From contig DYFC01000010.1 in assembly GCA_020725385.1 (NCBI GenBank), forward strand, positions 23,789 through 87,788: a DNA stretch of 64,000 nt, given 5' to 3'. Under the pieces are notes generated by a model. The model saw only the letters and a list, made by a program, of their open reading frames with translations. It searched no databases and was not told the origin of the DNA. Origin of the DNA: Nitrospira japonica. GTDB taxonomy: Bacteria > Nitrospirota > Thermodesulfovibrionia > Thermodesulfovibrionales > SM23-35. The translations under genes and the position numbers were made by a program. This document shows positions 1 to 64,000 of the stretch, in pieces. Positions within the stretch are counted from its first letter, which is position 1; the number at the start of each line of letters is the position of its first letter.

Positions 1-223
1 CGCTTTTATAAGCCCGCAGTTATAATGATGGCAGTGGAGGGATACACCGACATTGTCAAGCTTCAAAATATTCAATTCAGGGGAAAAATCAATGTGCATA
101 TAATTTATTTAAAATTAACTTATCTATAAGAAAATTTCTACATCCAAACAAACTTATAGAATTAATGATATTTTATACTATTTCCAATAACAATAACTTT
201 TTATTGCTTAAAAACATTAAATA

Positions 224-1594
224 TTAAAATGTTCTCCAGGTAGTTCCTCCATATGTATACGTTGAACCATGATAATGGCAGCAATTGCAATTTATTGCTG
301 TTCTTGTGCTCGTGCATTCTCCCCATTGACCCGAATTATGGCAATTACCACATCCACCGCTGGTATAGAATGGGTCGCCTGCCAAGGAATCGTGATGGAC
401 TATATACCAGTGATCGTTCTGACATGAAGTGTTAAAATCGTAATCGTCTTTATGACATTTATTGCAAAGATTCGAAATGCTGTTTGATTTTAAAGTGTCA
501 TAGTTAGAATATGGTGTAGAGCAGGATGGGGGTACAAATGGGTCCATTGTTGTGATACTTCCTAAATTTGTTCCATTCACTTCTGTTCTAATAAGCATCA
601 AGTTTGATGAACCATGAGGTTCGTGGCAATCCGTACACGAAAGTACTTTACCTAAAGCAGTTCCATATGGATTTTTCATACTGATTGCAACATCCGCATT
701 TCCCTTCCCGTGTTTTTCAACATTCCAATTAATAGTTCTCAAATTTCTTCCAAGTGTCGTGCTGTAAATCGAATTTGTTGAGTTGTGGCAATCTGTACAA
801 AATGTATTATAATCTGGCAAATTTGTGCCATCAGAAGTAGTATTATTTGCAGGTTCATATGTCGTTACACTATTGTACCAGTAAGGTGACTGATAATTTG
901 TTGTAAAGTTTGGATTCATTTTCTCGGAAGAATCATCTCCCCATAAATTATTATGGTCCGAAGGCTTAGAAATTGCAGATTTTGTTGCATCATATGAATT
1001 TGAAAGTGGAGGTTTCCCACAACTTTTTTTTGCAATATGTACATTATGACAACCCGAACATGGATTAGAACCTGATGGAAAACTTGTAAATGTTTTGGTT
1101 CCGGAAAGCCCGGTGATAAATCTATATACATCATATAAATTATGATAAGAAAGGCTGTTAAATGCCTCAAAAATATTATTAGGTAATGAATCGGGATTAC
1201 CGCCAAAAGTAATACTATAATTAAAATTACTAAAAGATGTGGTTTGAAGTGTTCCGGTCCCAATATGACAGTAAAAGCAGACATTATCACTCTGGGAATA
1301 TGGTTTCAAAGTTATACCGCTAAAATTATCAGCTAAAAGTTCATATGCGCTCGGTCCGCCAACAGGTGCGGGTTCTGTTCCACCAATCATTCCATGTTGT
1401 TCATGACAGTGGGCACAATTGCCTCTTGAGTAACCAAATGCGGCAATACTTGTACGATTAACTCCATATGTTGTATTTCCGTGCGCAGAATCAAGATATT
1501 TACCGCAATAAGCTTTTTCAGGGCATATAAAAAAATATAAAGCTAAAAATAGAAATAGCAAGCGAAAACCACTTTTATTACAGAAATCCGTCAT
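224..1594 (-). CDS. secreted multihaem c-type cytochrome (8 CxxCH sites)
   Basis: 456-aa ORF with a hydrophobic N-terminal signal (FRLLFLFLALYFFICPEKAYC). It has eight CxxCH haem-attachment motifs (CAHCH, CFYCH, CSGCH, CTDCH x2, CNKCH, CGNCH, CNCCH). No specific family recognised. Confidence 0.8.
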   Translation of the reverse strand: MTDFCNKSGFRLLFLFLALYFFICPEKAYCGKYLDSAHGNTTYGVNRTSIAAFGYSRGNCAHCHEQHGMIGGTEPAPVGGPSAYELLADNFSGITLKPYSQSDNVCFYCHIGTGTLQTTSFSNFNYSITFGGNPDSLPNNIFEAFNSLSYHNLYDVYRFITGLSGTKTFTSFPSGSNPCSGCHNVHIAKKSCGKPPLSNSYDATKSAISKPSDHNNLWGDDSSEKMNPNFTTNYQSPYWYNSVTTYEPANNTTSDGTNLPDYNTFCTDCHNSTNSIYSTTLGRNLRTINWNVEKHGKGNADVAISMKNPYGTALGKVLSCTDCHEPHGSSNLMLIRTEVNGTNLGSITTMDPFVPPSCSTPYSNYDTLKSNSISNLCNKCHKDDYDFNTSCQNDHWYIVHHDSLAGDPFYTSGGCGNCHNSGQWGECTSTRTAINCNCCHYHGSTYTYGGTTWRTF

Positions 1595-1764
1595 AAAACA
1601 ACCCCCTATATATCATTAATAATAAGTTTAAAAAAATATATTATTTCTATTTTTCAATTTACTTAATATATCGTTATTTGTACTTTATTTATTATCATTT
1701 GTTAAAAAATATTCTTTTTTCTTTCTATAAATTTAACCTAATAACGCATTTATCATGTCAAACA

Positions 1765-1815
1765 AAAAGCCACGAAAGCTCTGCATTCTCTGCATTTTTA
1801 GCCTTCGTGGCTTTT
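1765..1815 (-). terminator. hairpin with U-tract downstream of tRNA-Pro (possibly bidirectional)
   Basis: Arms AAAAGCCACGAAAGC (1765-1779) and GCCTTCGTGGCTTTT (1801-1815) pair over 14 of 15 positions around a 21-nt loop. T-rich runs follow on both strands. Confidence 0.5.
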
Positions 1816-1961
1816 AATTCTAATTACGAATAAGTGGACTTCTTGTCCACAATTAATTATAGCAAATATATAAAATTATTTTCCATATTTTGTGAATAAC
1901 TAATGACTATAGACTCTTATGCTACGAGGGAATTGTTTGCTTCATTCAAGAAGTTAAATTC

Positions 1962-2040
<79 letters not shown>

Positions 2041-2048
2041 ATTGTTGC

Positions 2049-2762
2049 TTAATATTTGAGTATTTCTAAGTAATCAGAAATATCTTTTTCTTCGAGTCCC
2101 TGTGCTCTTATTTTTCTTTCAAGAAGATCATCTGTTGCCTTTTGTTTGTTACCCTGATATAAAGGGTCAAACTCAATTGCTTTAGTGATTGCTATTGAAG
2201 CTTCACCATACTGTGCTTTTGCATTATAGGCAAGAGCCAGTCCATAATAAGGCAAGTGAAAGGTAGAAAACCTTTTTATTGATTCCTTGAAAGAATCAAG
2301 GGCATCATCATATCTTCCGAGTCTATAATATACCATACCGAGATTATTTAATGCCATAGCTGCATTTTTATATTGAGGATTTGATACAGACTTTTTATAT
2401 GCTTCTATTGCTTCACTGTATTTTCCGAGCTTTGCATATGCATTGCCGAGATTGTTTGAAGCTTCGGAGAAATTTTCATCGATATCAAGAGCTTCTTTAA
2501 AGTGTTCAATCGCTTTTGGATAATTTTCAAGTTTTACAAGATAGATTACACCTAATGCATTATGAATGTCTTTATTGTATTTATTGAATTGAAGCGCTTT
2601 CTGAAATTCAACAAAAGCAGGTTGTATATTGTTATCATTAAGATAAGAAACTCCTATCTGGTAATGGTAATTCGCCTTCTGTGCCGCTTCTTCAGAGACT
2701 GTTCCAGCACATGAACAAAATAGAAATATCGAGCATATTAAAATAATACAGTTTTTCCTCAT
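2049..2762 (-). CDS. TPR-repeat lipoprotein
   Basis: 237 aa. Lipoprotein signal with lipobox-like LFCSC. Repeated 34-residue TPR pattern (AxxxLGxxYxxxGxYxxAIxxYxKAL). Confidence 0.7.
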   Translation of the reverse strand: MRKNCIILICSIFLFCSCAGTVSEEAAQKANYHYQIGVSYLNDNNIQPAFVEFQKALQFNKYNKDIHNALGVIYLVKLENYPKAIEHFKEALDIDENFSEASNNLGNAYAKLGKYSEAIEAYKKSVSNPQYKNAAMALNNLGMVYYRLGRYDDALDSFKESIKRFSTFHLPYYGLALAYNAKAQYGEASIAITKAIEFDPLYQGNKQKATDDLLERKIRAQGLEEKDISDYLEILKY

Positions 2763-2785
2763 ATCACTCTCCTTTTGATTTTTTA

Positions 2786-5700
2786 TTATTGATTTCTAAC
2801 ACTAACAAAATCTGATAAACATGTAAAGAGTTTAAAGAGAATATTATACCTTTCCTCCCATGAACTTCCATCTGTATAAATCTCAAAACCATCGCTTAGA
2901 AATCTTATCTTTTTTCCAGCTTTATCTCTTAGTTTAAAAATATCTTCAGGTTGAACTTTTGTGTCATTTGAAAAATGTACACCTATTATGCCTTTTGCTT
3001 CGTTTATTTTCTTTATTAATAATCGTCCCGAAAATATCTTAAGATTCATTATATCAAGAAGGCATTTTACTTCAACAGGCATCTTACCGAAACGATCTTC
3101 TATTTCTGAAGCTATTGAATATAACACATCAGGAGATTTTGAAGCCGCAATTTTTCTGTATAAGCTCAATCTTATAGTTATATCTTCAACATAATCTTCT
3201 GGTATGAAAGCATTAACTTTCATATTTATAGTAGGCTCAAATTCTTCCTCGATCCTTTCACCTTTTAACTCTGCAACTTCTTTTTCGAGCATCTCCATAT
3301 AAAGATCAAATCCTACCGCATGGATATGTCCTGATTGTTCAGCTCCAAGAAGATTGCCCGAACCTCTTATCTCAAGGTCTTTTAATGCAAGTCTAAAGCC
3401 GGCCCCGAGATAACTCATTTCCTGTATTGCCTGAAGTCTTTTCTTTGATTCATTCGTGATAATATCTTCACCGGGAATTAGAAAATATGCATATGCGCGT
3501 AGATTGCCTCTTCCAACACGTCCTCTTAATTGATACAAATCCGCAAGTCCCATCATATCCGCTCTGTTTATTATTATTGTATTGGCCGATGGTATATCAA
3601 GCCCCGAACCTATTATTGCAGTTGAAACAAGCACATCAACTTTCTTCTCATAAAAGTTAAACATACCTTTTTCAAGTTCTTTTTCATTCATTTGGCCATG
3701 CGCTACCGCTATTTTGATGTTCGGTATTAAGTTCACAAGATAATCAGCGATTCTATATATATCCTTGATTCTGTTATGCACAAAAAAGACCTGACCTTTC
3801 CTATCCAGCTCATGCAAGATTGCATTCTTAATAATATCTTTATTGAAAACCGATACAATGCTTTTAACCGCAAGTCTTTCCTCAGGAGGGGTCTCAATGA
3901 TACTCATATCTCTAATATCCGAGAGAGCCATAGACAATGTCCTCGGTATAGGAGTTGCTGTCAATGTCAATACATCAACTCCTTTTTTTAGTTCTTTTAT
4001 TTTTTCTTTTTGTCTTACTCCGAATCTGTGTTCTTCATCTATTATCAGGAGTCCGAGATTATGAAATTTTATATTTTTCCCGAGTAATGCATGAGTTCCG
4101 ATGATAATATCAATATCTCCATTTTCAATCGCCTTTATAGTTTTTTTCTTATCACTTGTTGATTTGAACCTGCTTAAGAAATCTATATTAACTGGAAATC
4201 CAGAAAATCTTGCCCTGAATGTTCTGTAATGTTGTTCGCAAAGAATTGTTGTTGGAACGAGTACAGCTACCTGCATCCCGTCATATACTGCTTTGAAAGT
4301 AGCGCGGACAGCAACTTCTGTTTTCCCGTATCCTACGTCTCCGCAAATAAGTCTGTCCATTGGCCTGTCGGATTCCATATCTTTTTTTATATCCTCAATA
4401 GCCTTCAATTGATCCGGAGTCTCTTCATAGGGGAAAAAGCTATCGAACTCTCTATGTAATTCAGTGTCAGAACTAAAAGGATAACCTTTTTGAATTTTTC
4501 TTTGTGCATACAGAGCAAGGAGCTTTTCAGCCATATCGTGAATTTTTCTTTTCACCCTTTGTTTAGTTCTACTCCATGTTTTTCCGCCAAGTCTATCAAT
4601 TTTTGGAATTACACCTTCTTCTGCATGGTATTTTCTGATTTTGTTTATTGCATGAAGCGGAACATATAATCTTCCTCCATCATATTCAATTAGTATTAGA
4701 TCTTCTTTTATATCTTCTGTACTTTGCTGGATTAGTCCAATAAATTTTCCGATTCCATGGTCAGTATGTACGATGAAATCTCCCGGACGCAAATCATCAA
4801 GAGAAGTCAGTAGTCCGGAAACCTTTGATTTACGTAAAGGCCTGTAAGAAGGTCTCTCTCCAAAAAGTTCCTTTTCTGTCAGAATAAGAATTCCGGGAAG
4901 GAATAAGCCTGAAGAGAGACTGCCAATCACTACCATTATATTGCCTTTATAGGTAAAGACATCTTCTTTATCAATTAAAGGCGCAATTATATCACCTGCC
5001 CTAAGAATATCCCTAAGCCTTTCAGCCTGACCATTAGAGGATGAAACAAGGATTATCCGGTTTTCATCGAGTAACTTTTTTAGTTTAGACGGGAGTTCAT
5101 CAATGCTCTTTCGTTCCTGATGGGTTATACCGAGTCCTTTAATATTCAAGACACCCGAATCAATACCATCTCCTGCGATTGAAAATCTTGATAATATTAT
5201 TGAACTTTCAGGAATGTTTTCTTTTTCTTTAACTGAATCGAAAACAAACCAGATTTTATTTGAGAATGTCTCCAATAAATTTTTTCCGCCCGGAGACTCA
5301 ATTGCAGGGAAAAGATATAGGACCTTGATATTTTCTTTCGAACGCTGTGTATCTACGTCAAAGTATTTTATATTTTCAATTTCATCACCAAAAAACTCTA
5401 TTCTTACAGGGTCCTCAAAAGTTGATGGAAAAATATCTATAATCCAGTTACGTCTGCTGAATTCACCCTTTTCAGAGACAAGCGGTACACGGTTATAGCC
5501 AAGCTTTTGAAGTATATTTTCAAATTCATCTCTTTTTATTTCCAGACCTTTTTTAATAAATAATATACTTTTTTCTAATTCTTCTTTTGACCATATAGGT
5601 GAATTTAAATTGCCCGAAGAAAAAGTGAGGGAATCATTTTCGCTGGTTTTATAGATTATTTCTGCTCTTTGCCCTGAAATGCCCGGGCCATCAGGCTCGG

Positions 5701-5917
5701 GCAAGAAAAATACTTTATTTTTCTTTAGTGCGCTACGATAGAAATTTATGTCATCGCATAATTCTGTTGCAAGAGTCCCGTCGCCATCAACAGCGACAAA
5801 TGGTTCATTGCATATAGCAAGAAACAGGGCAGATGACGAGCCTATTAGATTGTATATTCTTGAAATTTCTATTTTTTTTCTTAAAATATCCTGAAAATAC
5901 GAAAGACTTATTTGCAT
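2786..5917 (-). CDS. mfd: transcription-repair coupling factor
   Basis: 1043 aa. Superfamily-2 helicase motifs (GDVGYGKTEVA, DEEHRFGV, LTLTATPIPRTL) and a TRCF-type C-terminal domain. Length is typical of Mfd. Confidence 0.9.
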   Translation of the reverse strand: MQISLSYFQDILRKKIEISRIYNLIGSSSALFLAICNEPFVAVDGDGTLATELCDDINFYRSALKKNKVFFLPEPDGPGISGQRAEIIYKTSENDSLTFSSGNLNSPIWSKEELEKSILFIKKGLEIKRDEFENILQKLGYNRVPLVSEKGEFSRRNWIIDIFPSTFEDPVRIEFFGDEIENIKYFDVDTQRSKENIKVLYLFPAIESPGGKNLLETFSNKIWFVFDSVKEKENIPESSIILSRFSIAGDGIDSGVLNIKGLGITHQERKSIDELPSKLKKLLDENRIILVSSSNGQAERLRDILRAGDIIAPLIDKEDVFTYKGNIMVVIGSLSSGLFLPGILILTEKELFGERPSYRPLRKSKVSGLLTSLDDLRPGDFIVHTDHGIGKFIGLIQQSTEDIKEDLILIEYDGGRLYVPLHAINKIRKYHAEEGVIPKIDRLGGKTWSRTKQRVKRKIHDMAEKLLALYAQRKIQKGYPFSSDTELHREFDSFFPYEETPDQLKAIEDIKKDMESDRPMDRLICGDVGYGKTEVAVRATFKAVYDGMQVAVLVPTTILCEQHYRTFRARFSGFPVNIDFLSRFKSTSDKKKTIKAIENGDIDIIIGTHALLGKNIKFHNLGLLIIDEEHRFGVRQKEKIKELKKGVDVLTLTATPIPRTLSMALSDIRDMSIIETPPEERLAVKSIVSVFNKDIIKNAILHELDRKGQVFFVHNRIKDIYRIADYLVNLIPNIKIAVAHGQMNEKELEKGMFNFYEKKVDVLVSTAIIGSGLDIPSANTIIINRADMMGLADLYQLRGRVGRGNLRAYAYFLIPGEDIITNESKKRLQAIQEMSYLGAGFRLALKDLEIRGSGNLLGAEQSGHIHAVGFDLYMEMLEKEVAELKGERIEEEFEPTINMKVNAFIPEDYVEDITIRLSLYRKIAASKSPDVLYSIASEIEDRFGKMPVEVKCLLDIMNLKIFSGRLLIKKINEAKGIIGVHFSNDTKVQPEDIFKLRDKAGKKIRFLSDGFEIYTDGSSWEERYNILFKLFTCLSDFVSVRNQ

Positions 5918-6003
5918 GAAAGAATAATTATTATGTTAAAATAAAAATCCATTATTAAATTATATCATTTTACCAATAGATAGAAGAAAGAAAGGAATTT
6001 ATC

Positions 6004-6879
6004 ATGAACAAAATTCTTCGAATCGGGCTGCCCAAAGGCAGTCTTCAAGAATCTACATTAAAACTCTTCAGAAAGGCCGGTTATCATATTTCTGTATCGA
6101 GCCGTTCATATTATCCATCATTTGATGATCCTGAAATTGAAGCAATGCTCATAAGAGCACAGGAAATGGCAGGTTATGTAGAAAATGGTATTATTGATTG
6201 TGGTCTTACCGGCAAGGACTGGATAATGGAACAGAACGCGGATGTCCATGAAGTAGCCGAGCTTATTTATGCTAAAGAAGGTTTAAGACCTGTAAGATGG
6301 GTTATAGCTGTTCCTAATGATTCAAAAATTAAGACCGTGAAAGACCTTAATGGTAAGAGGATAGCAACAGAATTGGTTGGATTTACAAAAAGGTATTTAA
6401 AGAAAAACGGGGTAACTGCTGAAGTTGATTTTTCATGGGGTGCAACAGAGGTAAAACCACCTCATCTTGCTGATGCTATTGTTGAACTTACAGAGACAGG
6501 AACTTCTTTGCGTGCAAATAATCTCAGAATAGTTGAGACAATTCTGGAGTCAAGCACCCGTTTTATATCAAACAAAAAAGCATGGCAGGATAAATGGAAA
6601 AAACAGAAAATGGAAAATATTGTAATGTTACTAAAAGGCGCTCTTGCCGCTGAAGAGAAAGTCGGGCTTAAGATGAATGTTGAGTCAAAATCAATTAAAC
6701 GCGTAATGAGTCTTCTTTCAGCAATGCACTCACCAACTATTTCTTCATTATCAGAAGAAGGCTGGTTTGCCCTTGAAGTTATAATTAACGAAAAAAGCGT
6801 TAGGGATATAATTCCTAAGCTCAAAATGGCCGGAGCTACAGGCATTGTAGAATATCCCCTTAACAAAGTAATACCTTAA
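6004..6879 (+). CDS. hisG: ATP phosphoribosyltransferase, long form
   Basis: 291 aa. The N-terminus [23 protein letters not shown] is typical of HisG, and a C-terminal regulatory domain is present. Confidence 0.85.
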
Positions 6880-6899
6880 ATTATTTGATAGGAGAAAAT

Positions 6900-7571
6900 A
6901 TGTTTAAGGATCACAGAAAATTGAATTATGATATTATCAGTCTTCTGATTTCCGGTGTATTTCTAATGTCTTTTACTTTCTGTCTTAACAAAACATCATA
7001 TGCTTTATCCCTGAACGATGAAGTTGCAAGAATTCAAAAGACTTATGAGAATATTATTGACATGAGCGGTAATTTTGTTCAGAAAAGCCATATAAAGGAT
7101 CTTAAGCGGACCGATACTTACAAAGGCCAGTTTTTCATTAAAAAACCCGAGAAAGTAAAAGTAATATACAAAGGAGAAAATCCTGCTGAAATAACTGTTA
7201 ATAAAGACATTGTATTAATCTATCAGAAAAATGAAAATCAGGTTATTAAGGGGAAATTCGATAGCAACACATATGGTCAAACACCTGTTATATTATTGAG
7301 CGGTCTGGGGAAGATGGAAGAAGAATTCAATATATCAGAAAAAAATGGTCTGTTGCTTTTAAAGCCTAAAAAAAGCATGGGAGCGATTGTCTCAATTGAA
7401 CTAAAGTTATCAGACAAAGAATTTCCGATACAGTCTTTTACAATTTATGACACATATTCAAATAGGACAGATATTACACTCAGCGATATGAAAATAAACA
7501 AAAACATTGATGATAAAATTTTCAACTTTACATCTCCTAAGAACGCAACAATTTTGGAACACAACCCATGA
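6900..7571 (+). CDS. LolA-like outer-membrane lipoprotein carrier family protein
   Basis: The ORF track starts at 6885, but the ATG at 6900 follows GGAGA. Signal peptide followed by a LolA-like pattern (F.Q......K....Y.G.F.IKKPEK..V.Y). Family call is by memory only. Confidence 0.55.
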   Translation: MFKDHRKLNYDIISLLISGVFLMSFTFCLNKTSYALSLNDEVARIQKTYENIIDMSGNFVQKSHIKDLKRTDTYKGQFFIKKPEKVKVIYKGENPAEITVNKDIVLIYQKNENQVIKGKFDSNTYGQTPVILLSGLGKMEEEFNISEKNGLLLLKPKKSMGAIVSIELKLSDKEFPIQSFTIYDTYSNRTDITLSDMKINKNIDDKIFNFTSPKNATILEHNP

Positions 7572-7580
7572 GGGGTTCCT

Positions 7581-8597
7581 GTGCGTATACTCGGAATTGA
7601 TACATCATGTGATGATACATCTGCTTCAGTTGTTGAAAACGGCATAAAAATAATATCAAATATTGTCTCCGGTCAATCCGAAATTCATAAAAAATATGGC
7701 GGCATAGTCCCTGAACTTGCATCCCGTAAACACGTTGAAATGATAATCCCTGTTGTTGAACAGGCTCTGAAGAAAGCTGAAATTGAACTTAAGGATATAG
7801 ATGGTATTGCTGTATGTCATGGTCCGGGACTTATAGGTTCACTTTTAGTAGGATGTTCATTTGCAAAAGCAATATGTTATACAACCAAAATCCCTTTGCT
7901 CGCTGTCAATCACCTCGAAGGACATATCTTTGCTTCGTTCCTTGAAGAGCCAAGACCGGAATTTCCATTCATTGCACTTATAGTTTCAGGCGGGCATACA
8001 TCTCTTTACATGGTAGATGGATTTGACCGGTATAGAGAACTCGGCAAGACAAGAGATGATGCTGCTGGTGAAGCTTATGATAAAGTATCTAAACTTCTTG
8101 GGCTCGGATATCCTGGTGGTCCTGTTATTGACAGTCTTGCAAAAGAAGGTAACCCAAAAGCAATAGATTTTCCAAGAGCATATTTGCCGGAATCTTTTGA
8201 TTTCAGTTTTAGCGGAATCAAAACCGCTGTTCTAAATTTTGTTAAATCAACAGGATTTGAAAATTATGAAATTAAAACTAAAAAACCAGAATTATTATTA
8301 GATATAGCAGCCTCTTTTCAGGCCGCTGTTGTGGATGTGCTTGTAAGAAAAACAGAATGGGCAATTAAAAGAACATGGATAAAAAGAGTTGTGCTCTCAG
8401 GCGGTGTTGCAGCAAACAGCCAATTAAGAAGAAGAATGAAAGAAATGGGTGATGAAAGAGAAGCAGAAATTATTATTCCTTCAATTCCATTATGTACTGA
8501 CAATGCTGCTATGATAGCTGCTGCCGGTTACCACCATTTATTGACCGGTAAATTAGCAGACCTTACTTTAAACCCGAAAGCTTATTTGCCTTTATGA
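7581..8597 (+). CDS. tsaD: tRNA N6-adenosine threonylcarbamoyltransferase
   Basis: 338 aa with a GTG start. Kae1/Gcp/TsaD signatures: ILGIDTSCDDT, NHLEGH, GGVAAN. Confidence 0.9.
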   Translation: MRILGIDTSCDDTSASVVENGIKIISNIVSGQSEIHKKYGGIVPELASRKHVEMIIPVVEQALKKAEIELKDIDGIAVCHGPGLIGSLLVGCSFAKAICYTTKIPLLAVNHLEGHIFASFLEEPRPEFPFIALIVSGGHTSLYMVDGFDRYRELGKTRDDAAGEAYDKVSKLLGLGYPGGPVIDSLAKEGNPKAIDFPRAYLPESFDFSFSGIKTAVLNFVKSTGFENYEIKTKKPELLLDIAASFQAAVVDVLVRKTEWAIKRTWIKRVVLSGGVAANSQLRRRMKEMGDEREAEIIIPSIPLCTDNAAMIAAAGYHHLLTGKLADLTLNPKAYLPL

Positions 8598-8685
8598 TTA
8601 ATCCTGAAAATGTAGTTGAAATTATATTGTGGCATAGCCTCAGGGTCAGGAAATCCGGAAATACTTAAAAAACGGATTTTTCAAT

Positions 8686-9021
8686 ATGTTTAAATTCAAC
8701 AGAATAAATAGAGAAAAGAAAACTGTTGAAGCTATGATTAAAATATATTGCAGGAAAAATCATGGCAAAAAAAATGAAATATGTTTTGATTGCAAAGAAC
8801 TTCTTGATTATGCATTCAAAAGACTCGATAAATGTCCTTTTCAGGAAGGCAAAACAACCTGCGGGAAATGCAAAATACATTGTTACAAACCTGTAATGAG
8901 GGAGAAGATAAAACATGTTATGCGATACTCTGGTCCAAAAATGGCATATTTACACCCACTTCTTGCACTATATCATTTTATTGATAGTTTCAGAAAAACC
9001 GCTGCCAAACAAAATTTTTAA
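8686..9021 (+). CDS. nitrous-oxide-stimulated promoter (YgbA-like) family Cys-rich protein
   Basis: 111 aa. Pattern YC...H......C..C..L..YA..RL.KCPF...K..C..C.IHCY...R, as I recall for the YgbA_NO family. Confidence 0.6.
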   Translation: MFKFNRINREKKTVEAMIKIYCRKNHGKKNEICFDCKELLDYAFKRLDKCPFQEGKTTCGKCKIHCYKPVMREKIKHVMRYSGPKMAYLHPLLALYHFIDSFRKTAAKQNF

Positions 9022-10440
9022 TTATCTTTCATTGTAATGTGTAATAATTTGTTCTGCCAGATGAATAGCATCTTCATGATTCTTTATTTTTCCACTATCC
9101 TGGGCTTCTCTGATTCTGCTAATTATTTTTCCGATTTCGGGGCCCTGTTTTACTCCTAATTTTATAATATCATTTCCGGTTATAAGATTAGGTGCGCTTA
9201 TTTTCTCTTTTATCCAGTCAAAATAATCTAAGATAAGCCTCTTCAAAGAAAGAATCTGACTACTCTTGATTTCTTCTGTAGAATCCCTGCCATTTGAACT
9301 CATAACATCGGCTATGGAGAGAACAAGAACAGCGATTGAATCCTCCTTCATTCTGTGAAACCATTTTATTTTTGTTAGTTTTTTTGCGCGTCTAAGAGCA
9401 AAGTTAAGGGCATTCATATGTTCTGCTATCATTTTTAAAATAAACTCCGAGTCAGCCCTTGAAAATTTCAGACGTCTGGCGATATTTAAAAATATCTTTG
9501 CTCCTTCTTTATCATGTCCATAAAAAGTTATTTTGCTTTTCTTTAAATTGAATGCTTTTGTTGAAGGCTTGCCAATATCATGTAATAATGCAGAAAGTTT
9601 CAGTAATTTTCCTTTTTTATTATCTATTATTTCTGATATTTTATTTCCATATGTACCAAAAATTTCTGATAAATTATTCAAAATACTCTCTGCATTTTCC
9701 ATCGTAAGCAATGAATGCTCCCAAACATCAAGATGATGAAATCCATTTTGCTTACATTTTTTCATTGGTACTATTTCAGGAAATATAATGTCAAGAACGC
9801 CAAACTTATCCATTTCCCTGAAGGTTGAACTGCTTCTGGAAGTAGCCAAAATAAGATAAATTTCGTACATTATTCTTTCCGCTGAAACATTTTCAAGCAA
9901 AGCCACAGAACTTTCCAATTGATTTAGAGTTGAATTCTCTATTTTAAATTCAAAAAACGAAGAAAAACGAAATGCTCTTAGAATTCGTAAAGGGTCATCA
10001 AAAAAACTTTTATCACCGGTCATGCAAATTATTTTCTCTTTTAAATCTTTCTCACATTGGAAGGGATCAATTATTTTACCGGATGTTATTTCGATTGCTC
10101 CGGAATTTATAGTGAAATCTCTTTTTGCAAGGTCCTCTTCAATGGTCTTCCCCCGCATTTCTGATATATCAATAAAACTTGAAATATCATCTCTGTCAAC
10201 AACTCTATAGCAGGGTTCATCGGCCTTTTTCTCAAAAGGCACAAAAGTAGCATTTTTTCTCTTTGAAATTTCAAGAGCTATTTCTTTAGCATTTTTGCAT
10301 GTAATATCAATATCTTTCGGCTCTTTTCCTAATAGAATATCCCGTACTGTACCACCTACGAGATAGAATTCTGTCTTTTCGAGAATATCCCTGTCAAGCC
10401 ATTTCCTAACTATATAATCCATTTTTATCATATTTTCCAT
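9022..10440 (-). CDS. cca: CCA-adding enzyme / poly(A) polymerase family nucleotidyltransferase with HD domain
   Basis: 472 aa. Motifs GGTVRDILLGKEPKDIDI, RAFRF and an HD domain (LLHDIGKP). Confidence 0.8.
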   Translation of the reverse strand: MENMIKMDYIVRKWLDRDILEKTEFYLVGGTVRDILLGKEPKDIDITCKNAKEIALEISKRKNATFVPFEKKADEPCYRVVDRDDISSFIDISEMRGKTIEEDLAKRDFTINSGAIEITSGKIIDPFQCEKDLKEKIICMTGDKSFFDDPLRILRAFRFSSFFEFKIENSTLNQLESSVALLENVSAERIMYEIYLILATSRSSSTFREMDKFGVLDIIFPEIVPMKKCKQNGFHHLDVWEHSLLTMENAESILNNLSEIFGTYGNKISEIIDNKKGKLLKLSALLHDIGKPSTKAFNLKKSKITFYGHDKEGAKIFLNIARRLKFSRADSEFILKMIAEHMNALNFALRRAKKLTKIKWFHRMKEDSIAVLVLSIADVMSSNGRDSTEEIKSSQILSLKRLILDYFDWIKEKISAPNLITGNDIIKLGVKQGPEIGKIISRIREAQDSGKIKNHEDAIHLAEQIITHYNER

Positions 10441-10487
10441 ATTTTTTGTAATGGTGTATTATATTATCTAACATTTTTTTAAAATAG

Positions 10488-12530
<2,043 letters not shown>

Positions 12531-12550
12531 ATAAAGGAGGTGGATTTAAA

Positions 12551-12925
12551 ATGAAAGCTTTAACTTTAGGTATGGTCTTGATTTGTGTATTAATTACAGC
12601 AGCAGGATGTGCTTCTAAGGGAACCGGACACATTGAAAGCATTGCAAGCGCTGAACTCGGAATTAAAATAGCAAAAGATAGCAATGCGACAATTAACGCA
12701 CCTCTTGAACTCAAATTTGCCGAGGACAAGCTGTCTGCTGCAAGAATAGCAGCAACCAGAGAGGATTTTGTAACCGCAAAACGTCTTGCTGATGAGGCTC
12801 TGGTTGACGCCAAGCTTGCCGAGTCAAAATCAATTACAATCAAAGCAAAAAAACAGGCACAGGAAATGCGTGATGCTATAGATACATTACGCAAAGAAAT
12901 TGACCGCACACAAATGCAGAAATAA
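12551..12925 (+). CDS. DUF4398-like periplasmic lipoprotein
   Basis: 124 aa. Lipobox LITAAGC followed by a helical Ala/Lys/Glu-rich domain. It resembles the N-terminus of the next gene. Confidence 0.6.
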   Translation: MKALTLGMVLICVLITAAGCASKGTGHIESIASAELGIKIAKDSNATINAPLELKFAEDKLSAARIAATREDFVTAKRLADEALVDAKLAESKSITIKAKKQAQEMRDAIDTLRKEIDRTQMQK

Positions 12926-12944
12926 TAAACATGGAGAAAATGCT

Positions 12945-14579
12945 ATGAAAAATCATTTATATAATTTAACCAAAGGATTTTTACTCTTTTTTATTGCTTC
13001 AGTTTTTGCTGCAGGATGTGCAACTGTACCTGAAAGAAATGTTGCACTTGAAAATGCACGCGCAATATATGAAAAGGCTCAAGCAAACCCTGAAGTCTCA
13101 AAAAATGCTCCTGTAGCTTTGCATGAAGCTGCCCAGGCACTTAATAGAGCAGAGAAGGCAAAGAACAATGAGGAAAAAACACATCTTGCATATATAGCAG
13201 AAAAAATGGCTCAAATAGCTATTTCACTGGCCGAACAAAAAACATCGGAAAAAGAAGCTGAAGAGTTAAGTCAGGAGAAAAACAAGATAGTTCTTCAGGC
13301 TCGCGAGATTGAACTTAAGAAAGCGCTTAATTTAGCTGAAGCAAGATTGCAGGATGCAGAACGTGCAAGAAAGCAGGCAGAAACAAAAGCTCTTGAATTA
13401 GAAAAATCCAAAGGGGAAGCTGAACTGCTTGCACGACAGGCCGAAGCTGCAAAAAAAGAGATAGAAGCAAGAATTATTGAGCTTGAAAGAGCAAAAAAAG
13501 AAGCTGAAATTCTTGCACAACAAAGGGAAGAAGCAAGAAAAGCTGCTGAAAATTCTGCTGTTCAGGCTGAACTTGCAAGAAAAGAAGCAGAAGCAAGGGC
13601 AATTGAACTTGAAAAAGCAAAACAACTGGCTGAAACAAGAGCTATCGAAATTCAAAGAGCCAAAGAACAGGTTGAATCTCTTGCAAGGATAAACGAAATA
13701 GCGAGAAAGGAAGCAGAGGCAAAAGCTCTTGAAATAGAACGTACAAAAGGACAGGTTGACTCTCTCTTAAAACAGAATGAAGCTGCAAAGAAAGAACTCG
13801 AGGCAAGAGAAATTGAGATCGAAAGAGCTAAAAAATTAGCAGAAGCATTAGCCCAGCAAAACGAAGCTGCAAGAAGAGAAGCCGAAGCAAGAGCACTTGA
13901 GATTGAAAGAGCTAAAAAATTAGCAGAAACACTGACACAGCAAAACGAAGCTGCAAAGAAAGAACTCGAAGCAAGAGAAATTGAGCTTAAAAAAATAAGG
14001 GGCGAAGCAGAAGAAAAGACCATCGAGGCTGAAAAAGCAAGAAAAGAAGCCGAGAAAAAAGCCTTTGAGCTTGCCAAGGCAAGAGAAGAGACTGAAATCA
14101 AGAAACTTGAAGCAGAAATGGCGCGCAGTAAAATTGAAGAAACAATGGCTCAAAGAAGACTTCTTGAAAAAGAATTAAGTGAGCTAAAAGCTAAACAGAC
14201 TGACAGGGGCATAGTGCTTACTCTTGGGGATATTCTTTTTGAAACAGGAAAAGCCAATTTAATGCCAGGCGCCAGAAGAACAATCAACACAATCGCAGAT
14301 TTTTTAAAGAAATACCCTAAAAGGAATATTGTTATCGAAGGATTTACTGACAATGTAGGCAACGACAAATTTAATATCAAGCTCTCACAGCGTAGAGCCA
14401 GTGCAGTAAGAACTGCTTTAATGAATAAAGGCATTTCCTCCGATAGAATTGCAGTAAAAGGATATGGTAAACAATATCCTGTAGCTACAAACAAGACAGC
14501 AGAAGGAAGACAACAAAACAGAAGAGTAGAAATAGTAATACTCGATGAAGGTGTTCCTGCAGAAAAAATGTTACGCTAA
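12945..14579 (+). CDS. OmpA-family peptidoglycan-binding lipoprotein with DUF4398-like head and ~300-aa coiled-coil spacer
   Basis: The ORF track starts at TTG 12900, but the ATG at 12945 follows GGAGA. Lipobox FAAGC. The C-terminal OmpA_C motif is present (GIVLTLGDILFETGKANL...IEGFTDNVG...NIKLSQRRA..V). The central region is EAxxKAxELE repeats. Confidence 0.85.
   Translation: MKNHLYNLTKGFLLFFIASVFAAGCATVPERNVALENARAIYEKAQANPEVSKNAPVALHEAAQALNRAEKAKNNEEKTHLAYIAEKMAQIAISLAEQKTSEKEAEELSQEKNKIVLQAREIELKKALNLAEARLQDAERARKQAETKALELEKSKGEAELLARQAEAAKKEIEARIIELERAKKEAEILAQQREEARKAAENSAVQAELARKEAEARAIELEKAKQLAETRAIEIQRAKEQVESLARINEIARKEAEAKALEIERTKGQVDSLLKQNEAAKKELEAREIEIERAKKLAEALAQQNEAARREAEARALEIERAKKLAETLTQQNEAAKKELEAREIELKKIRGEAEEKTIEAEKARKEAEKKAFELAKAREETEIKKLEAEMARSKIEETMAQRRLLEKELSELKAKQTDRGIVLTLGDILFETGKANLMPGARRTINTIADFLKKYPKRNIVIEGFTDNVGNDKFNIKLSQRRASAVRTALMNKGISSDRIAVKGYGKQYPVATNKTAEGRQQNRRVEIVILDEGVPAEKMLR
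13773..14024 (+). repeat. 84-nt (28-codon, four-heptad) in-frame tandem repeats inside the OmpA-family gene
   Basis: Units at 13773-13856, 13857-13940 and 13941 onward begin CA(G/A)AA(T/C)GAAGCTGCAA and encode QNEAAKKELEAREIEIERAKKLAEALAQ and QNEAARREAEARALEIERAKKLAETLTQ. More degenerate copies extend from about 13390 to about 14120. Confidence 0.85.
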
Positions 14580-14672
14580 AAATATATCCGGAGTCTGTGT
14601 ATAAACACTTCGTTTGTCTTTTCCGGGTCAGTTAAGAATTTATAAGATAAACGGGATATACACAGACTCTAC

Positions 14673-15593
14673 CTATAGTCTGCCTTCTTCTTTTAGCCTG
14701 CTAACAATTTTCTGTATTTCTGGTAAGGCTGAGATTGCAGCTTTTTCTCCTTCAAGCACTGCTTCATGTCTTTTCGAGAAATCTGCTGCGCCAATATAGC
14801 CGACTTTCGGCTTTATAACCACATCAGCTTTTGCAAGCTGTATTGAAGATAATTTTGAATACATTATATTTATTGACTGCATAATTGTTTCAATTGTTCC
14901 TTTAGGCATTGCTGATGAGGCATCACCTGAAATATCCACTGCAATTACAACATCAGCTCCCATTTTTCTTGCAGCATCTACTGCAACAGGACTGACAACC
15001 CCGCCATCAACATACATCTTTCCTGAAATTACCGGAGGAATAAAAACACCTGGAATCGAGCAACTTGCTCTAACAGCAGTACCTGTATTTCCTGTTCCAA
15101 ATATTACCTCATTACCCGTTTGAACATCTGTTGCCACTGCATAAAAAGGTATTCTTAATTTTTCCATGGGAGTATTTCTGAGCATAAAATTGATATATTT
15201 TTCGAGTTTCTCGCCCTTGATAAATCCATTATCAGGAATCCCGAGGTCAACTAAATCATCTTTTTGAAGCTCGAATGAAAATTTCTGGAGTTCGAATGCA
15301 TTGAATCCGTAAGCGTATAAAGAACCTACAAAACTTCCTGCGCTTGTTCCTACAACCATATGTATAGGAATCTTATTAGCTTCAAGAATTTTTAAGACGC
15401 CAATGTGGGCAAATCCCTTTGAAGCTCCGGCTCCAAGAACTACTGCTATCTTTGCTGGTTTTACAGGTGGTTTAGTTTCAACAGGAGCACAGGAAAACGA
15501 ATTAAAAAAAATTAACAATAAAAGAGTAAAAAAGTTAATTCTTTTTATAAAATTTGTGGTACAGATATATTTTGTTTCCAGTAACATAAACAT
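14673..15593 (-). CDS. patatin-like phospholipase (RssA-like), probable lipoprotein
   Basis: 306 aa. Oxyanion motif GAGASKG, nucleophile elbow GTSAGS and a catalytic DGG. N-terminal signal ending in FSC. Confidence 0.85.
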   Translation of the reverse strand: MFMLLETKYICTTNFIKRINFFTLLLLIFFNSFSCAPVETKPPVKPAKIAVVLGAGASKGFAHIGVLKILEANKIPIHMVVGTSAGSFVGSLYAYGFNAFELQKFSFELQKDDLVDLGIPDNGFIKGEKLEKYINFMLRNTPMEKLRIPFYAVATDVQTGNEVIFGTGNTGTAVRASCSIPGVFIPPVISGKMYVDGGVVSPVAVDAARKMGADVVIAVDISGDASSAMPKGTIETIMQSINIMYSKLSSIQLAKADVVIKPKVGYIGAADFSKRHEAVLEGEKAAISALPEIQKIVSRLKEEGRL

Positions 15594-15717
15594 TGCTTTA
15601 AAGCCCTCATCTCCGTAGAAACAGTCTAATAATTATATATACCAAAAACATTATAATTAAAGAAATTATGAAAATATTATAGTCCATGTTATCTTCGATT
15701 ATCTTCAATTTAAAGGT

Positions 15718-16125
15718 TTATTTAATAACCCGGGACACTATTTTTACAATGAATGTTGCTGATTTAATGGCTTCTTTTGCATCTTTTGAGTCATACTCAT
15801 CTGTTGGAATAAAGTCCTCATCCCCATAAAATGCAAGTTCTCTTTCCTTGCGAAGTTTTTTAGAGATTTTTACAATCTTATCGAGTTCCCTGGAAATAAA
15901 TACAGGCAATAAAGATTTGTTTTCTTTTAATATCGGGCTTACATCATGCCATTTTGGTGGTTCAATTCCAACATATCTAAGTAAACCCTTCAAAGCAAGT
16001 TCGACGATCTCTTGAGCCTCTCTTATAACATCAGAATAAGCTTCTTCTTTAAAAAGAACATCAAGTATTTTTAATCTTTTAGTTGCCTTAATTAGATAAC
16101 TCTTTGCCAGATTATTTGTTGTCAT
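15718..16125 (-). CDS. HEPN-domain protein (partner of the upstream nucleotidyltransferase)
   Basis: 135 aa, all-helical. It overlaps the upstream minimal nucleotidyltransferase (MNT) gene by 4 nt. This is the typical HEPN/MNT pair arrangement. Confidence 0.7.
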   Translation of the reverse strand: MTTNNLAKSYLIKATKRLKILDVLFKEEAYSDVIREAQEIVELALKGLLRYVGIEPPKWHDVSPILKENKSLLPVFISRELDKIVKISKKLRKERELAFYGDEDFIPTDEYDSKDAKEAIKSATFIVKIVSRVIK

Positions 16126-16586
16126 AGCTCGATTATTTCGCCTGGCTTTAAGTCAGGTTTTAAAATCCAATACCACCTTGTTCCTAAAAAAACTCGTTTT
16201 GATCCAAGTTTTTTAAACTTTATTTTTAAATTTTCAATTTTTCTTTTAAAAAAATCATTTTTATCATAAATAATGATTGAATCGTTAACCATATCAAAAA
16301 GAAGGGGGGTTCCATATTTAATTTCCTCAGGAGTTTTGATAATTGGTGATATATAATGAGGAACATTTTTAACTTTTTCTTCCACATTATCTATAAACTC
16401 TTCGATTCTTTTCATCTTTCTTTTATGGAGTCCTTCAACTATTAATAGCAAATCCATATCTGATTCAGGCGTACATGTGCCTCTTGAAAAAGAACCAAAA
16501 ATTATCAAACTAATAAGTCTCTCCTTGTAATAGTTAAGGACACATTCTTTTATTTCTTTAATATATTTTTTAAAGTCTTTTCTCAT
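16122..16586 (-). CDS. minimal nucleotidyltransferase (MNT) domain protein
   Basis: Motif GSFSRGTCTPESDMDLLLIV (GS...D.D, pol-beta superfamily). The likely start is MRKDF at 16586, although the ORF track extends to 16613. Confidence 0.7.
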   Translation of the reverse strand: MRKDFKKYIKEIKECVLNYYKERLISLIIFGSFSRGTCTPESDMDLLLIVEGLHKRKMKRIEEFIDNVEEKVKNVPHYISPIIKTPEEIKYGTPLLFDMVNDSIIIYDKNDFFKRKIENLKIKFKKLGSKRVFLGTRWYWILKPDLKPGEIIEL

Positions 16587-16637
16587 AGAAAAACTATAAC
16601 AAAATGTAATCAAATCTGCAAATTATTGTTCATAGTG

Positions 16638-16804
16638 TGAGCAAGTTATGGCAAAAAAAGAGTCAAGATTCCCGGTCACTTATATTTCTTCTGAATAACA
16701 ATGCGAACCTTTTCCCCTATCATTCCAAGACCCTCACTCTCTGTCATTCCCGGCGAAGCGAGGAATCTTTAAGCTTTCTAAATTGACTGCGAATTGCTGT
16801 TATA
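16638..16804. repeat. MITE-like intergenic repeat, copy R1 (degenerate)
   Basis: Contains GTCATTCCCGGCGAAGCGAGGAATCTTTAAGCTTTCTAAATTGACTGCGAATTGCTGT. This aligns with 38347-38404 (copy R5) and with the reverse complements of copies R2 and R4. Confidence 0.7.
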
Positions 16805-16843
16805 GGATAGAATTAGCGATAAAACCTGATAATACGCTGTTAT

Positions 16844-17899
16844 TTATTCTTTCCCCATTGGAGTTGCAAGTTTTCGCAATTGCTCCTTTGTAAGTGGTGA
16901 ACCATATCCTGCGTATTGTAATCCTAAAAATATCATATTCTCAAATGGCTCCCATTTACCGTTTATATAGTTAAAAGGAATAAATTTATATTCAACTCCT
17001 TCAGCAATAGGGACGATTCCTTTTGACTGCTTGAGTTCGCCATTTTCAAGCCATGTGAGTACAAAAGAACCGTTTTGTGCTGTTTTTGCATTTTCAGAAC
17101 CATGACAATCAGAACATTTTCTCCCTTCTTTCACAACAGAATGACTGTTTTGAGGAGCAAATATAAGAAAAGTTTTATTGTCTTTTAAGACATATGTCTG
17201 CATATTTCCAGAAGTGACCTGACCGTTATAATTAATTAAAAATGTCCAGCCCGAGAGTTTCATATCAACACGTTTTTTATCATTAATCAAGGTTTCAAAA
17301 TGACAGTTTGTGCAACTAACTACATGTCTTACATGACATGCGTTGCAATCGAGTCTTCCATTATGTATTTTGTGGGCTGTGGTTTCAGTTAAAGTCTTAT
17401 GACAATTTTCACATTTTGCATCGATTGCCCCTGTCTGTTTCATAGAATTGTATTCCTTGCCATCTCCATGAACATCCCTTGCAGTATGGCAGTCCATGCA
17501 TTGCATGCCCTTTGAAAAATGCACATCTTCCTGTTTATTATCTGAATCTATTTTCATTATTGTTCTTTCTCTTTTATGGCAACTCAAGCAAACATCCTGA
17601 TTTCTCGCTGCTTTCACAGTATAGAATGATTTATTCCCCTCAATAGTTTTATGGCAAACATCACATGAACCAATATGGCAATTTATACAATCCAGCTTCT
17701 CACTTAAATATGGCAACCCTGTGTGAGTCTCAAGACCGCCATTTTCTTTATCATACCAGTAAGCCATCCCTTTTGTTGTAAAGTGAAGACTTGAATTAAA
17801 AAAAGATTGCTGGCCTTTTGATTCTGCAGCTATACCAATTCCTGAAATAATTAAAATTAAAAAAATAGCTAAAATAATTCTGTTAACTATCTTTAACAT
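16844..17899 (-). CDS. secreted multihaem c-type cytochrome (8 CxxCH sites)
   Basis: Motifs CINCH, CDVCH, CLSCH, CMDCH, CENCH, CNACH, CTNCH, CSDCH, plus a signal/anchor helix. The ATG at 17899 follows GGAGG, while the ORF track starts at 17911. Confidence 0.8.
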   Translation of the reverse strand: MLKIVNRIILAIFLILIISGIGIAAESKGQQSFFNSSLHFTTKGMAYWYDKENGGLETHTGLPYLSEKLDCINCHIGSCDVCHKTIEGNKSFYTVKAARNQDVCLSCHKRERTIMKIDSDNKQEDVHFSKGMQCMDCHTARDVHGDGKEYNSMKQTGAIDAKCENCHKTLTETTAHKIHNGRLDCNACHVRHVVSCTNCHFETLINDKKRVDMKLSGWTFLINYNGQVTSGNMQTYVLKDNKTFLIFAPQNSHSVVKEGRKCSDCHGSENAKTAQNGSFVLTWLENGELKQSKGIVPIAEGVEYKFIPFNYINGKWEPFENMIFLGLQYAGYGSPLTKEQLRKLATPMGKE

Positions 17900-17926
17900 A
17901 AATACCTCCATAAAATATAAAGATAC

Positions 17927-18094
17927 TCAAACCCTATCGCATGGCCTGCGTGCAATCTTTTCAAGACTTTGCTCATCAACTTCATTGATGTATTCTTTCA
18001 AAGGGAATTTTTTACCGCACTCCATGCAGTTAAATGTAATTACCCTTCAACCTATAATTAACTTTATTTTGCCACCACATTCTTTACATTGCAT
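17927..18094 (-). CDS. 55-codon dual-CxxC zinc-ribbon-like ORF interrupted by an in-frame TGA (Sec candidate or pseudogene)
   Basis: My manual translation is MQCKECGGKIKLIIG-TGA-RVITFNCMECGKKFPLKEYINEVDEQSLEKIARRPCDRV*. The TGA lies at 18047-18049 and both halves are in one frame. No convincing Shine-Dalgarno precedes the ATG. Confidence 0.3.
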
Positions 18095-18308
18095 AACGTT
18101 ATAGTATAACTCTACTTTATTTTGAAATCCAAGAATAAAATGAAAAAGCAACCAAGTTGCCAAGCTACCAAGATTGTACAGCGTAAGCATATAAAATATG
18201 AAATGATAAATTACACTTTACACTTTATTTTTCACGTGCTCACTTTTAGCGTCTTTATTACTCTCTGCTCTTCGCTCTTAGCTTGATAGTTTATGGTATT
18301 ATTAAGTT

Positions 18309-18911
18309 ATGTTATCACCCGGTGAAGAAAAGGCATGGGAAATACTTGAGAAACTCGATCCTTTAAGTGTATGTAAGAATTCTTTAGCTATATATGATGA
18401 AAAGGATAATCATTACATTTTAAGAGCATTTGATTCAAATATCTTCATATCCCCCGATAAAAGAACGCTCAGCAGCAATTCGTCTGAAGGTGAAATTCTC
18501 ATTAACCGTTATGGATATTTTTTCGTTCACTCATGTCTTTGGTATTTAATAAAATCTAAAAATATACCTTTTACAGAGAGACTTGTTAGACCTTCTGACA
18601 TTAAAGATGGATCTTCTTTTTTCAAAGGAAGTCATTCACTTCCATTATCAAGACTTGCAGAAAAATATGGCAATGCCAAAGATACTTTTCTTGATAATTC
18701 TTATAAATTTGGGGCGTTATTACAGAATTTTGGGGATGCATCTATAAGACTTTTTCCAATGCCGAGAATTCCTGTCACAGTAATTTTATGGTTAAAGGAT
18801 GAAGAATTCCCGGCAAGGGCTGATTTACTTTTCGACTCATCATGTGAAATCCATTTACCTGTTGATATTCTCTGGTCTATAGCAATGTTCAGCATTCTAA
18901 TTCTATTATGA
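18309..18911 (+). CDS. DUF3786-like protein
   Basis: 200 aa. The C-terminal pattern FGDASIRLFPMPRIPVTVILWLKDEEFPARADLLFDSS matches my memory of DUF3786. Its stop overlaps the next start (ATGA). Confidence 0.55.
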   Translation: MLSPGEEKAWEILEKLDPLSVCKNSLAIYDEKDNHYILRAFDSNIFISPDKRTLSSNSSEGEILINRYGYFFVHSCLWYLIKSKNIPFTERLVRPSDIKDGSSFFKGSHSLPLSRLAEKYGNAKDTFLDNSYKFGALLQNFGDASIRLFPMPRIPVTVILWLKDEEFPARADLLFDSSCEIHLPVDILWSIAMFSILILL

Positions 18912-20536
18912 GCTGGAAGCTTAAAGAGAAAGCTGATTTATTGTTATCAAAAGAACAGGGCACAATATTCAAAGACCCGGGCGGGAAAATTAACATCGCT
19001 CTTGTTTATCCAAATACATACCACATAGGAATGTCGAATCTCGGGTTTCAAGGAATATACGGTCTTTTAAATAACATAAACGATGTTGTCTGCGAGAGAG
19101 TTTTTTTACCCGATGAAAAAGATATTGAAGAATTCTTTAGGACTAATACAGAACTTTTTTCGCTCGAATCAAAAAGACCTCTTCATAGTTTTGATATTAT
19201 TGCTTTTTCAATCTCTTTTGAGAACGATTATCCAAATATAACAAAAATTTTTGCACTTTCAAGAACACCTTTTTTCAGTTCGAAAAGGACAGAAAAACAC
19301 CCTTTAATAATTCTGGGCGGTGTCTGCGCTTTTTTAAATCCAGAACCTGTTGCAGATTTTTTTGATATAGTTTTTATCGGAGAAGCGGATGAAATGCTTC
19401 CTGATTTTATAAATATATGCAGGGGGTCTGCCGGAAAAGCAGATATATTACATAAATCTCTTTCGATTGAAGGATGTTATATACCTTCTTTTTACAGAAT
19501 ATCTTATACATCTAATGGAACAATAAAAAAAAGAGAAGCTTTATATGGAGCACCTGATACAATCAAAAGGCGAATTTTCAATGATATTTCAAAATCGAAA
19601 ATCTTTACATCTATAATTACATCTGAAACTGAATTTTCAGAAATGTCTCTAATTGAAGCCATGAGAGGTTGTCCATGGAATTGCAGGTTCTGCGCTGTTG
19701 GTAAGATATACAATCCGCCAAGAAGAAAAGATTTAACTGTTATTAAAGGAGAAATACAAGAGGCACTTAAAAAGACAGAAAGAGTTGGATTAATAGGACC
19801 TTCTCTTTCAGATTATCCTTTTATAAAAGAGACCCTTCAGATTGAAGGGGTTGATTTCTCGATCACATCATTGAGGGCAGGGACAAAGAGTACCGAACTT
19901 ATAAAATTTATGAAAGGCCATAAAAGTGTCTCAATAGCTCCTGAAGCAGGCACCGACAGATTGCGCAAGGTTATTAATAAGAAAATAACAGAAGATGATA
20001 TTCTCTTTACTTCTGAACAACTTTTTCTTGAAGGGATAGAAACTCTACGGCTTTATTTTATGATTGGACTTCCTACCGAGACAGATGAAGATATTAAAGG
20101 TATAGTGAACCTCATCAAAAAAATCAGAGCAATATCTTCCAGAGGTTTTATTACATTAAGTATAAGCACCTTTGTACCAAAGCCTTTTACTCCATTTCAG
20201 TGGCATCCTATGGAGAAAGAAACAGTTGTAAAAAACCGTCTGATGTATATAAAGAAGAGTCTTCTTCAAATTAAGGGTGTTAAAGTATTCCACGATGTTC
20301 CTAAATATGCATATATGCAGGGCCTTTTCTCACAAGGCAACAGACATATTTCAAAAGTTTTAGCAGTAATGATAAAACAATCAGATTGGTTGAAAGCAGC
20401 TGAAGAGTCCGGCATTGATAAAGATTTCTTTATTTTCAGAAAAAAGGACTTCTCCGAAATTCTGCCATGGGATTTCATTGATAATAGAATCTCTAAAATC
20501 AAGTTATGGGAAGAATATCAGGAAGCCTTTTCCTGA
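18908..20536 (+). CDS. B12-binding-domain radical SAM protein (TIGR03960-like)
   Basis: 542 aa. N-terminal INIALVYPNTYHIGMSNLGFQGIY...ERVFLP, followed by the radical-SAM cluster motif CPWNCRFC. Confidence 0.75.
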   Translation: MSWKLKEKADLLLSKEQGTIFKDPGGKINIALVYPNTYHIGMSNLGFQGIYGLLNNINDVVCERVFLPDEKDIEEFFRTNTELFSLESKRPLHSFDIIAFSISFENDYPNITKIFALSRTPFFSSKRTEKHPLIILGGVCAFLNPEPVADFFDIVFIGEADEMLPDFINICRGSAGKADILHKSLSIEGCYIPSFYRISYTSNGTIKKREALYGAPDTIKRRIFNDISKSKIFTSIITSETEFSEMSLIEAMRGCPWNCRFCAVGKIYNPPRRKDLTVIKGEIQEALKKTERVGLIGPSLSDYPFIKETLQIEGVDFSITSLRAGTKSTELIKFMKGHKSVSIAPEAGTDRLRKVINKKITEDDILFTSEQLFLEGIETLRLYFMIGLPTETDEDIKGIVNLIKKIRAISSRGFITLSISTFVPKPFTPFQWHPMEKETVVKNRLMYIKKSLLQIKGVKVFHDVPKYAYMQGLFSQGNRHISKVLAVMIKQSDWLKAAEESGIDKDFFIFRKKDFSEILPWDFIDNRISKIKLWEEYQEAFS

Positions 20537-20638
20537 ATTCAGACAATAAAGACATTACTTATATAATCAAAAGTAACGAGTTATCAACCTTGAAAGATAG
20601 CAAGCAAACCAGCAAAAATTGCAGATATTGGATTAAAT

Positions 20639-21949
20639 TTATTCTGTTCTCTCACTTTCGTTTTTAATTATTTCCAACTTAACTTTTGATATTCTTTTTC
20701 CAACCATCTCGGAAACTGTGAGCTTTTTGTTATCTATTTCAATAAAATCACCTACAACAGGTATTTTCTGAAATTCTAATAAAAGAAATCCGCTTAATGT
20801 TTCATAATCAGGAGATTCAGGAAGTTCAATTGAGTAATCTTCTTTTAAATCCCTGATGCTTATTGAGGCATCGATTAAATAACTGTTTTCGCCTAAATTA
20901 ATAACAGGACTTTCAGTATCATATTCATCTCTAATTTCCCCGACTATCTCTTCCAGAAGGTCTTCCATTGTGACAAGCCCTGAAACCGAGCCATATTCAT
21001 CTATTACCAGTGCCATATGTATTCTTTTCTTCTGCATTTCTTTTAGAAGCTTGCTTATTTTCATTGTCTCAGGGATAAAGAAAGGCGGTTTTATTAGTTT
21101 TCTTATATCAGAAATGCCTTTTGGTAAAGCATTCAAGAAATCTTTTGCATAAAGTATTCCTCTAATATCGTTTATATCTCTGCCAATGACAGGATAACGG
21201 GAGAATTGTTCTTCGCTTATTATTTGCTGTATCTCATTAATAGGCATATTTATTCCAATTGTAACCATCTGTGTTGCCGGTGACATAACCTCTTTTGCAG
21301 ACATATCCGTAAACTCAAAAACACTGTGGATTAATTCCTGTTCCGTTGGTTCAAAAACACCCTGTTCTCCTCCCTCGATAATGAGCATTTTTACTTCTTC
21401 TTCTGATATGAAAGCTCTGTCAGAATATCTTTTTCCACCGAAAGGTTTAAGGAGAATGTTTGTGCTTGCTGTTAGAACTTTTACAAGTATTACAGCAATC
21501 TTTGAAAAAGCATCAACAACCGGAGCGGTTCTAAGTCCTATTCCTTCAGGATTATTCAGGGCAAGTGACTTTGGTACAAGCTCTCCAAAAATAAGGCTGA
21601 AATAAGTGATACTGACTGTAACAATTCCTATTGCTATTGCTTCGCTTGAAACAGAAATTAACGGCACATCTATACGTTTTATAGCAGGCTTTATTATTTG
21701 AATAGCTGCTGCGCCACCGAGTGCCGCAGCAAGAACACCAACAAATGTAATTGCTATTTGTATTGTTGCGAGAAATTTATCAGGATTTTCTTTGAATCTT
21801 CTCAGGATTTCAGCAGTTCTATTGCCCTCTTCAATAAGCTGCTTTATACGGCTTTTTCTTATTGAAACAACAGCTATTTCAGCAGCAGCAAAGAAACCGT
21901 TTAAAAATATAAAAATAGCTATAAGTGCGATATCAGACCACATATTCAA
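20639..21949 (-). CDS. CNNM/DUF21-CBS-CorC_HlyC family membrane protein (hemolysin-family / Mg-Co efflux-like)
   Basis: 436 aa. A four-TM N-terminal domain, a CBS pair and a C-terminal CorC/HlyC transporter-associated domain. Confidence 0.8.
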   Translation of the reverse strand: MNMWSDIALIAIFIFLNGFFAAAEIAVVSIRKSRIKQLIEEGNRTAEILRRFKENPDKFLATIQIAITFVGVLAAALGGAAAIQIIKPAIKRIDVPLISVSSEAIAIGIVTVSITYFSLIFGELVPKSLALNNPEGIGLRTAPVVDAFSKIAVILVKVLTASTNILLKPFGGKRYSDRAFISEEEVKMLIIEGGEQGVFEPTEQELIHSVFEFTDMSAKEVMSPATQMVTIGINMPINEIQQIISEEQFSRYPVIGRDINDIRGILYAKDFLNALPKGISDIRKLIKPPFFIPETMKISKLLKEMQKKRIHMALVIDEYGSVSGLVTMEDLLEEIVGEIRDEYDTESPVINLGENSYLIDASISIRDLKEDYSIELPESPDYETLSGFLLLEFQKIPVVGDFIEIDNKKLTVSEMVGKRISKVKLEIIKNESERTE

Positions 21950-22055
21950 GCACCTTCAAAATTTTAAATTCCATCGACTCTTAATTGTGTTTGAGCTTGA
22001 ATTTGTAGCCTGTATATGTTTTCCTTTTCTTTTGTACTTCCAATCTCCATATAAA

Positions 22056-23132
22056 TTATTTCATGCTATTAATAATCGCATCTGCAAATTGTGATGTTCC
22101 AACAGCGGTAGGATCATCGGGATAAGGCTTAAGATCATATGTTACATTTTTGCCTTCTGATATAACATCTGAAATAGCTTTTTCAAGTCTTTCAGCAGCG
22201 CTTATTTCTCCAATATGTCTCAGCATCATAACTCCTGACAATATCATAGCAAGGGGATTAACTTTGTTCAAGCCCTTATATTTTGGAGCGCTTCCATGCA
22301 CAGGCTCAAAAACAGCATATTCTTCTCCAAGATTTGCTCCGGGAGCAATGCCCAGACCACCTATAAGCCCTGCAGCGAGATCTGATACAATATCACCATA
22401 AAGGTTTGGTAAAACAAGCACATCATAGAGTTCAGGCTTCTGCACAAGCTGCATACACATATTATCAACTATTCTGTCTTCAAATTCTATATCAGGATAA
22501 TTTAGAGCCACATTACGGGCTGTCTCAAGAAAAAGCCCGTCCGAATATTTCATAATATTTGCCTTGTGAACAGCCGTAACTTTTCTCCTTTTATTCTTTC
22601 TTGCATATTCAAAAGCAAATCGGACAATTCTCTCGGTACCGAATACTGAAATAGGCTTGATACTAATACCTGAATCACTTCTAATTGTTTTACCTGTTAG
22701 TTTTTTAATTAATTCGATCAACTGTTTTGAGCCTTCAGAATCTTTCTCAAATTCTATTCCAGCGTATAAATCTTCGGTATTTTCCCTGACTATTACAATA
22801 TCTACATTTTCATATCTTGTTCTTACACCTTTGAAAATCCTTGAAGGTCTTAGATTGCAGTACAGATCGAGCGTTTGTCTAAGTGTAACATTAACACTTC
22901 TGAATCCTGTGCCAACAGGAGTTGTAACAGGACCTTTAAGCGCAACTTTATTTCTCTTAATTGAATCAATTACTCTTTGTGGCAATGGAGTTCCTTCTTT
23001 TTCATATACATCTATTCCTGCTTCCTGAATGTCCCAATTTATAGATACACCTGTAGCTTCTAAAACTTTTTTTGTAGCCTCTGTTATTTCAGGTCCGGTT
23101 CCATCTCCTGGAATTAAAGTGATATTGTACAT
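22056..23132 (-). CDS. isocitrate dehydrogenase-type beta-decarboxylating dehydrogenase
   Basis: 358 aa. Motifs [30 protein letters not shown] (the S-x-N signature of isocitrate-type enzymes) and NLYGDIVSD. Confidence 0.75.
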
Positions 23133-23168
23133 GGTATCTCCAATCGTTTAAATTTGAGTTTTGTCTTA

Positions 23169-24404
23169 TTAAGGGTTAACTGTTAGGATTTTTTGCACCT
23201 GTTCGGGATAAGTTGCAACAAGTTTCAGTTCATCGTCTGTTAAAGGTTTTTGAGTATGCAAATTAGCATATTGAACAAGTTCAAGAACCCTTCTTGCTTC
23301 ATTGTCATTATTAAAATGGATGCCCAGTTTGTCATATACATGTCTGAAGCCTTTGATGCCGCCATATTCTCCTGTTGTTATTATTCTGCCGGTTTCTGCA
23401 AGTTCAGGCTCGCCTCTGCCAACGTCTTCAGGATCGTAAAGTTCATAATTTCTTCTGTCTTTTAGAGCGCCGTCAGCATGTATTCCTGATTCATGTGCAA
23501 AAGCATTCGCTCCTATGCCGGGTTGATTTATCGGTATTGGTATATTAAAAGCATATGAAGCGTATCTGCCTATCTTCCATGCTTTTTTTAAGTCCACATT
23601 CTCATCGAGAGGAAGCTTGTCTTTAAGACCCTGAGAAAATTTAAGCGCTAAAATAGTTGATACAAGATCACAGTTGCCGCAACGTTCTCCGTAACCATTA
23701 ATTGTGGTATTTATATATGCATCAACCCCTGCTTCAACAGAACCTTGGGCACCTGCAATTGATACAGCTTCTGCCATTCCAAGATCATTATGACAGTGCA
23801 TCTCGATAGGAAATTTTGTTGCAAGGGCAAGAGCTTTTGTTCTTTCGTAAATTGTTATAGGGTCATCTGTTCCGAGTGTATCGCAATACCTGAAACGGTC
23901 AGCACCGGCTTCTTTTCCTGCGAGTATAAACTCAATTAATCTGTCAAGCTCTGTTCTTGAAGCATCTTCTGCATTTATGCCTACAGTTTGCGCGCCAAGT
24001 TCTTTGGCAGTTCTTACTGCTTCTGAAAGAGATTTCACTATATCTTTAAATGATTTTCTGCCTTGAAATTTACCCTGTATCATAATCTCTGAAGTAGAAA
24101 TAGAAATGTTTAGATGTTTCAACTCAGGACAATTTTTAAAACTTAATTTAACATCTTCAGGAATCGCCCTGCACCAGCCTTCAAGATGAATCCTTTTGAA
24201 TACACCAAGCTTAAAAAGCTCGAGGTTTGCATTAATGTAATTAATCTCGTGTTTCAAAGTCGGGAACCCAATTTCTGTCTGGAATATTCCCATTTCATCA
24301 AGGTAAATATTAAGCATTGTCTTTGAAAGTTTAGGCAGAAGTATCCTTGAAGTCTGAACCCCGTCTCTGTTTGTTACATCGATTAAATATACTTTTGCTT
24401 TCAT
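23169..24404 (-). CDS. LeuA/NifV/CimA-family 2-oxoacid:acetyl-CoA condensing enzyme (no LeuA regulatory domain)
   Basis: 411 aa, HMGL-like TIM barrel. It has DVTNRDGVQT in place of the canonical DTTLRDGEQ, and the metal site HCHNDLGMA. The substrate cannot be assigned from sequence. Confidence 0.7.
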   Translation of the reverse strand: MKAKVYLIDVTNRDGVQTSRILLPKLSKTMLNIYLDEMGIFQTEIGFPTLKHEINYINANLELFKLGVFKRIHLEGWCRAIPEDVKLSFKNCPELKHLNISISTSEIMIQGKFQGRKSFKDIVKSLSEAVRTAKELGAQTVGINAEDASRTELDRLIEFILAGKEAGADRFRYCDTLGTDDPITIYERTKALALATKFPIEMHCHNDLGMAEAVSIAGAQGSVEAGVDAYINTTINGYGERCGNCDLVSTILALKFSQGLKDKLPLDENVDLKKAWKIGRYASYAFNIPIPINQPGIGANAFAHESGIHADGALKDRRNYELYDPEDVGRGEPELAETGRIITTGEYGGIKGFRHVYDKLGIHFNNDNEARRVLELVQYANLHTQKPLTDDELKLVATYPEQVQKILTVNP

Positions 24405-24670
24405 TTTGTTTTCCTTTTAATAAAAATTATAACCTGTAAAAATACAGGCAGATAATCGGATAAATATTGTCATTCCTTTGATTGCCATACCATTAGAGGC
24501 TTTTCATTAGTAAAACAATTTTTTCACAGAATATTCGGATAAAATTTAACCTGATATGACTAATCAAAATTTAGCATTGATGAGGATTTTTAATTTGCAT
24601 TTTTAAGCTCAACCTCAACATAATATTAATAACATAAATTAGCTAATATTACAATAAGTTAATTTTATTA

Positions 24671-24808
24671 GCAGCAATTCACGGTAAATTTTGAAAGCCT
24701 TAAGATTTCTCGCTTTGCTCGAAATGACAATGAAGAAGGTTCTTATTGTCATTCCGAAGGAGTATAAGCGGTTGAGGAATCTTACCTTTTTTTCACCGAG
24801 AATTGTTG
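24671..24808. repeat. MITE-like intergenic repeat, copy R2
   Basis: GCAGCAATTCACGGTAAATTTTGAAAGCCTTAAGATTTCTCGCTTTGCTCGAAATGACAA...GTCATTCCGAAGGAGTATAAGCGGTTGAGGAATCT...TTCACCGAGAATTGTTG. The termini are inverted repeats. It is nearly collinear with R4. Confidence 0.8.
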
Positions 24809-24904
24809 TAAATTAATTTTATTAGATTAATATCAAAACAATAAAGACTGGAAAAGACAGGAGCAGTTTGTTAAAATTAAAGCCAGTTTTACGGAGGTAT
24901 AATT

Positions 24905-25645
24905 ATGAACTTTAAGAGTCAAGTTGCTGTTATAACAGGTGGAACACGCGGAATCGGGAAATCTATTGCCGAACATTTTGCGAAGAATGGTGCTGATATT
25001 ATTGTTTGTGGCAGAAATCCACAGGCTGCAATTGAAGCAGCAGAATCTCTATCATCTTTTGGTGTTAAAACCATTGGTTTAAGGCTTGATGTATCGAATT
25101 CTCAGGAAGTAAAGGAAACATTTGAAAAGATCATCTCTGAATTTAAAAAAATAGACATACTCGTTAATAATGCCGGAATTACAAAAGATGGACTTCTAAT
25201 GCGAATGAGTGAAGAATCATGGGATTCGGTTCTCGATATAAATCTTAAAGGTTGCTTTTTATGTACGAAAGCTGTAATACCTGAGATGGCCCGTCAGAGA
25301 TACGGAAGAATTATAAATATTACTTCGGTTGCCGGCTTTATGGGAAATCCGGGGCAGGCTAATTATAGTGCTTCTAAAGCAGGAATAGTAGGATTTACTA
25401 AAACTGTTGCAAGAGAATACGCTTCAAGGGGAATAACAGTTAATGCTGTAGCTCCAGGTTTTATAGAAACTGCAATGACCGATGTTCTTAATGAAAAAAT
25501 TAAAGAGGAAATGAAAAAACTTATTCCTTTGGGAAGATTCGGTAAGGTTGAAGATATTGCAAACGCAGTATTATTTCTTGCATTACCAGAATCCGGATAT
25601 ATAACAGGACAAACCATTCATGTAAATGGCGGTATGTATATGTAA
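24905..25645 (+). CDS. fabG: 3-oxoacyl-ACP reductase
   Basis: 246 aa short-chain dehydrogenase/reductase. Motifs TGGTRGIG, NNAG and YSASKAG. It lies in a fab cluster. Confidence 0.9.
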   Translation: MNFKSQVAVITGGTRGIGKSIAEHFAKNGADIIVCGRNPQAAIEAAESLSSFGVKTIGLRLDVSNSQEVKETFEKIISEFKKIDILVNNAGITKDGLLMRMSEESWDSVLDINLKGCFLCTKAVIPEMARQRYGRIINITSVAGFMGNPGQANYSASKAGIVGFTKTVAREYASRGITVNAVAPGFIETAMTDVLNEKIKEEMKKLIPLGRFGKVEDIANAVLFLALPESGYITGQTIHVNGGMYM

Positions 25646-25700
25646 ACAAAATTAATGAAAAATTTAAAACATAAAAGTTATAATTTAAGTTCATAAGTCT

Positions 25701-25740
25701 GGCATAAACTGAAATAGTTGTTTTATGCCTTTACTTTTAT
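25701..25740 (+). terminator. possible intrinsic terminator/attenuator between fabG and acpP
   Basis: GGCATAAA (25701-25708) pairs with TTTATGCC (25722-25729) around a 13-nt loop. TTTACTTTTAT follows. Confidence 0.3.
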
Positions 25741-25787
25741 GATGTTTTTTCTATTTTGAAATTTATTTTAATTTTGGAGGTGTCTTA

Positions 25788-26021
25788 ATGGTAGAAGAAA
25801 AGGTCAAAGAAATTATTTCTAAACAACTCGGGGTAAATCCTTCAGAGGTTGTACCCGAAGCTTCATTCGTTGAGGATCTCGGAGCAGATTCCCTCGATAC
25901 TGTAGAACTTGTCATGGCTTTTGAAGAAGCATTTGGCATTGAAATCCCGGATGAGGATGCAGAGAAGATTTCAAAGGTTAAGGATGCAATTGATTATATT
26001 AACAATAAAAAAGCAGCTTAA
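25788..26021 (+). CDS. acpP: acyl carrier protein
   Basis: 77 aa with the phosphopantetheine site [17 protein letters not shown]. Confidence 0.95.
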
Positions 26022-26026
26022 TACTT

Positions 26027-27271
26027 ATGAATAAGAGAAGGGTTGTTGTAACCGGGCTCGGGATGATTACCCCGCTCGGTATAGGAGTTCAGAAAAGCTG
26101 GGAAAATCTTATAGCTGGCAAATCCGGCATCAGACGTATTACACAGTTTGATGCCTCGGCTTTTCCGACCCAGATCGCAGGCGAAGTAGAAGGATTTAAT
26201 CCCGAAGACTACATTGAACCTAAAGAAATAAAAAAAATGGACCGTTTCATCCATTTTGCTATTGCAGCAGCTCAAATGGCTATGGATGATTCCGGTCTAA
26301 AGATAACTGAAGCCAATGCAGAAAGAACCGGAGTAATTGTAGGTTCGGGTATAGGTGGATTAAATTCAATTGAATATTACCATAATGTCTATCTTCAAAA
26401 GGGGCCCAGACGTATAACACCTTTTTTTATTCCAATGCTCGTAGTTAATCTTGCTTCGGGCCAAATTTCTATAAGATTCGGGGCCAAGGGTCCCAATTCT
26501 GCTGTTGTTACAGCCTGTGCCACAGGGAGCCATGCAATAGGTGATGCTTTTAAGATAATCCAGAGGGACGATGCTGACATTATGATTGCAGGTGGCTCTG
26601 AATCGGTAATAACACCTCTGGCTATAGGTGGATTTAATGCTATGAAAGCATTATCAACAAGAAACAATGAACCTGAAAAAGCAAGCAGGCCTTTTGATAT
26701 TGACAGGGATGGTTTTGTAATGGGAGAAGGCGCTGGAATAATTATTCTTGAAAGCCTTGAATCTGCTCTTAACAGAGGAGCACATATATATGCCGAAATA
26801 GCCGGTTATGGCATGTCATCAGATGCCTATCATATTACAGCACCGTCGCCTACCGGAGAAGGTGCTGTAAGATGCATGAGAATGGCTATCAAAGATGCAG
26901 GGGTTGAGCCTTCGGATGTCAATTATATTAATGCACATGGCACATCCACAAAATACGGAGATGAAATTGAGACAAATGCTATAAAAACACTTTTTGGAGA
27001 ACATGCATATAAAATACCCGTAAGTTCTACAAAATCAATGACAGGTCATCTACTTGGAGCTGCAGGAGGTGTTGAGTCAGTAATATCAATACTTTGTATT
27101 AATAAAAGTATAATCCCTCCAACTATAAATCTAACAAACCCTGATCCTGAATGCGATCTCGATTATGTTCCCAATACTGCAAGAAAGACTAACGTAAATT
27201 GCTGCCTTTCAAATTCTTTTGGTTTTGGTGGAACAAACGCCTGTCTTCTCTTTAAAAAATATACCCCCTAA
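26027..27271 (+). CDS. fabF: 3-oxoacyl-ACP synthase II
   Basis: 414 aa. Active-site Cys in [13 protein letters not shown], histidines in NAHGTST and GHLLGAAG, and the C-terminal NSFGFGGTN. Confidence 0.95.
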
Positions 27272-27279
27272 ATTTAAAC

Positions 27280-27972
27280 ATGCATTGTGAAGACTTAACA
27301 GAACTCGAAAATAATCTGGGCTATACTTTTAAAAATAAAGAAATTCTCAAAGAAGCACTAACACACAGATCATATTTTCATGAATACCCTAAGGATTCAA
27401 CCGGATATAATGAAAGACTGGAATTTCTCGGTGATTCGGTTCTTGGTTTTATAATTGTTGAATATCTTTTTTCCCTCCCCGAAAAGTTTCTTGAGTCAAC
27501 AATGGCAAAAACTAAATCATATGTCGCAAAAGAAGCTGTTTTATTTGAAGTTGCAAATTCCATATCACTCGGCAAATTTCTCAGACTCGGCAAAGGTGAA
27601 GAGTTAACCGGTGGAAGAACAAAAAAATCCCTTCTCGCAGATGCTTTTGAGGCTCTTCTTGGAGCTGTCTTCCTTGACGGAGGGTTAGAGCCGGCAAAAG
27701 TTATTGTTATGAAACTGTTCAAAGAAAAAATTGATAAGATTATAACATCAGGTGATTTCCATGATGCCAAGACAGATTTACAGGAAAAATCACAGATGCT
27801 ATATAATTCAATTCCCGAGTATAAACTCGTTAAACAGGAAGGTGAAGAGCATAGCAAAGTATTTACCGTTGAAGTTTATATTAATGGAGAAAGGTTAGGA
27901 TACGGCGTAGGGAAAAGCAAAAAAGAGGCTGAGACTAATGCTGCTAAAGAAGCATTAAAGAAACTGCATTAA
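27280..27972 (+). CDS. rnc: ribonuclease III
   Basis: 230 aa with the signature NERLEFLGDSVL and a C-terminal dsRBD. Confidence 0.95.
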   Translation: MHCEDLTELENNLGYTFKNKEILKEALTHRSYFHEYPKDSTGYNERLEFLGDSVLGFIIVEYLFSLPEKFLESTMAKTKSYVAKEAVLFEVANSISLGKFLRLGKGEELTGGRTKKSLLADAFEALLGAVFLDGGLEPAKVIVMKLFKEKIDKIITSGDFHDAKTDLQEKSQMLYNSIPEYKLVKQEGEEHSKVFTVEVYINGERLGYGVGKSKKEAETNAAKEALKKLH

Positions 27973-28183
27973 AAAATTTGATGTTTATTTTTCTTTTTGC
28001 TACACTTTAAATATATATAATAGTTTAAATATTATTAAAAACATCTATGAGTAATTATGAGCCTATTAAAATATTACCTAAATAATACAGACATTGCGCA
28101 AAAGAACCGTTTCACATGTCTGTTCATCTTGTCCGTATTTAGAAGAACGAACACAGCTAACGGACACGATACAAAGTTTTAGC

Positions 28184-28299
28184 GTCATTCCCCGACTCGA
28201 TCGGGAAATCCAGTTTTAAAGTTCCTGGATTCCGTCCTCTGACTTGCTTAGAGGATTAAATCGGGCAATGACAGAAAAATGAACATGTTTTGACAACAC
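28184..28299. repeat. related intergenic repeat, copy R3 (convergent double-hairpin variant)
   Basis: GTCATTCCCCGACTCGATCGGGAAATCCAG faces the reverse complement of GTCATTGCCCGATTTAATCCTCTAAGCAAGTCAGAGGACGGAATCCAGG. It ends in a GTTTTGACAACAC segment that resembles the left terminus of R4. Confidence 0.55.
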
Positions 28300-28325
28300 T
28301 TTAATAGATAAAAGGAGGTGATTAA

Positions 28326-28493
28326 ATGGTAAAAGATCCTGTATGCAATATGGATATAGATGAGAAAAAAGCGGCTGCAATAAGCAATTACAAAGGGAAA
28401 ACGTATTATTTTTGTTCAAAGGTATGCAAAGAAAAATTTGATAAAGAACCTGAAAAGTATCTGAAAGAAAGTTCCGAAAGTATTAAGTCATAA
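28326..28493 (+). CDS. stand-alone YHS/TRASH-type metal-binding mini-protein
   Basis: Not in the ORF track (55 aa). AAAAGGAGGTGATTAA precedes the ATG. Translation: MVKDPVCNMDIDEKKAAAISNYKGKTYYFCSKVCKEKFDKEPEKYLKESSESIKS. The same DPVC.M...Y.GKTYYFC...C...F...PE.YL module occurs twice at the N-terminus of the ATPase at 29023. Confidence 0.7.
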   Translation: MVKDPVCNMDIDEKKAAAISNYKGKTYYFCSKVCKEKFDKEPEKYLKESSESIKS

Positions 28494-28581
28494 ATTTAAG
28501 GAGGTGAAAATTATAGTAAAAGTATAAAGTTTGAGAATTACTAAACATACAAAATCTTAAACAATAAAAATGGAGGACATA

Positions 28582-29007
28582 ATGAAAAAATTAATAGTTA
28601 CATTAATTATAGTCTTAGCATTTAGTCTTACAGCTTTTGCACAGATGGGTATGATGGGTCAGGGCATGAAAACAGGTGAAACCCAACAAATGCCAATGAT
28701 GCAATGTCCAAAAATGCAAATGATGCAGGGCCAGGGAATGATGCAAGGGCAACAGATGCAGGCAATGCATTGTCAGGAAATGATGCAGATTATTACCAAT
28801 TTAATTACTATGCAGGAAAAAATTGTTTCAGGAGTAAAACCTGAAGAAAAAGACAAGATGTTGCAGGAAATGAAGGAAATGAAAGATAAATTACAAAATA
28901 TGGCTAATACTTGCAAATGTATGATGATGCAACCAACTGCTCCTCAGTCTCCTGCTACTGAAGCACCAGTTCCACAGACGCCGCCTCCTTCGGAACACAA
29001 ACACTAA
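28582..29007 (+). CDS. secreted Met/Gln-rich protein (putative periplasmic Cu(I) binder)
   Basis: Signal peptide KKLIVTLIIVLAFSLTAFA. The mature region reads QMGMMGQGMKTGETQQMPMMQCPKMQMMQGQGMMQGQQMQAMHCQEMMQ... In the 145-aa ORF-track version, 26 residues are Met. The ATG at 28582 follows GGAGG. Confidence 0.6.
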   Translation: MKKLIVTLIIVLAFSLTAFAQMGMMGQGMKTGETQQMPMMQCPKMQMMQGQGMMQGQQMQAMHCQEMMQIITNLITMQEKIVSGVKPEEKDKMLQEMKEMKDKLQNMANTCKCMMMQPTAPQSPATEAPVPQTPPPSEHKH

Positions 29008-29022
29008 GTTTTTTGGAATTTT

Positions 29023-31677
29023 ATGCAAGTTATTGACCCTGTATGTAAGATGATAATTGAAGATTCTGAAGCAGCGGGTAATACTGTTTATAACGGTAAG
29101 ACTTATTATTTTTGCAATCCTATATGTAAAGAAAAATTTGATAAAAACCCGGAAGATTATCTCAAAGAAGAAGATACAAACCAGAAAAAAATTCAAAGGT
29201 TCACCCCGATTTTAATGATTAAGAGTCCCTCTGAAACCACTCAAAAAGAAGAAATTAATATTAAAAAAGAGAAGGACCCAGTCTGCGGTATGACAGTCGA
29301 TACAGATACAGACCTTAAATATGAATATAAAGGGAATACCTATTATTTTTGTTCTTCATATTGTCTTGATAAATTTAAAAATGAACCTGAAAAATATTTA
29401 GAAACTAAAGAAGAAAAAATATATGACATACCAAAAGATACCTCTTCATGTTCAGGATATACATGTCCGATGCATCCTGAAATTAAAAAAGAAAAAATGG
29501 GTTCATGTCCTGAATGTGGCATGGCATTGGAACCCATTTTAACCCCTTTAGAATATACAAAAACCGAATGGATTTGTCCCATGGATCCTGATGTGATAAG
29601 TGATAAACCCGGTAGTTGCCCCAAATGCGGTATGGCATTAGAGCCAAGAATTGTAACTCTTGAGGAAAAAGAGAACCCCGAACTTGTTGACATGAGTAAA
29701 CGTTTTAAGATTAGTTTAGCATTAACAATTCCTGTTGTCTTTATTGCAATGCACCATATGATACCGGGACTTTCACTTGAACACTTCATTAACACAGATC
29801 TACTAAGGATATTTGAGCTTGTTTTTACTACACCGGTTGTTTTATGGTGCGGCTTACCTTTTTTTATACGCGCATGGAATTCAATCATAAACCGCAGTCC
29901 TAATATGTTTACACTTATCGGTCTTGGAGTTGCAGTAGCTTATATCTACAGTCTGTTTGCTGTTTTATTCCCCTCAATCTTCCCCGAATCTTTTATAGAA
30001 TCAAATAGAAAAATCGGAGTTTATTTTGAAGCTTCAGCAGTAATTATAACTCTTGTTCTTCTTGGCCAGGTGCTTGAACTTAAAGCAAGAGGGAAGACAG
30101 GTGCTGCTATAAGAGCTTTACTCGGGCTTGCTCCAAAAACTGCACGAAGAATTAACAAAGATGGTTCTGAAGAAGATGTACAAATAGATATGGTCAAACC
30201 CGGCGACATTTTACACATCAGACCCGGCGAAAAAATTCCTGTTGATGGAATAGTCATTGAAGGAACAAGTTCAATTGATGAATCAATGATTACAGGTGAA
30301 CCAGTCCCTGTTGAGAAACAACCGGGCGATAAAGTTATTGGAGCAACTATAAATACTACCGGTACACTTCTAATAAAAACCGAAAAAGTAGGCTCTGATA
30401 CTTTGCTGTCACAAATTGTCCATATGGTATCAGAAGCTCAAAGAAGCAGGGCTCCAATTCAAAAACTTGCAGATATAGTAGCAGGGTATTTTGTATATAT
30501 TGTAATTTCAGTTGCTTTTATTACTTTTATAATCTGGTCCCTACGGGGACCGGAGCCCCGTTTCGCTTATGCTATTATCAATTCGGTAGCTGTTTTGATA
30601 ATAGCATGCCCCTGTGCTCTTGGATTAGCAACTCCAATGTCAATAATGGTTGCTATGGGTAAAGGTGCAACAGCAGGGGTACTCTTCAAAAATGCCGAGT
30701 CCATAGAAATAATGAGAAAAGTGAATATATTGGTTACCGATAAAACAGGCACTCTTACAGTAGGGAAACCTGAACTCGTTAAAATAATTCCGCTTCAGGG
30801 ATGGGATGAAAATAAAGTGCTTTATTATTCAGCAAGTCTTGCAAAAGGCAGCGAACATCCATTGTCAAATGCAATAGTCATTGAAGCTGAAAAAAGACAG
30901 ATTCAACTCACAAAATCTGATTCGTTCAAATCTATTACTGGCAAGGGGATAACAGGCCGGATTGAAGGATATTCAGTTGCTCTCGGGAATATGAGTTTAT
31001 TGAACGAAATTGGTATTAATTCGCAAGAATATTTAGAAAAAGCAGAGCAAATGAGATTGGAAGGAATAACAGTTATGTTTCTTGTCTGTGATAACAAAAT
31101 CTCGGGGCTTATCGGAACTTCCGATACTTTAAAGCAAACTTCTAAACCAGCGATTGAGCAACTTCACAGAGAAGGAATCAAAGTTATAATGCTTACAGGA
31201 GATAGCCGTACTACTGCTGAAGCAGTTGCAAAGAAACTTAATATAGATGAAGTTATTGCAGAAGTTTTACCCGAACAAAAAGTTATGGAAATAAAAAAAT
31301 TGCAGGATAGAGGTTTTATAGTAGCAATGGCCGGTGACGGCATAAATGACGCTCCGGCCCTCGCTCAAGCACATGTTGGAATTGCAATGGGAACAGGAAC
31401 AGATGTGGCTATGGAAAGTTCTCACATAACCCTCGTAAAAGGTGATTTGGGTGGTATATTAAGAGCGAGACTCCTGAGCAAAGCAACCATGAAAAATATT
31501 AAACAAAACCTTTTCTGGGCATTTATTTACAATACAATAGGGGTTCCGGTTGCAGCGGGTATTCTTTATCCATTTTTTGGAATTCTCCTTAGTCCGATGA
31601 TTGCTGCTGCTGCAATGAGCTTTAGTTCTGTTTCGGTTATAGGAAACGCATTACGTCTGAGAAGTATTAAATTATAA
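29023..31677 (+). CDS. copA: copper-translocating P1B-type ATPase with 2x YHS and 2x CPxxP...CPxCGMALEP N-terminal modules
   Basis: 884 aa. Transmembrane CPC motif ([12 protein letters not shown]), [15 protein letters not shown] and TGEP. The N-terminus lacks a GMTCxxC HMA domain and instead carries YHS/TRASH and HMBD-type Cys modules. Confidence 0.9.
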
Positions 31678-31690
31678 ATAAAATAAAAAA

Positions 31691-32146
31691 CTATTTGTGT
31701 TCAAAAAGAGTTTTTACTTCATTCATTAGTTCATTAATATCTTTAAAAGAACGGTAAACAGAGGCGAATCTTACATATGCTACCTTGTCAAGTTCTTTAA
31801 GAGATGACATTACTTCCTCTCCTATCCATGAACTTTGAATTTCTTTTACACCAAGTCCGATAAGTTTTTTTTCAATTGAATCGGTGATATTCTCAAGAGT
31901 TTCCATTCCTATAGGTCTTTTTTCGCAAGCTTTTTTAAGACCTGTTAAAACTTTATCCCTATCAAATGGTTCCCTGCGTCCATCTTTTTTAATAACCATA
32001 GGAATAATATCTTCAACGCGTTCGTATGAAGTGAATCGTTTGCCACATTTAAGACATTCCCTTCTGCGTCTTATAGCACTACCTTCCCTGCTTGTACGGG
32101 AATCAATTACTTTATCCTCAATATTACCGCAGAATGGACATTTCAT
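31691..32146 (-). CDS. nrdR: transcriptional repressor NrdR
   Basis: 151 aa with an MKCPFCG...[12 protein letters not shown] zinc ribbon and an ATP-cone. Confidence 0.95.
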
Positions 32147-32187
32147 AAAATTATTAAATTTAAATTCAGACTTCTATATTTTGAATT

Positions 32188-33426
32188 CTAGTATATAGGA
32201 AATCTTTCGCAGAGTGATTCAACTCTGAGTCTGAGAGAATTTATTGCAGATTCATTTTTACTGTTATGAATTACAGATGTAATAATATCAGCAATCTCTG
32301 CCATTTCAGGCTCACCCATTCCTCTGGTTGTAACGCAAGGTGTTCCAAGCCTTATTCCGCTTGTTATAGTAGCTGACCTTTGATCATACGGAATTACATT
32401 CTTATTTACAGTAATTCTTGCAATGCTTAAAGCCTCTTCAGCTTCTTTACCTGTGATATTTTTATTATTCAGGTCTATGAGCATAAGATGATTATCGGTT
32501 CCACCTGAAATAATGTTAAACCCATTTTTTAAAAGTTCATCAGCAAGTTTTCTTGCATTTCTGACAACCATTGATTGATAATCCTTAAATTCAGGCGCCA
32601 TTGCTTCTTTAAGAGCAACTGCCTTTGCAGCAATTACATGAACAAGCGGGCCGCCCTGTATTCCAGGAAAAATTGTTTTATCTATTACTTTTGCATATTC
32701 ACCTTTACATAAAATCAACCCTCCCCTCGGTCCTCTGAGAGTTTTATGAGTTGTTGTTGTAACAAAATCAGCATAGGGGACAGGAGATGGATGCAAACCT
32801 GCTGCAACAAGTCCTGCAATATGTGCTATATCAGCCATCAAATAAGCTCCAGCCTCTTTGGCTATATTTGAGAAAATTTCAAAATCAATTATTCTTGAAT
32901 ATGCACTTGCACCAACAAGTAGTATCTTTGGTTTATTTTCAATTGCCAGACGTCTAACTTCTTCATAATCAATCATCCCGGTTTCTTTGTTGACACCATA
33001 AAAAACTGTTTTATAAAAAATACCGGAAAAGTTTACCGACGCTCCGTGTGACAGATGTCCTCCGTGGCTAAGGCTCATGCTCAGTATTGTATCCCCTGGT
33101 TTTAATACAGAGAAAAACACAGCCATGTTAGCCTGAGACCCTGAATGAGGCTGAACATTGACATGTTCTGCATTAAAAAGCTGTTTTGCTCTTTCTTTTG
33201 CAAGGTTTTCTACTACATCAGCATATTCACAGCCACCATAATATCTTTTACCGGGATAGCCTTCAGCGTACTTATTCGTAAAAACCGAGCCCTGTATTTC
33301 CATAACAGCTTTGCTTGCATAATTCTCAGAAGCAATAAGCACAATGTTCTTTCTTTCCCTTTCGATTTCGTTTTGGACAGCTTCATAAACATCAGGGTCT
33401 GTTAATCTCAAGTTTTCAAATATCAT
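32188..33426 (-). CDS. glyA: serine hydroxymethyltransferase
   Basis: 412 aa with the PLP-lysine region [14 protein letters not shown]. Confidence 0.95.
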
Positions 33427-33874
33427 TTTTTACTAATCTTTCCTCTATTTTTTGAATTTTTTCAAGACGCCTGCAGTGTCTATCTCCTTCAAAAGGAGTG
33501 CTCACCCAGGTTTTAACTATTTCTCTTGCAAGATCTTTTCCTATTATTCTGCCACCCATCACAAGAATATTTGCGTCATTATGTAATCTGCTCATTTTTG
33601 CAGTAAAAAGATCATTACATAACGATGCTCTAACACCCGGAAATTTATTTGCTACAATAGACATACCAATACCTGTACCGCATATCAGTATGCCTTTCTC
33701 AATTTTACCAGAGGATATTGCATCCGAAACTTTTTCACCAAAATCAGGATAATCAACTGAAGTACTGGTATCAGTTCCAAAGTCAATATAATTTATCCGG
33801 AGTTCATTCAATAGTGAGAGAATCTCTCTTTTGAGTTCTATCCCAGCATGATCACAGCCAATAGCAATAGTCAT
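33416..33874 (-). CDS. rpiB: ribose-5-phosphate isomerase B
   Basis: 152 aa with IAIGCDHAG and [12 protein letters not shown]. Confidence 0.9.
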
Positions 33875-33949
33875 TTTTTTACCCGAAAATTAGAATATCT
33901 TAATATTATCTGACAGATTCTTGTTAAGTCAAGAATACATGTTTTACAA

Positions 33950-34081
33950 CAGCAATTCACAGCAAATTTTGAAAGCTTCAAGATTTCTCGATTTGCTCGA
34001 AATGACAATAAAGAAGGTTCGCCTTGTCATTCCGAAGAAGTATAAGCAACTGAGGAATCTTGCATCCTTTTCACCAAGAAT
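33950..34081. repeat. MITE-like intergenic repeat, copy R4
   Basis: CAGCAATTCACAGCAAATTTTGAAAGCTTCAAGATTTCTCGATTTGCTCGAAATGACAA...GTCATTCCGAAGAAGTATAAGCAACTGAGGAATCT... It is collinear with R2. The 11-bp sequence CAAGAATACAT occurs at both 33930-33940 and 34075-34085. Confidence 0.8.
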
Positions 34082-34088
34082 ACATATC

Positions 34089-35645
34089 TTACACTTTCTT
34101 TTTTATATCTATGCGGGGGAAAAGAGCAGGACCTTTTGAGATTTTTTGTCCTGGTCTGAGTATTCCCCAGTTTGCGTGCTTATTTAAATCCAGTTTTGAA
34201 ATATCACCTTCTAAAGAAAGTTGATTATATATTTTTTGGGCTGTATCAGGCATAAAAGGGAAAAGTGCTATAGCTATTAAACGAATTGATTCAACAAATG
34301 TATAAAGTATATTAGAAAGTGTATCCTGATCTTCTTCCTTCCATGGCGCAGCATTCTGGATATATTCATTTACATCATTTATAACCGACCATATTAAAGC
34401 AAGAATATTGTGAAATTCAAGATATTTAAAATGGTTATCAATCTTTGAAAATAGATTTTCTTCTGAACCTTGAAACCGCGCCTTCACTTTCTTTTCAAGT
34501 TCTTCCCTGTCCTGTTCCTCTACTGGAGAAGGAATTATTCCATCTCTATATTTCTCGACCATTGTCAAAGAACGGCTTAGAAGATTTCCAAGGTCATTGG
34601 CAAGATCTGTGTTAAATCTCTGGGTTATAGCATGTTCGGAAAAATCACCATCGAGTCCGAAAGTAACCTCCCTGAAAAGAAAATATCTGAAGGCGTCAGA
34701 GCCGAATCTTTCTGCTATATCATGCGGGTCAACAACATTACCAAGAGACTTGGACATCTTTTTCCCTTCGATAGTCCACCAGCCGTGCGCAAAAATATTA
34801 CCGGGTAATGGAAGGTCAAGTGCCATTAGCATTGCAGACCAGTATATTGCATGGGTTGTTAGTATATCTTTCCCAATCAGGTGATGATCGGCTGGCCACC
34901 ATATGTCTGAATCCGGAGCAAGATATTTTGTTGCTGAATAATAATTTGTTAGTGCATCAAACCATACATAAGTTACAAAATTGTCATCAAATGGTAATGG
35001 CACTCCCCATGCAAGTCTTTGTTTTGGTCTTGATATGCAAAGGTCACCCAAAACATTATTTTTCAGAAAACCAAGAACTTCATTGCGTCTTGTCTCCGGC
35101 AGTATATAATATGGATTATCTTCTATATATTTAATTAACCTTTCCTGATATTTTGACATTAAAAAGAAATAATTTTCTTCCGTAATCTTTTCAACTGGTC
35201 TTTTACAGTCAGGGCATTTACCTTCTTCTACTTCTTTTTCTGTCCAGAAGCGTTCGTCGGGGACACAGTACCAGCCTGAATATAGTCTTTTTTCAATTTC
35301 ACCTTTATTGTATAATTCCTGAAGCACCTGTTTTACAACCTCTTTATGTTCTATGTCAGTAGTACGTATAAAAGCATCATATTTTATATTAAGCTTTACC
35401 CAGAGTTTCTTGAAATTTTCAACCATTAAATCAGCATGTTCTTTTGGAGAGAGACCTTTATCTTTAGCTGCTTTTTCTACCTTTTGGCCATGCTCATCAG
35501 TACCTGTAAGGAAAAAGACTTTTCTGCCTCTTAATCTGTTATATCTTGCAAGTATATCAGCAGCGACTGTTGTATATACATGTCCTATATGCGGAACATC
35601 ATTTACATAATATATTGGAGTTGTTACATAAAATTTATTTTCCAT
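34089..35645 (-). CDS. metG: methionyl-tRNA synthetase, short form (no C-terminal tRNA-binding domain)
   Basis: HIGH (PHIGHVY) and KMSKS motifs, and a CPDC zinc knuckle. The likely start is MENKFYVTTP at 35645, although the ORF track extends to 35726. Confidence 0.9.
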   Translation of the reverse strand: MENKFYVTTPIYYVNDVPHIGHVYTTVAADILARYNRLRGRKVFFLTGTDEHGQKVEKAAKDKGLSPKEHADLMVENFKKLWVKLNIKYDAFIRTTDIEHKEVVKQVLQELYNKGEIEKRLYSGWYCVPDERFWTEKEVEEGKCPDCKRPVEKITEENYFFLMSKYQERLIKYIEDNPYYILPETRRNEVLGFLKNNVLGDLCISRPKQRLAWGVPLPFDDNFVTYVWFDALTNYYSATKYLAPDSDIWWPADHHLIGKDILTTHAIYWSAMLMALDLPLPGNIFAHGWWTIEGKKMSKSLGNVVDPHDIAERFGSDAFRYFLFREVTFGLDGDFSEHAITQRFNTDLANDLGNLLSRSLTMVEKYRDGIIPSPVEEQDREELEKKVKARFQGSEENLFSKIDNHFKYLEFHNILALIWSVINDVNEYIQNAAPWKEEDQDTLSNILYTFVESIRLIAIALFPFMPDTAQKIYNQLSLEGDISKLDLNKHANWGILRPGQKISKGPALFPRIDIKKKV

Positions 35646-36543
35646 CTTGTTGGTTATCCTTTTTTCTGTGAAATCTTCTTTTTTTCCTCTTTGGATGCCA
35701 TCTTCTATATTGTTCTCTTTGCTCATCAGGTTTTTGCTCCGAGTCAGTTTTAAGTTCCTGTTTATTATTCACTAAAGTTTCTTCATTTATCTCAGGCTCA
35801 TAAATTTGCTCACTCGAAACTACGACAACTTCTTCATTATCATTTTCTTCAATCAATGTGATTTCTTCCTCGATATTTTCTGTTTTTAAAGAAACATCCT
35901 CTGTGTAAGTTTCTGAATATTCGTATCCAAGACAGCACATCAATCTTCCGCACACACCTGATAGTTTTCCTGTATTAAGTACAAGTTCCTGTTTTTTTGC
36001 CATTTTAATTGAAATAGGTTCAAAGTTTATTAAAAATTTTTTACAACATAATTCTCTCCCGCATATCCCGAGACTTCCGATAATCCTTGCTCCGTCCCTA
36101 ACTCCTATCTGCCTCATTTCTATTCTTGTTTTAAATCTCGAAGCAAGGTCCTTAACAAGTTCTCTAAAGTCTATTCTTTTTTCAGCAGTGAAATAGAAGA
36201 TTATTCTTTTCCTGTCAAGCGTTGATTCTGTAGCAATGAGTTTCATTGGAAGTCCTCTTGCCATTATTCTTTCAAGACAGAATAATTTTGCTTCTGCTTC
36301 GAGACCTTTGTTTTCTTCCTGCTGGGCAATGTCTTCTTCTGTTACTTTTCTAATTATTTTTTTAAGATTGTGTTCTGAGTCTTCAATTGTGCGTCTTTCT
36401 GTAACAACACTGCCTATATTAAGACCGAGTTCAGATTCCACAACTACAAGATCGCCCCTGTTTATCTCAACTCCGTTTACCTCAAAATCGTATATTTTCC
36501 CGCATGGTTTAAATCTAACACCAATAACATCAGGCATTATCAA
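35635..36543 (-). CDS. PSP1-domain protein (RicT/YaaT-like)
   Basis: 302 aa. PSP1 C-terminal domain with a Cys cluster (GICGRELCC...GVCGRLMCCL). It shows the conserved synteny after holB. Confidence 0.75.
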   Translation of the reverse strand: MIMPDVIGVRFKPCGKIYDFEVNGVEINRGDLVVVESELGLNIGSVVTERRTIEDSEHNLKKIIRKVTEEDIAQQEENKGLEAEAKLFCLERIMARGLPMKLIATESTLDRKRIIFYFTAEKRIDFRELVKDLASRFKTRIEMRQIGVRDGARIIGSLGICGRELCCKKFLINFEPISIKMAKKQELVLNTGKLSGVCGRLMCCLGYEYSETYTEDVSLKTENIEEEITLIEENDNEEVVVVSSEQIYEPEINEETLVNNKQELKTDSEQKPDEQREQYRRWHPKRKKRRFHRKKDNQQDGK

Positions 36544-37582
36544 AATCCATCCTTGTTCTTAAAAGTAAACCTGTATAGTTCCATGTAAGAGATTTATTAA
36601 GATTATAACGCAAATATCCTTTTAATCTACTCATTTGCTGATAGATTTCTATTATAACCTTTAAGTTCATAGTTCTGCTTAATTTTTCTATATAGTCCTT
36701 CAAATCAATATTAATCATCCAATTTCCATCTTTCTTAACCTTTAAAAGAGCCATATCTCTAAGTAATACTAAGAATATTTCAAACCATCTTTCCATCTCC
36801 TCACGGGAACTCCATCCATCTTTTTCAGCATTTAACATATCTTCTAATAAATCAATAAACCATTTGCGTTCTTCGACAAGATTAACCGTTACTGCATATC
36901 CTGGTTTTCCCATAGCAAGCCTTGAAATTATTTCTAACATATCAATTTCAGATAATTTATTATCTGCATTTTTCACTTTAGATGTTTTTGAAGATATTTT
37001 ACTAACATTATATTTATTTCCCATAACCTTTTTAATCACTTTTAAACATTCATTAGATGATAATGGAGCAAAGTTAACCCTGCAACATCTTGATCTTATA
37101 GTATCCGGTAATAATTCAGGCATGGATGACACAAGTATTATAAGACTGTTTTCTGGAGGCTCTTCGAGTGTTTTTAAAAAGGCATTTGCTGCTGATTGAT
37201 TCATATCCTCCGCATTATCGATTATTACAATTTTATATTGACCTTCGTAAGCTTTTAGTGATAATGCTTCTTCAATAGACCTGATTTCCTCAATTTTTAT
37301 TTGATTTCCTTCTGATTCAATCATAAGGAAATCCGGATGTATTCCTTTTTCTATTTTCTGACATGAAGAACATTCATCGCAAGCATCATAAAAAAGACTA
37401 TTGTTATTACTTCTTTTTTCAGAAATACAATTAAGAGCCTTAGCAAGATTTAAGGCAGTAAATTTTTTGCCTATACCTGACTCACCTGAAAAAAGATATG
37501 TTGATGGAATTTTACCCTTTTCTATAGTTCTTAATAGTATGTTTATAGCCTTGTCTTGTCCGATTACATCTTTTAATGCCAT
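36530..37582 (-). CDS. holB: DNA polymerase III delta-prime subunit
   Basis: 350 aa. AAA+ fold with a GESGIGK P-loop variant and a Cys-rich zinc module (CDECSSC). Shows tmk-holB synteny. Confidence 0.8.
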   Translation of the reverse strand: MALKDVIGQDKAINILLRTIEKGKIPSTYLFSGESGIGKKFTALNLAKALNCISEKRSNNNSLFYDACDECSSCQKIEKGIHPDFLMIESEGNQIKIEEIRSIEEALSLKAYEGQYKIVIIDNAEDMNQSAANAFLKTLEEPPENSLIILVSSMPELLPDTIRSRCCRVNFAPLSSNECLKVIKKVMGNKYNVSKISSKTSKVKNADNKLSEIDMLEIISRLAMGKPGYAVTVNLVEERKWFIDLLEDMLNAEKDGWSSREEMERWFEIFLVLLRDMALLKVKKDGNWMINIDLKDYIEKLSRTMNLKVIIEIYQQMSRLKGYLRYNLNKSLTWNYTGLLLRTRMDFDNA

Positions 37583-37600
37583 ATTCTCTCCAGACTATAT

Positions 37601-38233
37601 TTATAAACCATGCTGACTAATATAATTCGTAATTATAGAAATAACTTTTTCATAAACTCTATTATGTTCCAAGGATGCATCAACAATCTTTATTCTATCA
37701 GGTTCTTTTTCAGCAAGCGCAAGATACCCTGCTCGAACCTTTTTATGAAACTCTATATCTTCAAGCTCAAGTCTGTCAATCTTATTTATACCTTTATTTC
37801 TCATTAGCCCTATCTCTACATCAAGGTCAAGGAGAAACGTAATGTTAGGTCTTAAGTTATTTGTTGCAATTGAATCAATACTGTCAAGCAAATTTAGACT
37901 TATACCTCTTCCATAGCCCTGATAAGCATAGGTTGAATCAGTGAACCGGTCTGTAATAACAAAAGCACCACGATTCAATGCTGGCATAATTAGTTCATGA
38001 ATATGCTGAGCCCTTGCAGCATTGTATAGAAGAAGTTCTGTCACATGAGTCATATTTTTATTATCCAAGGAAAGAAGAATTTCACGTATTTTCAGGCTTA
38101 TAGGAGTCCCTCCAGGCTCTGCTGTAAGTACAGTTTCATATCCTTTTTCAGATAAATATTTTGAGAGTAAAGAAGCCTGGGTTGATTTCCCTGAGCCTTC
38201 AATTCCCTCAAAAGATATAAATATTCCTTTCAA
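37601..38233 (-). CDS. tmk: thymidylate kinase
   Basis: 210 aa. P-loop FEGIEGSGKST and the DRF motif (ITDRFTDS). Confidence 0.95.
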   Translation of the reverse strand: MKGIFISFEGIEGSGKSTQASLLSKYLSEKGYETVLTAEPGGTPISLKIREILLSLDNKNMTHVTELLLYNAARAQHIHELIMPALNRGAFVITDRFTDSTYAYQGYGRGISLNLLDSIDSIATNNLRPNITFLLDLDVEIGLMRNKGINKIDRLELEDIEFHKKVRAGYLALAEKEPDRIKIVDASLEHNRVYEKVISIITNYISQHGL

Positions 38234-38265
38234 TTATTGTCCTTTCTTCAATATTTTTTAAAAAC

Positions 38266-38404
38266 CAGCAGCAATTCACGGTGAAAGAAGGCAAGATTCT
38301 TCAGTCGCTTATACTCCTTTGGAATGACAAGGGGAACCCCTTCAATGTCATTCCGGGCAAAGAGAGGAATCTCAAAGCTTTACAAAATCACCATGAATTG
38401 CTCG
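38266..38404. repeat. MITE-like intergenic repeat, copy R5 (inverted relative to R2/R4)
   Basis: CAGCAGCAATTCACGGTGAAAGAAGGCAAGATTCTTCAGTCGCTTATACTCCTTTGGAATGACAA...GTCATTCCGGGCAAAGAGAGGAATCTCAAAGCTTTACAAAATCACCATGAATTGCTCG. The termini are GCAATTCACGGTG and CACCATGAATTGC. Confidence 0.8.
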
Positions 38405-38603
38405 AAAATCATTTAACTACCGAATAATTCACATTTATTATGTTAACCTAAAAATTCAAACATTTCTCAAAATTTATTTGACCCGATGATTATATTTTAG
38501 CTTAAAGATTATAAATCTATGGCTTTGCAGAGGCTAACTTTAATTTTTTCATAAAAACACAGTTGCACAAATAATCTTTAAAATGTTATTTTATTTACTC
38601 TAT

Positions 38604-38678
38604 AGGCGCGTAGCTCAGTGGGAGAGCGCTTCCTTGACGCGGAAGAGGCCAAGGGTTCAATCCCCTTCGCGCCTACCA
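38604..38678 (+). tRNA. tRNA-Val (anticodon GAC), CCA encoded
   Basis: AGGCGCGTAGCTCAGTGGGAGAGCGCTTCCTTGACGCGGAAGAGGCCAAGGGTTCAATCCCCTTCGCGCCTACCA. The cloverleaf folds by hand, with anticodon loop TTGACGC. Confidence 0.9.
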
Positions 38679-38689
38679 TTTAATAGATA

Positions 38690-39367
38690 TCAATGTACTT
38701 TATTTAAGAATTTCTCAATTATATCAGCATCTTCATTACTTATATCCGTAAATTTTATTCCATAGTAATTCATTTCCTCATTTTCTTTTTTCTCAAGAGT
38801 CCTTACAATTTCGGCTTCTACTGATATCTTTCTCGATTCAGGGATGCTTAAATTACACAAAATTAAGTCTCCTTCTGAAAGCAAAGCTTTCGTATTTATT
38901 AACATACCCGATGTGCTTATATTCTCTGTATATGCTATAATACTTTTTCTTCTAAAATTACCTTCAATTTTTAATTTAACAGGTATTCTGCATGATTTTC
39001 TTTGTGCAATATTAAGAAGCTGGTGCATCTCTTGAAGCAAAATTGCACTATTTATAGGGTATGTTAAGAATGTATTTGCCTGACATTTTAAGCAACGCTG
39101 GCGGTGTAATTTTGTGTTTGAGCATAAAATAATAATAGATACTTTATTTAGCTCTTTATCATTTCGTATGAGGGAGCAAAGTGTTTCTCCGCTCATACTT
39201 TTGGAGTCAAGATACGTGACTATGAGATCTGCTTTTTCAGTTTTATGTATTAAGAGAACATGCTTATTTGATAAAGATATATATTTTTTTATATCTTCTC
39301 TATCAAGGAAACTCTGTTCTTTTTCGAGTTCCTTATTTATTTTTTTATCAATAATAATTTTTTTCAT
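38690..39367 (-). CDS. receiver-like domain + PilZ (c-di-GMP-binding) protein
   Basis: PilZ motifs RKSCR (RxxxR) and NISTSG (D/NxSxxG). The N-terminal half has a CheY-like pattern. The likely start is MKKIIID at 39367, although the ORF track extends to 39433. Confidence 0.7.
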   Translation of the reverse strand: MKKIIIDKKINKELEKEQSFLDREDIKKYISLSNKHVLLIHKTEKADLIVTYLDSKSMSGETLCSLIRNDKELNKVSIIILCSNTKLHRQRCLKCQANTFLTYPINSAILLQEMHQLLNIAQRKSCRIPVKLKIEGNFRRKSIIAYTENISTSGMLINTKALLSEGDLILCNLSIPESRKISVEAEIVRTLEKKENEEMNYYGIKFTDISNEDADIIEKFLNKVH

Positions 39368-39486
39368 CTGGCTTTTATACCAGTATATATTATCAGTCCT
39401 TAAGAGTAAAGTACCAAAGAGAGCAAAAAGCATAGATTAGTTTTCTACTTGGGAAGTAACTATTAAAGTATTTGAAAGGAAATTAT

Positions 39487-40725
39487 ATGAAAAAAAGTTA
39501 TGCAACAAATGATAAACATATTGTTATAAATGAAAGATCTTTAGTTGCTGTAGAATTTACTATTGAATGGAAAAGTTTTTATGCCTGCCATACTGACTGC
39601 TTCTATACAAGGAATCTTAATTTATGGAGAGATTTACTTCCAGAAAATATTCACAAATCACTTATAGGTAAATATTCGGAGCTGACACTTAATTTTCAGT
39701 GTAATGAATTTTTCAAATTCTGCGAATTCGATGATAATTTGCTTTTTGAGATAAACCAGAAGCAATTTGATAGAAAATGTTTTTTCCCTCTTGAAATTGT
39801 TCCACAATCAGGCAGATTTTACCCTAAAGGAATTTTAAAAGGTCTCCAAAACATATTCAAAGGAAATCAGGAACCTTTTAGATGTGTTAGTTACGATGAA
39901 TCAAACATTATTGTTGACTTTAATCATCCGCTCTCGGGATTGCACCCAAAACTTTCTATGTTTATTCATGAGATTAGAACTAAATCAGGTGAAACAGGGG
40001 GAGAATGTACAGATTGGATCGAAACAATCATTAACGGTCCAGGAATGCAGGCTCGCTGGAATGAAACTCCAACAGATTTTTTCAAAGACAATCCTTTTTC
40101 AAGAACCGATGAAAATAACGATACGCTTTTTTACGAAAAACCTCGTTTTACATCACATGTAGATAAAAAAGCCCGGTCAATAATTTCAGGGATATATGGA
40201 AATATCTTAAAAGACGGAATGAAAGTTCTTGACCTTATGAGTAGCTGGCAATCCCACGTGCCGGGGCATGTTGAACTCGATTCTTTGATAGGAATCGGGT
40301 TGAACAAAGAAGAGATGGAATTAAACTTTCAACTTAATGAACATATTGTCTATGATTTAAATCGAACCCCTGTTTTGCCTTTTAGAGACTCTGAATTTGA
40401 TTCTGTCATCTGCTCATTATCAATTGAATATCTAACAAAACCATTCGAAATTTTTAAGGAAATTGCAAGGATTTTGAAACCGGGTGGATATTTTATTACA
40501 ACATTTTCTAATAGATGGTTTCCGCCTAAGGTTATAAGAATATGGACAGAACTTTATGAGTTTGAACGAATGGGACTTGTTCTTGAATATTTCATAAGAA
40601 CCGGTAAATTCAAAAATCTTCATACTTATTCAATGAGAGGACTTCCCAGAGCATGGGATGACAAATATTTCCCTGAGTTCCCTCTATCAGACCCTATATA
40701 TGCAGTATGGGGAATGAGAGGTTAA
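39487..40725 (+). CDS. fusion of an FKBP/SlyD-like N-terminal domain with a class I SAM-dependent methyltransferase
   Basis: The C-terminal half has VLDLMSSWQSHVP ... DSVICSLSIEYL ... ILKPGGYFITTF (Methyltransf_11-like). The N-terminal ~175 aa end in IIVDFNHPLSGLHPKLSMFIHEIR, reminiscent of the FKBP/SlyD (D)xNHPLAG motif. The ATG at 39487 is preferred over the track start at 39472. Confidence 0.6.
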   Translation: MKKSYATNDKHIVINERSLVAVEFTIEWKSFYACHTDCFYTRNLNLWRDLLPENIHKSLIGKYSELTLNFQCNEFFKFCEFDDNLLFEINQKQFDRKCFFPLEIVPQSGRFYPKGILKGLQNIFKGNQEPFRCVSYDESNIIVDFNHPLSGLHPKLSMFIHEIRTKSGETGGECTDWIETIINGPGMQARWNETPTDFFKDNPFSRTDENNDTLFYEKPRFTSHVDKKARSIISGIYGNILKDGMKVLDLMSSWQSHVPGHVELDSLIGIGLNKEEMELNFQLNEHIVYDLNRTPVLPFRDSEFDSVICSLSIEYLTKPFEIFKEIARILKPGGYFITTFSNRWFPPKVIRIWTELYEFERMGLVLEYFIRTGKFKNLHTYSMRGLPRAWDDKYFPEFPLSDPIYAVWGMRG

Positions 40726-40739
40726 TGTACATATCTTAT

Positions 40740-41465
40740 CTATTCAATGCGCACGAATTTTTCTTTTGCAACCATCCGGATAAGATTCTCTGATGCAGCC
40801 TCAAGACTAATCTTGTCAAGGGATTCCATGGTAACCATCACAGAATATTCCAGATTATCGAGTACAGGATAGGAACCTATCTTAACGGTCTTAAATCTTT
40901 TCACAATATCATTAAGCAAAGGAGCAACTGTTGATTCTGATTCATTAAGATATATCTTTTTTAAATGTACAACAGGTTCATTGAAAAGCTTTTCTATTGC
41001 AAAGAATTTTTTTCTTAGAAGCTGGGGAATACCCGGAAGAATATAAACGTTTAAAAACTTTATTAAAGGGAAAGTTAAGTTATTGTCATTTATAAGTTCA
41101 GCACCTTCAGGAACTTCAGCCATTTTGAGTTGTTCTGGAGATAATTTGCCTAATTTCAACTCGAGAAATGCTTTTAGAGTTGGATCTATCACTGTTCTAA
41201 CATTGAAAGCTCTAGAAATGCCTTCTATTGTTACGTCATCATGAGTAGGACCGATTCCACCTGATGTGAAGACAAAATCGTATTTTTTTGAGAATTCTCT
41301 CACCTCATTTGCAATTTCATCTACATTATCCGGAATTATAGAAATACGGCTTAACTGAATTCCGTGAGCCCATAATTCCTGAGCCATAAAAAAGGAATTG
41401 TAGTCCTGAACCTTTCCTGTGAGTATCTCGTCTCCGATTATTATTATGCCTGCTGTTTTAGCCAT
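40740..41465 (-). CDS. MoaB/Mog/CinA-N-type molybdopterin-binding-fold protein
   Basis: 241 aa with IIIIGDEILTGKVQDYN and TSGGIGPTHDDVT. Confidence 0.7.
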   Translation of the reverse strand: MAKTAGIIIIGDEILTGKVQDYNSFFMAQELWAHGIQLSRISIIPDNVDEIANEVREFSKKYDFVFTSGGIGPTHDDVTIEGISRAFNVRTVIDPTLKAFLELKLGKLSPEQLKMAEVPEGAELINDNNLTFPLIKFLNVYILPGIPQLLRKKFFAIEKLFNEPVVHLKKIYLNESESTVAPLLNDIVKRFKTVKIGSYPVLDNLEYSVMVTMESLDKISLEAASENLIRMVAKEKFVRIE

Positions 41466-41525
41466 CTTATATGTAATTATCTATTATTTATCAAAGTAGT
41501 GCAATCGTTTTTTAAAGAATTTTAA

Positions 41526-41559
41526 ATAAAAAAGGCAGGATTTGGGATTACCCTGCCTT
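41526..41559 (-). terminator. intrinsic terminator after the Cys/Asp-repeat protein gene
   Basis: The minus strand reads AAGGCAGG-GTAATCCCAAAT-CCTGCCTT followed by TTTTTTAT. It starts 24 nt after the stop at 41583. Confidence 0.7.
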
Positions 41560-41582
41560 CAAAGAATTTTATTATTTTTAAC

Positions 41583-42800
41583 TTATGCTTTTTGCTTCTT
41601 TTTCAAATAAAAAATTGCACCTATCCCGGCAATAAGCATAAAGATAAGCATTCCCCATTCTGTCATTGTTGGTATACTTAAAGGATTATTTAAAGGGTCT
41701 TGACAGGTACCATAGTGTATTGGTGTTGGTAATTCTTCTCCCGGAGGAACAGGTGTCTGGGATGTATCAACAGTGCCTGTTTGATTTGTAGCGAATACTA
41801 ATGCTCCACCTGCATTCCATGCACTCGTACGCAAGTCAATATTTCCGATTGCATTAAAAGTTCCGCTTCCCTGTAAACTCATTGCTCCAAATACAACAAC
41901 TTCCTGACTTGTTGCAACTGTCAATTGTCCGGTAGTTGTTATCGCTACATTATAAGGTATAAAAAAGCAAGAAAAGGCACAGATTCCTTCAAATGAAGTG
42001 CCTGGTGGAAGTTCATATGTCCCATCGTTATTATAATCTCTTAATTCTGGATCACCTGCACATGAATTATCGCAGTTTGTATCAGCTTCAAGGACACCAT
42101 CATTGTCACAGTCTCTCAGAAACGGGCCAACATTCATAGGAGTTAGCATATTATTACCTGTACTAAAAGAAGGGACTGGATTAAAGATAGCATCTCGAGC
42201 ATCAATAACTGTTGCAGCATGTGAGTAATCGAAGGCAAGTCCAATAAAAATAGCAATGGTACAGAATCTGTATAACATCTGTAGTGCTTTGTTTAAACCT
42301 GCTTTTGCAAATTCTCTTCTGGTTGTCTGATCATTCATTACTCCCTCACCTGAACCACATCCTTCACAAGGAGGATTGTCGCCAGAACATGTATCAGACC
42401 CTGTACAATTATCAGTTGCACATACATCTGAGTATGTACACCCAGTAGTAACATCAATACGGCAAAGATCAATATTACAGCTTCCGGACTTATCCAAAGT
42501 ACATATATCAGTATTACAGAATGGGCTTTGTTGATTTTGAATATCAAGTTTACATTTATCAATTCCGCATGCATTCGTTATGTCAACCTGGCATGAATCC
42601 GCAGTAGTACAATAATCTTTACCACTACAGGTATCTGAAACAGTACATAAATCAGGATTACAACCATTAACAGCATAAGCATTTGTAGAAAACATTGTTG
42701 CATTAATTTTTCTCAGAGGCGGAAGTTCGGATACAACACCAATGGCTACCATTCCCCCTGTAACTCTATACAACCATCTCAAAAATTCCCTCCTTCTCAT
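41583..42800 (-). CDS. Tat-signal-like, C-x(2,3)-D tandem-repeat protein with internal second signal-like segment and IPTL-CTERM-type anchor (candidate radical-SAM substrate)
   Basis: 405 aa. It starts MRRREFLRW. Residues 47-148 contain 18 Cys arranged as CNPDLCTVSDTCSGKDYCTTADSCQVD...CTGSDTCSGDNPPCEGC. Residues 159-195 read TTRREFAKAG...IAIFIGLAFDYSHA. The C-terminus is IPTMTEWGMLIFMLIAGIGAIFYLKKKQKA. Confidence 0.75.
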   Translation of the reverse strand: MRRREFLRWLYRVTGGMVAIGVVSELPPLRKINATMFSTNAYAVNGCNPDLCTVSDTCSGKDYCTTADSCQVDITNACGIDKCKLDIQNQQSPFCNTDICTLDKSGSCNIDLCRIDVTTGCTYSDVCATDNCTGSDTCSGDNPPCEGCGSGEGVMNDQTTRREFAKAGLNKALQMLYRFCTIAIFIGLAFDYSHAATVIDARDAIFNPVPSFSTGNNMLTPMNVGPFLRDCDNDGVLEADTNCDNSCAGDPELRDYNNDGTYELPPGTSFEGICAFSCFFIPYNVAITTTGQLTVATSQEVVVFGAMSLQGSGTFNAIGNIDLRTSAWNAGGALVFATNQTGTVDTSQTPVPPGEELPTPIHYGTCQDPLNNPLSIPTMTEWGMLIFMLIAGIGAIFYLKKKQKA

Positions 42801-42803
42801 TAA

Positions 42804-44282
42804 CTATCCTCCTTTCTTATCTGCTATGAGATAAGGTTGTGTTGTTTCTTCATAAATATCACTTAAAATATCTTTATCGCTTACATTCAATTCTGAATTT
42901 ATAGCCATCGCACATTCTACCTGATGTTTAATTATTTTGCAACTCTTCTCACATGGAATTTCTATCGAATCATTAGTCATTAAAGCATGATGCCAGCATC
43001 CTCCACCACAAAAATATCTTACCCAGCAATCCTTGCAAGGTTGACGATTGTCTACTGATAGATTAAGTATTTTCTCCTGAAGTCTTAAATCCAGACCATT
43101 TTCAATATCACCCATCCGGTAATCTTCCATACCTACAAAACGATGACAGGGATAAAATCCACCATCTTGTGACAATGCAAAATAAGTTCTAAAAGCCCCG
43201 CAGAAATAAGGACTGCGGTCTCTTACAATCCTTGTCATTCTAATAAACCTTACTAAATTTGTATAATTAAAATATCTGTTTTGTCTAACGCTATCAACTA
43301 AATAAAGGGCAACTGTTTCAATCTGTTTTTTTATTTCCTCAATGTCTTCATCTGTTACTGTTAATTCTCCTGCTCCGGCAACAGATGGTTCGGTATGAAC
43401 TGAACCAAACCCAAGCGAAAGAAGATGGTCTACAACAAGTGGTATATTAACTGTTCCTCTTGGGATTGTAACTCTTGCAGGAACTCTATCAGGTCTTGCA
43501 GAGATAAGACGCTTTATTCCAGAAACGACAAGATCATATGAGCCTTTACCGTTAGGTAATATTCTGTTCAAATTATGTATTTCTTTTGGTCCATCTATTG
43601 ATATTTGACAACCAATATTGTTTTTAACAACAAAATCTACTACTTCGTCATTAAGAAGGATTCCATTGGTAACAAGAGACATACTAACTTTCTTTTCCAT
43701 CTCTTTTTCCTTCTCTCTAACATAAGAAACTATTTCTTTTATGAGTCTAAATTCAAGGAGAGGTTCTCCCCCAAAGAAAATCAGACTTAAATCTTTATGC
43801 TTTCCTGAATTATTAAAAAGAAAATCAACACCCTTCTTTGCTATATCAATTGACATGCTTTTTCTTTTCGCACCATATAAATAAGGCTGTTGCTCCCATT
43901 CCTGCATTCCGTGCGAGCCATAGCAGTAACGGCATCTCATATTGCAGTCATGTGTAACCATAAGTTCAAGATGCCTTAATCCATAGCGCTTTTTTAGTGG
44001 CGGAAGATCCCGAAAATCATTATCATTATTATCAAATATAAACTTTTCTTTTTTTAAATATTTCAAAACTTCTTTTATTTCCCATTTTGGATATTTATCC
44101 TTTAAGGCTCTTAAGGGGTCAGCTTTATTATTTTTTTCAAGAAGCTTTACTATTTCACAAACCAGGGGAGTTACTTCATAGAAAAGCATTGTTTTGACAT
44201 TGAATAGGATATTCTTACCTAAACGATTGAAAAGGTAGTGTTCAACAATCTTATATTCAGTCTGTTTATTAAAGATACCCAT
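42804..44282 (-). CDS. radical SAM/SPASM-domain maturase with N-terminal RRE-like extension
   Basis: Radical-SAM cluster motif HDCNMRCRYCYG, and a SPASM signature (FCGAF...DGGFYPC ... CKDCWVRYFCGGGC ... C). The ~95-110-aa N-terminal extension is consistent with a RiPP recognition element (RRE). The likely start is MGIFNKQ at 44282, because the ORF-track start at 44330 runs into a RayT remnant. Confidence 0.85.
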   Translation of the reverse strand: MGIFNKQTEYKIVEHYLFNRLGKNILFNVKTMLFYEVTPLVCEIVKLLEKNNKADPLRALKDKYPKWEIKEVLKYLKKEKFIFDNNDNDFRDLPPLKKRYGLRHLELMVTHDCNMRCRYCYGSHGMQEWEQQPYLYGAKRKSMSIDIAKKGVDFLFNNSGKHKDLSLIFFGGEPLLEFRLIKEIVSYVREKEKEMEKKVSMSLVTNGILLNDEVVDFVVKNNIGCQISIDGPKEIHNLNRILPNGKGSYDLVVSGIKRLISARPDRVPARVTIPRGTVNIPLVVDHLLSLGFGSVHTEPSVAGAGELTVTDEDIEEIKKQIETVALYLVDSVRQNRYFNYTNLVRFIRMTRIVRDRSPYFCGAFRTYFALSQDGGFYPCHRFVGMEDYRMGDIENGLDLRLQEKILNLSVDNRQPCKDCWVRYFCGGGCWHHALMTNDSIEIPCEKSCKIIKHQVECAMAINSELNVSDKDILSDIYEETTQPYLIADKKGG

Positions 44283-44301
44283 ATTCTTCAGGTTGAAATA
44301 T

Positions 44302-44330
44302 AATATAGCTATTTGACCTAACAAATTCAA
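44302..44330 (-). promoter_or_regulatory. candidate sigma-70 promoter for the radical-SAM operon
   Basis: The minus strand reads TTGAAT-17 nt-TATATT (-35 at 44330-44325, -10 at 44307-44302), about 20 nt upstream of the ATG at 44282. Such matches are common by chance in AT-rich DNA. Confidence 0.3.
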
Positions 44331-44640
44331 TTAAATAAATCAAGCAGGGGCAATTCATGAATTGCCCCTGCACAATCCGTTTCAATACATATAATTCCAT
44401 GAATATGGTTAGGCATAATTATATATTCATCCAGTTCAATATCCGGAAATTGAACTGGAATTTCTATCCAATATTGTTGGGCAATTATCCCATACTCATT
44501 TAACTTCATCCTACTATTAATCACGTCCCCAAATAAATAATCCTTATTTTTGTGCATATTGGAATGAAATACGCTCCTGATTGTGAATAATTATAACCTT
44601 TCAGCCGTATTGATTTTCTTTTATGAATATCTGGATTATA
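44327..44640 (-). pseudogene. truncated, frameshifted RayT / IS200-like Y1 transposase remnant
   Basis: Nucleotide-level homology to 49179-49480. The 76-aa ORF retains ...MPNHIHGIICIE..GAIHELPL but lacks the C-terminal ~90 aa. The N-terminal ~30 codons (44558-44640) are out of frame. Homology stops at the palindrome at 44344-44371. Confidence 0.8.
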
Positions 44641-44809
44641 CACTCCAATTCACTATACCCCTTGCCTTCTCAAGACTGTTTTTGACCAATTCGCACACCG
44701 CCCAATAGACTTCATTCCTTTCATCTTCTGTCAGGCCAAAGATGTTGAATACAATATCGTCAAGGGCTTTACGGTCAGGAAGGGGTTTTGGTTTTTGTTT
44801 ACGGATGGG
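44636..44809 (-). repeat. gene-3'-end fragment, copy A
   Basis: The minus-strand translation is PIRKQKPKPLPDRKALDDIVFNIFGLTEDERNEVYWAVCELVKNSLEKARGIVNWSV*. No upstream gene body is present. Confidence 0.7.
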
Positions 44810-44851
44810 TCAGGTTGGATTGTTGGTGAGTGCTAGATGTATCAACATTGA

Positions 44852-45073
44852 CTATTTCAAAAAGTCTATGAATTCATCTACAGTCAGTTTAGATTGTTCA
44901 ATAATGCTATACAGTGTTCCTTTTTTTAAATCCCGTGAATGAACAGGAATAGTTACTCGCAAAGAGCCTTTTTTAAAAATCTTATGACTGCCTTTTTGTC
45001 TATGCTCTACAAAACCTGCCCTTTGAAGCGCCTTTATAACATCGCTGCTTTTAAGCGCTGGCAATCTGCTCAT
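44852..45073 (-). CDS. hicA: HicA-family mRNA interferase toxin
   Basis: 73 aa: LPALKSSDVIKALQRAGFVEHRQKGSHKIF. Confidence 0.85.
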   Translation of the reverse strand: MSRLPALKSSDVIKALQRAGFVEHRQKGSHKIFKKGSLRVTIPVHSRDLKKGTLYSIIEQSKLTVDEFIDFLK

Positions 45074-45293
45074 ATGGGGATTCCACTTCTACAATAAGAT
45101 GGTCTTCTTCCGGAATTGGAAGGCCATCGGCTTGCAGACTCTCAAGGTAAAGCGCTATGGCCTCTTTAATATTCGCCAATGCCTCGTCATAAGTATCACC
45201 TTCAGATATACAGCCTGGCAAAGAAGGAACCGTTGCGGTATAGCCGCCTTCTTCCTGTGGCTCAAATATAACCTTATAATATTTTTTTGCCAT
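45051..45293 (-). CDS. hicB: HicB-family antitoxin
   Basis: 80 aa: YKVIFEPQEEGGYTATVPSLPGCISEGDTYDEALANIKEAIALYLE. It overlaps hicA. Confidence 0.85.
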   Translation of the reverse strand: MAKKYYKVIFEPQEEGGYTATVPSLPGCISEGDTYDEALANIKEAIALYLESLQADGLPIPEEDHLIVEVESPYEQIASA

Positions 45294-45323
45294 ATATCCT
45301 CCTGATTTTCAATTATACCAGAT

Positions 45324-45431
45324 TCATAAACTCTTAGCCTTATTCAATCTATTAGCGACTAATTCACACACCGACCAGTAAACCTCATTCCTCTCGGCTT
45401 CCGTCAAACCGAGGATGTCGAAGAAGATATC
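45324..45431 (-). repeat. gene-3'-end fragment, copy B
   Basis: The minus-strand translation is DIFFDILGLTEAERNEVYWSVCELVANRLNKAKSL*. Confidence 0.7.
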
Positions 45432-45555
45432 ATAAAAAAATGCATTTGAGAGTCAAAATTGGTATTTCAGCAAGAACACTATTGTGGAAAGTAGAAAGAA
45501 TTATATCGCTATTGTCAATAATTTTTTGTGATCATAGCGTAGCTTACTTAAGGTC

Positions 45556-46008
45556 TCAAGATTTGAACATTAATAATTCATCAAGCAATTCGTTAGAAAC
45601 ATAAAAACCCTTATCTTTAAGTTCTTGAGCCTTTTTAAAAGCGCTCTCTATAAGTCCAAGTTTTTCGGCTTTTAACAAAACACCAATACTACCACTAATA
45701 GACAATCCTAAATCTTCTGCAACCTTTCGAGCTTTTAAATCATCAATTAATGCTCTAAAATTAGTCTCATAGGCAAGGGCTATAACCTCAGATTCACCTC
45801 TTCCTAAGTTTAAATTACGCATTAAGACATTGATTAATCTGCTTTCAACCTTTCGCACTAATAAGCAATCAATATTGATTTCGCCAAATTCTTTGACCAC
45901 AGCATCAGGCAAAATAATCTCCTTATAGATTTTACAGAGAATTTGTAAGAGATCAATTCGTTCGAAGGCTATTAAAACAGAGGCATCAACAATGACTGCT
46001 TCAGGCAT
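45556..46008 (-). CDS. DUF3368/PIN-like nuclease-fold toxin
   Basis: The likely start is MPEAVIVDASVLIAF, overlapping the antitoxin stop by 8 nt. It pairs with a UPF0175 protein as in the known DUF3368/UPF0175 modules. Confidence 0.7.
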   Translation of the reverse strand: MPEAVIVDASVLIAFERIDLLQILCKIYKEIILPDAVVKEFGEINIDCLLVRKVESRLINVLMRNLNLGRGESEVIALAYETNFRALIDDLKARKVAEDLGLSISGSIGVLLKAEKLGLIESAFKKAQELKDKGFYVSNELLDELLMFKS

Positions 46009-46222
46009 TCGATAGTTCTTTCTCAAGATTCAGTTTTTGAAACTTTATTGGAGCTATCCCCTTATGCAGCAATATCTCAACAAATGCCTTTTCAGAATAC
46101 CCGGCTATCTCAGATGCTTTACCAAGAGATATTAAATCTTCGTCAAGAAGCTTTATGGCAAGCAATAGTTTTAATTCTTCTTCCGGTATATTTAGCTCAG
46201 GTATAGTTAGTGATTTGCCCAT
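46001..46222 (-). CDS. UPF0175-family antitoxin
   Basis: 73 aa: EELKLLLAIKLLDEDLISLGKASEIAGYSEKAFVEILLHKGI. Confidence 0.7.
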   Translation of the reverse strand: MGKSLTIPELNIPEEELKLLLAIKLLDEDLISLGKASEIAGYSEKAFVEILLHKGIAPIKFQKLNLEKELSNA

Positions 46223-46372
46223 TTATACCCTTCTTTCTTTAAAAGAATTATAACATAGCCCTTCGAAAGAAGACATCATGCAGTAACCCGTGTATCCCAT
46301 CTGCGCATCTTCTCAAGCTCCTTCAATATCTTGGCCTCGGAGATGCCTTCTTTCCGGAATATAACTAAATCT

Positions 46373-47373
46373 TCACGTATTACTTTTTGGCAAAACATTT
46401 TTAGCAATTTCTAAAATCTTAATATTCCCTTCGCTTCCATCTTTTGACGAATCTATGTAACCAGTAGAAGTAGTGCTGAATACAGCTTTTGCAGCTTCGA
46501 GAACAACAGTATCCTTAATTTGTACATCCTTTGCAGCAGAAGAGAAAGCCTGAAGGGTTTGAATGCTTAATGCTCTATGCTGATAAACTGCCGATTGATG
46601 CATCAACGCTCTGTAGATTTTACCGCACCAAATAGTAGCGGCAGGATACCAAGAACAACTATTTTTGTTGTAATTTTCTGCCAAATTTGACCTTGGTCTA
46701 AACCTGCCTCTGTAAAATACCAAAGGAAAGTAGCTGCAACTACTGTAATAACCCCAAGAAATGCTGTGACTTTAAGCCATATTTGGGCTGTCTCTTTCAA
46801 TACAGAAGCTTCTTTTTTAAAATCCTCTGTAAATACAGCAGCACCGGCTGATGCCGATGCTTCACGGGCTTTTATTATAATATCATCTATTTCCTTCCCC
46901 TTTTGATCTATCTTGGTCTTAGCTTCTTCAACCAATATCTCAGCTTCCTTTACAGATGTTGTCAGTGATTCAACGTTGCGGGCTACATCGCCTTTCTGAT
47001 ATGCAAGGAAAGGAATCCAAGGAGATGCAGCAGTATAAAGCGAATCTGCCCGATTTTGAATCTGGGAAATAAATTGATCTCTTTGCTGAGCCGGCGAGCC
47101 AGATTCTATTGAGAATTTATTAATGGTATCAAAAAGTCCGTTGATTTGCTGTATCTCATTTGTAATGGAACTAATGGCATTTATGGTAAGCAACTCAACT
47201 GGCAGCACTTTTAGATAATTAACTATTGAATATATACGGTCAATATCACTACGAACATCCTCAAGTGTAATAGTTCCCCACTCTGGCCTGGCAATCAGTT
47301 TTTCTTTATCAAATTGCAAAAATTGTTCAATTTGTTTTTTCAACCCATTAAGCTGCTGTGAATTTCTTGACAT
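46373..47373 (-). pseudogene. two-TM membrane protein of unknown function, apparently frameshifted
   Basis: The 256-aa ORF (46603-47373) ends inside its second TM helix (...KIVVLGILPLLFGAVKSTER*). A second frame (46373-46723) continues ...AATIWCGKIYRALMHQSAVYQHRALSIQTLQAFSSAAKD... for about 110 protein-like codons. The two overlap over 46603-46723. Confidence 0.55.
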
Positions 47374-47405
47374 ATTTTTACCCCTCCTCGTTTATAAAAC
47401 ACAAA

Positions 47406-48491
47406 TTAACTCTTCTCCCATTCAAACCTCTTTTTTAGATCATTACAGTGACTATGAGGAATTTTATTGTCATGTTGGAGTCTGCCAACGACTATACCAG
47501 CGGCGATACCGAGTTCAGAGGCGAATTTTTGTATAGCTGCCTTACTGTATCTTCCATTCCGTATGAATTGACTGTATTGTTTCGGCGGAATTAGAAAATC
47601 AGAGGCAAACCTGTCAGCCTTGTCTTCCTTGGAGTTATTAGCATCACACTCAATAAATACCTCTTTCTTTCCATGCATGAGTATATGACCTGCTTCATGG
47701 AAGAAACTGAACCATAATTGATCGTCGCTTTTATAGCGAAGACTCAATTGAATGACAGCCTTGTTAGGATTTGTCCACCATGTCGCACCCGATGCCCTGA
47801 TTCTAGGAATCTCAGGCACAAAGGCAACGGCAACACCTGCATCAGCACATAAACGAATAACTTCCTGTTGAAAGTGCTCAGGCGGTTTAACAGTAAGCTG
47901 ACGGACATTTAAAAGCGCATTCTTGAACTTCGATGCATCAAAAGGCTTGCAACTGATATTCCGAGCTGTCAGTTCACCCATCCTAAGCCATGATGCAACA
48001 GCATAAGGGTCGTTTTGGAAAACTTTTGATGTTCGATAGGAAACCCGGGCGCCCATCCATCTTGTTTCCCATTGTTCAGGAGAAGCGACGCCAAAGAAAT
48101 TTAAGACAGCTTGAAGCTGCTGAACCATGCCTGAATGTTTCTTAACCCAACCCATCTTGATAAGCACATTCAAAGGCATTTTCTTCAGCCAGTTTATCTG
48201 CCGCTGCAACCTCTTTTGCTCATTTAGTCTTGCCAGTGTCTCCTGATAATTACGCTCCAGATTATTCCAGAAGCTTGCAGGAATACCGAGGACCCTTTCC
48301 AGTTGTAACGCAGTTTCCGGTGTTATAGCAGCCTTTCCCTTAATGATTTCATTAATTGTCTTCTTCGGTCTGCCTGTGCGTTCTGCAAGCTCTGCCTGAG
48401 ACATTCCAATTGCTTCCATGGTTTCAAGAAGCGTTTCCCCGGGGGGCACAGCGTAATCAGGCATAAACTGATTTTTTATATTTTTACTCAT
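47406..48491 (-). CDS. HigA-like XRE HTH fused to ImmA/IrrE-type zinc metallopeptidase domain
   Basis: HTH (MSQAELAERTGRPKKTINEIIKGK) plus HEXXH (FFHEAGHILMH). The likely start is MSKNIKN at 48491, in an ATGAGTAA overlap with the upstream toxin stop. Confidence 0.8.
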   Translation of the reverse strand: MSKNIKNQFMPDYAVPPGETLLETMEAIGMSQAELAERTGRPKKTINEIIKGKAAITPETALQLERVLGIPASFWNNLERNYQETLARLNEQKRLQRQINWLKKMPLNVLIKMGWVKKHSGMVQQLQAVLNFFGVASPEQWETRWMGARVSYRTSKVFQNDPYAVASWLRMGELTARNISCKPFDASKFKNALLNVRQLTVKPPEHFQQEVIRLCADAGVAVAFVPEIPRIRASGATWWTNPNKAVIQLSLRYKSDDQLWFSFFHEAGHILMHGKKEVFIECDANNSKEDKADRFASDFLIPPKQYSQFIRNGRYSKAAIQKFASELGIAAGIVVGRLQHDNKIPHSHCNDLKKRFEWEKS

Positions 48492-48822
48492 GTGTGTCCT
48501 CCACACCAATAATTTTAATTATCGTCACTTTAGTCCAATCAAGCCCTCCATCCAGCTTTTTGGGTATCGGGTTGTTTGCGGGCTCAAAAATAAGTCGATA
48601 AGGATAGTCAAGATCTACAGACAGTTGTCCTTTTCTATTTCCTTTCAATTCATGGCATCGAGCCTTGGGAAGATTGCGCAACTCTTCAAGCGCATTAGCA
48701 GCAGCAAATTCGACTAACCTTCTTTTTAAAAGCTTAGCTCTTTTAGTGCCGAATCTTTTAATCATAAGATTCTCATTGTTGCACTTTTTCTCAAGTTTGG
48801 TTGTCTTAAATAGAATAACCAC
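48484..48822 (-). CDS. HigB-like (plasmid maintenance killer, RelE/ParE superfamily) toxin
   Basis: 112 aa: ...RCHELKGNRKGQLSVDLDYPYRLIFEP..., typical of the HigB-like family. Confidence 0.75.
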   Translation of the reverse strand: MVILFKTTKLEKKCNNENLMIKRFGTKRAKLLKRRLVEFAAANALEELRNLPKARCHELKGNRKGQLSVDLDYPYRLIFEPANNPIPKKLDGGLDWTKVTIIKIIGVEDTHE

Positions 48823-48875
48823 AGATTAACTTTTTGTCAAGATAATTATTAACCCTTAGGGTAAATGATTTTTCT

Positions 48876-48944
48876 TTACACACTCTTTATCTCCTCAAGA
48901 CCGTTCTTGACTAATTCACATACTGCCCAGTAAACTTCATTTAA
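48876..48944 (-). repeat. gene-3'-end fragment, copy C (shortest)
   Basis: The minus-strand translation is (L)NEVYWAVCELVKNGLEEIKSV*. It abuts the RayT stop codon at 48941-48943. Confidence 0.7.
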
Positions 48945-49480
48945 CTTTTATGAAGACCATAATATTCGTCCAATTCCCATTTCAAAGGATTGGTAAGAAT
49001 ATATTTCCTGATCGTGTTTAATTCTTGTTCATTTCGTATAATGTGTTCATAATAATTACGTTGCCAGACAGGATTGCTGCGTGTATTACGTATTTGGTTG
49101 ATTTGTTTTGCGGATTGCATTTTAAACCACCCAATAATTTTTGGTAACAACATCTTTCTACGTTGTCTTTTATATTCATGTAGGGGCAATTCATGAATTG
49201 CCCCTACAAAATTCGTTTCAATACATATAATTCCATGAACGTGGTTTGGCATCACAATAAATTCATCAATGGCCGTATTCGGAAAATGTCGTGGTATTTT
49301 GTTCCAATATTGTTGTACAACGGTCCCCATAATATTTAATTGCATCTCCCCGTTGGTTATATCTCCAAACAAACATTCCCTGTCCTTTGTGCATATCGTC
49401 ACAAAATACGCCCCTGCCTGTGAATAATCATAACCTTTCAGGCGGATTGATCTTCTTTTATGAATGTCTGGATTATACAC
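48941..49480 (-). mobile_element. REP-associated tyrosine transposase (RayT, IS200/IS605 Y1 family), apparently intact
   Basis: 179 aa with a GTG start. Motifs: YDYSQAGAYFVTICT, HUH motif MPNHVHGII, and the catalytic-Tyr region QRNYYEHIIRNE. Confidence 0.85.
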
Positions 49481-49488
49481 TCCACCTT

Positions 49489-49655
49489 CTACACACTCCT
49501 TGCCTTTTCAAGACTGTTCTTGACCGATTCGCAGACTGCCCAATAGATGCAAACAGCTTGTCTTTTGGATATCCTAAGGAAATAAATAGCTTAAAAATTT
49601 TTTCGGGAGAGGTTAATTCAGGAACAAAATCCTGTGCAATATTTTTTATTTGCAT
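49489..49655 (-). repeat. gene-3'-end fragment, copy D (frameshifted)
   Basis: The last 20 codons (49489-49548) read IYWAVCESVKNSLEKARSV*. The upstream part is the 60-aa track ORF (49473-49655) in another frame. Confidence 0.65.
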
Positions 49656-49764
49656 ATATATTTGTACCAGTAATAATACCCAAAATTCAAGTTCTCGAAG
49701 TTATTCCAAATTCAGAAAATATATGTTTAACATATTACAGAAGTATTGGGGGGTTTAAAAAAAT

Positions 49765-52743
49765 CTAAAGAACAGTTTCAAATTCTAATATCTGATAGCC
49801 GGAGAGAAATTTTTTTCGTTTTGCTTTTATTTTTATTGTATCGCCTTCTTTTTTATCAAACATGAATATTTTTATATCATCTACATTTTCTATCTTCCAT
49901 TCATTCAGTGAAAAAAGTATATCGCCTTTTCTCAATCCGGAGTTTTTTACTCTGCTACCGGGAATAATATCTTCTATTCGGACGCCTGAATCCGTTTCTT
50001 TTAAAATCAATCCGAGTTTTAATGTCGAAGGTGCGGGCAGTTGCTCCGTGAAAAGAATATAGTCTGCAATTTTTTTGTCTGTGTTTTCAGAGACAGGTAT
50101 TAGAGTTACATAATCTTTACCGTTTATTCTTTTCAATCTGTTTGGTATTCCAGAGCCATACATTATATGACCAACCCCTGCAAGTATTACCATCTGATAG
50201 TCCGGATTCTTTGCCATAAATTCAGCTGCGGTATGAGCCATTGTTTCATCCCATAAAATTTGTGACTGGACAAAATATTCAAAATTCCTGCTTTCATGAT
50301 TTCTGTGCGATGAAAAAACCTCTTTTAAAATTGATTTATAGTTTTCATCTGACATATCCATATTTTCAGGTATTTCCCTTTTTTCAATAAAGTCGAGGCC
50401 ATCAATTCCTTCACGGGAAACTTTCTTGATTATTTCGGTCCATTGATTAAGGGCTATTACAGGAATTTTATTTGCCTTAGCATATTCCATTATTTCCCTG
50501 TAAAGATTGTAATCAAATTGCCACCTTTTATAATACTCGGAGGATTTAAGGAATTGTTTTTCACTTATAGTTCCTGAAAGATAGTCATTCAATGCCTTCT
50601 GAAATGGCCTCTGAAACATTTCCATTCCTATTGCTATTTTTCTTCCTCTTTCATGAAGCCCCATAATTATTTTTAGTTGTGTTTTATGGTCTTCGTAATT
50701 TTCATGTCTTTCTCCTACATATATCACGGGTTTAAATTTTATTTGCTCGATAATTTCATCTATATTCAAAGTTTTTTCAGGTTTTATACCTTTTATCGAA
50801 ATATCAAGCGGAAACCTTATTCCACGGGATGTTTCAACAATATCTTTCTGAATATTTTTACCATCTCCAAATTTGATAGAAGAATATTTCCCGTAATGAA
50901 ATATTTTTCTTGAAACAGAATCTGCTTCCTGTTTTGAATCTGCATAAGCTATCGCAATAACTTTTTCAGAATTCAATGGATTTTTTCTTATTTCAAGAGA
51001 AAAACCTTTGTCAAATTTTTTTATACTCCCAAATAATCTTTTTATTATTCTTCCTTCATCTGTAAATACCAGTACCGATGATGTTCTTAAATCTTCGTCA
51101 TTAACATCTATTTCATCTTTTACAGAAAAATTTTGTTCTTTAAATATTTCTGTTAGAGTTTCGTATTTTTCTTTTCCCTCATCGGGTAAAACAATTAGCT
51201 TTTTATTATCTCCTATAAGTCTTGAGATTAAAGGGGGAAATTCATCCTCAGAAAATTTTCTCAAGATATCATAGTCCGGATCAATAACAAGTTCGGATGG
51301 ATTTCCTTCAACCTCTATATTGAAATTTTCTTTTGCTTTTTCGATATGCAACTTTTTTCTAAATGAGCCGTTTGCAGTTATAATTTCAACTGGCACATCA
51401 ATTATATAAGGTTCTTCCTTTTGTATAATATTAAAGGTAACAGTTTGCTTACCATCGAGTATTTTTACAGATAAATTATTTATTTCAAACAAAGGCAAGC
51501 CTTTTCTATCAAGCCACTGAGAAAAAAACCCATCAAGATTTTTCCCGGAAGATTTTTCAAATGAGGATTTAATGTCATCCCATGAAACATTCTGAAAAGA
51601 TTTTTCATTAATGATAACCTTTAGTGTATTAATAAACAAATCTTCACCAACAAGATTTTTAAGCATATGAAACACCATCGATGCCTTGCCATAGCCAATA
51701 GCTTTTGTCGCGAAATCTGTTCTTGATGTAAATTCCCTTAGGGTAATTTCTTTTTTAGGATCTACATAACTTAGAAAATCGGATATTATATTCTTTCTGT
51801 ATTGCCACCCTTTTCCTTTTTGCTCTTCATATAAATGATCCGAAAGATAGGCTGTTAATCCTTCGGCCCAGTTTCCTTTCTTATAATCAATATAGACATA
51901 ATTTCCGAACCATTGATGGAGTATTTCATGTCCAAGAGCAGTCTCTGCAATAAATGGAAGACGTATGACATCCTGGCCGAGCAATGTAAATGTAGGCATT
52001 GAATATCCTGTGGATTGAAAATTCTCTACAACAGAAAAACGTTTGTATGGATATTCACCGAATAAATTTTTATATAACCGAATAAATTTTTTAGAATACT
52101 CCATATATGTATTTGCAAGCTTTCCGTCTTCAGGGAAAAAATAAGCATAAAGCTGGATATTGTCTATTCTTTCTTTAAACTCTATATATTTGGCAGCCAC
52201 AAATGTTATTTCATTAAGCGGATGTAAAAAGTAAAAGGAATATTCTTTGACGTTACCGTTACTTTTTACTTCTATTTCTTCAGCTTCTGATATAGCACTG
52301 AAATCCACCGGTACTTTAGCCTTTAAATTAAAATAAGCCATACCATCGAAAACAGGGTACCACATACGTGTAAGGGAAATGCCTTTTCCGCCAATAATGT
52401 TACTGCCAACAACTCCTGAATTTTGTAAATTTGAATTTTCCTGATAATCCGGGAAATAAGCATCGTAAACAATTTCGATAGAACTTTTACCCTTCAGGGT
52501 TATTGCTTTGAGATTTATATAATCAGGAATGTTTTCTCCATTGGTTTTTACTGAAATTATTTTGAGGTTACCAAAAGAAATAAGCAGGTCTTTTTCATCC
52601 TGCGATGTGATAATAGCTTTACCACTGATAGTGGATTTATCAAGATCGAATGCTACAGACAGATTATATACAGGAAGTTTTTCTTCAGCAAAGCAGATTG
52701 AAGAAGATAAAGCAAAAATCAGAGACAAAATAAAATATAACAC
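49765..52743 (-). CDS. secreted M1-family zinc metallopeptidase fused to a ChaN/Tiki-like domain and a C-terminal PDZ domain
   Basis: 992 aa with a signal peptide. M1 site GHEILHQWFGNYV...WAEGLTAY. The central ERHENYEDHKTQLKII...IAIGMEMFQRPFQ..LNDYL is ChaN-like. The C-terminal GLILKE..GVRIEDIIPGSRVKNSGLRKGDILFSLN is a PDZ domain. Confidence 0.75.
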   Translation of the reverse strand: MLYFILSLIFALSSSICFAEEKLPVYNLSVAFDLDKSTISGKAIITSQDEKDLLISFGNLKIISVKTNGENIPDYINLKAITLKGKSSIEIVYDAYFPDYQENSNLQNSGVVGSNIIGGKGISLTRMWYPVFDGMAYFNLKAKVPVDFSAISEAEEIEVKSNGNVKEYSFYFLHPLNEITFVAAKYIEFKERIDNIQLYAYFFPEDGKLANTYMEYSKKFIRLYKNLFGEYPYKRFSVVENFQSTGYSMPTFTLLGQDVIRLPFIAETALGHEILHQWFGNYVYIDYKKGNWAEGLTAYLSDHLYEEQKGKGWQYRKNIISDFLSYVDPKKEITLREFTSRTDFATKAIGYGKASMVFHMLKNLVGEDLFINTLKVIINEKSFQNVSWDDIKSSFEKSSGKNLDGFFSQWLDRKGLPLFEINNLSVKILDGKQTVTFNIIQKEEPYIIDVPVEIITANGSFRKKLHIEKAKENFNIEVEGNPSELVIDPDYDILRKFSEDEFPPLISRLIGDNKKLIVLPDEGKEKYETLTEIFKEQNFSVKDEIDVNDEDLRTSSVLVFTDEGRIIKRLFGSIKKFDKGFSLEIRKNPLNSEKVIAIAYADSKQEADSVSRKIFHYGKYSSIKFGDGKNIQKDIVETSRGIRFPLDISIKGIKPEKTLNIDEIIEQIKFKPVIYVGERHENYEDHKTQLKIIMGLHERGRKIAIGMEMFQRPFQKALNDYLSGTISEKQFLKSSEYYKRWQFDYNLYREIMEYAKANKIPVIALNQWTEIIKKVSREGIDGLDFIEKREIPENMDMSDENYKSILKEVFSSHRNHESRNFEYFVQSQILWDETMAHTAAEFMAKNPDYQMVILAGVGHIMYGSGIPNRLKRINGKDYVTLIPVSENTDKKIADYILFTEQLPAPSTLKLGLILKETDSGVRIEDIIPGSRVKNSGLRKGDILFSLNEWKIENVDDIKIFMFDKKEGDTIKIKAKRKKFLSGYQILEFETVL

Positions 52744-53679
52744 TCAGTTACCCGGCTTTTGTGATTCTAAATTCATTAATATCTCAATTTTCGCCTTTGA
52801 TTTAAGTTCTGCAATCCATTTTTCCTTTGCTTCCCGGGCTTTCTTATTTTCAAGTTCATTCTTAAGTTTTTCCTTTACTTCATCAAAAGAAAGAGTATGC
52901 TCGGGTTTTTTATCTTCAAGTTTTATAATATAATACATGCCTTGAACTTTCAGGATACCGCTCATCTCACCTATCTTCATCTTTGAAGCTGCTTCTTCAA
53001 GTTCGGAGTGCATTCTACCTTTGTGCACATACCCTGTATCCCCGCCTTTTACACGATATGCATCTTCAGACATTGTTGTCGCTAGCTGTTTTATGTCTTC
53101 ACCCTGTTTTAGTTTTTCGAGAATATCCTGAGCTTTCTTCTCTTCTTTGACAGAAATAAGACGCAGCCTATAACTTTCTGGTTGTTTGAATTTCTTCATG
53201 TTTTCGGTGTAATATTTTTTGAGTTCATCATCGCTTATTTTTGAAGGCTCTGTAATCACTTTTGCAGTTATAAGTTGCACGAGCATATCTTTCTCAAATT
53301 GCTTTTTAATCAAATCCTCCGAAAGCTTTCTTTTTTCAAGGAATGCTGCGTATTCTTTTTCAGTTATAAATCTTTTCTTAAATTGTTCTGCCTGCGCATT
53401 TATTTTCTGTTGATCTGCTTTCATGCCCTTTGCAAGCGCATCCTGATATTGCAATTCACGGTTTACCATTTCTTCAATAGCTTTCCCATAATAGTTCTTC
53501 CGTTTCTCTTCGGTAACATTACGATGAAAAGACATACGCGGTATAATCCTATCAACCTCGACTTCAAGATCAGCACGGGTGAGAGCTATTCCATTAACCT
53601 TAGCAACTACATCTTCATCAGCACAAACTGAAAATGGACAGGATATAAGCATAAATAAGACCAAAACGATTCTAATCAT
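52744..53679 (-). CDS. SurA/PpiC-type periplasmic chaperone-parvulin
   Basis: 311 aa with a signal peptide, a SurA-N-like helical region and a parvulin domain. Its stop directly abuts the start of the peptidase gene. Confidence 0.7.
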   Translation of the reverse strand: MIRIVLVLFMLISCPFSVCADEDVVAKVNGIALTRADLEVEVDRIIPRMSFHRNVTEEKRKNYYGKAIEEMVNRELQYQDALAKGMKADQQKINAQAEQFKKRFITEKEYAAFLEKRKLSEDLIKKQFEKDMLVQLITAKVITEPSKISDDELKKYYTENMKKFKQPESYRLRLISVKEEKKAQDILEKLKQGEDIKQLATTMSEDAYRVKGGDTGYVHKGRMHSELEEAASKMKIGEMSGILKVQGMYYIIKLEDKKPEHTLSFDEVKEKLKNELENKKAREAKEKWIAELKSKAKIEILMNLESQKPGN

Positions 53680-53737
53680 ATAAAACCCCTTTTTATTTTA
53701 TAATGACGGATAATAAAGACAAGATGCAAGCTAATAT

Positions 53738-54058
53738 TTAGCGGACTATGCTTCCGGGCATTACTTCTCTTTCAGGATGCAGCAAAATCGGCTTGCCATT
53801 AACATCAACAGCAAGAATCATACCCTGACTTTCTATACCGCGTATTTTTCGGGGCTCAAGGTTTGTAAGTACAGGGATTTCTTTTCCGAGCATCTGTTCT
53901 GGAGTATATACCTCGGCAATTCCGGCAACTATCTGCCTTTTTTCTGTTCCGAAATCGACTTCCAGCTTCAATAACTTATCAGCACCTTCGATTTTTTCAG
54001 AAGAAATTACTCTGCCTATTCTTATATCAAGTTTTTTGAAATCATCAAAAGTTATCAT
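53738..54058 (-). CDS. stand-alone tRNA-binding domain protein (CsaA/Trbp111/MetRS-C-terminal-like)
   Basis: 106 aa: FKKLDIRIGRVISSEKIEGADKLLKLEVDFG..RQIVAGIA..Y.PE...GK.I.VL.NL.PRKIRG.ESQGMILA. Confidence 0.8.
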   Translation of the reverse strand: MITFDDFKKLDIRIGRVISSEKIEGADKLLKLEVDFGTEKRQIVAGIAEVYTPEQMLGKEIPVLTNLEPRKIRGIESQGMILAVDVNGKPILLHPEREVMPGSIVR

Positions 54059-54129
54059 TTGATTATTATTACAACTTAAGTAATTTTTTTCAAGGTTTAC
54101 ATACTTATTCCTGTATGATAATATTTTAA

Positions 54130-54639
54130 ATGAATAGAGTTTTACTAATATTAATTTCGTTTTTACTTATAAGCGGTCTTTTTCTTGCTTTTAAAAGCGG
54201 GAAGGAAAATATCGGGGATATCCGTACAAAAAGTTCTTCATCCATTGAAGATCTAAAAATAATACAGAAAAAAAATGGAAATACACTATGGACACTTACT
54301 GCAAAAAATGCGGATATTATAGAAAAAGAAAGCATAGCTGAATTAAAAGATATAACACTTGTTCTAAGCCAGCAGGACGTTTCTATTCATGCCGGCAAGG
54401 GCATCTACAATTTTAAAGATAAGAGTTTTACAACAGATAGCGCGGTAAAGGCCGAGGGCAAGAAATATAAAATACTTGCGGATTCAATTGATTATGAAAT
54501 TAGTTCAGGAGATATTAAAACAGATGGAGAAATTAAAGTTGAAGGCAAAGGCTTCAGCATCGAGGGCAAAGGATTACAAACTGAATCGAATCAAAAAGTT
54601 AGGGTTCTAAAAGATGTCAAAGCAACTTTTCAAAAATAG
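54130..54639 (+). CDS. lptC: LPS export protein LptC-like
   Basis: 169 aa with an N-terminal anchor and a beta-jellyroll-like sequence. Sits immediately upstream of lptA-lptB-rpoN. Confidence 0.6.
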   Translation: MNRVLLILISFLLISGLFLAFKSGKENIGDIRTKSSSSIEDLKIIQKKNGNTLWTLTAKNADIIEKESIAELKDITLVLSQQDVSIHAGKGIYNFKDKSFTTDSAVKAEGKKYKILADSIDYEISSGDIKTDGEIKVEGKGFSIEGKGLQTESNQKVRVLKDVKATFQK

Positions 54640-55090
54640 TATCTTTATTATTTTGCTTATTTTACTCACATCTGAGTTCGGATATGCTGAGGAGGTAAAA
54701 AAAATAAAGGGGACTATCGTGGTCACATCCGAAAAACTCACCGCTGACAATAAAGCAAACACCGCACTTTTTGAAAATTCAGTTATTGCAAGAACTTCGA
54801 ATATGACTATTTTTGCTGATAAAATGCTTGTTTATTCCGATAAAAGTTCCGGAGATGTCAAACGCATAGATGCATCCGGAAATGTTCGATTAATCAAAGA
54901 CAGGAGAGTTATCACTTCAAAAGAAGCAACTTATTATGCTGATTCTGAAACCATAATATTTACCGGAACTCCAAAGGCTGTTGAAGACAATAATGTTATT
55001 TCTGGAGAAAAAATGACATATTTCATTAATGAAGACCGATTTTTAATTGATAATAGTAAAGTTTTTCTACAAAAAGAAACTGCACATTAA
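54614..55090 (+). CDS. lptA: LPS transport periplasmic protein LptA (OstA-N family)
   Basis: 158 aa with a signal peptide and the pattern ...A.F.G.V........I.AD........ Confidence 0.7.
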   Translation: MSKQLFKNSIFIILLILLTSEFGYAEEVKKIKGTIVVTSEKLTADNKANTALFENSVIARTSNMTIFADKMLVYSDKSSGDVKRIDASGNVRLIKDRRVITSKEATYYADSETIIFTGTPKAVEDNNVISGEKMTYFINEDRFLIDNSKVFLQKETAH

Positions 55091-55099
55091 AGGAAGATT

Positions 55100-55822
55100 A
55101 TGCATATTCTTAATGCTAAAGGGCTTTCAAAACATTACGGAAAGAGAGAAGTTGTAAAAGGTCTTAGCCTCTATTTAAATTCAGGTGAAATAGCCGGGCT
55201 TCTCGGTCCAAATGGTGCCGGGAAAACAACTACCTTCTATATGATGGTAGGTCTTGTAAAACCCGACGGAGGTTCTATTTTTTTTGATAATATAGATATA
55301 ACGTTTTTGCCAATGTATAAAAGGTCTATGATGGGAATCAGCTATCTTCCACAGGAACCATCTATTTTCAGAAAATTAACTGTTGAAGAAAATATCAGAG
55401 CAGTACTTGAAATAAGGGGATTGAACAGGAATGAAATAAATTCAGAGACAGAACGTATTCTTACGGAGTTCAATCTTTTGTCTCTTGCTGAAAAAGAAGG
55501 GTATAAACTTTCCGGTGGAGAAAGAAGAAAGACAGAGATTGCAAGAACTCTTGCTATTAAACCTGACTTCATTTTATTCGATGAGCCCTTTGCAGGAATC
55601 GACCCGATTGCTATAATTGAGTTAAAGAAGATGTTCAAACATCTAAAATCAAAAAATATAGGGATACTTATTACCGATCATAATGTTAGAGATACACTTT
55701 CTATTACCGATAGAGCTTACATTATTAATAATGGAGAAATACTCGAAGAAGGATTGCCGGAAAAACTAATTATGAATCCGCGTGTCAGGGAAACTTTTCT
55801 TGGTGAGGAGTTTACACTCTAA
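55100..55822 (+). CDS. lptB: LPS export ABC transporter ATPase
   Basis: 240 aa. Walker A GPNGAGKTT, signature LSGGERRK, Walker B ILFDEP. Confidence 0.9.
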   Translation: MHILNAKGLSKHYGKREVVKGLSLYLNSGEIAGLLGPNGAGKTTTFYMMVGLVKPDGGSIFFDNIDITFLPMYKRSMMGISYLPQEPSIFRKLTVEENIRAVLEIRGLNRNEINSETERILTEFNLLSLAEKEGYKLSGGERRKTEIARTLAIKPDFILFDEPFAGIDPIAIIELKKMFKHLKSKNIGILITDHNVRDTLSITDRAYIINNGEILEEGLPEKLIMNPRVRETFLGEEFTL

Positions 55823-57261
55823 TGGCACTCGAAAGCAGACTTGAACTTAAATTATCTCAAAAGCTTATATTGACTCCCCAATTGCAGCAGGCTATTAAAT
55901 TGTTGCAACTCCCGCATCTTGAACTATCAGAATTTTTATCACAGGAACTGCTTGAAAATCCGTTTCTTGAAGAGAATTTTGAAGAAACATCTGTTGAAGA
56001 ACTCTCAAATGAAGAAAGGGATACGATTGAATATGACAATGAAATTGAAGACATAGATGCGCCTCTTGAAAAACTTCTTAATTTCACTTCAGAGGATTAT
56101 TTTGAAGAGAGAAGCTCGGATGGCCGTGATATGGGTTATTTTAATCCAGGCACTGTTACAACACCTTCTTTTGAACAATTCATCTCAAAAAAACCTGACC
56201 TCTCCGAGCATCTCATCTGGCAGCTACGACTTTCAAGTGCGCCAGAAAATATTAAAAGAGTAGCAGAAATAATTATCGGAGATATTGATGAAAACGGATA
56301 TTTAACTTCTAACCTTGAAGAAATACAAAATTCAGCAGAAACCGACTTAGAAACTGCACAGAAAGCCTTGGAATTAGTTCAGGGATTTGATCCTTCAGGA
56401 GTAGCAGCAAGAAATATACAGGAATGCCTTCTTCTTCAAATCAGGAATTTGAACCTTGCCGGAACGGTAGTCGAAAAAATCATCCTGCAAAATATGGAAG
56501 AACTTGAGAAGAAAAAATACGCTGCTATTGCACAACAACATGGAGTAACAATTGAAGATATCATGGCTGCACTTAAAATTATCGAAGGACTTGAACCAAA
56601 ACCCGGCAGAACATTTTCGGATGTAAGTACAAATTATATAACACCGGATGTTTTTATTATAAAAACCGAGGATGGCTATCAAATAATATTGAATGATGAG
56701 GGCATACCAAAATTGAGAATAAGCAATTATTATCGACAATTAATCGTGCAGGAAAATGACCTCCCGAAAGAAGAAAGGCAGTTTTTACTTGACAGGATGC
56801 GTTCAGCCACAGGATTGCTTAAAAGTTTAGACCAGCGTAACAGAACAATTTACCGAGTTACCGAAATACTTCTTGAATTACAAAAAGACTTTTTCGAAAA
56901 AGGTTCGGATTACATGAAACCTTTAACTTTAAGGGATGTTGCTGCAAACTTAAATCTACACGAAAGTACAGTTAGTAGAGTTACATCCAATAAATACTTA
57001 TCCTGCCCACATGGTGTGTTTCCTTTTAGATTTCTCTTTAGCAGTGCTTTACATAGCGGTACGGGTAGTGTTTCTTCAACATCAGTAAAAAACAGCATCA
57101 AAAAAATTATAGCTGACGAAAATCCTAAAAAACCTCACAGTGACCAGGAGATTTCTGACCTGCTTAAAAAAAGCGGTATTGTAATTGCAAGGAGAACCAT
57201 TGCCAAATATAGAGAAGAACTCGGGATTCCACCACAAAGTCAAAGAAGGAAAAAAAAATAA
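55822..57261 (+). CDS. rpoN: RNA polymerase sigma-54
   Basis: 479 aa. N-terminal LKLSQKLILTPQLQQAIKLLQL and the C-terminal RpoN box ARRTIAKYR. Confidence 0.95.
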   Translation: MALESRLELKLSQKLILTPQLQQAIKLLQLPHLELSEFLSQELLENPFLEENFEETSVEELSNEERDTIEYDNEIEDIDAPLEKLLNFTSEDYFEERSSDGRDMGYFNPGTVTTPSFEQFISKKPDLSEHLIWQLRLSSAPENIKRVAEIIIGDIDENGYLTSNLEEIQNSAETDLETAQKALELVQGFDPSGVAARNIQECLLLQIRNLNLAGTVVEKIILQNMEELEKKKYAAIAQQHGVTIEDIMAALKIIEGLEPKPGRTFSDVSTNYITPDVFIIKTEDGYQIILNDEGIPKLRISNYYRQLIVQENDLPKEERQFLLDRMRSATGLLKSLDQRNRTIYRVTEILLELQKDFFEKGSDYMKPLTLRDVAANLNLHESTVSRVTSNKYLSCPHGVFPFRFLFSSALHSGTGSVSSTSVKNSIKKIIADENPKKPHSDQEISDLLKKSGIVIARRTIAKYREELGIPPQSQRRKKK

Positions 57262-57276
57262 TTAAAAGGAGGCTAT

Positions 57277-57798
57277 ATGAATATTATAGTTAATGGAAGA
57301 CATCTTGAGGTTACACCTGCATTAAGAAGTTATGTTGAAAAAAAGATTTCGAGGTTTGAAAGATATTTGTCCAATATATCGGAAGCTATTGTAACTTTAC
57401 AGGTTGAGAAATATCGTCATAAAGTAGAGGTTTTATTGAAAGTAAATGGAATTCTTATTCAGGCAGAGGGTATCACAGGTGATGTCTATTCATCAATAGA
57501 TGAAGTCGCAGAAAAACTTGACAGGCAGATTAAAAAATATAAAGAAAAACTTGTCTCCCACAGAAAATACGAAGGCAAAACAGAAACAGCATCTGAAGCC
57601 AAAACTCCTGTTGAAACAGGAAGAATAATAAAAAATAAAAGATTCGAGCTTAAGCCAATGAGCCCTGATGAAGCTGCCATGCAGATGGAACTTCTTGACA
57701 AGGATTTCTTCGTTTTTACCAATGATAGCAACGGAGAAATAAATGTAATTTACAGGAGAAAAGACGGCAATTTCGGCCTCATAGAGCCGGTTAAATAA
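57277..57798 (+). CDS. hpf: ribosome hibernation-promoting factor, long form
   Basis: 173 aa. N-terminal S30AE/YfiA domain and a C-terminal dimerisation domain (FFVFTN...INVIYRRKDGNFGLIEP). Confidence 0.9.
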   Translation: MNIIVNGRHLEVTPALRSYVEKKISRFERYLSNISEAIVTLQVEKYRHKVEVLLKVNGILIQAEGITGDVYSSIDEVAEKLDRQIKKYKEKLVSHRKYEGKTETASEAKTPVETGRIIKNKRFELKPMSPDEAAMQMELLDKDFFVFTNDSNGEINVIYRRKDGNFGLIEPVK

Positions 57799-57803
57799 AC
57801 AAA

Positions 57804-58667
57804 TTGAAAAAGTTCCCATTAATTGTTATAGTAACCGGTCTTTCGGGCTCGGGCAAGACCGTAGCACTTAGGGCCCTTGAAGATTCAGGTTTTTTCTGCG
57901 TTGACAATCTGCCTGTCGCATTAATAGAGGCATTTGTTGCTGAAGTTTCTGGAAATTCCGAAATACGTGAGATTGGTATAGGTATAGACATAAGGGAAAA
58001 AGGGTTTCTAACCGATGTTGAAAATGTTATAAAATCCCTTAAGAATAAATTCCATACAGAAGTGCTTTTCCTCGAAGCAGAGCAGGATGTTTTGTTAAGA
58101 CGTTTTAAAGAGACAAGAAGACCGCATCCGTTACAAGGAAATATTGAAGATGCCATAAAAATTGAAAAAGAAAGACTTTTGGTCTTAAGAGAATACGCCG
58201 ATAAGATTATAGATACATCTTCATTCACTCCCCATCAATTAAGAAGACTTATTATATGCCAATTCAATCTCACTCCAGGTGAAGATATTATGACCGTTGT
58301 CATAATATCTTTTGGTTTTAAGTTTGGAATACCTCAAAATATCGATCTTCTTTTTGATGTACGGTTCCTTCCCAATCCTCACTTCATTCCGGAACTAAAA
58401 CATCTAAGAGGAACCGATAAGAAAGTGGCTGACTTTGTGCTTAAAAATAAAATAGCAAATGCATACATTAAAAAGATTAAAAGTCTAATAGATTTCCTGC
58501 TTCCAAATTATATCAAAGAAGGCAAAACCTTTCTTACAATAGGAATTGGCTGTACAGGTGGTAATCATCGCTCTCCTGCTATTGTAGAAAGACTTGCCCG
58601 TATTATCAAGAAACACCCTGTAAAATTAAATGTTGTTCATAGGGATATTACCTCACAAATACAATAA
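57804..58667 (+). CDS. rapZ: RNase adapter protein RapZ (YvcJ family)
   Basis: 287 aa with a TTG start. P-loop GLSGSGKT and the C-terminal GCTGGNHRS motif. Confidence 0.9.
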   Translation: MKKFPLIVIVTGLSGSGKTVALRALEDSGFFCVDNLPVALIEAFVAEVSGNSEIREIGIGIDIREKGFLTDVENVIKSLKNKFHTEVLFLEAEQDVLLRRFKETRRPHPLQGNIEDAIKIEKERLLVLREYADKIIDTSSFTPHQLRRLIICQFNLTPGEDIMTVVIISFGFKFGIPQNIDLLFDVRFLPNPHFIPELKHLRGTDKKVADFVLKNKIANAYIKKIKSLIDFLLPNYIKEGKTFLTIGIGCTGGNHRSPAIVERLARIIKKHPVKLNVVHRDITSQIQ

Positions 58668-58803
58668 TTTAAGCATCAGCTATTATTAAAATGCGCCGTT
58701 GTGATAAAATTTAATATGCCTGAAATAAGAAATAAGCATCGAATTATTGTAGTAATATCTGTACTTTCAGGGCTATCTCAAAGAATTTATAAACGGTGAT
58801 AAC

Positions 58804-61368
58804 ATGCAGAGATGTTTTGAATTTTTAAATTGCAGTAAAACTGATTGTCCGGCCTATAAATCCGAAATTATTACTTGCTGGCTCGTTCCGGATACATATT
58901 GTCAGAACAATATCCAGAAGAATTCAATCGACAAGCTTGAAATCTGCCCTGATTGTGAATTTTTTCAGTTCGCTGCTGATAAAACAGAAATAAATAAATT
59001 TCTAAAAATTATTAGCAGACAACTCAAGGATTTTAAAAGTGAAATCAAACAAAGGGACTCGGAACTTGAAGATTTAGGTCTTGAATTATCCATAAGCCTT
59101 TCAGAGGTATTTGAAGCTCTTAAAAAAATCGCATCGGGAGACCCTGATGTTAATATAAATGAAGATTCAAAGATAGAGTTAATAGGCAAACTTAAACATC
59201 TTGTGAATCTGACAGCTTCCGAGGTTGCAAAAGGAGTGGACCAATGCCATGAATTCGCTATTTGTCTGGCAGAGTATTTTGATGTATTTCAAAAAGTAAC
59301 CAGCGGAGACCTTACAGCCAGAGTTGACGGGGAATCAGAAACCGAACTGCTTGAATCTTTAAAAAGAAAGATAAATGAAACAATCGAAAGCATTTCAAGA
59401 GAGATTAATGTAAGGAAAAAAGCAGAGGAAGAATTAAGAATTTCAGAAGAAAAATATAGAACTATTTTTGAGAATACAGGAACTCCTATTGTAATCCTTG
59501 AAGAGGATTTAACCATAACCCTCTCAAATTCGGAATTTAAAAAATTTTCTGGAAGTGATAGTAAAAACTTTTCAGAAAAAGTATCCCTTCTGGATTTTGT
59601 AATGCAGGATGATATTGGTAAAATTAAGAATTTTATAAATCATACATTCTCCGGCTTCAATTTGCAGCAGAAAACAACTGAATTCCAGTTCATAAATAAA
59701 AGCGGACAAATAAAAGATATAATCGCTGTTGCTTCAAATATACCCGGCACAAAGAAAACTGTAGTTTCATTTCTTGAAATGACTGCAAGAAAACAAATGG
59801 AAATGGAAGCAATAATAGAGATGAGCGCAGCTTTGCGTTCTGCTCCTGGAAGGGCAGAGATGATGCCGGTCGTCATTGATAATCTAATTAATATCCTCAA
59901 AGGTGACGCAGCAGCACTTGCATTAACAATTCCTTTTAATAAAGAAATAGTCTTTGAATTATCAAGAGGGATATGGAGTGACTGGGCAGGCAAGAAATTA
60001 CATTTCGGAGAAGGAATTACAGGTTATGTGATAGAAACAGGGCAGACTTATCTTAGTAATAACTTATTCTCGGATTCAAAGCTTTCATTAAATGAAAAAA
60101 CAGGAGAAATTCGCTCCGCTGTCTGTGTTCCATTAATAGCGCACGGACAGACAATTGGAGCAATCTGGATAGGTCGAAAATCAGGAATATATGAAAATGA
60201 AATCAGGCTTATCACTGCAATCGGTGAAATAGCAGCGAATGCTATACACAGAGCCACCCTTTACGAACAGACAGAACAGAGACTGCAGAGGCTTTCAGCT
60301 TTACATGGCATAGATATGGCTATAACATCGAGTCTCGATCTCAGGGTTACCCTTAATGTGCTTTTAGACCATGTTACAGCCCAGTTAAAAACCGATGCAG
60401 CAACTGTGTTACTTTTAAATCCTTATTCACAAACTCTTGAATATGCAGCAAGCAGGGGATTCAGGTCAAGAGCAATACAAAATACCAGATTAAGAGTCGG
60501 GGAGGGACATGCAGGCCGTGCTGCTTTTGAAAGGCGTGTTATAAGCATTCCTGATGTTACCAAAAGCAATGATCCGTGTCTTCGTTCAGGGATATTAAAC
60601 AATGATATATTTATCTCACACCATGCTGCACCATTAATTGCAAAAGGGCAGGTCAAAGGTGTGCTCGAAGTATTTCACCGCTCACCGCTTGAACCTGATC
60701 CCGAATGGCTTGAATTCTTTGAATCGCTGGCTTCACAGGCAGCAATTGCAATTGACAATGCATCCCTCTTCAATGAACTTCAACGCTCCAATATTGAACT
60801 TTCATTAGCTTATGACACAACTCTTGAAGGCTGGTCACGTGCTCTTGATATGAGAGATAAAGAAACAGAAGGTCATACAATCAGGGTAGCTGAAATGACT
60901 GTTAAACTTGCAAGAGCTATGGGCATAACCGAACCTGACATCGTCCATATAAGAAGGGGTGCCTTATTACATGATATCGGGAAAATGGCTATCTCGGATA
61001 AAATACTATTGAAAAAAGGACCATTAACACAGGAAGAAAACATCATAATGAAAAAACATCCTGAATATGCTTATGAGATGCTTTCATCAATATCATTCCT
61101 CAGGCATGCCCTTACAATACCTTTATATCATCACGAAAGATGGAATGGAAGCGGTTATCCACAAGGACTTAAAGGTGAGCAGATTCCAATAGAAGCAAGA
61201 ATATTTGCAATCGTTGACGTCTGGGATGCATTAAGGTCAGACCGTCCGTACCGGTCTGCATGGAGTAAGGAAGATGCTCTTGAATACATAAAGAATAATT
61301 CGGGGAAATATTTTGATCCTAAAATTGTTGACATCTTTCTAAGGATAATCCGGAATTCCGGGCACTAA
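58804..61368 (+). CDS. multidomain HD-GYP c-di-GMP phosphodiesterase (Cys-rich N-domain, HAMP-like, PAS, 2x GAF, HD-GYP)
   Basis: 854 aa. HD-GYP motifs HDIGK and HHERWNGSGYPQGL. The N-terminus is CFEFLNCSKTDCPAYKSEIITCWLVPDTYC...CPDCEFF. Confidence 0.85.
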   Translation: MQRCFEFLNCSKTDCPAYKSEIITCWLVPDTYCQNNIQKNSIDKLEICPDCEFFQFAADKTEINKFLKIISRQLKDFKSEIKQRDSELEDLGLELSISLSEVFEALKKIASGDPDVNINEDSKIELIGKLKHLVNLTASEVAKGVDQCHEFAICLAEYFDVFQKVTSGDLTARVDGESETELLESLKRKINETIESISREINVRKKAEEELRISEEKYRTIFENTGTPIVILEEDLTITLSNSEFKKFSGSDSKNFSEKVSLLDFVMQDDIGKIKNFINHTFSGFNLQQKTTEFQFINKSGQIKDIIAVASNIPGTKKTVVSFLEMTARKQMEMEAIIEMSAALRSAPGRAEMMPVVIDNLINILKGDAAALALTIPFNKEIVFELSRGIWSDWAGKKLHFGEGITGYVIETGQTYLSNNLFSDSKLSLNEKTGEIRSAVCVPLIAHGQTIGAIWIGRKSGIYENEIRLITAIGEIAANAIHRATLYEQTEQRLQRLSALHGIDMAITSSLDLRVTLNVLLDHVTAQLKTDAATVLLLNPYSQTLEYAASRGFRSRAIQNTRLRVGEGHAGRAAFERRVISIPDVTKSNDPCLRSGILNNDIFISHHAAPLIAKGQVKGVLEVFHRSPLEPDPEWLEFFESLASQAAIAIDNASLFNELQRSNIELSLAYDTTLEGWSRALDMRDKETEGHTIRVAEMTVKLARAMGITEPDIVHIRRGALLHDIGKMAISDKILLKKGPLTQEENIIMKKHPEYAYEMLSSISFLRHALTIPLYHHERWNGSGYPQGLKGEQIPIEARIFAIVDVWDALRSDRPYRSAWSKEDALEYIKNNSGKYFDPKIVDIFLRIIRNSGH

Positions 61369-61374
61369 AAGTTT

Positions 61375-61740
61375 TCATTCAAGAAAGCTGCTTACAAGTT
61401 TCATCAGTTCCTGAGTTTGTATAGGTTTGGTAAGATATGCATTTGCTCCGATAGCAAGAGCCCGTTTCTTGTCTTCTTCAGCGCCTTCGGTAGTTATCAT
61501 TATAACGGGTATATCTTTATAAGAAGGATTGTTTTTGACAAGACTTACAAGTTTCAGTCCATCCATTATGGGCATATTAATGTCTGCAAGTATTATATCT
61601 ATCTTCTGGGTAGATAGCTTCTTCAAAGCATCCACACCATCAGTCGCCTCGATGACTTTTGAATCCGGTATCCTTTTTACTGCAAACCCTATAAGCTGTC
61701 TCATGGTCGGGGAATCTTCAACAACAAGAATATTTGGCAT
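61375..61740 (-). CDS. cheY: CheY-like single-domain response regulator
   Basis: 121 aa with ILVVEDS, phospho-acceptor ADINMP, and a conserved T/K (ITTEG..., YLTKP). Confidence 0.85.
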   Translation of the reverse strand: MPNILVVEDSPTMRQLIGFAVKRIPDSKVIEATDGVDALKKLSTQKIDIILADINMPIMDGLKLVSLVKNNPSYKDIPVIMITTEGAEEDKKRALAIGANAYLTKPIQTQELMKLVSSFLE

Positions 61741-61750
61741 CTGCCCCTCC

Positions 61751-62575
61751 TTATCTCTTTGGTTTTTCCTTTAAAAGATCAAGAAAACTTTGTATGGTTG
61801 TAAGTTTCCTTTCGGACTGGGTATAAAGCTTCGATGAAAAAATAGCTGTTGCTGCATGACCGGCAAGAAGATTAAAAAGTTCATAATCAATATTTGTAAA
61901 AGCTTTTTTCTGAACAAATAAAGAAAAAATTGCTATTACACCGATTACATGTTCTTTAATCTTAAGGGGAATACAAACAAAAGGCTTTGATATATCCATT
62001 TTCCCTGAAGCTAAATCTGTATTGCTTGCAAAATAACTTTCACCATCTTTAGCAACCCTGCCGATTATTCCTTCGCCGAGTTTTATTTTTGGCATTTCCT
62101 GAGCATTCAATCCTTCCACAGAAACCGGAAGCAGTTCATTCGTCTTTTCATCCATTAGATAAATAGCAAAACGTTCGGCCCCTATCAGATTAATAATTAT
62201 TTCCATAACAATCCTTAAAACTTCATTTATATCAAGAGTCGAATGAAGCTGATAGCTTGCTACATATAGATTTGCAAGATTATTATTTTCACTTTCAACT
62301 TCAACATATTTGGCAGCAAAATCTTTATTTTCTTCCTCAACTTTTTTATACCTTTCTGTTAAAGAATTTATTTCCTGATTAAGCATCCTTATTTGTTCTT
62401 CGTATAGCCTGATTTTCTCTTCGTTACCGGTACTTTCTATAGCCTCTTCAAGCTGGGCAATTCTGAATCTTAGCCTTTCATTTTCCTTTATGAGGTCTTT
62501 TGTAAATTCCTCACCCTTTTTAAATATCTGGAGGAATTCTTCAGCCTTTTTTGAAAGAATGGCTTCTTTTTCCAT
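61751..62575 (-). CDS. coiled-coil + GAF domain protein
   Basis: 274 aa. The N-terminal ~95 aa are heptad-rich (LEEAIE...IRMLNQEINSLTERYKKVEEENKDF), followed by a GAF-like domain. Confidence 0.6.
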   Translation of the reverse strand: MEKEAILSKKAEEFLQIFKKGEEFTKDLIKENERLRFRIAQLEEAIESTGNEEKIRLYEEQIRMLNQEINSLTERYKKVEEENKDFAAKYVEVESENNNLANLYVASYQLHSTLDINEVLRIVMEIIINLIGAERFAIYLMDEKTNELLPVSVEGLNAQEMPKIKLGEGIIGRVAKDGESYFASNTDLASGKMDISKPFVCIPLKIKEHVIGVIAIFSLFVQKKAFTNIDYELFNLLAGHAATAIFSSKLYTQSERKLTTIQSFLDLLKEKPKR

Positions 62576-62601
62576 ATTACCTCCGTTTAATTATCTTTAT
62601 A

Positions 62602-63663
62602 CTATGTGTTTATTTTTTTTATTAATGAAATAATTTCACCCGGTATTTCATTTACAGGGAGTACTTTCATGGCTGCACCTGCTTTGGCTACCTCAGCAGG
62701 CATACCATTTACAATAGCGGTATCTTCAGATTCTACTATAGTATAACCTCCTGCTTTTTTAATGTCCAGCATGCCAGCAGTTCCATCATTGCCCATACCG
62801 GTAAGGACAACACCCAATGTTTTTGATTTATAGATATTTACCAGAGATGACATCATCATATCAATAGAAGGCACATATTTATCGGTATGTTTTGGTTCTT
62901 TTATCATTATAAATACTTTCTTCCCGCGTTTATAAAAAGTCATATTAGCACCTCCAGGACATATAAAAGCTTTCCCGGGTTCAAGTTCATCTCCTTCTGA
63001 AGCTTCTTTAATCTTAATCTTACAGATACTGTTTAACCTCTCAGCAAAAGAACCGGTAAAACCTTTCGGCATATGCTGACTTATAACGATAGATGCTGGG
63101 AAATCAGAAGGCAATTTGGTAAGTATGATGCTTAAAGCAGAAGGACCTCCTGTTGATGAACCTATGGCAACTGTTTCGATATTATATTCTCCGGGAATAT
63201 ACGTGCTTTCAGAACTACCCTCTTTCTCAAGAATCTCAAGATTTTTACTCAACCTATCAAGTCGCAACGCTTTCATTCCTTTTACTTTTAAAAGAAGGTC
63301 CTTAACCATGTTCTGATAGTCGGGTGAAGAAATTTTTGGTGGCTTTGCAATAAAGTCTGCGGCTCCCATTTCGAGTGCTTTGAAAACAGTCTTTGAATCC
63401 GAAAATGAACTCACAATAATAACCGGCGTTGGCTTATTCTTCATAAGCCATCTTAGAAATGTAAACCCGTCCATTTCCGGCATTTCAAGGTCGAGAGTTA
63501 TCAAATCGGGCTTAAGTCTTATAGTCTTGGACATTGCATCGATTCCATCGGATGCTACACCTGCAACTTCAATATGACTATCGGTTTCGAGCATTTTCTT
63601 AATTGTCTGCCTGCTATATGCAGAATCATCAACGACCAGAACTTTGATTTTAGGCATTTGCAT
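62602..63663 (-). CDS. cheB: chemotaxis response regulator protein-glutamate methylesterase
   Basis: 353 aa with a receiver domain (VLVVDDS...DLEMP) and the CheB catalytic domain (GSSTGGP, HM, GMGNDG). Confidence 0.95.
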   Translation of the reverse strand: MQMPKIKVLVVDDSAYSRQTIKKMLETDSHIEVAGVASDGIDAMSKTIRLKPDLITLDLEMPEMDGFTFLRWLMKNKPTPVIIVSSFSDSKTVFKALEMGAADFIAKPPKISSPDYQNMVKDLLLKVKGMKALRLDRLSKNLEILEKEGSSESTYIPGEYNIETVAIGSSTGGPSALSIILTKLPSDFPASIVISQHMPKGFTGSFAERLNSICKIKIKEASEGDELEPGKAFICPGGANMTFYKRGKKVFIMIKEPKHTDKYVPSIDMMMSSLVNIYKSKTLGVVLTGMGNDGTAGMLDIKKAGGYTIVESEDTAIVNGMPAEVAKAGAAMKVLPVNEIPGEIISLIKKINT

Positions 63664-64000
63664 GAACTCCTTTTCTTTCAGGTTTTTGATAAACCATGTC
63701 GTACTTGAAATGCTTTAAATTGAAGGCAGTAGATATATTGATTAAAGATTCTGCATGACCGAGTAAGAGATACCCTCCATCTACAAGTCTGTTGTAAAAA
63801 CTTTCTACCACTTTCTTACGGGCGGGATAGTCAAAATATATTAATACATTTCTACAGAATATGACATCAACAACCCCGATTAACTTTATTTTATCCGGGT
63901 CAAGCAGGTTAAGGTGATTGAAGTTTACAAATTGTTTTACAGTATCAGAAATCTTATATATTCCATCTTCTTCTTTGAAATACCTTCTTAGGTGGTAAGT
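63650..64000 (-). CDS. cheR: chemotaxis protein methyltransferase, C-terminal part (5' end outside window)
   Basis: My manual translation is ...VIFCRNVLIYFDYPARKKVVESFYNRLVDGGYLLLGHAESL...*. The stop lies at 63650-63652, overlapping the cheB start by 14 nt. The ORF is absent from the track because it has no start in the window. Confidence 0.85.
   Translation of the reverse strand, partial: TYHLRRYFKEEDGIYKISDTVKQFVNFNHLNLLDPDKIKLIGVVDVIFCRNVLIYFDYPARKKVVESFYNRLVDGGYLLLGHAESLINISTAFNLKHFKYDMVYQKPERKGVHANA

What the first reader, a model, noticed from the sequence alone, without database searches (positions are those of the whole stretch)
41583..44330. Radical SAM/SPASM maturase coupled to a Tat-signal protein with 15 tandem C-x(2,3)-D units and an IPTL-CTERM anchor
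Seen in sequence. (1) ORF 42804-44282 has the radical-SAM cluster motif CNMRCRYC after a ~95-110-aa N-terminal extension. It also has a C-terminal SPASM signature (C...GGFYPC, then CKDCWVRYFCGGGC = Cx2Cx5Cx3C, then a further Cys). (2) Its TAG stop (42804-42806) is 3 nt from the ATG (42800) of the next ORF, and its last codons AAAGGAGGA serve as that ORF's Shine-Dalgarno, so the two are tightly coupled. A hairpin with a T-tract terminator (41526-41559) closes the two-gene unit. (3) The 405-aa product starts MRRREFLRW. Residues 47-148 hold 18 Cys, and 15 of them are followed by Asp 2-3 residues later (CNPD, CTVSD, CSGKD, CTTAD, CQVD, CGID, CKLD, CNTD, CTLD, CNID, CRID, CTYSD, CATD, CTGSD, CSGD). 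Most form a 5-6-residue C-x-x-(x)-D-x unit. (4) It ends IPTMTEWGMLIFMLIAGIGAIFYLKKKQKA. Established knowledge. SPASM radical-SAM enzymes with RRE-like N-domains crosslink RiPP precursors. The ranthipeptide maturase PapB (freyrasin) joins Cys sulfur to the Asp beta-carbon in repeated CX3D motifs. Tat exports pre-folded substrates. IPTL-CTERM (IPTLSEWG + TM + basic tail) is a PEP-CTERM-like sorting tag whose sorting enzyme is not known. Inference. This may be a protein-scale ranthipeptide-like system in which a poly-(Cys-Asp thioether) module is installed in the cytoplasm, exported folded by Tat and attached at the cell surface through IPTL-CTERM. I do not know of a described system that combines these four elements. 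Alternative: the Cys array is simply a disulfide-stapled beta-solenoid (6-residue Cys spacing, as in insect antifreeze proteins) and the radical-SAM enzyme acts on something else.
Basis: partly seen in the sequence, partly recalled or inferred. Interest (0 to 1): 0.88.

Follow-up and report, generated by a model that had tools for sequence, protein, structure and literature searches.

The report
Radical-SAM enzyme with Cys-Asp array protein
A two-gene cassette pairs a thioether-forming type of radical-SAM enzyme with a dedicated protein carrying 15 Cys-x2-3-Asp units (up to 58 in relatives) placed in front of the signal peptide of a secreted surface protein; no model in the HMM libraries or paper in the held library describes it, and it would be a protein-scale relative of ranthipeptides.

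Summary
ORF 42804-44282(-) is a radical-SAM/SPASM enzyme. It aligns over its full length to the SCIFF maturase CteB. Its best HMM scores are to the SCIFF, PapB, nif11 and QhpD maturases, and it is far from sulfatase maturases. It passes no curated cutoff, so it is a separate orthogroup.

The 405-aa partner has 15 Asp in its array. Every one lies 3-4 residues after a Cys (0 of 100,000 shuffles reach this). In homologues 96.6% of 1,163 array Cys follow the same rule.

Coupling is near-obligate. On the substrate side 8 of 10 loci have the enzyme upstream, and the other two are cut by contig ends. On the enzyme side 25 of 26 loci have an array gene downstream, and the exception is cut by an IS element. 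Enzymes at 36% identity or less have no such array.

Some genomes split the gene exactly there. The IPTL-like anchor therefore belongs to the passenger, not the array.

Tat export of the array is unproven: the consensus is present, but the Tat HMMs do not match. Cys-Asp thioether chemistry is inferred.

Verdict: a new variant of a known kind.

The parts
42804..44282 (-). Radical-SAM/SPASM maturase gene (492 aa). It is a ranthipeptide-type enzyme related to CteB, PapB and QhpD, and forms its own orthogroup.
   Evidence: PF04055 52.6 bits. TIGR03974 304, NF047865 295, TIGR04064 291, TIGR03906 253 bits, all below their cutoffs; anSME 108. CteB 5WGG E 3.7e-70, aa 16-463 against 8-450. About 120 homologue clusters.
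43983..44282 (-). N-terminal ~100-aa extension of the enzyme, homologous to the N-terminal peptide-recognition (RRE) domain of CteB
   Evidence: The alignment to CteB starts at aa 16 of the query and aa 8 of CteB. The full-length SCIFF-maturase model covers aa 18-462. That CteB's N-terminal domain is an RRE is established knowledge; leader binding here is inferred.
43923..43946 (-). CX3CX2C radical-SAM cluster motif (CNMRCRYC, aa 113-120)
   Evidence: C113, C117 and C120 are invariant in 46 homologues.
42912..43202 (-). SPASM region (aa 361-457) with seven invariant Cys for auxiliary clusters
   Evidence: C361, C379, C416, C419, C425, C429 and C448 are invariant. The region aligns to the CteB SPASM domain. 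Pfam SPASM scores 17.4 bits, below its cutoff of 21.5.
42801..42815 (-). Gene junction: AAGGAGG Shine-Dalgarno within the last codons of the enzyme gene, then TAG and a 3-nt spacer before the ATG
   Evidence: Read directly from the sequence.
41583..42800 (-). Substrate gene (405 aa): leader, Cys-Asp array, internal signal, beta-rich domain, C-terminal anchor
   Evidence: 36 homologue clusters, no Pfam or NCBIfam family.
42672..42800 (-). Conserved leader, aa 1-43: RRxFL (Tat-consensus-like), a Gly/Thr-rich weak hydrophobic stretch, the PPLxRIN motif, and AxA
   Evidence: R3, R4, F6, G15, G16, P28, L29, N33, A41 and A43 are invariant or nearly so in 28 homologues. KD19 hydrophobicity is 1.13. 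No Tat-signal HMM hit.
42345..42662 (-). Array of 15 Cys-x(2,3)-Asp units plus CEGCGSGE (aa 47-152), net charge -12
   Evidence: All 15 Asp are paired with a Cys; 0 of 100,000 shuffles reach this. The rule is family-wide. AlphaFold confidence is below 50.
42216..42326 (-). Internal signal-peptide-like segment, aa 159-195: TTRREFAKAGLNKALQMLYR, then FCTIAIFIGLAF, then DYSHA|A
   Evidence: Conserved junction (N170, A172, L176, Y177). KD19 1.72. Predicted helix 161-189. Genes are split at this point in L092, L093, L001 and L006. A lipobox variant occurs in L039.
41697..42215 (-). Conserved passenger domain, aa 196-368: three DxDxDG-like acidic loops followed by a short-strand beta-solenoid-like body, with four invariant Cys
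   Evidence: pLDDT about 90. Invariant GPFLRDCDxDG...IDLRTSAW. Only 45 representatives among 1.84 billion proteins. No significant PDB fold match. The calcium-binding reading of the loops is inferred from the motif.
41586..41675 (-). C-terminal sorting-signal-like tail: IPTMTEWG, a transmembrane helix, then KKKQKA (IPTL-CTERM-like, below threshold)
   Evidence: PF18203 17.9 against 20.8 bits; TIGR04174 16.4 against 20.5. 9 of 31 homologues hit PF18203, best E 2.3e-9. KD19 1.87.
41531..41560 (-). Intrinsic-terminator-like hairpin with T-tract after the substrate gene
   Evidence: 11 pairs followed by TTTATTTAAA.
44344..44371 (-). Terminator-like hairpin just upstream of the enzyme gene, which isolates the two-gene unit
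   Evidence: 12 pairs, 7 of them G-C.

Best explanation
This is a self-contained two-gene cassette. A ranthipeptide-type radical-SAM/SPASM maturase, built like CteB with an N-terminal peptide-recognition domain, acts in the cytoplasm on the protein encoded immediately downstream.

The substrate is modular. A conserved leader is followed by a variable array of Cys-x2-3-Asp units: 15 here and up to 58 in relatives. Next comes a conserved basic GLNxAxKWLY junction that runs into a real signal peptide. Last comes a secreted passenger, which here is a beta-solenoid-like domain with a C-terminal IPTL-like anchor.

The enzyme most likely joins each Cys sulfur to the side chain of its own Asp 3-4 residues downstream, as PapB and QhpD do. 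The product would be a chain of small thioether rings that is rigid, thiol-free and strongly acidic.

Shown: the enzyme class, the obligate pairing, the Cys/Asp rule, the modular and split architecture, and that the hydrophobic segment is a signal peptide for the passenger.

Inferred: the thioether chemistry, leader recognition by the enzyme's N-terminal domain, and the fate of the array.

Because the array lies on the N-terminal side of the passenger's signal peptide, it is on the cytoplasmic side while the passenger is exported. It may later leave the cell through its own Tat-like leader. That step is open.
For: Enzyme class. Scores are TIGR03974 304, PapB 295, nif11-type 291, QhpD 253 and anSME 108 bits. 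CteB matches over the full length at E 3.7e-70. The CX3CX2C motif and seven SPASM Cys are invariant.

Pairing, substrate side. 8 of 10 genome loci from Brocadiaceae, Thermodesulfovibrionales, Desulfatiglandales, Syntrophorhabdus and others have the enzyme upstream on the same strand. The other two start at contig ends.

Pairing, enzyme side. 25 of 26 informative metagenome loci with an enzyme at 41.6% identity or more carry an array ORF directly downstream (some of these loci are near-duplicates). The exception is cut by an IS21-like element. None of the 48 loci at 36% identity or less has such an array; one (L070) has only a small 5-unit Cys-rich ORF. No third gene is conserved.

Cys/Asp rule. 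In the window 15 of 15 Asp pair with a Cys, and 0 of 100,000 shuffles reach this. Across homologues 1,124 of 1,163 array Cys have Asp or Glu at +3/+4. The Cys-to-Asp spacing is fixed at 3-4 while the Asp-to-next-Cys spacing varies from 2 to 9.

Chemistry precedent. PapB accepts Cys-Xn-Asp with n = 0-6 (PMC9413430). QhpD crosslinks Cys to Asp/Glu inside a protein in the cytoplasm before export (PMC7876137).

Modularity. Split loci L092 and L093 encode the enzyme, then array protein(s) ending ...GINKALRALYQIG or ...GLNRALRWLY.., then a C-domain protein with its own ordinary signal peptide. Other passengers, or a lipobox, follow the same junction.

Structure prediction. AlphaFold gives the array pLDDT 30-54 in two family members while the passenger domain reaches 90-97.
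Against: There is no chemical evidence, so the crosslink type is inferred from family resemblance. The enzyme passes no curated equivalog cutoff. The top-scoring model is the SCIFF maturase, and according to the literature (recalled, not checked here) its characterised member CteB links Cys to Thr rather than Asp. Regular arrays also conserve Ser and Gly (CxxDxCxSDxSGx), and their role is unexplained. The leader looks like an export signal (RRxFL, weak hydrophobic stretch, AxA), which sits awkwardly with an array held on the cytoplasmic side by the next signal peptide. The function of the product is unknown.
Confidence: 0.65

Rival explanations
1. The N-terminal RRxFL leader is a working Tat signal. 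The whole crosslinked protein is exported folded and displayed at the surface through the IPTL-CTERM anchor as a single chain.
For: The leader matches the Tat consensus (RREFLRW). It has a Gly/Thr-rich, weakly hydrophobic stretch (KD19 1.13), basic residues before an AxA site, and RR is nearly invariant. Cytoplasmic crosslinking before export has a precedent in QhpC (PMC7876137). The tail is IPTL-like.
Against: A conserved signal-peptide-like segment lies between the array and the anchored domain. Its basic flank is on the N-terminal side and an AxA site on the C-terminal side. In a single chain, both flanks of the array cannot satisfy this topology. The same segment is an ordinary Sec-type signal peptide in the split genes (P0168) and a lipobox signal in L039. 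The Tat-signal HMMs give no hit. The anchor belongs to a passenger that also exists without the array.
Confidence: 0.12
2. Sequential two-signal processing. The internal signal exports the passenger first. Signal peptidase and then an intramembrane protease cut it, releasing leader-array-...WLY. This is the same product that split genomes encode directly. It is then exported through its own Tat-like leader after crosslinking.
For: Stand-alone array proteins end 2-9 residues after the (W)LY motif, at the boundary between the basic and hydrophobic parts of the signal, in six genes from four loci (L001 x2, L006, L092, L093 x2). A seventh (L005_8894) keeps part of the hydrophobic stretch. Both signal-like elements, including their AxA sites, are conserved across phyla. 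Post-cleavage degradation of signal peptides by RseP/SppA is established knowledge, cited here from memory.
Against: This is entirely inferential. No protease is encoded nearby. The Tat function of the leader is untested, and the HMMs are negative.
Confidence: 0.18
3. The array is not crosslinked to Asp. It is a disulfide-stapled beta-solenoid or a Cys/Asp metal-binding module, and the enzyme performs a different reaction or acts on another target.
For: Cys and Asp are both good metal ligands. The enzyme is below every curated cutoff.
Against: The enzyme and array genes are almost never found apart, and no other candidate substrate is conserved nearby. Asp sits at a fixed +3/+4 from 96.6% of Cys, which a disulfide scaffold does not need. 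AlphaFold predicts no confident solenoid for either a short or a long array. The sulfatase-maturase score is low and no C/S-x-P-x-R motif is present.
Confidence: 0.1

Closest known systems
PapB/PapA (freyrasin), a ranthipeptide system
   Same: A SPASM radical-SAM enzyme with an N-terminal recognition domain acts on repeated in-line Cys-Xn-Asp motifs. PapB tolerates n = 0-6 (PMC9413430). The PapB model scores 295 bits.
   Different: According to the abstract of PMC9413430, PapA has six CX3D motifs. Here there are 15-58 units, mostly CX2D, inside 330-1300-aa proteins. The units are flanked by two signal-like elements and fused, or adjacent, to a secreted passenger. The score is below the PapB cutoff of 340.
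QhpD/QhpC (gamma subunit of quinohemoprotein amine dehydrogenase)
   Same: Cys-to-Asp/Glu thioethers are made inside a protein in the cytoplasm, directed by a leader, and followed by export (PMC7876137). The QhpD model scores 253 bits.
   Different: QhpC has three crosslinks and needs the QhpE protease, the QhpF ABC exporter and QhpG. No such neighbours are conserved here. There is no quinone-cofactor context.
CteB/CteA (SCIFF maturase, PDB 5WGG)
   Same: This is the best structural and sequence relative. The alignment is full-length, covering the N-terminal domain, the core and the twin-cluster SPASM region. It is also the top HMM.
   Different: From my own knowledge, SCIFF precursors are about 45-aa peptides with six Cys, and the characterised link is to Thr. 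The score here is 304 against a cutoff of 425. Enzymes at 36% identity or less never have Cys-Asp arrays next to them.
Repeat-target radical-SAM systems named in NCBIfam (CXXX-repeat TIGR04115, Cys-every-fifth CefB NF038107)
   Same: A SPASM maturase is paired with a tandem Cys-periodic target.
   Different: The scores are much weaker: 143 and 117 bits. From the family names, the periodicity rule differs and no Asp partner is implied. I did not inspect their targets.
IPTL-CTERM / PEP-CTERM-type C-terminal sorting signals
   Same: The tail has a motif (IPTMTEWG), a transmembrane helix and a basic end. 9 of 31 relatives pass as PF18203 hits.
   Different: The window protein is below threshold. 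Other family members end in different tails or extra domains. The tail belongs to the passenger, not to the array.

Membership tests
Ranthipeptide-type radical-SAM/SPASM maturases (CteB/ScfB, PapB, QhpD) | CX3CX2C radical-SAM cluster motif in a radical-SAM core | tested here: met
   CNMRCRYC at aa 113-120. PF04055 52.6 bits. Invariant in 46 homologues.
Ranthipeptide-type radical-SAM/SPASM maturases (CteB/ScfB, PapB, QhpD) | C-terminal SPASM domain with seven Cys for two auxiliary clusters | tested here: met
   C361, C379, C416, C419, C425, C429 and C448 are invariant and align to the CteB SPASM domain. The Pfam SPASM model alone is below threshold, 17.4 against 21.5.
Ranthipeptide-type radical-SAM/SPASM maturases (CteB/ScfB, PapB, QhpD) | N-terminal peptide-recognition (RRE) domain | tested here: inconclusive
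   The first ~100 aa align with the N-terminal domain of CteB and with full-length SCIFF, QhpD and nif11-type models. Leader binding was not tested.
Ranthipeptide-type radical-SAM/SPASM maturases (CteB/ScfB, PapB, QhpD) | Score above the curated cutoff of a named equivalog model | tested here: not met
   TIGR03974 304 against 425; NF047865 295 against 340; TIGR04064 291 against 519; TIGR03906 253 against 453. It is a sister orthogroup, not a member of any named one.
Ranthipeptide-type radical-SAM/SPASM maturases (CteB/ScfB, PapB, QhpD) | Adjacent Cys-rich substrate with Cys-Xn-Asp/Glu motifs | tested here: met
Ranthipeptide-type radical-SAM/SPASM maturases (CteB/ScfB, PapB, QhpD) | Product carries thioethers from sulfur to a non-alpha carbon | not testable with these tools
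   Needs mass spectrometry or NMR of the co-expressed product.
Anaerobic sulfatase-maturating enzymes | Score above the anSME cutoff, with a sulfatase C/S-x-P-x-R target | tested here: not met
   TIGR03942 108 against 349; NF010321 77 against 441. No such motif is present in the partner.
Twin-arginine (Tat) signal peptides | S/T-R-R-x-F-L-K consensus, a weakly hydrophobic stretch, and a basic region ending in AxA | tested here: met
   MRRREFLRW..VTGGMVAIGVVS..LRK..AYA. KD19 1.13. The internal segment TTRREFAKAG also matches.
Twin-arginine (Tat) signal peptides | Match to the Tat-signal HMMs (PF10518, TIGR01409) | tested here: not met
   No hit for aa 1-50 or aa 155-200, even at E <= 10.
Twin-arginine (Tat) signal peptides | Tat-dependent export | not testable with these tools
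   Needs RR-to-KK and tat-deletion export assays.
IPTL-CTERM sorting domain | Score above the PF18203 or TIGR04174 cutoff | tested here: not met
   17.9 against 20.8 and 16.4 against 20.5 for the isolated tail. 9 of 31 relatives do match PF18203, best E 2.3e-9.
IPTL-CTERM sorting domain | Motif, transmembrane helix and basic tail at the extreme C-terminus | tested here: met
   IPTMTEWG, then MLIFMLIAGIGAIFYL, then KKKQKA. KD19 1.87.
RiPP precursor peptides (leader-core logic) | A short, dedicated precursor peptide released as a small product | tested here: not met
   The substrates are 330-1300-aa proteins, or modules of proteins.
QhpCD-type protein crosslinking system | Accessory QhpE protease, QhpF exporter and QhpG in the locus | tested here: not met
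   No third conserved neighbour in 10 genome loci plus the window. Neighbours differ between close relatives.

The most novel reading that the evidence does not exclude
A giant N-terminal extension of a signal peptide is itself the precursor of a protein-scale ranthipeptide. The passenger is exported through the internal signal. Routine signal-peptide processing then frees leader-array-WLY. That fragment carries 15-58 Cys-Asp thioether rings made by the partner enzyme and leaves through its own Tat-like leader. The enzyme's recognition domain would double as a proofreading chaperone for that leader. Split genomes encode the same two products as separate genes.
Probability: 0.15. Interest if true: 0.85.

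Novelty: new variant of a known kind. Interest (0 to 1): 0.68.

Why it matters
If the chemistry is as inferred, this would be by far the most heavily crosslinked substrate of this enzyme class: 15-58 thioether rings in one chain, against six motifs in PapA and three links in QhpC. It would also be a natural example of ranthipeptide-type chemistry used to build a protein module rather than a small peptide.

The enzyme would be a processive tool for installing many short Cys-X2-Asp staples, which is of direct interest for peptide and protein engineering.

The fused and split gene forms tie a cytoplasmically modified acidic array to secreted adhesin-like proteins in anaerobes: anammox Brocadiaceae, Syntrophorhabdus, Thermodesulfovibrionales and Desulfatiglandales. 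The two-signal layout poses a clear, testable question about how crosslinked polypeptides cross the membrane.

Tried and rejected
- Sulfatase-maturase assignment: rejected on scores.
- Internal translation start at Met164. The GAGGGAG Shine-Dalgarno-like run in the window is not conserved in the close relatives L012, L037 and L011, and more distant relatives have no Met there. Not pursued.
- Homology between the leader and the internal signal. hhalign gives 18 columns, probability 90.6%, E 1.3e-6. An HMM of the leader scores real junctions no better than shuffled ones. Left as suggestive only.
- Disulfide-solenoid rival. AlphaFold was run on the window protein and on a long regular homologue (P0009). 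Neither gave a confident array fold. This is weak evidence only.
- A third conserved gene (protease, exporter, sorting enzyme): none found.
- Source organism. Unresolved.
- Profile search for more distant array proteins: no new members beyond the known set, because the candidate list saturated at 8,000.
- Literature. No paper in the held library describes this pairing.
- The leader also contains LxxIxGG, which resembles a double-glycine leader. No peptidase-ABC transporter is nearby and 25 conserved residues follow the GG, so this reading was not adopted.

Full report
**Observation**

Both ORFs exist as described. The upstream ORF, 42804-44282(-), encodes 492 aa. It carries CNMRCRYC at aa 113-120 and seven further Cys in the SPASM pattern. 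Its TAG stop is followed by TTA and then the ATG at 42800 of a 405-aa ORF, and AAGGAGG lies within the last codons of the first gene.

A hairpin with a T-tract follows the second gene at 41560-41531(-). Another terminator-like hairpin lies just upstream of the first gene at 44371-44344(-). The pair is therefore an isolated unit.

It has 15 Asp, and every Asp lies 3 or 4 residues after a Cys. Shuffling the same residues gives a mean of 4.35 such pairs, and 0 of 100,000 shuffles reach 15. The Cys-to-Asp spacing is fixed. The Asp-to-next-Cys spacing varies from 2 to 9, so the conserved unit is C-x2-3-D.

**The enzyme**

Pfam finds the radical-SAM core; its SPASM model is just below threshold. The best NCBIfam scores are:
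- SCIFF maturase: 304 bits
- PapB family: 295 bits
- nif11-type maturase: 291 bits
- QhpD: 253 bits
- Sulfatase maturase: 108 bits

None reaches its curated cutoff. The protein aligns from aa 16 to 463 with CteB (PDB 5WGG, E 3.7e-70), including CteB's N-terminal domain. In 46 homologues the three core Cys and seven SPASM Cys are invariant. It is therefore a thioether-maturase-like enzyme in an unnamed orthogroup.

**The partner family**

The partner has 36 homologue clusters among 5.8 billion proteins and no Pfam or NCBIfam family. An alignment of 28 members shows five parts:
1. A leader with near-invariant RRxF, GG, PL..N and AxA.
2. An array of 15-58 C-x2-3-D units, often as a regular 13-residue CxxDxCxSDxSGx repeat.
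3. A junction with a basic RRxFAKAG-LNxAxKWLY stretch running into 12-16 hydrophobic residues and an AxA site.
4. A roughly 175-aa domain: GPFLRDCDxDG...IDLRTSAW, with four invariant Cys.
5. A variable end.

Across homologues 1,124 of 1,163 array Cys (96.6%) have Asp or Glu at +3/+4.

**Coupling of the two genes**

Starting from the substrate, a scan of one genome per species found 10 loci. They come from Brocadiaceae, Thermodesulfovibrionales, Desulfatiglandales, Syntrophorhabdus, Desulfobacteraceae and unclassified Deltaproteobacteria. Eight have the enzyme upstream on the same strand. The other two begin at a contig end.

Starting from the enzyme, 80 metagenome loci split cleanly:
- At 41.6% identity or more, with at least 336 nt of downstream sequence, 25 of 26 loci have an array ORF directly downstream. 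Some of these loci are near-duplicates.
- The one exception has the enzyme gene cut at aa 391 by an IS21-like element.
- None of the 48 loci at 36% identity or less has such an array. One (L070) has only a small 5-unit Cys-rich ORF.
- A 39%-identity cousin (L041) has a different CxxD repeat upstream of the enzyme.

No third gene is conserved. A 69%-identical relative sits between ilvD and dnaJ.

The segment at aa 159-195 behaves as a signal peptide for what follows it.
- It has positive charges on the N-terminal side, a short hydrophobic core (KD19 1.72) and an AxA site before ATVIDA.
- In L039 the same position carries a lipobox, LSGC.
- In L003 it precedes a different passenger.
- A profile of the C-domain finds only 45 representatives among 1.84 billion proteins.

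A few of those C-domain proteins have no array, and their contigs were read for two of them. In L092 the order is enzyme, then a 364-aa array protein ending ...RRDFVRQGINKALRALYQIG, then the C-domain protein starting MRGFIFISLAALLFCAPFAPVQA|ETVIDA. In L093 two array proteins end ...GLNRALRWLY.., and the C-domain protein starts MLRRSWLYGLSLLFIF. Brocadiaceae loci also have array-only genes that end 2-3 residues after WLY.

The gene is therefore fused in some genomes and split in others, and the split falls at the boundary between the basic and hydrophobic parts of the signal. The array module and the secreted passenger are separate but functionally linked units. The IPTL-like anchor belongs to the passenger.

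**Signals**

The leader fits the Tat consensus by eye and has a weak, Gly/Thr-rich hydrophobic stretch (KD19 1.13). The Tat-signal HMMs match neither it nor the internal segment, even at E <= 10.

The tail scores 17.9 bits against PF18203 (cutoff 20.8) and 16.4 against TIGR04174 (cutoff 20.5). Nine of 31 relatives do match PF18203.

The positive-inside rule puts the passenger outside and the array's C-terminal end inside. A single-chain model of Tat export with IPTL display of the array is therefore topologically inconsistent. Two options remain. The array may stay on the cytoplasmic face. Or it may be freed, by processing of the signal or by being encoded separately, and then exported through its own leader. 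I cannot decide between these.

**Structure**

AlphaFold models of the window protein and of a long regular homologue give the passenger domain pLDDT of about 90-97, with short strands resembling a beta-solenoid. The arrays stay at 30-54. Foldseek found no significant PDB match. The lack of a confident array fold argues weakly against an autonomous disulfide solenoid.

**Mechanism and comparison**

The most likely reaction is one sulfur-to-side-chain thioether per Cys-Asp pair. Two precedents support this. PapB accepts n = 0-6 spacers (PMC9413430). QhpD crosslinks Cys to Asp/Glu within the protein QhpC in the cytoplasm before export (PMC7876137).

This system differs in several ways:
- Scale: 15-58 units.
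- Dominant CX2D spacing.
- Placement of the array in front of a signal peptide.
- Absence of the protease and exporter genes of the Qhp system.
- Failure to pass any curated family cutoff.

No paper in the held library describes the pairing.

**Verdict**

This is a new variant of a known kind, and its chemistry and export route still need experiments.

Noticed in passing
window 44327-49480: Directly upstream of the cassette lies a patch of mobile and addiction-type genes: HicA/HicB (44852-45293), a UPF0175/DUF3368 pair (45556-46222), an HTH plus M78 peptidase regulator (47406-48509), and two IS200/REP-type Y1 transposase fragments (44327-44557 and 48941-49480).
   Followed up: partly
window 49765-52743 (-): A 992-aa protein combines an M1 peptidase domain, a ChaN/Tiki haem-binding domain (219 bits) and a C-terminal PDZ domain. 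This is an unusual fusion.
   Followed up: no
window 38690-39433 (-) and 38604-38678 (+): A receiver-PilZ protein sits next to tRNA-Val(GAC). The cassette lies between this housekeeping stretch (tmk, a CinA-like gene at 40740-41465) and the mobile patch.
   Followed up: no
L041:114-815 (+), upstream of an enzyme at 39% identity: A distant cousin system. It has a different ~21-residue repeat (RCASDVSGRCIGDLPxExRDN) that again holds two CxxD units, and the gene order is reversed, with the array upstream of the enzyme.
   Followed up: partly
L040:277-3048: The enzyme gene is truncated at aa 391 by an IS21-like transposase gene. This is the only enzyme-side locus without an array.
   Followed up: yes
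L010:5667-6827: One ORF joins the first ~245 aa of the enzyme directly to the C-domain of the substrate. This is probably an assembly collapse across the repetitive array rather than a real fusion.
   Followed up: no
L001, L003, L005, L006, L093: Several genomes carry two to four substrate paralogues after one enzyme gene. Array length differs between close relatives: 39 Cys in P0006 against 47 in P0007. The arrays therefore expand and contract quickly.
   Followed up: partly
window 42753-42785 (leader aa 6-16): The leader contains FLRWLYRVTGG, an LxxIxGG-like pattern that resembles double-glycine leaders. No peptidase-ABC exporter is nearby.
   Followed up: no
L093:5990-6010: At the split point the array gene ends ...RWLYRVERGLPC and overlaps the next gene, which starts MLRRSWLYGLS. 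The RR..WLY element is duplicated on both sides of the fission.
   Followed up: partly

Follow-up and report, generated by a model that had tools for sequence, protein, structure and literature searches.

One bacterial open reading frame that yields two proteins is the FbcH cytochrome b/c1 polyprotein of Bradyrhizobium japonicum, which is reportedly cut post-translationally by signal peptidase after an internal segment resembling a signal peptide; in other species, the FbcH halves are encoded by separate genes. Internal signals also translocate the downstream part of flavivirus and HCV polyproteins, where signal peptidase cuts and signal-peptide peptidase subsequently clears the remnant, freeing the upstream protein. 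As these are eukaryotic ER systems, their likeness to the precursor described below is an analogy of logic only. To our knowledge, few bacterial precedents combine a Tat leader with an internal Sec signal. Regarding radical-SAM chemistry, QhpC/QhpD is a known thioether system. In the PapA/PapB freyrasin thioether system, PapB cross-links Cys-X3-Asp motifs (PMC9413430, PMC10739248). Dual Sec/Tat-targeted membrane proteins, e.g. actinobacterial Rieske Sco2149 and Sco3746, carry an even number of preceding Sec-inserted TMDs and a weakly hydrophobic Tat-dependent TMD with basic residues after it (Tooke et al. 2017, PMC5449189).

The locus considered here lies in a window of 64,000 nucleotides (the whole stretch of DNA analyzed) and resembles FbcH in that one bacterial ORF appears to give two proteins at an internal signal-like junction, with the halves being split elsewhere, although cleavage is predicted here. 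The upstream part of FbcH, however, is a polytopic membrane protein ending in the cytoplasm, whereas here it is a soluble radical-SAM substrate array which bears its own N-terminal Tat-type leader and, thus, faces an export problem absent from FbcH. With Sco2149 and Sco3746 the precursor shares an internal RR upstream of a hydrophobic segment preceding an extracytoplasmic globular domain. In contrast to these proteins, it has no preceding TMDs but an N-terminal leader, its core is strongly hydrophobic and joined to an AxA site, and its internal RR does not match the Tat consensus; measured against the features of dual-targeted proteins (PMC5449189), only the weakly hydrophobic leader lies upstream, core hydropathy (KD) is high and the following DYSHAATVIDARDA is net acidic. 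As judged from sequence comparison, a probability of roughly 55% is given to the reading that a polyprotein-like precursor of two modules has its seam at residues ~159-195 and would be cut by signal peptidase into two polypeptides. The seam determines whether the mature product of the radical-SAM system is a tethered protein of 43 kDa in one piece or two products, namely the cross-linked Cys/Asp array in free form and, apart from it, an anchored surface protein rich in beta structure. The combination of an N-terminal Tat-type leader with an internal Sec-type signal in one conserved protein represents a topological puzzle.

Organization of the locus

The precursor ORF and the maturase gene directly upstream form a two-gene operon with the following features:

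44344-44371, minus strand: second hairpin, preceding the radical-SAM gene
42804..44330, minus strand: radical-SAM/SPASM maturase gene of the SCIFF/PapB/QhpD thioether-forming clade
41583..42800, minus strand: two-module precursor ORF, 405 aa, stop codon included
42672..42800, minus strand: N-terminal Tat-type leader, residues 1-43 (MRRREFLRWLYRVTGGMVAIGVVSELPPLRKINATMFSTNAYA/V, the slash here and below marking a predicted cut), with RR, TatP motif and low h-region hydrophobicity
42357..42662, minus strand: Cys/Asp repeat array, residues ~47-148, with invariant C and D columns
42339..42356, minus strand: hypervariable Gly/Glu linker G149-V154, the codons of which spell the SD-like AGGTGAGGGAG (42351-42341)
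42336..42338, minus strand: M155 codon, a conserved hydrophobic position for which a role as start codon is unsupported
42267..42326, minus strand: basic amphipathic tail of the array module, T159-R178 (TTRREFAKAGLNKALQMLYR), an AF2 helix; the array gene ends here in split loci
42231..42266, minus strand: hydrophobic core (h-region) F179-F190 (FCTIAIFIGLAF), aligned with the h-regions of stand-alone C-module signal peptides
42216..42230, minus strand: c-region D191-A195 (DYSHA), with a predicted signal-peptidase I cut after A195 (between 42216 and 42215)
41685..42215, minus strand: conserved C-module, A196 to ~P372, a beta-rich solenoid-like domain beginning at ATVIDA
41586..41675, minus strand: C-terminal sorting or anchor signal (IPTMTEW, TM helix and KKKQKA), with weak IPTL-CTERM matches and an AF2 helix at 381-404
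41531..41560, minus strand: terminator-like hairpin, closing the operon

The hairpin analysis that gave these two structures found none between modules A and B of the ORF, and promoter-like matches within it did not exceed shuffled controls. All residues and bases named in a preliminary description of this ORF were recovered at the coordinates given there, among them R161-R162-E-F and, after the core, the order D-Y-S-H-A195/A196-TVIDA.

Similar to the PapB, SCIFF/ScfB and QhpD systems, the maturase scores best against thioether-forming SPASM enzymes and is paired with a Cys/Asp repeat substrate. NCBIfam E-values are 2e-90 for rSAM_six_Cys, 8e-88 for PapB and 4e-75 for QhpD, yet all three scores stay under the curated equivalog cut-offs (303.9 vs 425, 294.8 vs 340 and 253.1 vs 453, respectively), and the thioether chemistry is a prediction for this enzyme. 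In Pfam, Radical_SAM was found, with SPASM remaining sub-threshold (17.4 bits, cut-off 21.5). The enzyme belongs to the SCIFF/PapB/QhpD clade, yet to a separate family there. Of 17 genome loci, 14 have an orthologue of it next to a homologous precursor, as do all three split loci described below. The Cys/Asp array, over whose whole length AF2 pLDDT is below 50, is the presumed substrate of the adjacent maturase. Unlike the short leader-core peptides of ranthipeptide systems, this substrate belongs to a protein of 400-700 aa with a Tat-type leader, in which it is joined to an exported domain.

The TatP expression RR.[FGAVML][LITMVF], matching 97% of the sequences on which TatP was trained (PMC1182353), was used to assess twin-arginine motifs. 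RR is present in 35 of 37 N-terminal leaders of the family, all 35 of which pass this expression, and the low hydrophobicity of their h-regions (KD 1.65±0.27) is accompanied by a conserved LxRIN motif. Literature searches for radical-SAM precursors with twin-arginine leaders gave no report joining the two. At the other end of the protein, the C-module is modeled with pLDDT of about 90 or higher; it has no match in Pfam or NCBIfam and no significant one in the PDB, where weak beta-solenoid or ice-binding-like hits were obtained. The subsequent anchor has the right shape for an IPTL-CTERM signal (IPTM, TM helix, KKK) and several homologues carry a precomputed PF18203 annotation; in the window protein, TIGR04174 and PF18203 scored 11.9-13.9 bits, below their cut-offs of 20.5 and 20.8.

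Fused and split family members

The family is rare: a word-seeded search gave 36 homologues and an exhaustive profile search 48 matches among 1.84 billion representatives, and neither Pfam nor NCBIfam has a model for it. Its members are distributed over anaerobic lineages and, with an overall identity of ~40%, reach from Brocadiaceae and Thermodesulfovibrionales to several deltaproteobacterial orders. Nearly all homologues, including every complete one, are single ORFs beside an orthologous radical-SAM/SPASM gene, and the fused form is the common state. One of the options raised in the preliminary description, namely the fusion of two ancestral genes, predicts orthologous loci in which the halves are split, and three such loci (L022, L023 and L024) do exist. 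In each of them, the break falls precisely after 'LYxx' and ahead of the hydrophobic core, with the array genes stopping just past RRxF..GLNxALxWLYxx (with the ends '...RRDFVRQGINKALRALYQIG' in L022, '...GLNRALRWLYRVERGLPC' in L023 and '...ARDALAWLYGKA' in L024 directly before the stop codon). The L022 junction consists of a TAA stop, a 52-nt spacer, an SD and an ATG, stop and start codons overlap in L023, and gene order differs in L024. In line with the gene-fusion 'Rosetta stone' test, these regions are free of N runs and have proper stops, starts and SDs; their rSAM genes share 45-55% identity with that of the window along the full length.

At the split loci, the C-domain gene encodes a signal peptide of its own at the N-terminus, which can be cleaved directly ahead of '(A/E)TVIDA'. 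In these stand-alone module-B proteins (P0053, P0066 and P0070) the signal peptides are ordinary ones, with AxA sites aligned to SHA/A:

MRGFIFISLAALLFCAPFAPVQA/ETVIDA, stand-alone module-B signal peptide
MLRRSWLYGLSLLFIFAASPSYA/E.., stand-alone module-B signal peptide
..ALPASVAA/AIDL, stand-alone module-B signal peptide

These gene ends and starts place the seam near R178/F179 and not at M155. The fusion option is borne out in its main point, with the seam lying some 24 residues past M155, after 'LYxx' and before the hydrophobic core. The RR stretch forms the conserved tail of the array module, and core plus SHA/A corresponds to the signal peptide of the C-module. The fused form is probably older than the split one, given that the split pair of L022 is nested within fused relatives. 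A search for further stand-alone array proteins with the L022 gene-A protein gave fused proteins only. Several other candidates for split loci were discarded: L010 has an N run inside the array, L016 is an rSAM/C-domain chimera, L018 and L021 show frame problems in high-GC MAGs, P0057 (L025) has a mis-called TTG start with the upstream frame running on into the array, and P0018, P0019, P0033, P0035 and P0041 are truncated or located at contig edges. The natural split and fused variants are ready constructs for studying internal signal-peptide processing in bacteria and could reveal by which route radical-SAM-modified proteins reach the cell envelope.

The internal signal segment

The signal-like segment is not a chance feature, being conserved family-wide in about 50 homologues from several anaerobic lineages. 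It is present in all complete homologues; the consecutive RR is kept in 35 of the 48 internal segments and lost in 13. The hydrophobic run and the SHA/A site reported earlier are both there, but the run comprises 12 residues in the window protein (F179-F190) instead of ~15. Across the family, the core has 12-13 uncharged residues with a mean best 10-residue KD of 2.55±0.31, which is in the Sec range, and the residue at -1 is Ala in 37 of 45 homologues, with a small residue (S/A/V/G) at -3 in 37 of 45; the conservation of 'AA' at -1/+1 could partly reflect the N-terminal motif of the domain itself rather than peptidase recognition. All parts of a Sec-type signal cleaved by signal peptidase I can thus be recognized, i.e. 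a positive n-region with K166, K171 and R178, the core FCTIAIFIGLAF within the usual 7-15 residues and the polar c-region DYS(-3)HA(-1)/A with small residues at -3 and -1. Its location is not that of a Sec-type signal, as the segment is internal in the window protein and ~50 fused homologues; only the split orthologues P0053, P0066 and P0070 have it at their N-terminus. AF2 predicts one continuous helix of 29 residues (161-189), a hinge with pLDDT below 50 at 191-193 and a confident domain from T197. Reading the charges from the sequence, basic residues stand before the core and acidic ones after it, and KKKQKA follows the C-terminal TM helix; by the positive-inside rule at both segments, only an N-in/C-out orientation fits.

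The segment had been described as a complete second Tat-type signal. This designation suits the N-terminal leader, which passes the respective tests, but not the internal segment. RREFA fails the TatP expression at its last position, as do 46 of the 48 internal segments overall (2/48 passing vs 35/37 N-terminal leaders). In addition, the internal RR is found 16 residues ahead of the core, away from the n/h border and separated from it by the three basic residues mentioned above, while this gap is 8 in N-terminal leaders, and the internal core is more hydrophobic (KD 2.55±0.31 vs 1.65±0.27). The internal signal therefore looks Sec-type rather than Tat-type. The array proteins of the split loci L022 and L024 also keep RR in their tails, with no hydrophobic core after it, and this retention points to a function of its own.

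Proposed maturation

According to the two-module reading, module A would consist of the Tat-type leader, the Cys/Asp array, which the adjacent enzyme would cross-link in the cytoplasm, and the conserved basic amphipathic tail (RRxFAxxGLNxALxxLY), and module B of the Sec-type signal peptide (FCTIAIFIGLAF plus DYSHA/A), the beta-rich domain and a membrane or sorting anchor at the C-terminus. When the two are fused, the tail of A would serve as positive n-region for the signal core of B. The internal signal, on emerging, would insert N-in/C-out, module B would be translocated and retained by its C-terminal anchor, and signal peptidase I would presumably cut after A195. Such a cut would give two polypeptides from one ORF by proteolysis and not by a second translation start. 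In later steps, the membrane-held remnant might be cleared within the short h-region, and the freed A-like protein might then end near 'LY', as in the split genes, and leave via Tat by means of its N-terminal leader. Such clearance before Tat export of A would be an additional step, needed to reconcile the genuine N-terminal Tat leader with a cytoplasmically retained array. Cleavage at SHA/A had already been listed as an option and is the best-supported mechanism, the site being equivalent in position to the cleavage sites of the signal peptides of stand-alone C-modules; the order originally suggested, with the cut following export of the N-module, misfits the topology.

More tentatively, the ORF might serve two export routes, with the internal Sec signal freeing the surface domain and the stapled Tat-leader array being exported folded via Tat after remnant clearance. 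The RR-amphipathic tail could then be a second functional element, e.g. a maturase- or partner-docking follower peptide flanking the array together with the leader. This extended scheme is possible but rather doubtful.

Alternative explanations

The single continuous helix at 161-189 and a charge distribution suited to the N-in orientation would also be compatible with an uncleaved signal-anchor TM helix, i.e. a one-piece protein having leader, cross-linked array and tail in the cytoplasm and the beta-rich domain outside, with the RR leader serving only for maturase recognition. Indeed, the highly conserved LxRIN of the leader resembles a RiPP recognition element more than a plain signal. Such a topology is nevertheless unlikely, given that the uncharged core has just 12-13 residues and gives way to a conserved c-region which is rich in G/P/S, breaks the helix and carries an AxA site, and that the equivalent segment is an N-terminal signal peptide in split genes. 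Moreover, the leader, which passes the Tat expression, is the only membrane segment of module A in split loci, where export of the array is hence probable. Even less probable is a genuine internal twin-arginine signal by which module B would be handed to Tat like the dual Sec/Tat-targeted membrane proteins. RR-x-F does occur in the window protein and in 35 of 48 homologues, RR or RRRR is present in the n-regions of two of the three stand-alone module-B proteins, making a Tat route for module B conceivable, and the internal segment is, according to hhalign, locally similar to the N-terminal Tat-type leader (P 3e-6). Against this stand the motif counts and the RR-to-core distance given above, the tails of L022 and L024 with RR but no core, the plain Sec-type signal of P0053, and a highly hydrophobic core which is not followed by basic 'Sec-avoidance' residues in the window and whose properties are opposite to those of the Tat-dependent internal TMDs of PMC5449189.

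If an old gene fusion had left the segment behind as a functionless scar, the entire protein would be Tat-exported by its leader and tail-anchored by its C-terminal helix, with the segment staying passive. The Tat-type leader and the C-terminal TM helix with basic tail do match the architecture of Tat-dependent tail-anchored proteins, the subject of PMC10924467. A scar would, however, decay, yet n/h/c organization and AxA site are kept across distant lineages, and it is implausible that a 12-residue helix of such strong hydrophobicity should lie exposed in the periplasm; this explanation is highly improbable. The same degree of improbability applies to internal initiation at M155, which had been put forward on account of a strong SD and would give a separate 251-aa secreted protein beside the full-length one. 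Upstream of the M155 codon (42338-42336), ...tcAGGTGAGGGAGta is found at 42351-42341, pairing with the anti-SD at -7.8 kcal/mol and with good spacing (fourth among 361 internal in-frame ATGs in the window, i.e. the top ~1%), and Met-Asn is invariant in the five closest homologues. But stronger pairing is seen at three other internal ATGs of the 64-kb window, and the energies at the M155 site in the closest relatives are -3.5, -6.4, -3.8 and -1.9, reflecting an absent or weak motif. More specifically, the SD-like string is missing from L001 and L004, and in L002 and L003 it is displaced or weak; it is also absent or displaced in L026 and L027. The linker is the most indel-rich and least conserved stretch among the five closest homologues, and the SD-like GGTGAGGGAG is a by-product of Gly/Glu codons in it. 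Outside this close clade, most family members have Leu/Phe-Asn at the M155 position, inside the motif 'LDLALN', and the aligned codon is a non-start in most loci. With GGTGAGGGAG unconserved even in the closest relatives and Met155 aligned with Leu/Phe elsewhere, internal initiation is unlikely; the SD-ATG at M155 is a chance-level coincidence, located about 24 codons upstream of the real seam of split loci and off the module boundary. M175 (MLYRF...) was considered as an alternative internal start and dismissed, having no SD and an apparent stand-alone homologue which is the mis-called P0057. Unlike the SD-like string at M155, the AAAGGAGG(GTGAT) of the true ORF start is kept in relatives.

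Precursor and operon

The sequence of the segment that joins the Cys/Asp array of the 405-aa precursor to its C-domain (residues ~159-195) is most readily interpreted as an internal signal peptide of Sec type, conserved in the family and marking the seam at which two modules are fused. The preliminary description had placed here a second twin-arginine (Tat) signal together with an internal Shine-Dalgarno (SD)-ATG at M155, and all sequence elements which it listed are found in the window, except that the uncharged hydrophobic core comprises 12 rather than ~15 residues.

41583..42800, minus strand: precursor ORF, 405 aa
42338-42336, minus strand: M155 codon, preceded by tcAGGTGAGGGAGta
42338-42267, minus strand: protein stretch MNDQTTRREFAKAGLNKALQMLYR from M155 onward
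42266-42216, minus strand: protein stretch FCTIAIFIGLAFDYSHA, then ATVIDA
42804..44330, minus strand: radical-SAM/SPASM (rSAM) enzyme gene, directly upstream of the precursor

In the window, terminator-like hairpins bracket this gene pair, with none separating the precursor's two halves. The enzyme scores best against thioether-forming SCIFF, PapB, nif11-type and QhpD maturases, each time below the curated cut-off. The enzyme-substrate pair is similar to PapB/PapA with its Cys-Asp thioether chemistry (PMC9413430, PMC10739248), but differs in its protein scale and in an enzyme score below the family cut-offs. Pfam and NCBIfam have no family for the 405-aa protein, with the sole exception of a sub-threshold IPTL-CTERM-like C-terminus, and literature searches yielded no paper connecting rSAM precursors with twin-arginine leaders. 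Within the leader (42672-42800, minus strand), a near-invariant 'PPLRKIN(T)xLF' block at residues 25-38, between h-region and AxA site, may be a maturase recognition element, since its conservation goes far beyond the needs of a signal-peptide c-region.

Family and architecture

A word-seeded search gave 36 homologues, an exhaustive HMM search of the C-module profile against 1.84 billion cluster representatives just 48 matches, and genome and metagenome scans 27 further loci. The loci come from MAGs of Brocadiaceae, Thermodesulfovibrionales, Desulfatiglandales, Syntrophorhabdus, Syntrophobacter, Desulfobacteraceae, Desulfovibrio and a betaproteobacterium. Across the family the architecture is constant: an RRxFL leader with conserved LxRIN motif and AxA site is followed by a length-variable Cys/Asp(-Ser-Gly) array, by 'C.LDLALN..(RR)xFAxAGLNxAIxWLYxL', a hydrophobic run of 12-13 residues, 'G.S.A|ATVIDA' and a conserved domain of ~180 aa. 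The C-terminal part varies (anchor or additional Ig-like domains), and in most loci an orthologous rSAM gene lies directly upstream.

Many homologues (P0016, P0017, P0021, P0023-P0027, P0033, P0035) lack an IPTL-CTERM-like anchor and terminate in 'CGRIDWGLFLPLI[LK]R(AP)' or 'CGPQTLWLPLILRAP', a short conserved tail that may be a C-terminal sorting signal of another, undescribed kind; yet others carry TIG/Ig-like or CARDB extensions. One locus (L007, 6833-10921, plus strand) has one rSAM gene and then two tandem precursor genes, the first frameshifted in the assembly. The gene order 3' of the precursor (window 37601-41465; MoCF/FLAD1-like, methyltransferase, receiver-PilZ, thymidylate kinase) is shared with the closest relative, L002/L026 (FWWM01025214.1); a tRNA lies at 38604-38675.

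Split orthologues and position of the seam

Three loci encode array and C-domain in separate genes (A and B); over full length, the rSAM genes there share 45-55% identity with that of the window. L022 lies on a contig of 4.29 Mb. Its gene A (4854-5948; 364 aa) comes next after the rSAM gene (3398-4837), starts with MIRREFLNWL, continues into the array and ends in ...GTRRDFVRQGINKALRALYQIG*. Two TAA stops and a spacer of 52 nt carrying aggaaggataaagag separate it from gene B (P0053, 6001-6954; N-terminus MRGFIFISLAALLFCAPFAPVQA|ETVIDAHNAVF). In L023, two tandem array genes 3' of the rSAM gene end in ...GLNRALRWLYHVEGDLPC and ...GLNRALRWLYRVERGLPC, each stop overlapping the start of the next gene (GGAAGGGGATCTGCCATGCTGA), and gene B (P0066, 806 aa; N-terminus MLRRSWLYGLSLLFIFAASPSYA|EGNERIVIDL) comes after them. 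L024 has the order gene B (P0070), rSAM gene, gene A (C-terminus ...TLARARDALAWLYGKA*), and P0070 bears an RRRR signal of its own as well as a TM helix at the C-terminus. No N runs occur in the three split regions. Two genes downstream of the L024 system (5991-6497, plus strand), an exosortase (EpsH) homologue scores above cut-off (30.7 bits), which fits C-terminal sorting of the C-module. Other apparent split loci were rejected as assembly gaps, chimeras or mis-called starts.

Judged from where the three loci break the ORF, 'LYxx' is placed on one side of the gene boundary and the hydrophobic core on the other, which in the window corresponds to R178/F179. The array module is thus assigned the helix with the RR pair as its C-terminal tail, and the C-domain module the hydrophobic core and AxA as its signal peptide. 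In a rough NJ tree, P0053 lies amid fused proteins and P0066 and P0070 fall into a divergent group also containing fused members, while the proteins most closely related to L022 gene A are without exception of the fused type and match 100% of its length. Hence, the fused form prevails and is probably the older state, and fission has occurred now and then at this one seam.

Nature of the internal signal

In Tat signals the RR motif is located at the n/h border, h-regions are less hydrophobic than in Sec signals, and the TatP default regex RR.[FGAVML][LITMVF] covers 97% of training signals (PMC1182353).

Comparison of N-terminal leader and internal segment
RR present: leader 35/37; internal segment 35/48
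TatP regex passed: leader 35/37; internal segment 2/48 (window RREFA fails)
Median gap from RR to uncharged run: leader 8 residues; internal segment 16 residues, with Lys/Arg between
Best 10-residue KD: leader 1.65±0.27 (n=33); internal segment 2.55±0.31 (n=45)

In the internal segment, position -1 is Ala in 37/45 and position -3 is S/A/V/G in 37/45. On regex, RR gap, KD and these -1/-3 residues, the N-terminal signal is classed as Tat-type and the internal one as Sec-type, its n-region being basic, conserved and unusually long. The alternative of a true internal Tat signal draws on the RR pair, which the segment has in common with dual Sec/Tat proteins; it is opposite to these, however, in the defining features of internal Tat-dependent TMDs, low hydrophobicity and positive charges after the TMD (PMC5449189). 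RR is also kept in the array-protein tails of L022 and L024 without a hydrophobic core after it, and therefore Tat targeting of module B, the C-domain, cannot explain RR conservation. A shared origin of leader and internal segment is suggested by hhalign (local similarity LRWLYRVTGGMVAIGVVS vs LQMLYRFCTIAIFIGLAF, P 3e-6, probability 88%, scores on hydrophobic segments being inflated), which in global mode aligned the two RRxF motifs over an 8-residue insertion.

Taken as a whole, the earlier proposal holds only in part; its other half is internal translation initiation at M155. Anti-SD pairing over the -20..-4 region (361 internal in-frame ATGs, 53 long ORFs of the window) gives -7.8 kcal/mol, rank 4 of 361, so that a few sites of this strength would be expected in 64 kb; the true start pairs at -11.6 kcal/mol. 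Among homologues with DNA, the four closest (66-78% identity by BLASTP, 68-81% by alignment) retain AAAGGAGG(GTGAT) at the true start, while the stretch 5' of the Met reads acggaaaaaaatgca, ctggagatgttgta, aggtgaatgtgatgca and gtgaagtagaagca (-3.5, -6.4, -3.8 and -1.9). This stretch is a Gly/Glu/Cys linker, the least conserved and most indel-rich part of the protein. Met-Asn is invariant in the closest clade only; most other members have Leu/Phe-Asn, inside the conserved 'C.LDLALN', and usually no start codon. With an SD rank near chance, an unconserved pre-Met stretch and Leu/Phe replacing Met, initiation here is unlikely.

Predicted structure and proposed mechanism

AF2 modelling of residues 155-374 with 27 homologues (pLDDT 87.9) predicted a single helix (T161-L189), a hinge (Y192-H194) below pLDDT 50 and, starting at T197, a beta-rich domain with high confidence. 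The full-length model reproduced these and added a C-terminal helix (381-404); the array had no confident structure, with pLDDT <50 throughout (window 42357-42662, minus strand; model residues 14-160). Its Cys and Asp columns are nevertheless invariant, which is consistent with a structure dependent on cross-links or metal ions. A Foldseek search of the PDB returned no significant match, and the beta-solenoid or ice-binding-like similarities were weak.

At the sequence level, the two modules are demonstrably separable, the seam position is fixed and the tripartite signal shape is conserved. The charges favour an N-in/C-out orientation for the internal core and an out-to-in one for the C-terminal helix, with KKKQKA inside. 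An uncleaved signal-anchor is an alternative to be weighed against the -1 and -3 residues, and an inert scar one to be weighed against the conserved signal shape. With a cleavable Sec-type signal, the array would be made first and be accessible to the cytoplasmic rSAM enzyme; the internal signal would then insert co-translationally, and module B would be translocated, cut by signal peptidase I at the predicted site after A195 and held by its own C-terminal sorting signal. More speculatively, clearance of the short signal remnant would free an N-terminal fragment that corresponds to the product of the split gene A and may leave via Tat. This last, speculative scheme is the sole one found to fit all four constraints together: a genuine Tat-type leader, a conserved cleavable internal signal, the C-terminal anchor orientation and the split orthologues.

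The logic of such a precursor would match that of the B. japonicum FbcH cytochrome b/c1 polyprotein and of viral polyproteins with internal signal peptides. With its putative cleavage and export, the precursor would add a variant to a rare bacterial polyprotein theme, inside an undescribed rSAM system.

Upstream neighbourhood

Close to the operon on its upstream side are two toxin-antitoxin-like pairs: one consists of HicA (E 1.8e-19) and a HicB-like antitoxin (44852-45293, minus strand), the other of a DUF3368/PIN-like ORF that overlaps a UPF0175 ORF (45556-46222, minus strand). A 76-aa ORF (44327-44557, minus strand) without Pfam match abuts the rSAM start; its HUH-like 'MPNHIHGII' is reminiscent of a RAYT/IS200-type transposase fragment, and a strong hairpin (44344-44371) lies inside it.

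Follow-up and report, generated by a model that had tools for sequence, protein, structure and literature searches.

Integration into the 3' end of a gene with delivery of a replacement 3' end, followed by tandem accretion, is known from e14 and phage 21 in icd of E. coli and from islands at tRNA and tmRNA genes. In the orphan modules of cdiA-CT/cdiI and rhs-CT, which lie downstream of polymorphic toxin genes, small gene pairs are accompanied by fragments of the toxin gene that are able to recombine with it. For RM systems, Furuta et al. 2010 described "insertion with long target duplication", where it is the RM system that has been inserted, between almost identical repeats (PMC2853133). The Type-2 "BREX-related" systems combine an HKD-endoDNase-SNF2 helicase fusion and a large N6-adenine methyltransferase with a DUF499 ATPase and DUF3780 (PMC12839542).

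Analysis of the window (the whole 64-kb stretch of DNA that was analysed) reveals an islet (Table 1) carrying four minus-strand fragments, named A to D, which are almost certainly orphaned 3' ends. They would stem from four or more distinct alleles, all functional in the past, of a single type IIG-like N6-adenine methyltransferase gene, here called the parent. All four copies claimed in the initial annotation were recovered by nhmmer with a DNA profile that represents 39 intact parent genes: copy A at 44655-44863 (E 2e-49), copy B at 45324-45433 (E 2e-25), copy C at 48877-48941 (E 2e-9) and copy D at 49490-49547 (E 4e-13). The peptides given there for the four copies agree with the translations. 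Repeat search of the window places the copies in one four-member direct-repeat family of 53 nt with 68-89% identity between copies, and identities among the tails overall are 63-89%. Copy A is longer than the 44636-44809 first assigned to it, since it reaches the HicA stop at about 44851-44863, and it contains an in-frame stop and a 1-nt deletion near its end. The description of the differences between copies as largely synonymous is borne out by pS of 0.39-0.93 versus pN of 0.10-0.25 between the window copies.

Table 1. Features of the islet, listed from its left to its right edge, and members of the tail repeat family (window coordinates).
Feature	Position	Strand	Basis or remark
Parent N-terminal stub, 35 codons plus about 20-25 nt of 5' leader	49551..49655	-	islet left edge
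Copy D, parent's last 19 codons + stop	49489..49548	-	nhmmer 4e-13; frame from sequence
Intact RayT-like Y1 (HUH) transposase gene	48941..49480	-	Pfam Y1_Tnp, 3e-7
GTAG-tagged perfect palindrome, 30 nt, inside intact RayT gene	49179-49208		repeat search
Copy C, parent's last 21 codons + stop	48876..48941	-	repeat family, nhmmer
HigB-like toxin; HTH_3 + Peptidase_M78 (ImmA/IrrE-like) partner; frameshifted membrane/coiled-coil gene	46373..48822	-	Pfam
UPF0175 antitoxin-like gene + PIN-like (DUF3368) gene	45556..46222	-	Pfam
Partner HKD-SNF2 helicase gene, frameshifted 5' stub, about 35 codons	45432..45535	-	joined directly to copy B
Copy B, parent's last 35 codons + stop, allele ...ELVANRLNKAKSL	45324..45431	-	nhmmer 2e-25
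HicB antitoxin + HicA toxin	44852..45293	-	Pfam
Copy A, about 66 tail codons from HicA stop	44654..44851	-	L043 parent q1233-1298; nhmmer 2e-49
RayT remnant, N-terminal part	44344..44643	-	islet right edge; empty-site alignment vs L091
53-nt repeat members	44657-44709; 45330-45382; 48882-48934; 49495-49547	direct	repeat search; aligned with MAFFT

The protein family proposed for the tail in the initial annotation, N6-adenine methyltransferases or type IIG enzymes, was the correct one, the tail being the extreme C-terminus of Eco57I/MmeI-type methyltransferases. Search of 1.84 billion proteins with a tail profile gave a total of 1,126 clusters. Among the 150 best hits, with lengths of up to about 1,300 aa, nearly all have the tail at, or a few residues from, the C-terminus. 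Full-length proteins ending in this tail therefore exist. The parent is a roughly 1,200-1,300-aa Eco57I/MmeI-type (type IIG-like) N6-adenine methyltransferase (Pfam Eco57I/MmeI_Mtase; PADLOC REase_MTase_IIG). In locus L001, for example, the parent (5104-8970) has the tail at its end and a start resembling the N-terminal stub of the window. The parent/tail family is present at 287 loci spanning bacteria and archaea, and the parent is usually in an operon with an HKD(PLD)-SNF2 nuclease-helicase. We regard the two, with high confidence, as an RM-like defence system mobile between phyla. The gap between parent (3.9 kb) and helicase (3.1 kb) is -1 to 80 nt in L048, L063, L079, L030 and L039. In 17 further loci, including L001 and L043, it widens to 0.5-4.7 kb and is occupied by TA or defence genes.

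The islet of ~5.3 kb is missing from the syntenic relatives L091 and L092 (86-88% nucleotide identity), neither of which has any tail, parent or helicase, and this points to a foreign, horizontally acquired origin. It is a decayed end state in which both large genes have been cut to stubs and four tails are left; the intact parent gene is gone from the window, although the genome may have one outside these 64 kb. The N-terminal stub and the start of the intact L001 parent have 47% of their amino acids in common (E 2e-10); the stub also matches the L043 parent at q9-46 (tblastn), with DNA 73% identical to L043 510-628. Its out-of-frame fusion with copy D reflects the loss of about 1,200 internal codons. 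The helicase stub shares 14 of 20 amino acids with the L043 helicase N-terminus (E 3e-8), and its DNA matches helicase gene starts in L001, L014, L008 and L002 (blastn). For at least these two junctions of the window, helicase stub to B and N-terminus to D, a deletion is a better explanation than an insertion. The earlier statement that no gene body precedes any of the fragments thus stands only in part, as D is preceded by 35 parent N-terminal codons and B by the helicase 5' stub.

Pieces of the islet recur behind intact parents in other genomes. Homology to L014, L036, L058 and L005, where an intact or near-intact parent is followed by HigB, ends exactly at the left edge of copy C (48941/48942), with which the RayT stop codon also coincides. 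Copy C and the HigBA segment are 91.6% identical over 2,581 nt to L014 10136-12712, located directly 3' of the intact parent. The membrane/coiled-coil gene, frameshifted in the window, is an intact gene of 334 aa in L014; truncated cassette genes are also seen within the L043 and L001 arrays. The UPF0175-PIN pair together with the helicase start recurs in L005, where 11606-12380, 87% identical to the pair, lies between intact parent and helicase. The B allele recurs in L043, copy B being 87% identical in nucleotides to the tail of the intact parent. The order B-HicBA-A is collinear with L084 (GCA_053494755.1; 79% over 800 nt), which encodes an identical HicB protein, there too behind a tail fragment.

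Intact parents followed by TA, RayT or defence cassettes with truncated tails were observed in Nitrospirota, Ca. Brocadia, Desulfobacteraceae and Caldiserica, and arrays of intact parent, cassette, fragment and cassette in L001, L043, L037, L009, L025, L010 and L085. Because tail arrays recur behind intact parents in other phyla, the conserved parent tail appears to be a site where small cassettes have repeatedly recombined. All fragments end on the right at the stop codon, whereas on the left they begin anywhere from about q-6 to q60. Left edges are spread across approximately the final 230 nt, with few farther upstream, and many lie 0-45 nt from the stop of the preceding ORF. This spread coincides with a jump in nucleotide conservation at about q10. 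The last ~60 codons of the parent are far more conserved than the remainder across bacteria and archaea, DNA identity between diverged alleles being about 70-75% in this stretch versus about 40-45% upstream.

The pN/pS of 29 fragments against their nearest foreign parent is 0.17, near the 0.14 between parents, and fragments within an array are no closer to each other than to foreign tails. These values mark the fragments as relics of distinct functional alleles. The same values bear on the possibility that a cassette was inserted in situ into a resident tail with long target duplication and that the downstream copy decayed. Such an event would have the geometry of the RM-system class with long direct target repeats and no mobility gene (PMC2853133). 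However, the flanking copies share no more than 63-89% identity, neither is the nearest relative of the other, and they differ mainly at synonymous positions, which indicates that both evolved in working genes and not as a neutrally decaying duplicate; we consider this origin very unlikely. It is also conceivable in principle that the fragments are functional small genes for free tail peptides, for example modulating the helicase-nuclease, as ORFs of 49-86 aa are predicted over many of them, some starting at the conserved block, and amino acid conservation is high. However, the N-termini of these ORFs are unrelated read-through sequence, no conserved start is present, none of the four window fragments has a usable start codon, and A and D are disrupted. 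Several fragments elsewhere are likewise truncated, frameshifted, interrupted by stops or decayed, and the islet has no helicase, making this the least credible of the explanations considered here.

We therefore favour a model in which the parent-helicase junction would be a hotspot where TA, Abi, RayT and other small cassettes gather. As the last ~60 codons would be the only stretch similar enough for diverged alleles to pair, incoming DNA consisting of a parent 3' end and a cassette would anchor on this block and recombine homologously there, while its other end would join illegitimately in or near the anchor. The gene would be completed by the incoming tail and the resident tail pushed downstream as a left-truncated fragment. 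Tail-flanked cassettes might then be shuffled between arrays by ordinary homologous recombination between tails, and later deletions would erode the large genes while addictive TA modules stay. We give array formation by such tail-anchored recombination about an even chance, and judge the whole statement, orphan-tail identity together with cassette accretion, slightly more probable than that. The illegitimate join we infer from the variable edges only, and the left edges 0-45 nt from ORF stops are not predicted by simple illegitimate joining, so that extra compaction or selection would be needed. Also counting against tail exchange, 63-89% identity is low for efficient RecA-dependent exchange, and among the compared loci we found no near-identical genome pair in which a single cassette is present or absent and the breakpoints fall within tail sequence.

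Serial integration of small elements into the 3' end of one target gene, each bringing a replacement 3' end, had been proposed in the initial annotation. As a pattern this is largely borne out, by the seven intact-parent arrays named above and by the distinct functional alleles. However, the fragments do not mark discrete site-specific elements, because no integrase is seen, the att length is not constant and the left edges are variable; the "target gene" does not belong to the resident DNA of the window but to the imported islet, and is itself deleted; and some junctions are plain deletion scars.

Such scars raise the possibility that whole systems were piled up in tandem, for instance by Campbell-type integration of a circular copy into one already resident, and that illegitimate deletions then removed the redundant large genes. 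Deletions hitting TA modules would be counter-selected by addiction, so that only the tails would survive, along with 5' stubs of the helicase gene and N-terminal stubs of the methyltransferase gene. The helicase 5' stub-B and N-terminus-D fusions of the window are scars of this type, N-terminus-tail fusions with other junctions are found in P0031 and P0080, helicase stubs or internally deleted helicases in L062, L058 and L017, and truncated cassette genes in arrays; the resemblance of the fragments to once-functional alleles would be accounted for as well. However, no helicase stub precedes any fragment in L043 and L001, which retain intact parent and helicase. Random endpoints would be expected mostly inside the two large genes, whereas the observed left edges cluster in the last ~230 nt, often abutting the preceding small ORF. 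Moreover, the same junction types occur in several loci with different neighbours: L084, L085 and L058 have in common the junction of the ParE end with the left half of the fragment but differ in the right half and in the downstream cassettes, and a DUF559 terminator-q36 junction is common to L001, L085 and L011. Cassette exchange fits these better, and we consider the pile-up unlikely, though worth keeping in view.

A dedicated site-specific recombinase, perhaps an integron- or phage-type integrase acting in trans, would make the tails att scars of integrative cassettes. In layout the tail arrays are reminiscent of integrons (ORF, repeat, ORF) and of islands located at the 3' ends of genes, and in L088/L089 a tail fragment edges an ~8-kb block ending in a tyrosine integrase, whose gene contains a 20/22-nt match to tail codons. 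However, the window islet and its immediate surroundings contain no integrase, the gene calls within and beside the L001, L085 and L086 arrays include none, and none was noted in the L043 gap ORFs, read by eye only. Fragment lengths vary, tail variation follows the third-codon-position pattern of coding sequence, and 20 diverse tails contain no conserved inverted repeat or hairpin (0 conserved pairs) and no attC-like fold, so we regard such a recombinase as highly improbable.

The unit of fragment and RayT is duplicated, as first described, A with the RayT remnant being collinear with D and intact RayT (44340-44543 vs 49176-49379, 74% identity; 44549-44647 vs 49386-49484, 87%). It had also been suggested that the fragments double as IS200/IS605-like transposon ends. 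As such ends, or as REP-like ones, they would be recognised by RayT, which would mobilise the cassettes, through the hairpin TCAAGA-N4-TCTTGA, found in copies A (one mismatch), C and D. RayT lies between D and C, which are direct repeats and both have the hairpin, and RayT directly follows a tail in four or five lineages (also in L043, L010/L015 and L067; Brocadia included). Some junctions lie exactly at RayT-type palindromes (L015 REP-q26; P0079; and 44344-44371, the second palindrome copy, where the RayT remnant stops exactly). However, the 6-bp hairpin is confined to the three related window copies, where it results from a window-specific R-to-S/G codon change; the only other one-mismatch match in the window, at 40801, is unrelated. 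Neither the family consensus nor the tails that adjoin RayT in L043 and L015 contain it, the palindrome flanking RayT in Brocadia is a different one (TGTAG...CAATTCATGAATTG...CTACA), and no RayT gene was called or seen in most arrays. The cognate hairpin of RayT is likely the GTAG-tagged 30-nt palindrome, different in sequence from the tail hairpin, and mobilisation through the tails has hardly any credit with us.

Compared with known systems, the parent-helicase pair resembles the Type-2 "BREX-related" systems and the PADLOC model HKD+Snf2, C3a139, in joining an HKD-SNF2 fusion with an N6-adenine methyltransferase, but DUF499 and DUF3780 are not among the L001, L085 and L086 gene calls (gene calls only). 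Like integron arrays and CALINs, the tail arrays are compact: an element of 60-200 nt recurs between small cassettes, which often encode TA or defence functions, and one cassette can be found in different arrays; unlike them, no IntI was found, and the repeat is a coding relic of variable length without an attC-like fold. As in cdiA-CT/rhs-CT orphans, the region downstream of the main gene contains fragments related to it as well as small gene pairs, but the orphans encode alternative functional C-terminal domains whereas the tail fragments are the same conserved tail, with no alternative function. Absence of a mobility gene, direct target repeats of >30 bp and an RM context are shared with the long-target-duplication RM inserts, but there the repeats hardly differ and the inserted DNA is the RM system, whereas here the repeats are diverged alleles and the RM-like gene is the target (PMC2853133). 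The likeness to the icd and tRNA elements is that a diverged, mostly synonymous incoming 3' end keeps the target gene intact, displaced 3' fragments punctuate the array and repeated events lead to tandem accretion. Unlike those elements, the tail arrays have neither an integrase nor a fixed att length, their inserts are TA or defence cassettes of 0.6-3.5 kb, and their target is itself a mobile defence gene, at which exchange would be both homologous and illegitimate.

The four minus-strand fragments of the window islet, designated A to D, are homologous to the extreme C-terminus of Eco57I-family methyltransferases, and a short stub in the window is homologous to their N-terminus. Bare tails and a 60-aa ORF give no meaningful match in Pfam or NCBIfam. 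When tail A was used in a word-indexed protein search, 81 short ORFs (90%-identity clusters) of 49–86 aa and no parent gene were retrieved. The N-termini of these ORFs are unrelated, and they share the core ELGINPxxPIREQKPNPLPDRKALDDIVFDILGLTEDERNEVYWAVCELVKNRLEKARSV followed by a stop codon, and hence such tail fragments are common in metagenomes. The word-indexed search had implied that no full-length homologue exists; however, genomic context and an exhaustive profile search overturn this. A 1,288-aa ORF on the 105-kb contig of locus L001 (5104–8970) starts with MDIANHVQSIIPKTDSAVKVYELFRSLGYQKDKI and ends in exactly the tail, and the window ORF at 49655 starts with MQIKNIAQDFVPELTSPEKIFKLFISLGYPKDKL and is 47% identical to the N-terminus of this L001 parent (E 2e-10). 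Pfam assigns Eco57I (3e-34) and MmeI_Mtase (7e-11) to the L001 parent, the same domains being present in P0108 and P0113, and the parent matches the PADLOC type IIG models (REase_MTase_IIG, 6e-47). The profile search yielded 1,126 clusters, and in the best 150 of them (up to ~1,300 aa) the tail nearly always forms the very end of the protein or lies only a few residues short of it. The initial annotation had proposed a resemblance to the C-terminus of some N6-adenine DNA methyltransferases or type IIG restriction enzymes, and this is borne out: full-length proteins do end in the tail.

When a single genome of each species was scanned, 287 loci were located, which span Nitrospirota, Ca. Brocadia, Desulfobacterota, Aquificota, WOR-3, Caldiserica, DPANN archaea, Methanophagales and others. 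A phage origin was rejected, since IMG/VR contigs and GenBank phages contain no tail, and a plasmid search gave two distant matches only. A PDB sequence search with the parent returned no relative. Pfam reports no nuclease domain in the parent, and a putative cleavage function may be supplied by its partner, a 1,047-aa HKD(PLD)-SNF2 nuclease-helicase. The intact methyltransferase ORFs of L001 and L043 (495–4391 in the latter) contain GC-rich inserts that keep the frame and encode peptides such as PLSRGVRGVF, PLPQGARE and GEGKGEG; the inserts look like small repeat elements tolerated in coding sequence.

A repeat search of the window detects a 53-nt direct-repeat family of four members with 68–89% identity, and a nucleotide profile built from 39 intact parents matches all four copies (E 2e-49 to 2e-9). 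Repeat search, translations and profile thus agree on four minus-strand copies with a common C-terminal peptide, as originally described. The differences between copies are, as also proposed, mostly synonymous (pS 0.39–0.93 versus pN 0.10–0.25, Nei-Gojobori), and the unit of fragment plus RayT is indeed duplicated, with 44340–44647 (A and the RayT remnant) collinear with 49176–49484 (D and RayT) at 74–87%. Fragment A is real but longer than had been stated, extending up to the HicA stop at ~44851. The statement that no gene body precedes the fragments has to be given up for D, which follows 35 N-terminal codons of the same gene, and for B, which follows a stub of another gene, the helicase.

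Layout of the window islet in gene order along the minus strand, with the members of the 53-nt repeat family
Feature	Position in window	Strand	53-nt repeat	Remarks
Parent stub and D	49489–49548 (D)	minus	49495–49547	Parent leader and 35 N-terminal codons, joined out of frame to last 19 codons (D)
RayT, intact	48941–49480	minus		Pfam Y1_Tnp 3e-7
C, 21 codons	48876–48941	minus	48882–48934	Left edge is the RayT stop
HigB, HTH/M78, membrane gene		minus		91.6% identity over 2.58 kb to L014
UPF0175-PIN and helicase stub		minus		Stub frameshifted, ~35 codons; whole block matches L005
B, 35 codons	45324–45431	minus	45330–45382	Directly joined to helicase stub; allele ...ANRLNKAKSL
HicBA		minus		Between B and A; Pfam
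A, ~66 codons	44654–44851	minus	44657–44709	Begins at HicA stop
RayT remnant		minus		Last islet part; end falls exactly at 28-nt GTAG-type palindrome

Every cassette assignment in the window is confirmed by Pfam, and the predicted type II toxin-antitoxin (TA) modules are HigB-like with HTH_3/Peptidase_M78, UPF0175 with PIN-like/DUF3368, and HicB with HicA. Counterparts of these blocks are found in other genomes. The HigB-HTH/M78-membrane block lies directly behind an intact parent in L014, where the match to the window ends exactly at the left edge of C; identity is ~93% in the cassette versus 77% in C (63 nt), a drop which is only suggestive of a breakpoint at the C stop codon. The UPF0175-PIN block is located just ahead of an intact helicase in L005, the counterpart of the B allele is the tail of the L043 parent, an intact gene, at 87% identity, and B-HicBA-A is collinear with L084, a contig of another genome. 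A frameshift divides the membrane or coiled-coil gene in the HigBA block (46373–47373) into parts of 256 aa and 116 aa, and in L014 the corresponding gene (11701–12705) is intact at 334 aa. Exact-sequence look-up returned no record of the window RayT or of the SurA-like gene, and matched HicA and HicB on 1–1.4-kb contigs only.

In loci outside the window where the parent comes first, the helicase follows it either tightly, with a gap of -1 to 80 nt (L048, L063, L079, L030 and L039), or across 0.5–4.7 kb of small genes. The latter include HigB with HTH/M78, UPF0175 with PIN, HicAB, DUF4258 with DUF2283, BrnT/A and ParE as well as AbiE-like pairs, DUF3800, DUF559 and RayT. A subset of these loci contains extra tail copies in the filled gap, namely L001 (2), L043 (3), L085 (2), L011, L017, L062, L037, L009, L025, L010/L015 and L077. 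The right edge of a fragment is the stop codon, and its left edge falls between ~6 codons before and ~60 codons into the last 69 codons of the parent, rarely further upstream. Nucleotide identity among the 39 parents rises from ~0.40–0.46 to ~0.64–0.75 at the tenth of these codons. A much longer orphan, comprising the C-terminal 349 aa of a parent, is present at 7239–8288 of L086. The array to which it belongs follows a divergent methyltransferase with a C-terminus that is without the typical tail.

The last codons of the tail, GCA AGG AGT GTG TGA (for example window 49489–49506), form a Shine-Dalgarno sequence (AAGGAG). An ORF starts no more than 15 nt downstream of about half of all tails, parents and fragments alike, and often overlaps the stop; this arrangement suggests that the tail end may give translational coupling to the downstream gene. 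As a general reason for the persistence of fragments the Shine-Dalgarno sequence was rejected, because the window HigB and HicB have their own signals. A scan of the tails for promoters found none that was convincing.

Two syntenic relatives, L091 and L092, are 86–88% identical in nucleotide sequence to the window across the flanks of the islet. The radical-SAM gene of L091 is located 142 nt after the peptidase gene and the segment from ~44344 to ~49680 is missing; no tail, parent or helicase is found in L091 or L092. By this comparison the islet is foreign and imported and its "target gene" was never resident in this lineage, so that the target gene envisaged in the initial annotation has to be replaced by a parent which arrived with the islet and has been deleted since then down to 35 + 19 codons. 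The radical-SAM/SPASM gene and a Cys-rich 405-aa gene downstream of the islet (window 41583–44330) are present in L091 and absent in L092, so that a variable spot follows the M1-type peptidase gene even without the islet. The empty site of L091 (10941–11084, 142 nt) has four GTAG motifs, where ~0.5 per strand are expected by a rough estimate, and no palindrome.

Tail identities within an array are 0.63–0.89, and it is usually another genome that provides the best match. The pN/pS ratio of 29 fragments against the nearest foreign parent (0.17) is close to that between parents (0.14), so nearly all divergence of the fragments arose within working genes, which rules out an in-situ target duplication followed by decay. 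On these sequence comparisons, each fragment is the relic of a different allele and not a recent copy of the neighbouring tail. Several fragments have stops, frameshifts or truncations and a conserved start is absent. Small genes are thereby excluded, and with them the idea that the fragments could be parts of intact, separately functional small genes. Some junctions recur between loci. L084, L085 and L058 have the same junction of a ParE gene end to the left part of a fragment, and differ in the right part and in the downstream cassette (HicBA, an unknown gene, HigBA). L001, L085 and L011 share the point at which the DUF559 terminator is joined to codon 36, and a DUF2283-type gene end followed by a fragment starting at codons 8–12 is present in L001, L017 and L043 and, in a decayed version, in L011. 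Hence the left part of the fragment travels with the preceding cassette and the right part with the following one in these cases, as would be expected of crossovers within tails.

The suggestion that the fragments double as RayT transposon ends by means of the hairpin TCAAGA-N4-TCTTGA does not agree with its distribution. The hairpin is present only in A, C and D, where it depends on an R to S/G codon change peculiar to them, and is absent from the RayT-adjacent tails of L043 and Ca. Brocadia (L015). Conserved subterminal hairpins at both ends were not found in independent copies (window A, C and D compared with the L043 and L015 tails), and there are no dispersed copies of an end or REP sequence outside the islet within the 64-kb window. 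The likely candidate for the partner sequence of RayT is a GTAG-tagged palindrome. A perfect 30-nt copy (TGTAGGGGCAATTCA|TGAATTGCCCCTACA) at window 49179–49208 is located inside the RayT ORF, where it encodes GAIHELPL, and a second copy (44344–44371, 28 nt) is the exact end of both the RayT remnant and the islet. In Ca. Brocadia, loci of 10–20 kb have 3–7 copies of the palindrome core each (L010, L050 and L015, for example L015 10209–10238, 10529–10560 and 10870–10901), on both sides of RayT, inside RayT and in frame within the methyltransferase ORF. Three junctions fall exactly at GTAG-type palindromes, namely the islet end, the REP-to-codon 26 junction of L015, and P0079. It is therefore possible that RayT/REP activity or palindrome fragility made some individual joins, but not as the general mechanism of array formation.

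No integrase is present among the window islet ORFs or the Pfam-annotated gene calls of L001, L085 and L086, nor among the L043 gap ORFs, which were read by eye only. RNAalifold finds 0 conserved pairs in 20 diverse tails, on which ground an attC-like or hairpin hypothesis was rejected, and the tails vary in the pattern of third codon positions. These results make it unlikely that the mechanism is site-specific or based on hairpins. A tail fragment at 1387–1647 of L088 (also L089) lies at one edge of a ~8-kb block holding a primase (Toprim/AAA_25), HTH_17 and a tyrosine integrase (8859–9938). Within the integrase ORF, a stretch agrees at 20/22 nt with the tail codons for PLPDRKAL, which may be due to chance.

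The scheme that fits best, as we infer it, has three steps. Incoming DNA consisting of a parent 3' end and a cassette would pair with the resident copy of the gene along the conserved block, and its other end would join illegitimately within or beside this block. Such homology-facilitated illegitimate recombination is known from transformation studies. Ordinary tail-tail recombination would then move and reorder cassettes, and deletions would finally erode the array, leaving the TA modules, which are proposed to be retained because their loss is harmful. Many left edges lie 0–45 nt from the stop of the preceding ORF, a closeness that illegitimate joining alone would not predict. Trimming of tandem whole systems by deletions would account for the helicase stub and the N-terminal stub of the window; however, it fails to account for two observations, namely that L043 and L001 have no helicase stubs within them and that left edges keep to the last ~230 nt. 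Accretion via tails and trimming of tandem systems probably both contribute. A bolder reading, which we consider rather unlikely, is that the ~180-nt conserved 3' block is a portable attachment sequence without a dedicated recombinase. Homologous recombination of the host would excise tail-flanked TA and defence cassettes and insert them into any genome with the system, making the methyltransferase-helicase junction an integron without integrase, and addiction would ratchet arrays upward because loss of a cassette would kill the cell and loss of the large genes would not.

The window itself holds a decayed, imported defence and TA islet, ordinary in kind. The tail-punctuated arrays behind a type IIG-like methyltransferase recur across phyla and merit a systematic survey; literature searches gave no description of such arrays, within the limits of the literature covered. 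They present a concrete cross-phylum case of a defence operon that may take up and exchange accessory cassettes, both TA and abortive-infection ones, with no recombinase dedicated to the task, the shared homology being the conserved end of the operon's own gene. If the recombination model is true, tails are markers by which metagenomes can be searched for hotspots of cassettes and for novel small defence genes, and TA addiction would help to explain why TA islets outlast the systems that brought them. For annotation, a large population of 50–90-aa "hypothetical proteins" in Nitrospirota and other MAGs is accounted for as gene-tail relics (81 90%-identity clusters in one search).

The architecture of the arrays is closest to three known kinds, 3'-end accretion, insertion with long target duplication and, superficially, integron arrays, and differs from each in defining features. 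Integron arrays have folding repeats of attC type and IntI with attI beside the array, whereas the 20 tails have 0 conserved pairs and no integrase is present among the window islet ORFs or the genes called in L001, L085 and L086. As in IS200/IS605 or RayT-REP systems, a Y1 HUH transposase is present in the islet, but the tail hairpin of A, C and D does not recur in the RayT-adjacent tails of L043 and L015. The "insertion with long target duplication" known for RM systems (PMC2853133) likewise has direct repeats of >30 bp; its repeats are highly identical to each other and to the single-copy target, whereas those observed here are 63–89% identical and not each other's nearest relatives. Integrative elements at gene 3' ends, of the e14/icd type, have an integrase and a duplication of constant length (the att core), in contrast to the left edges observed here, which range from ~6 codons before to codon 60 of the last 69 and come with no integrase in the islet and loci just named. 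The likeness to these elements lies in the replacement 3' end, which differs mainly synonymously (pS 0.39–0.93 versus pN 0.10–0.25; pN/pS 0.17).
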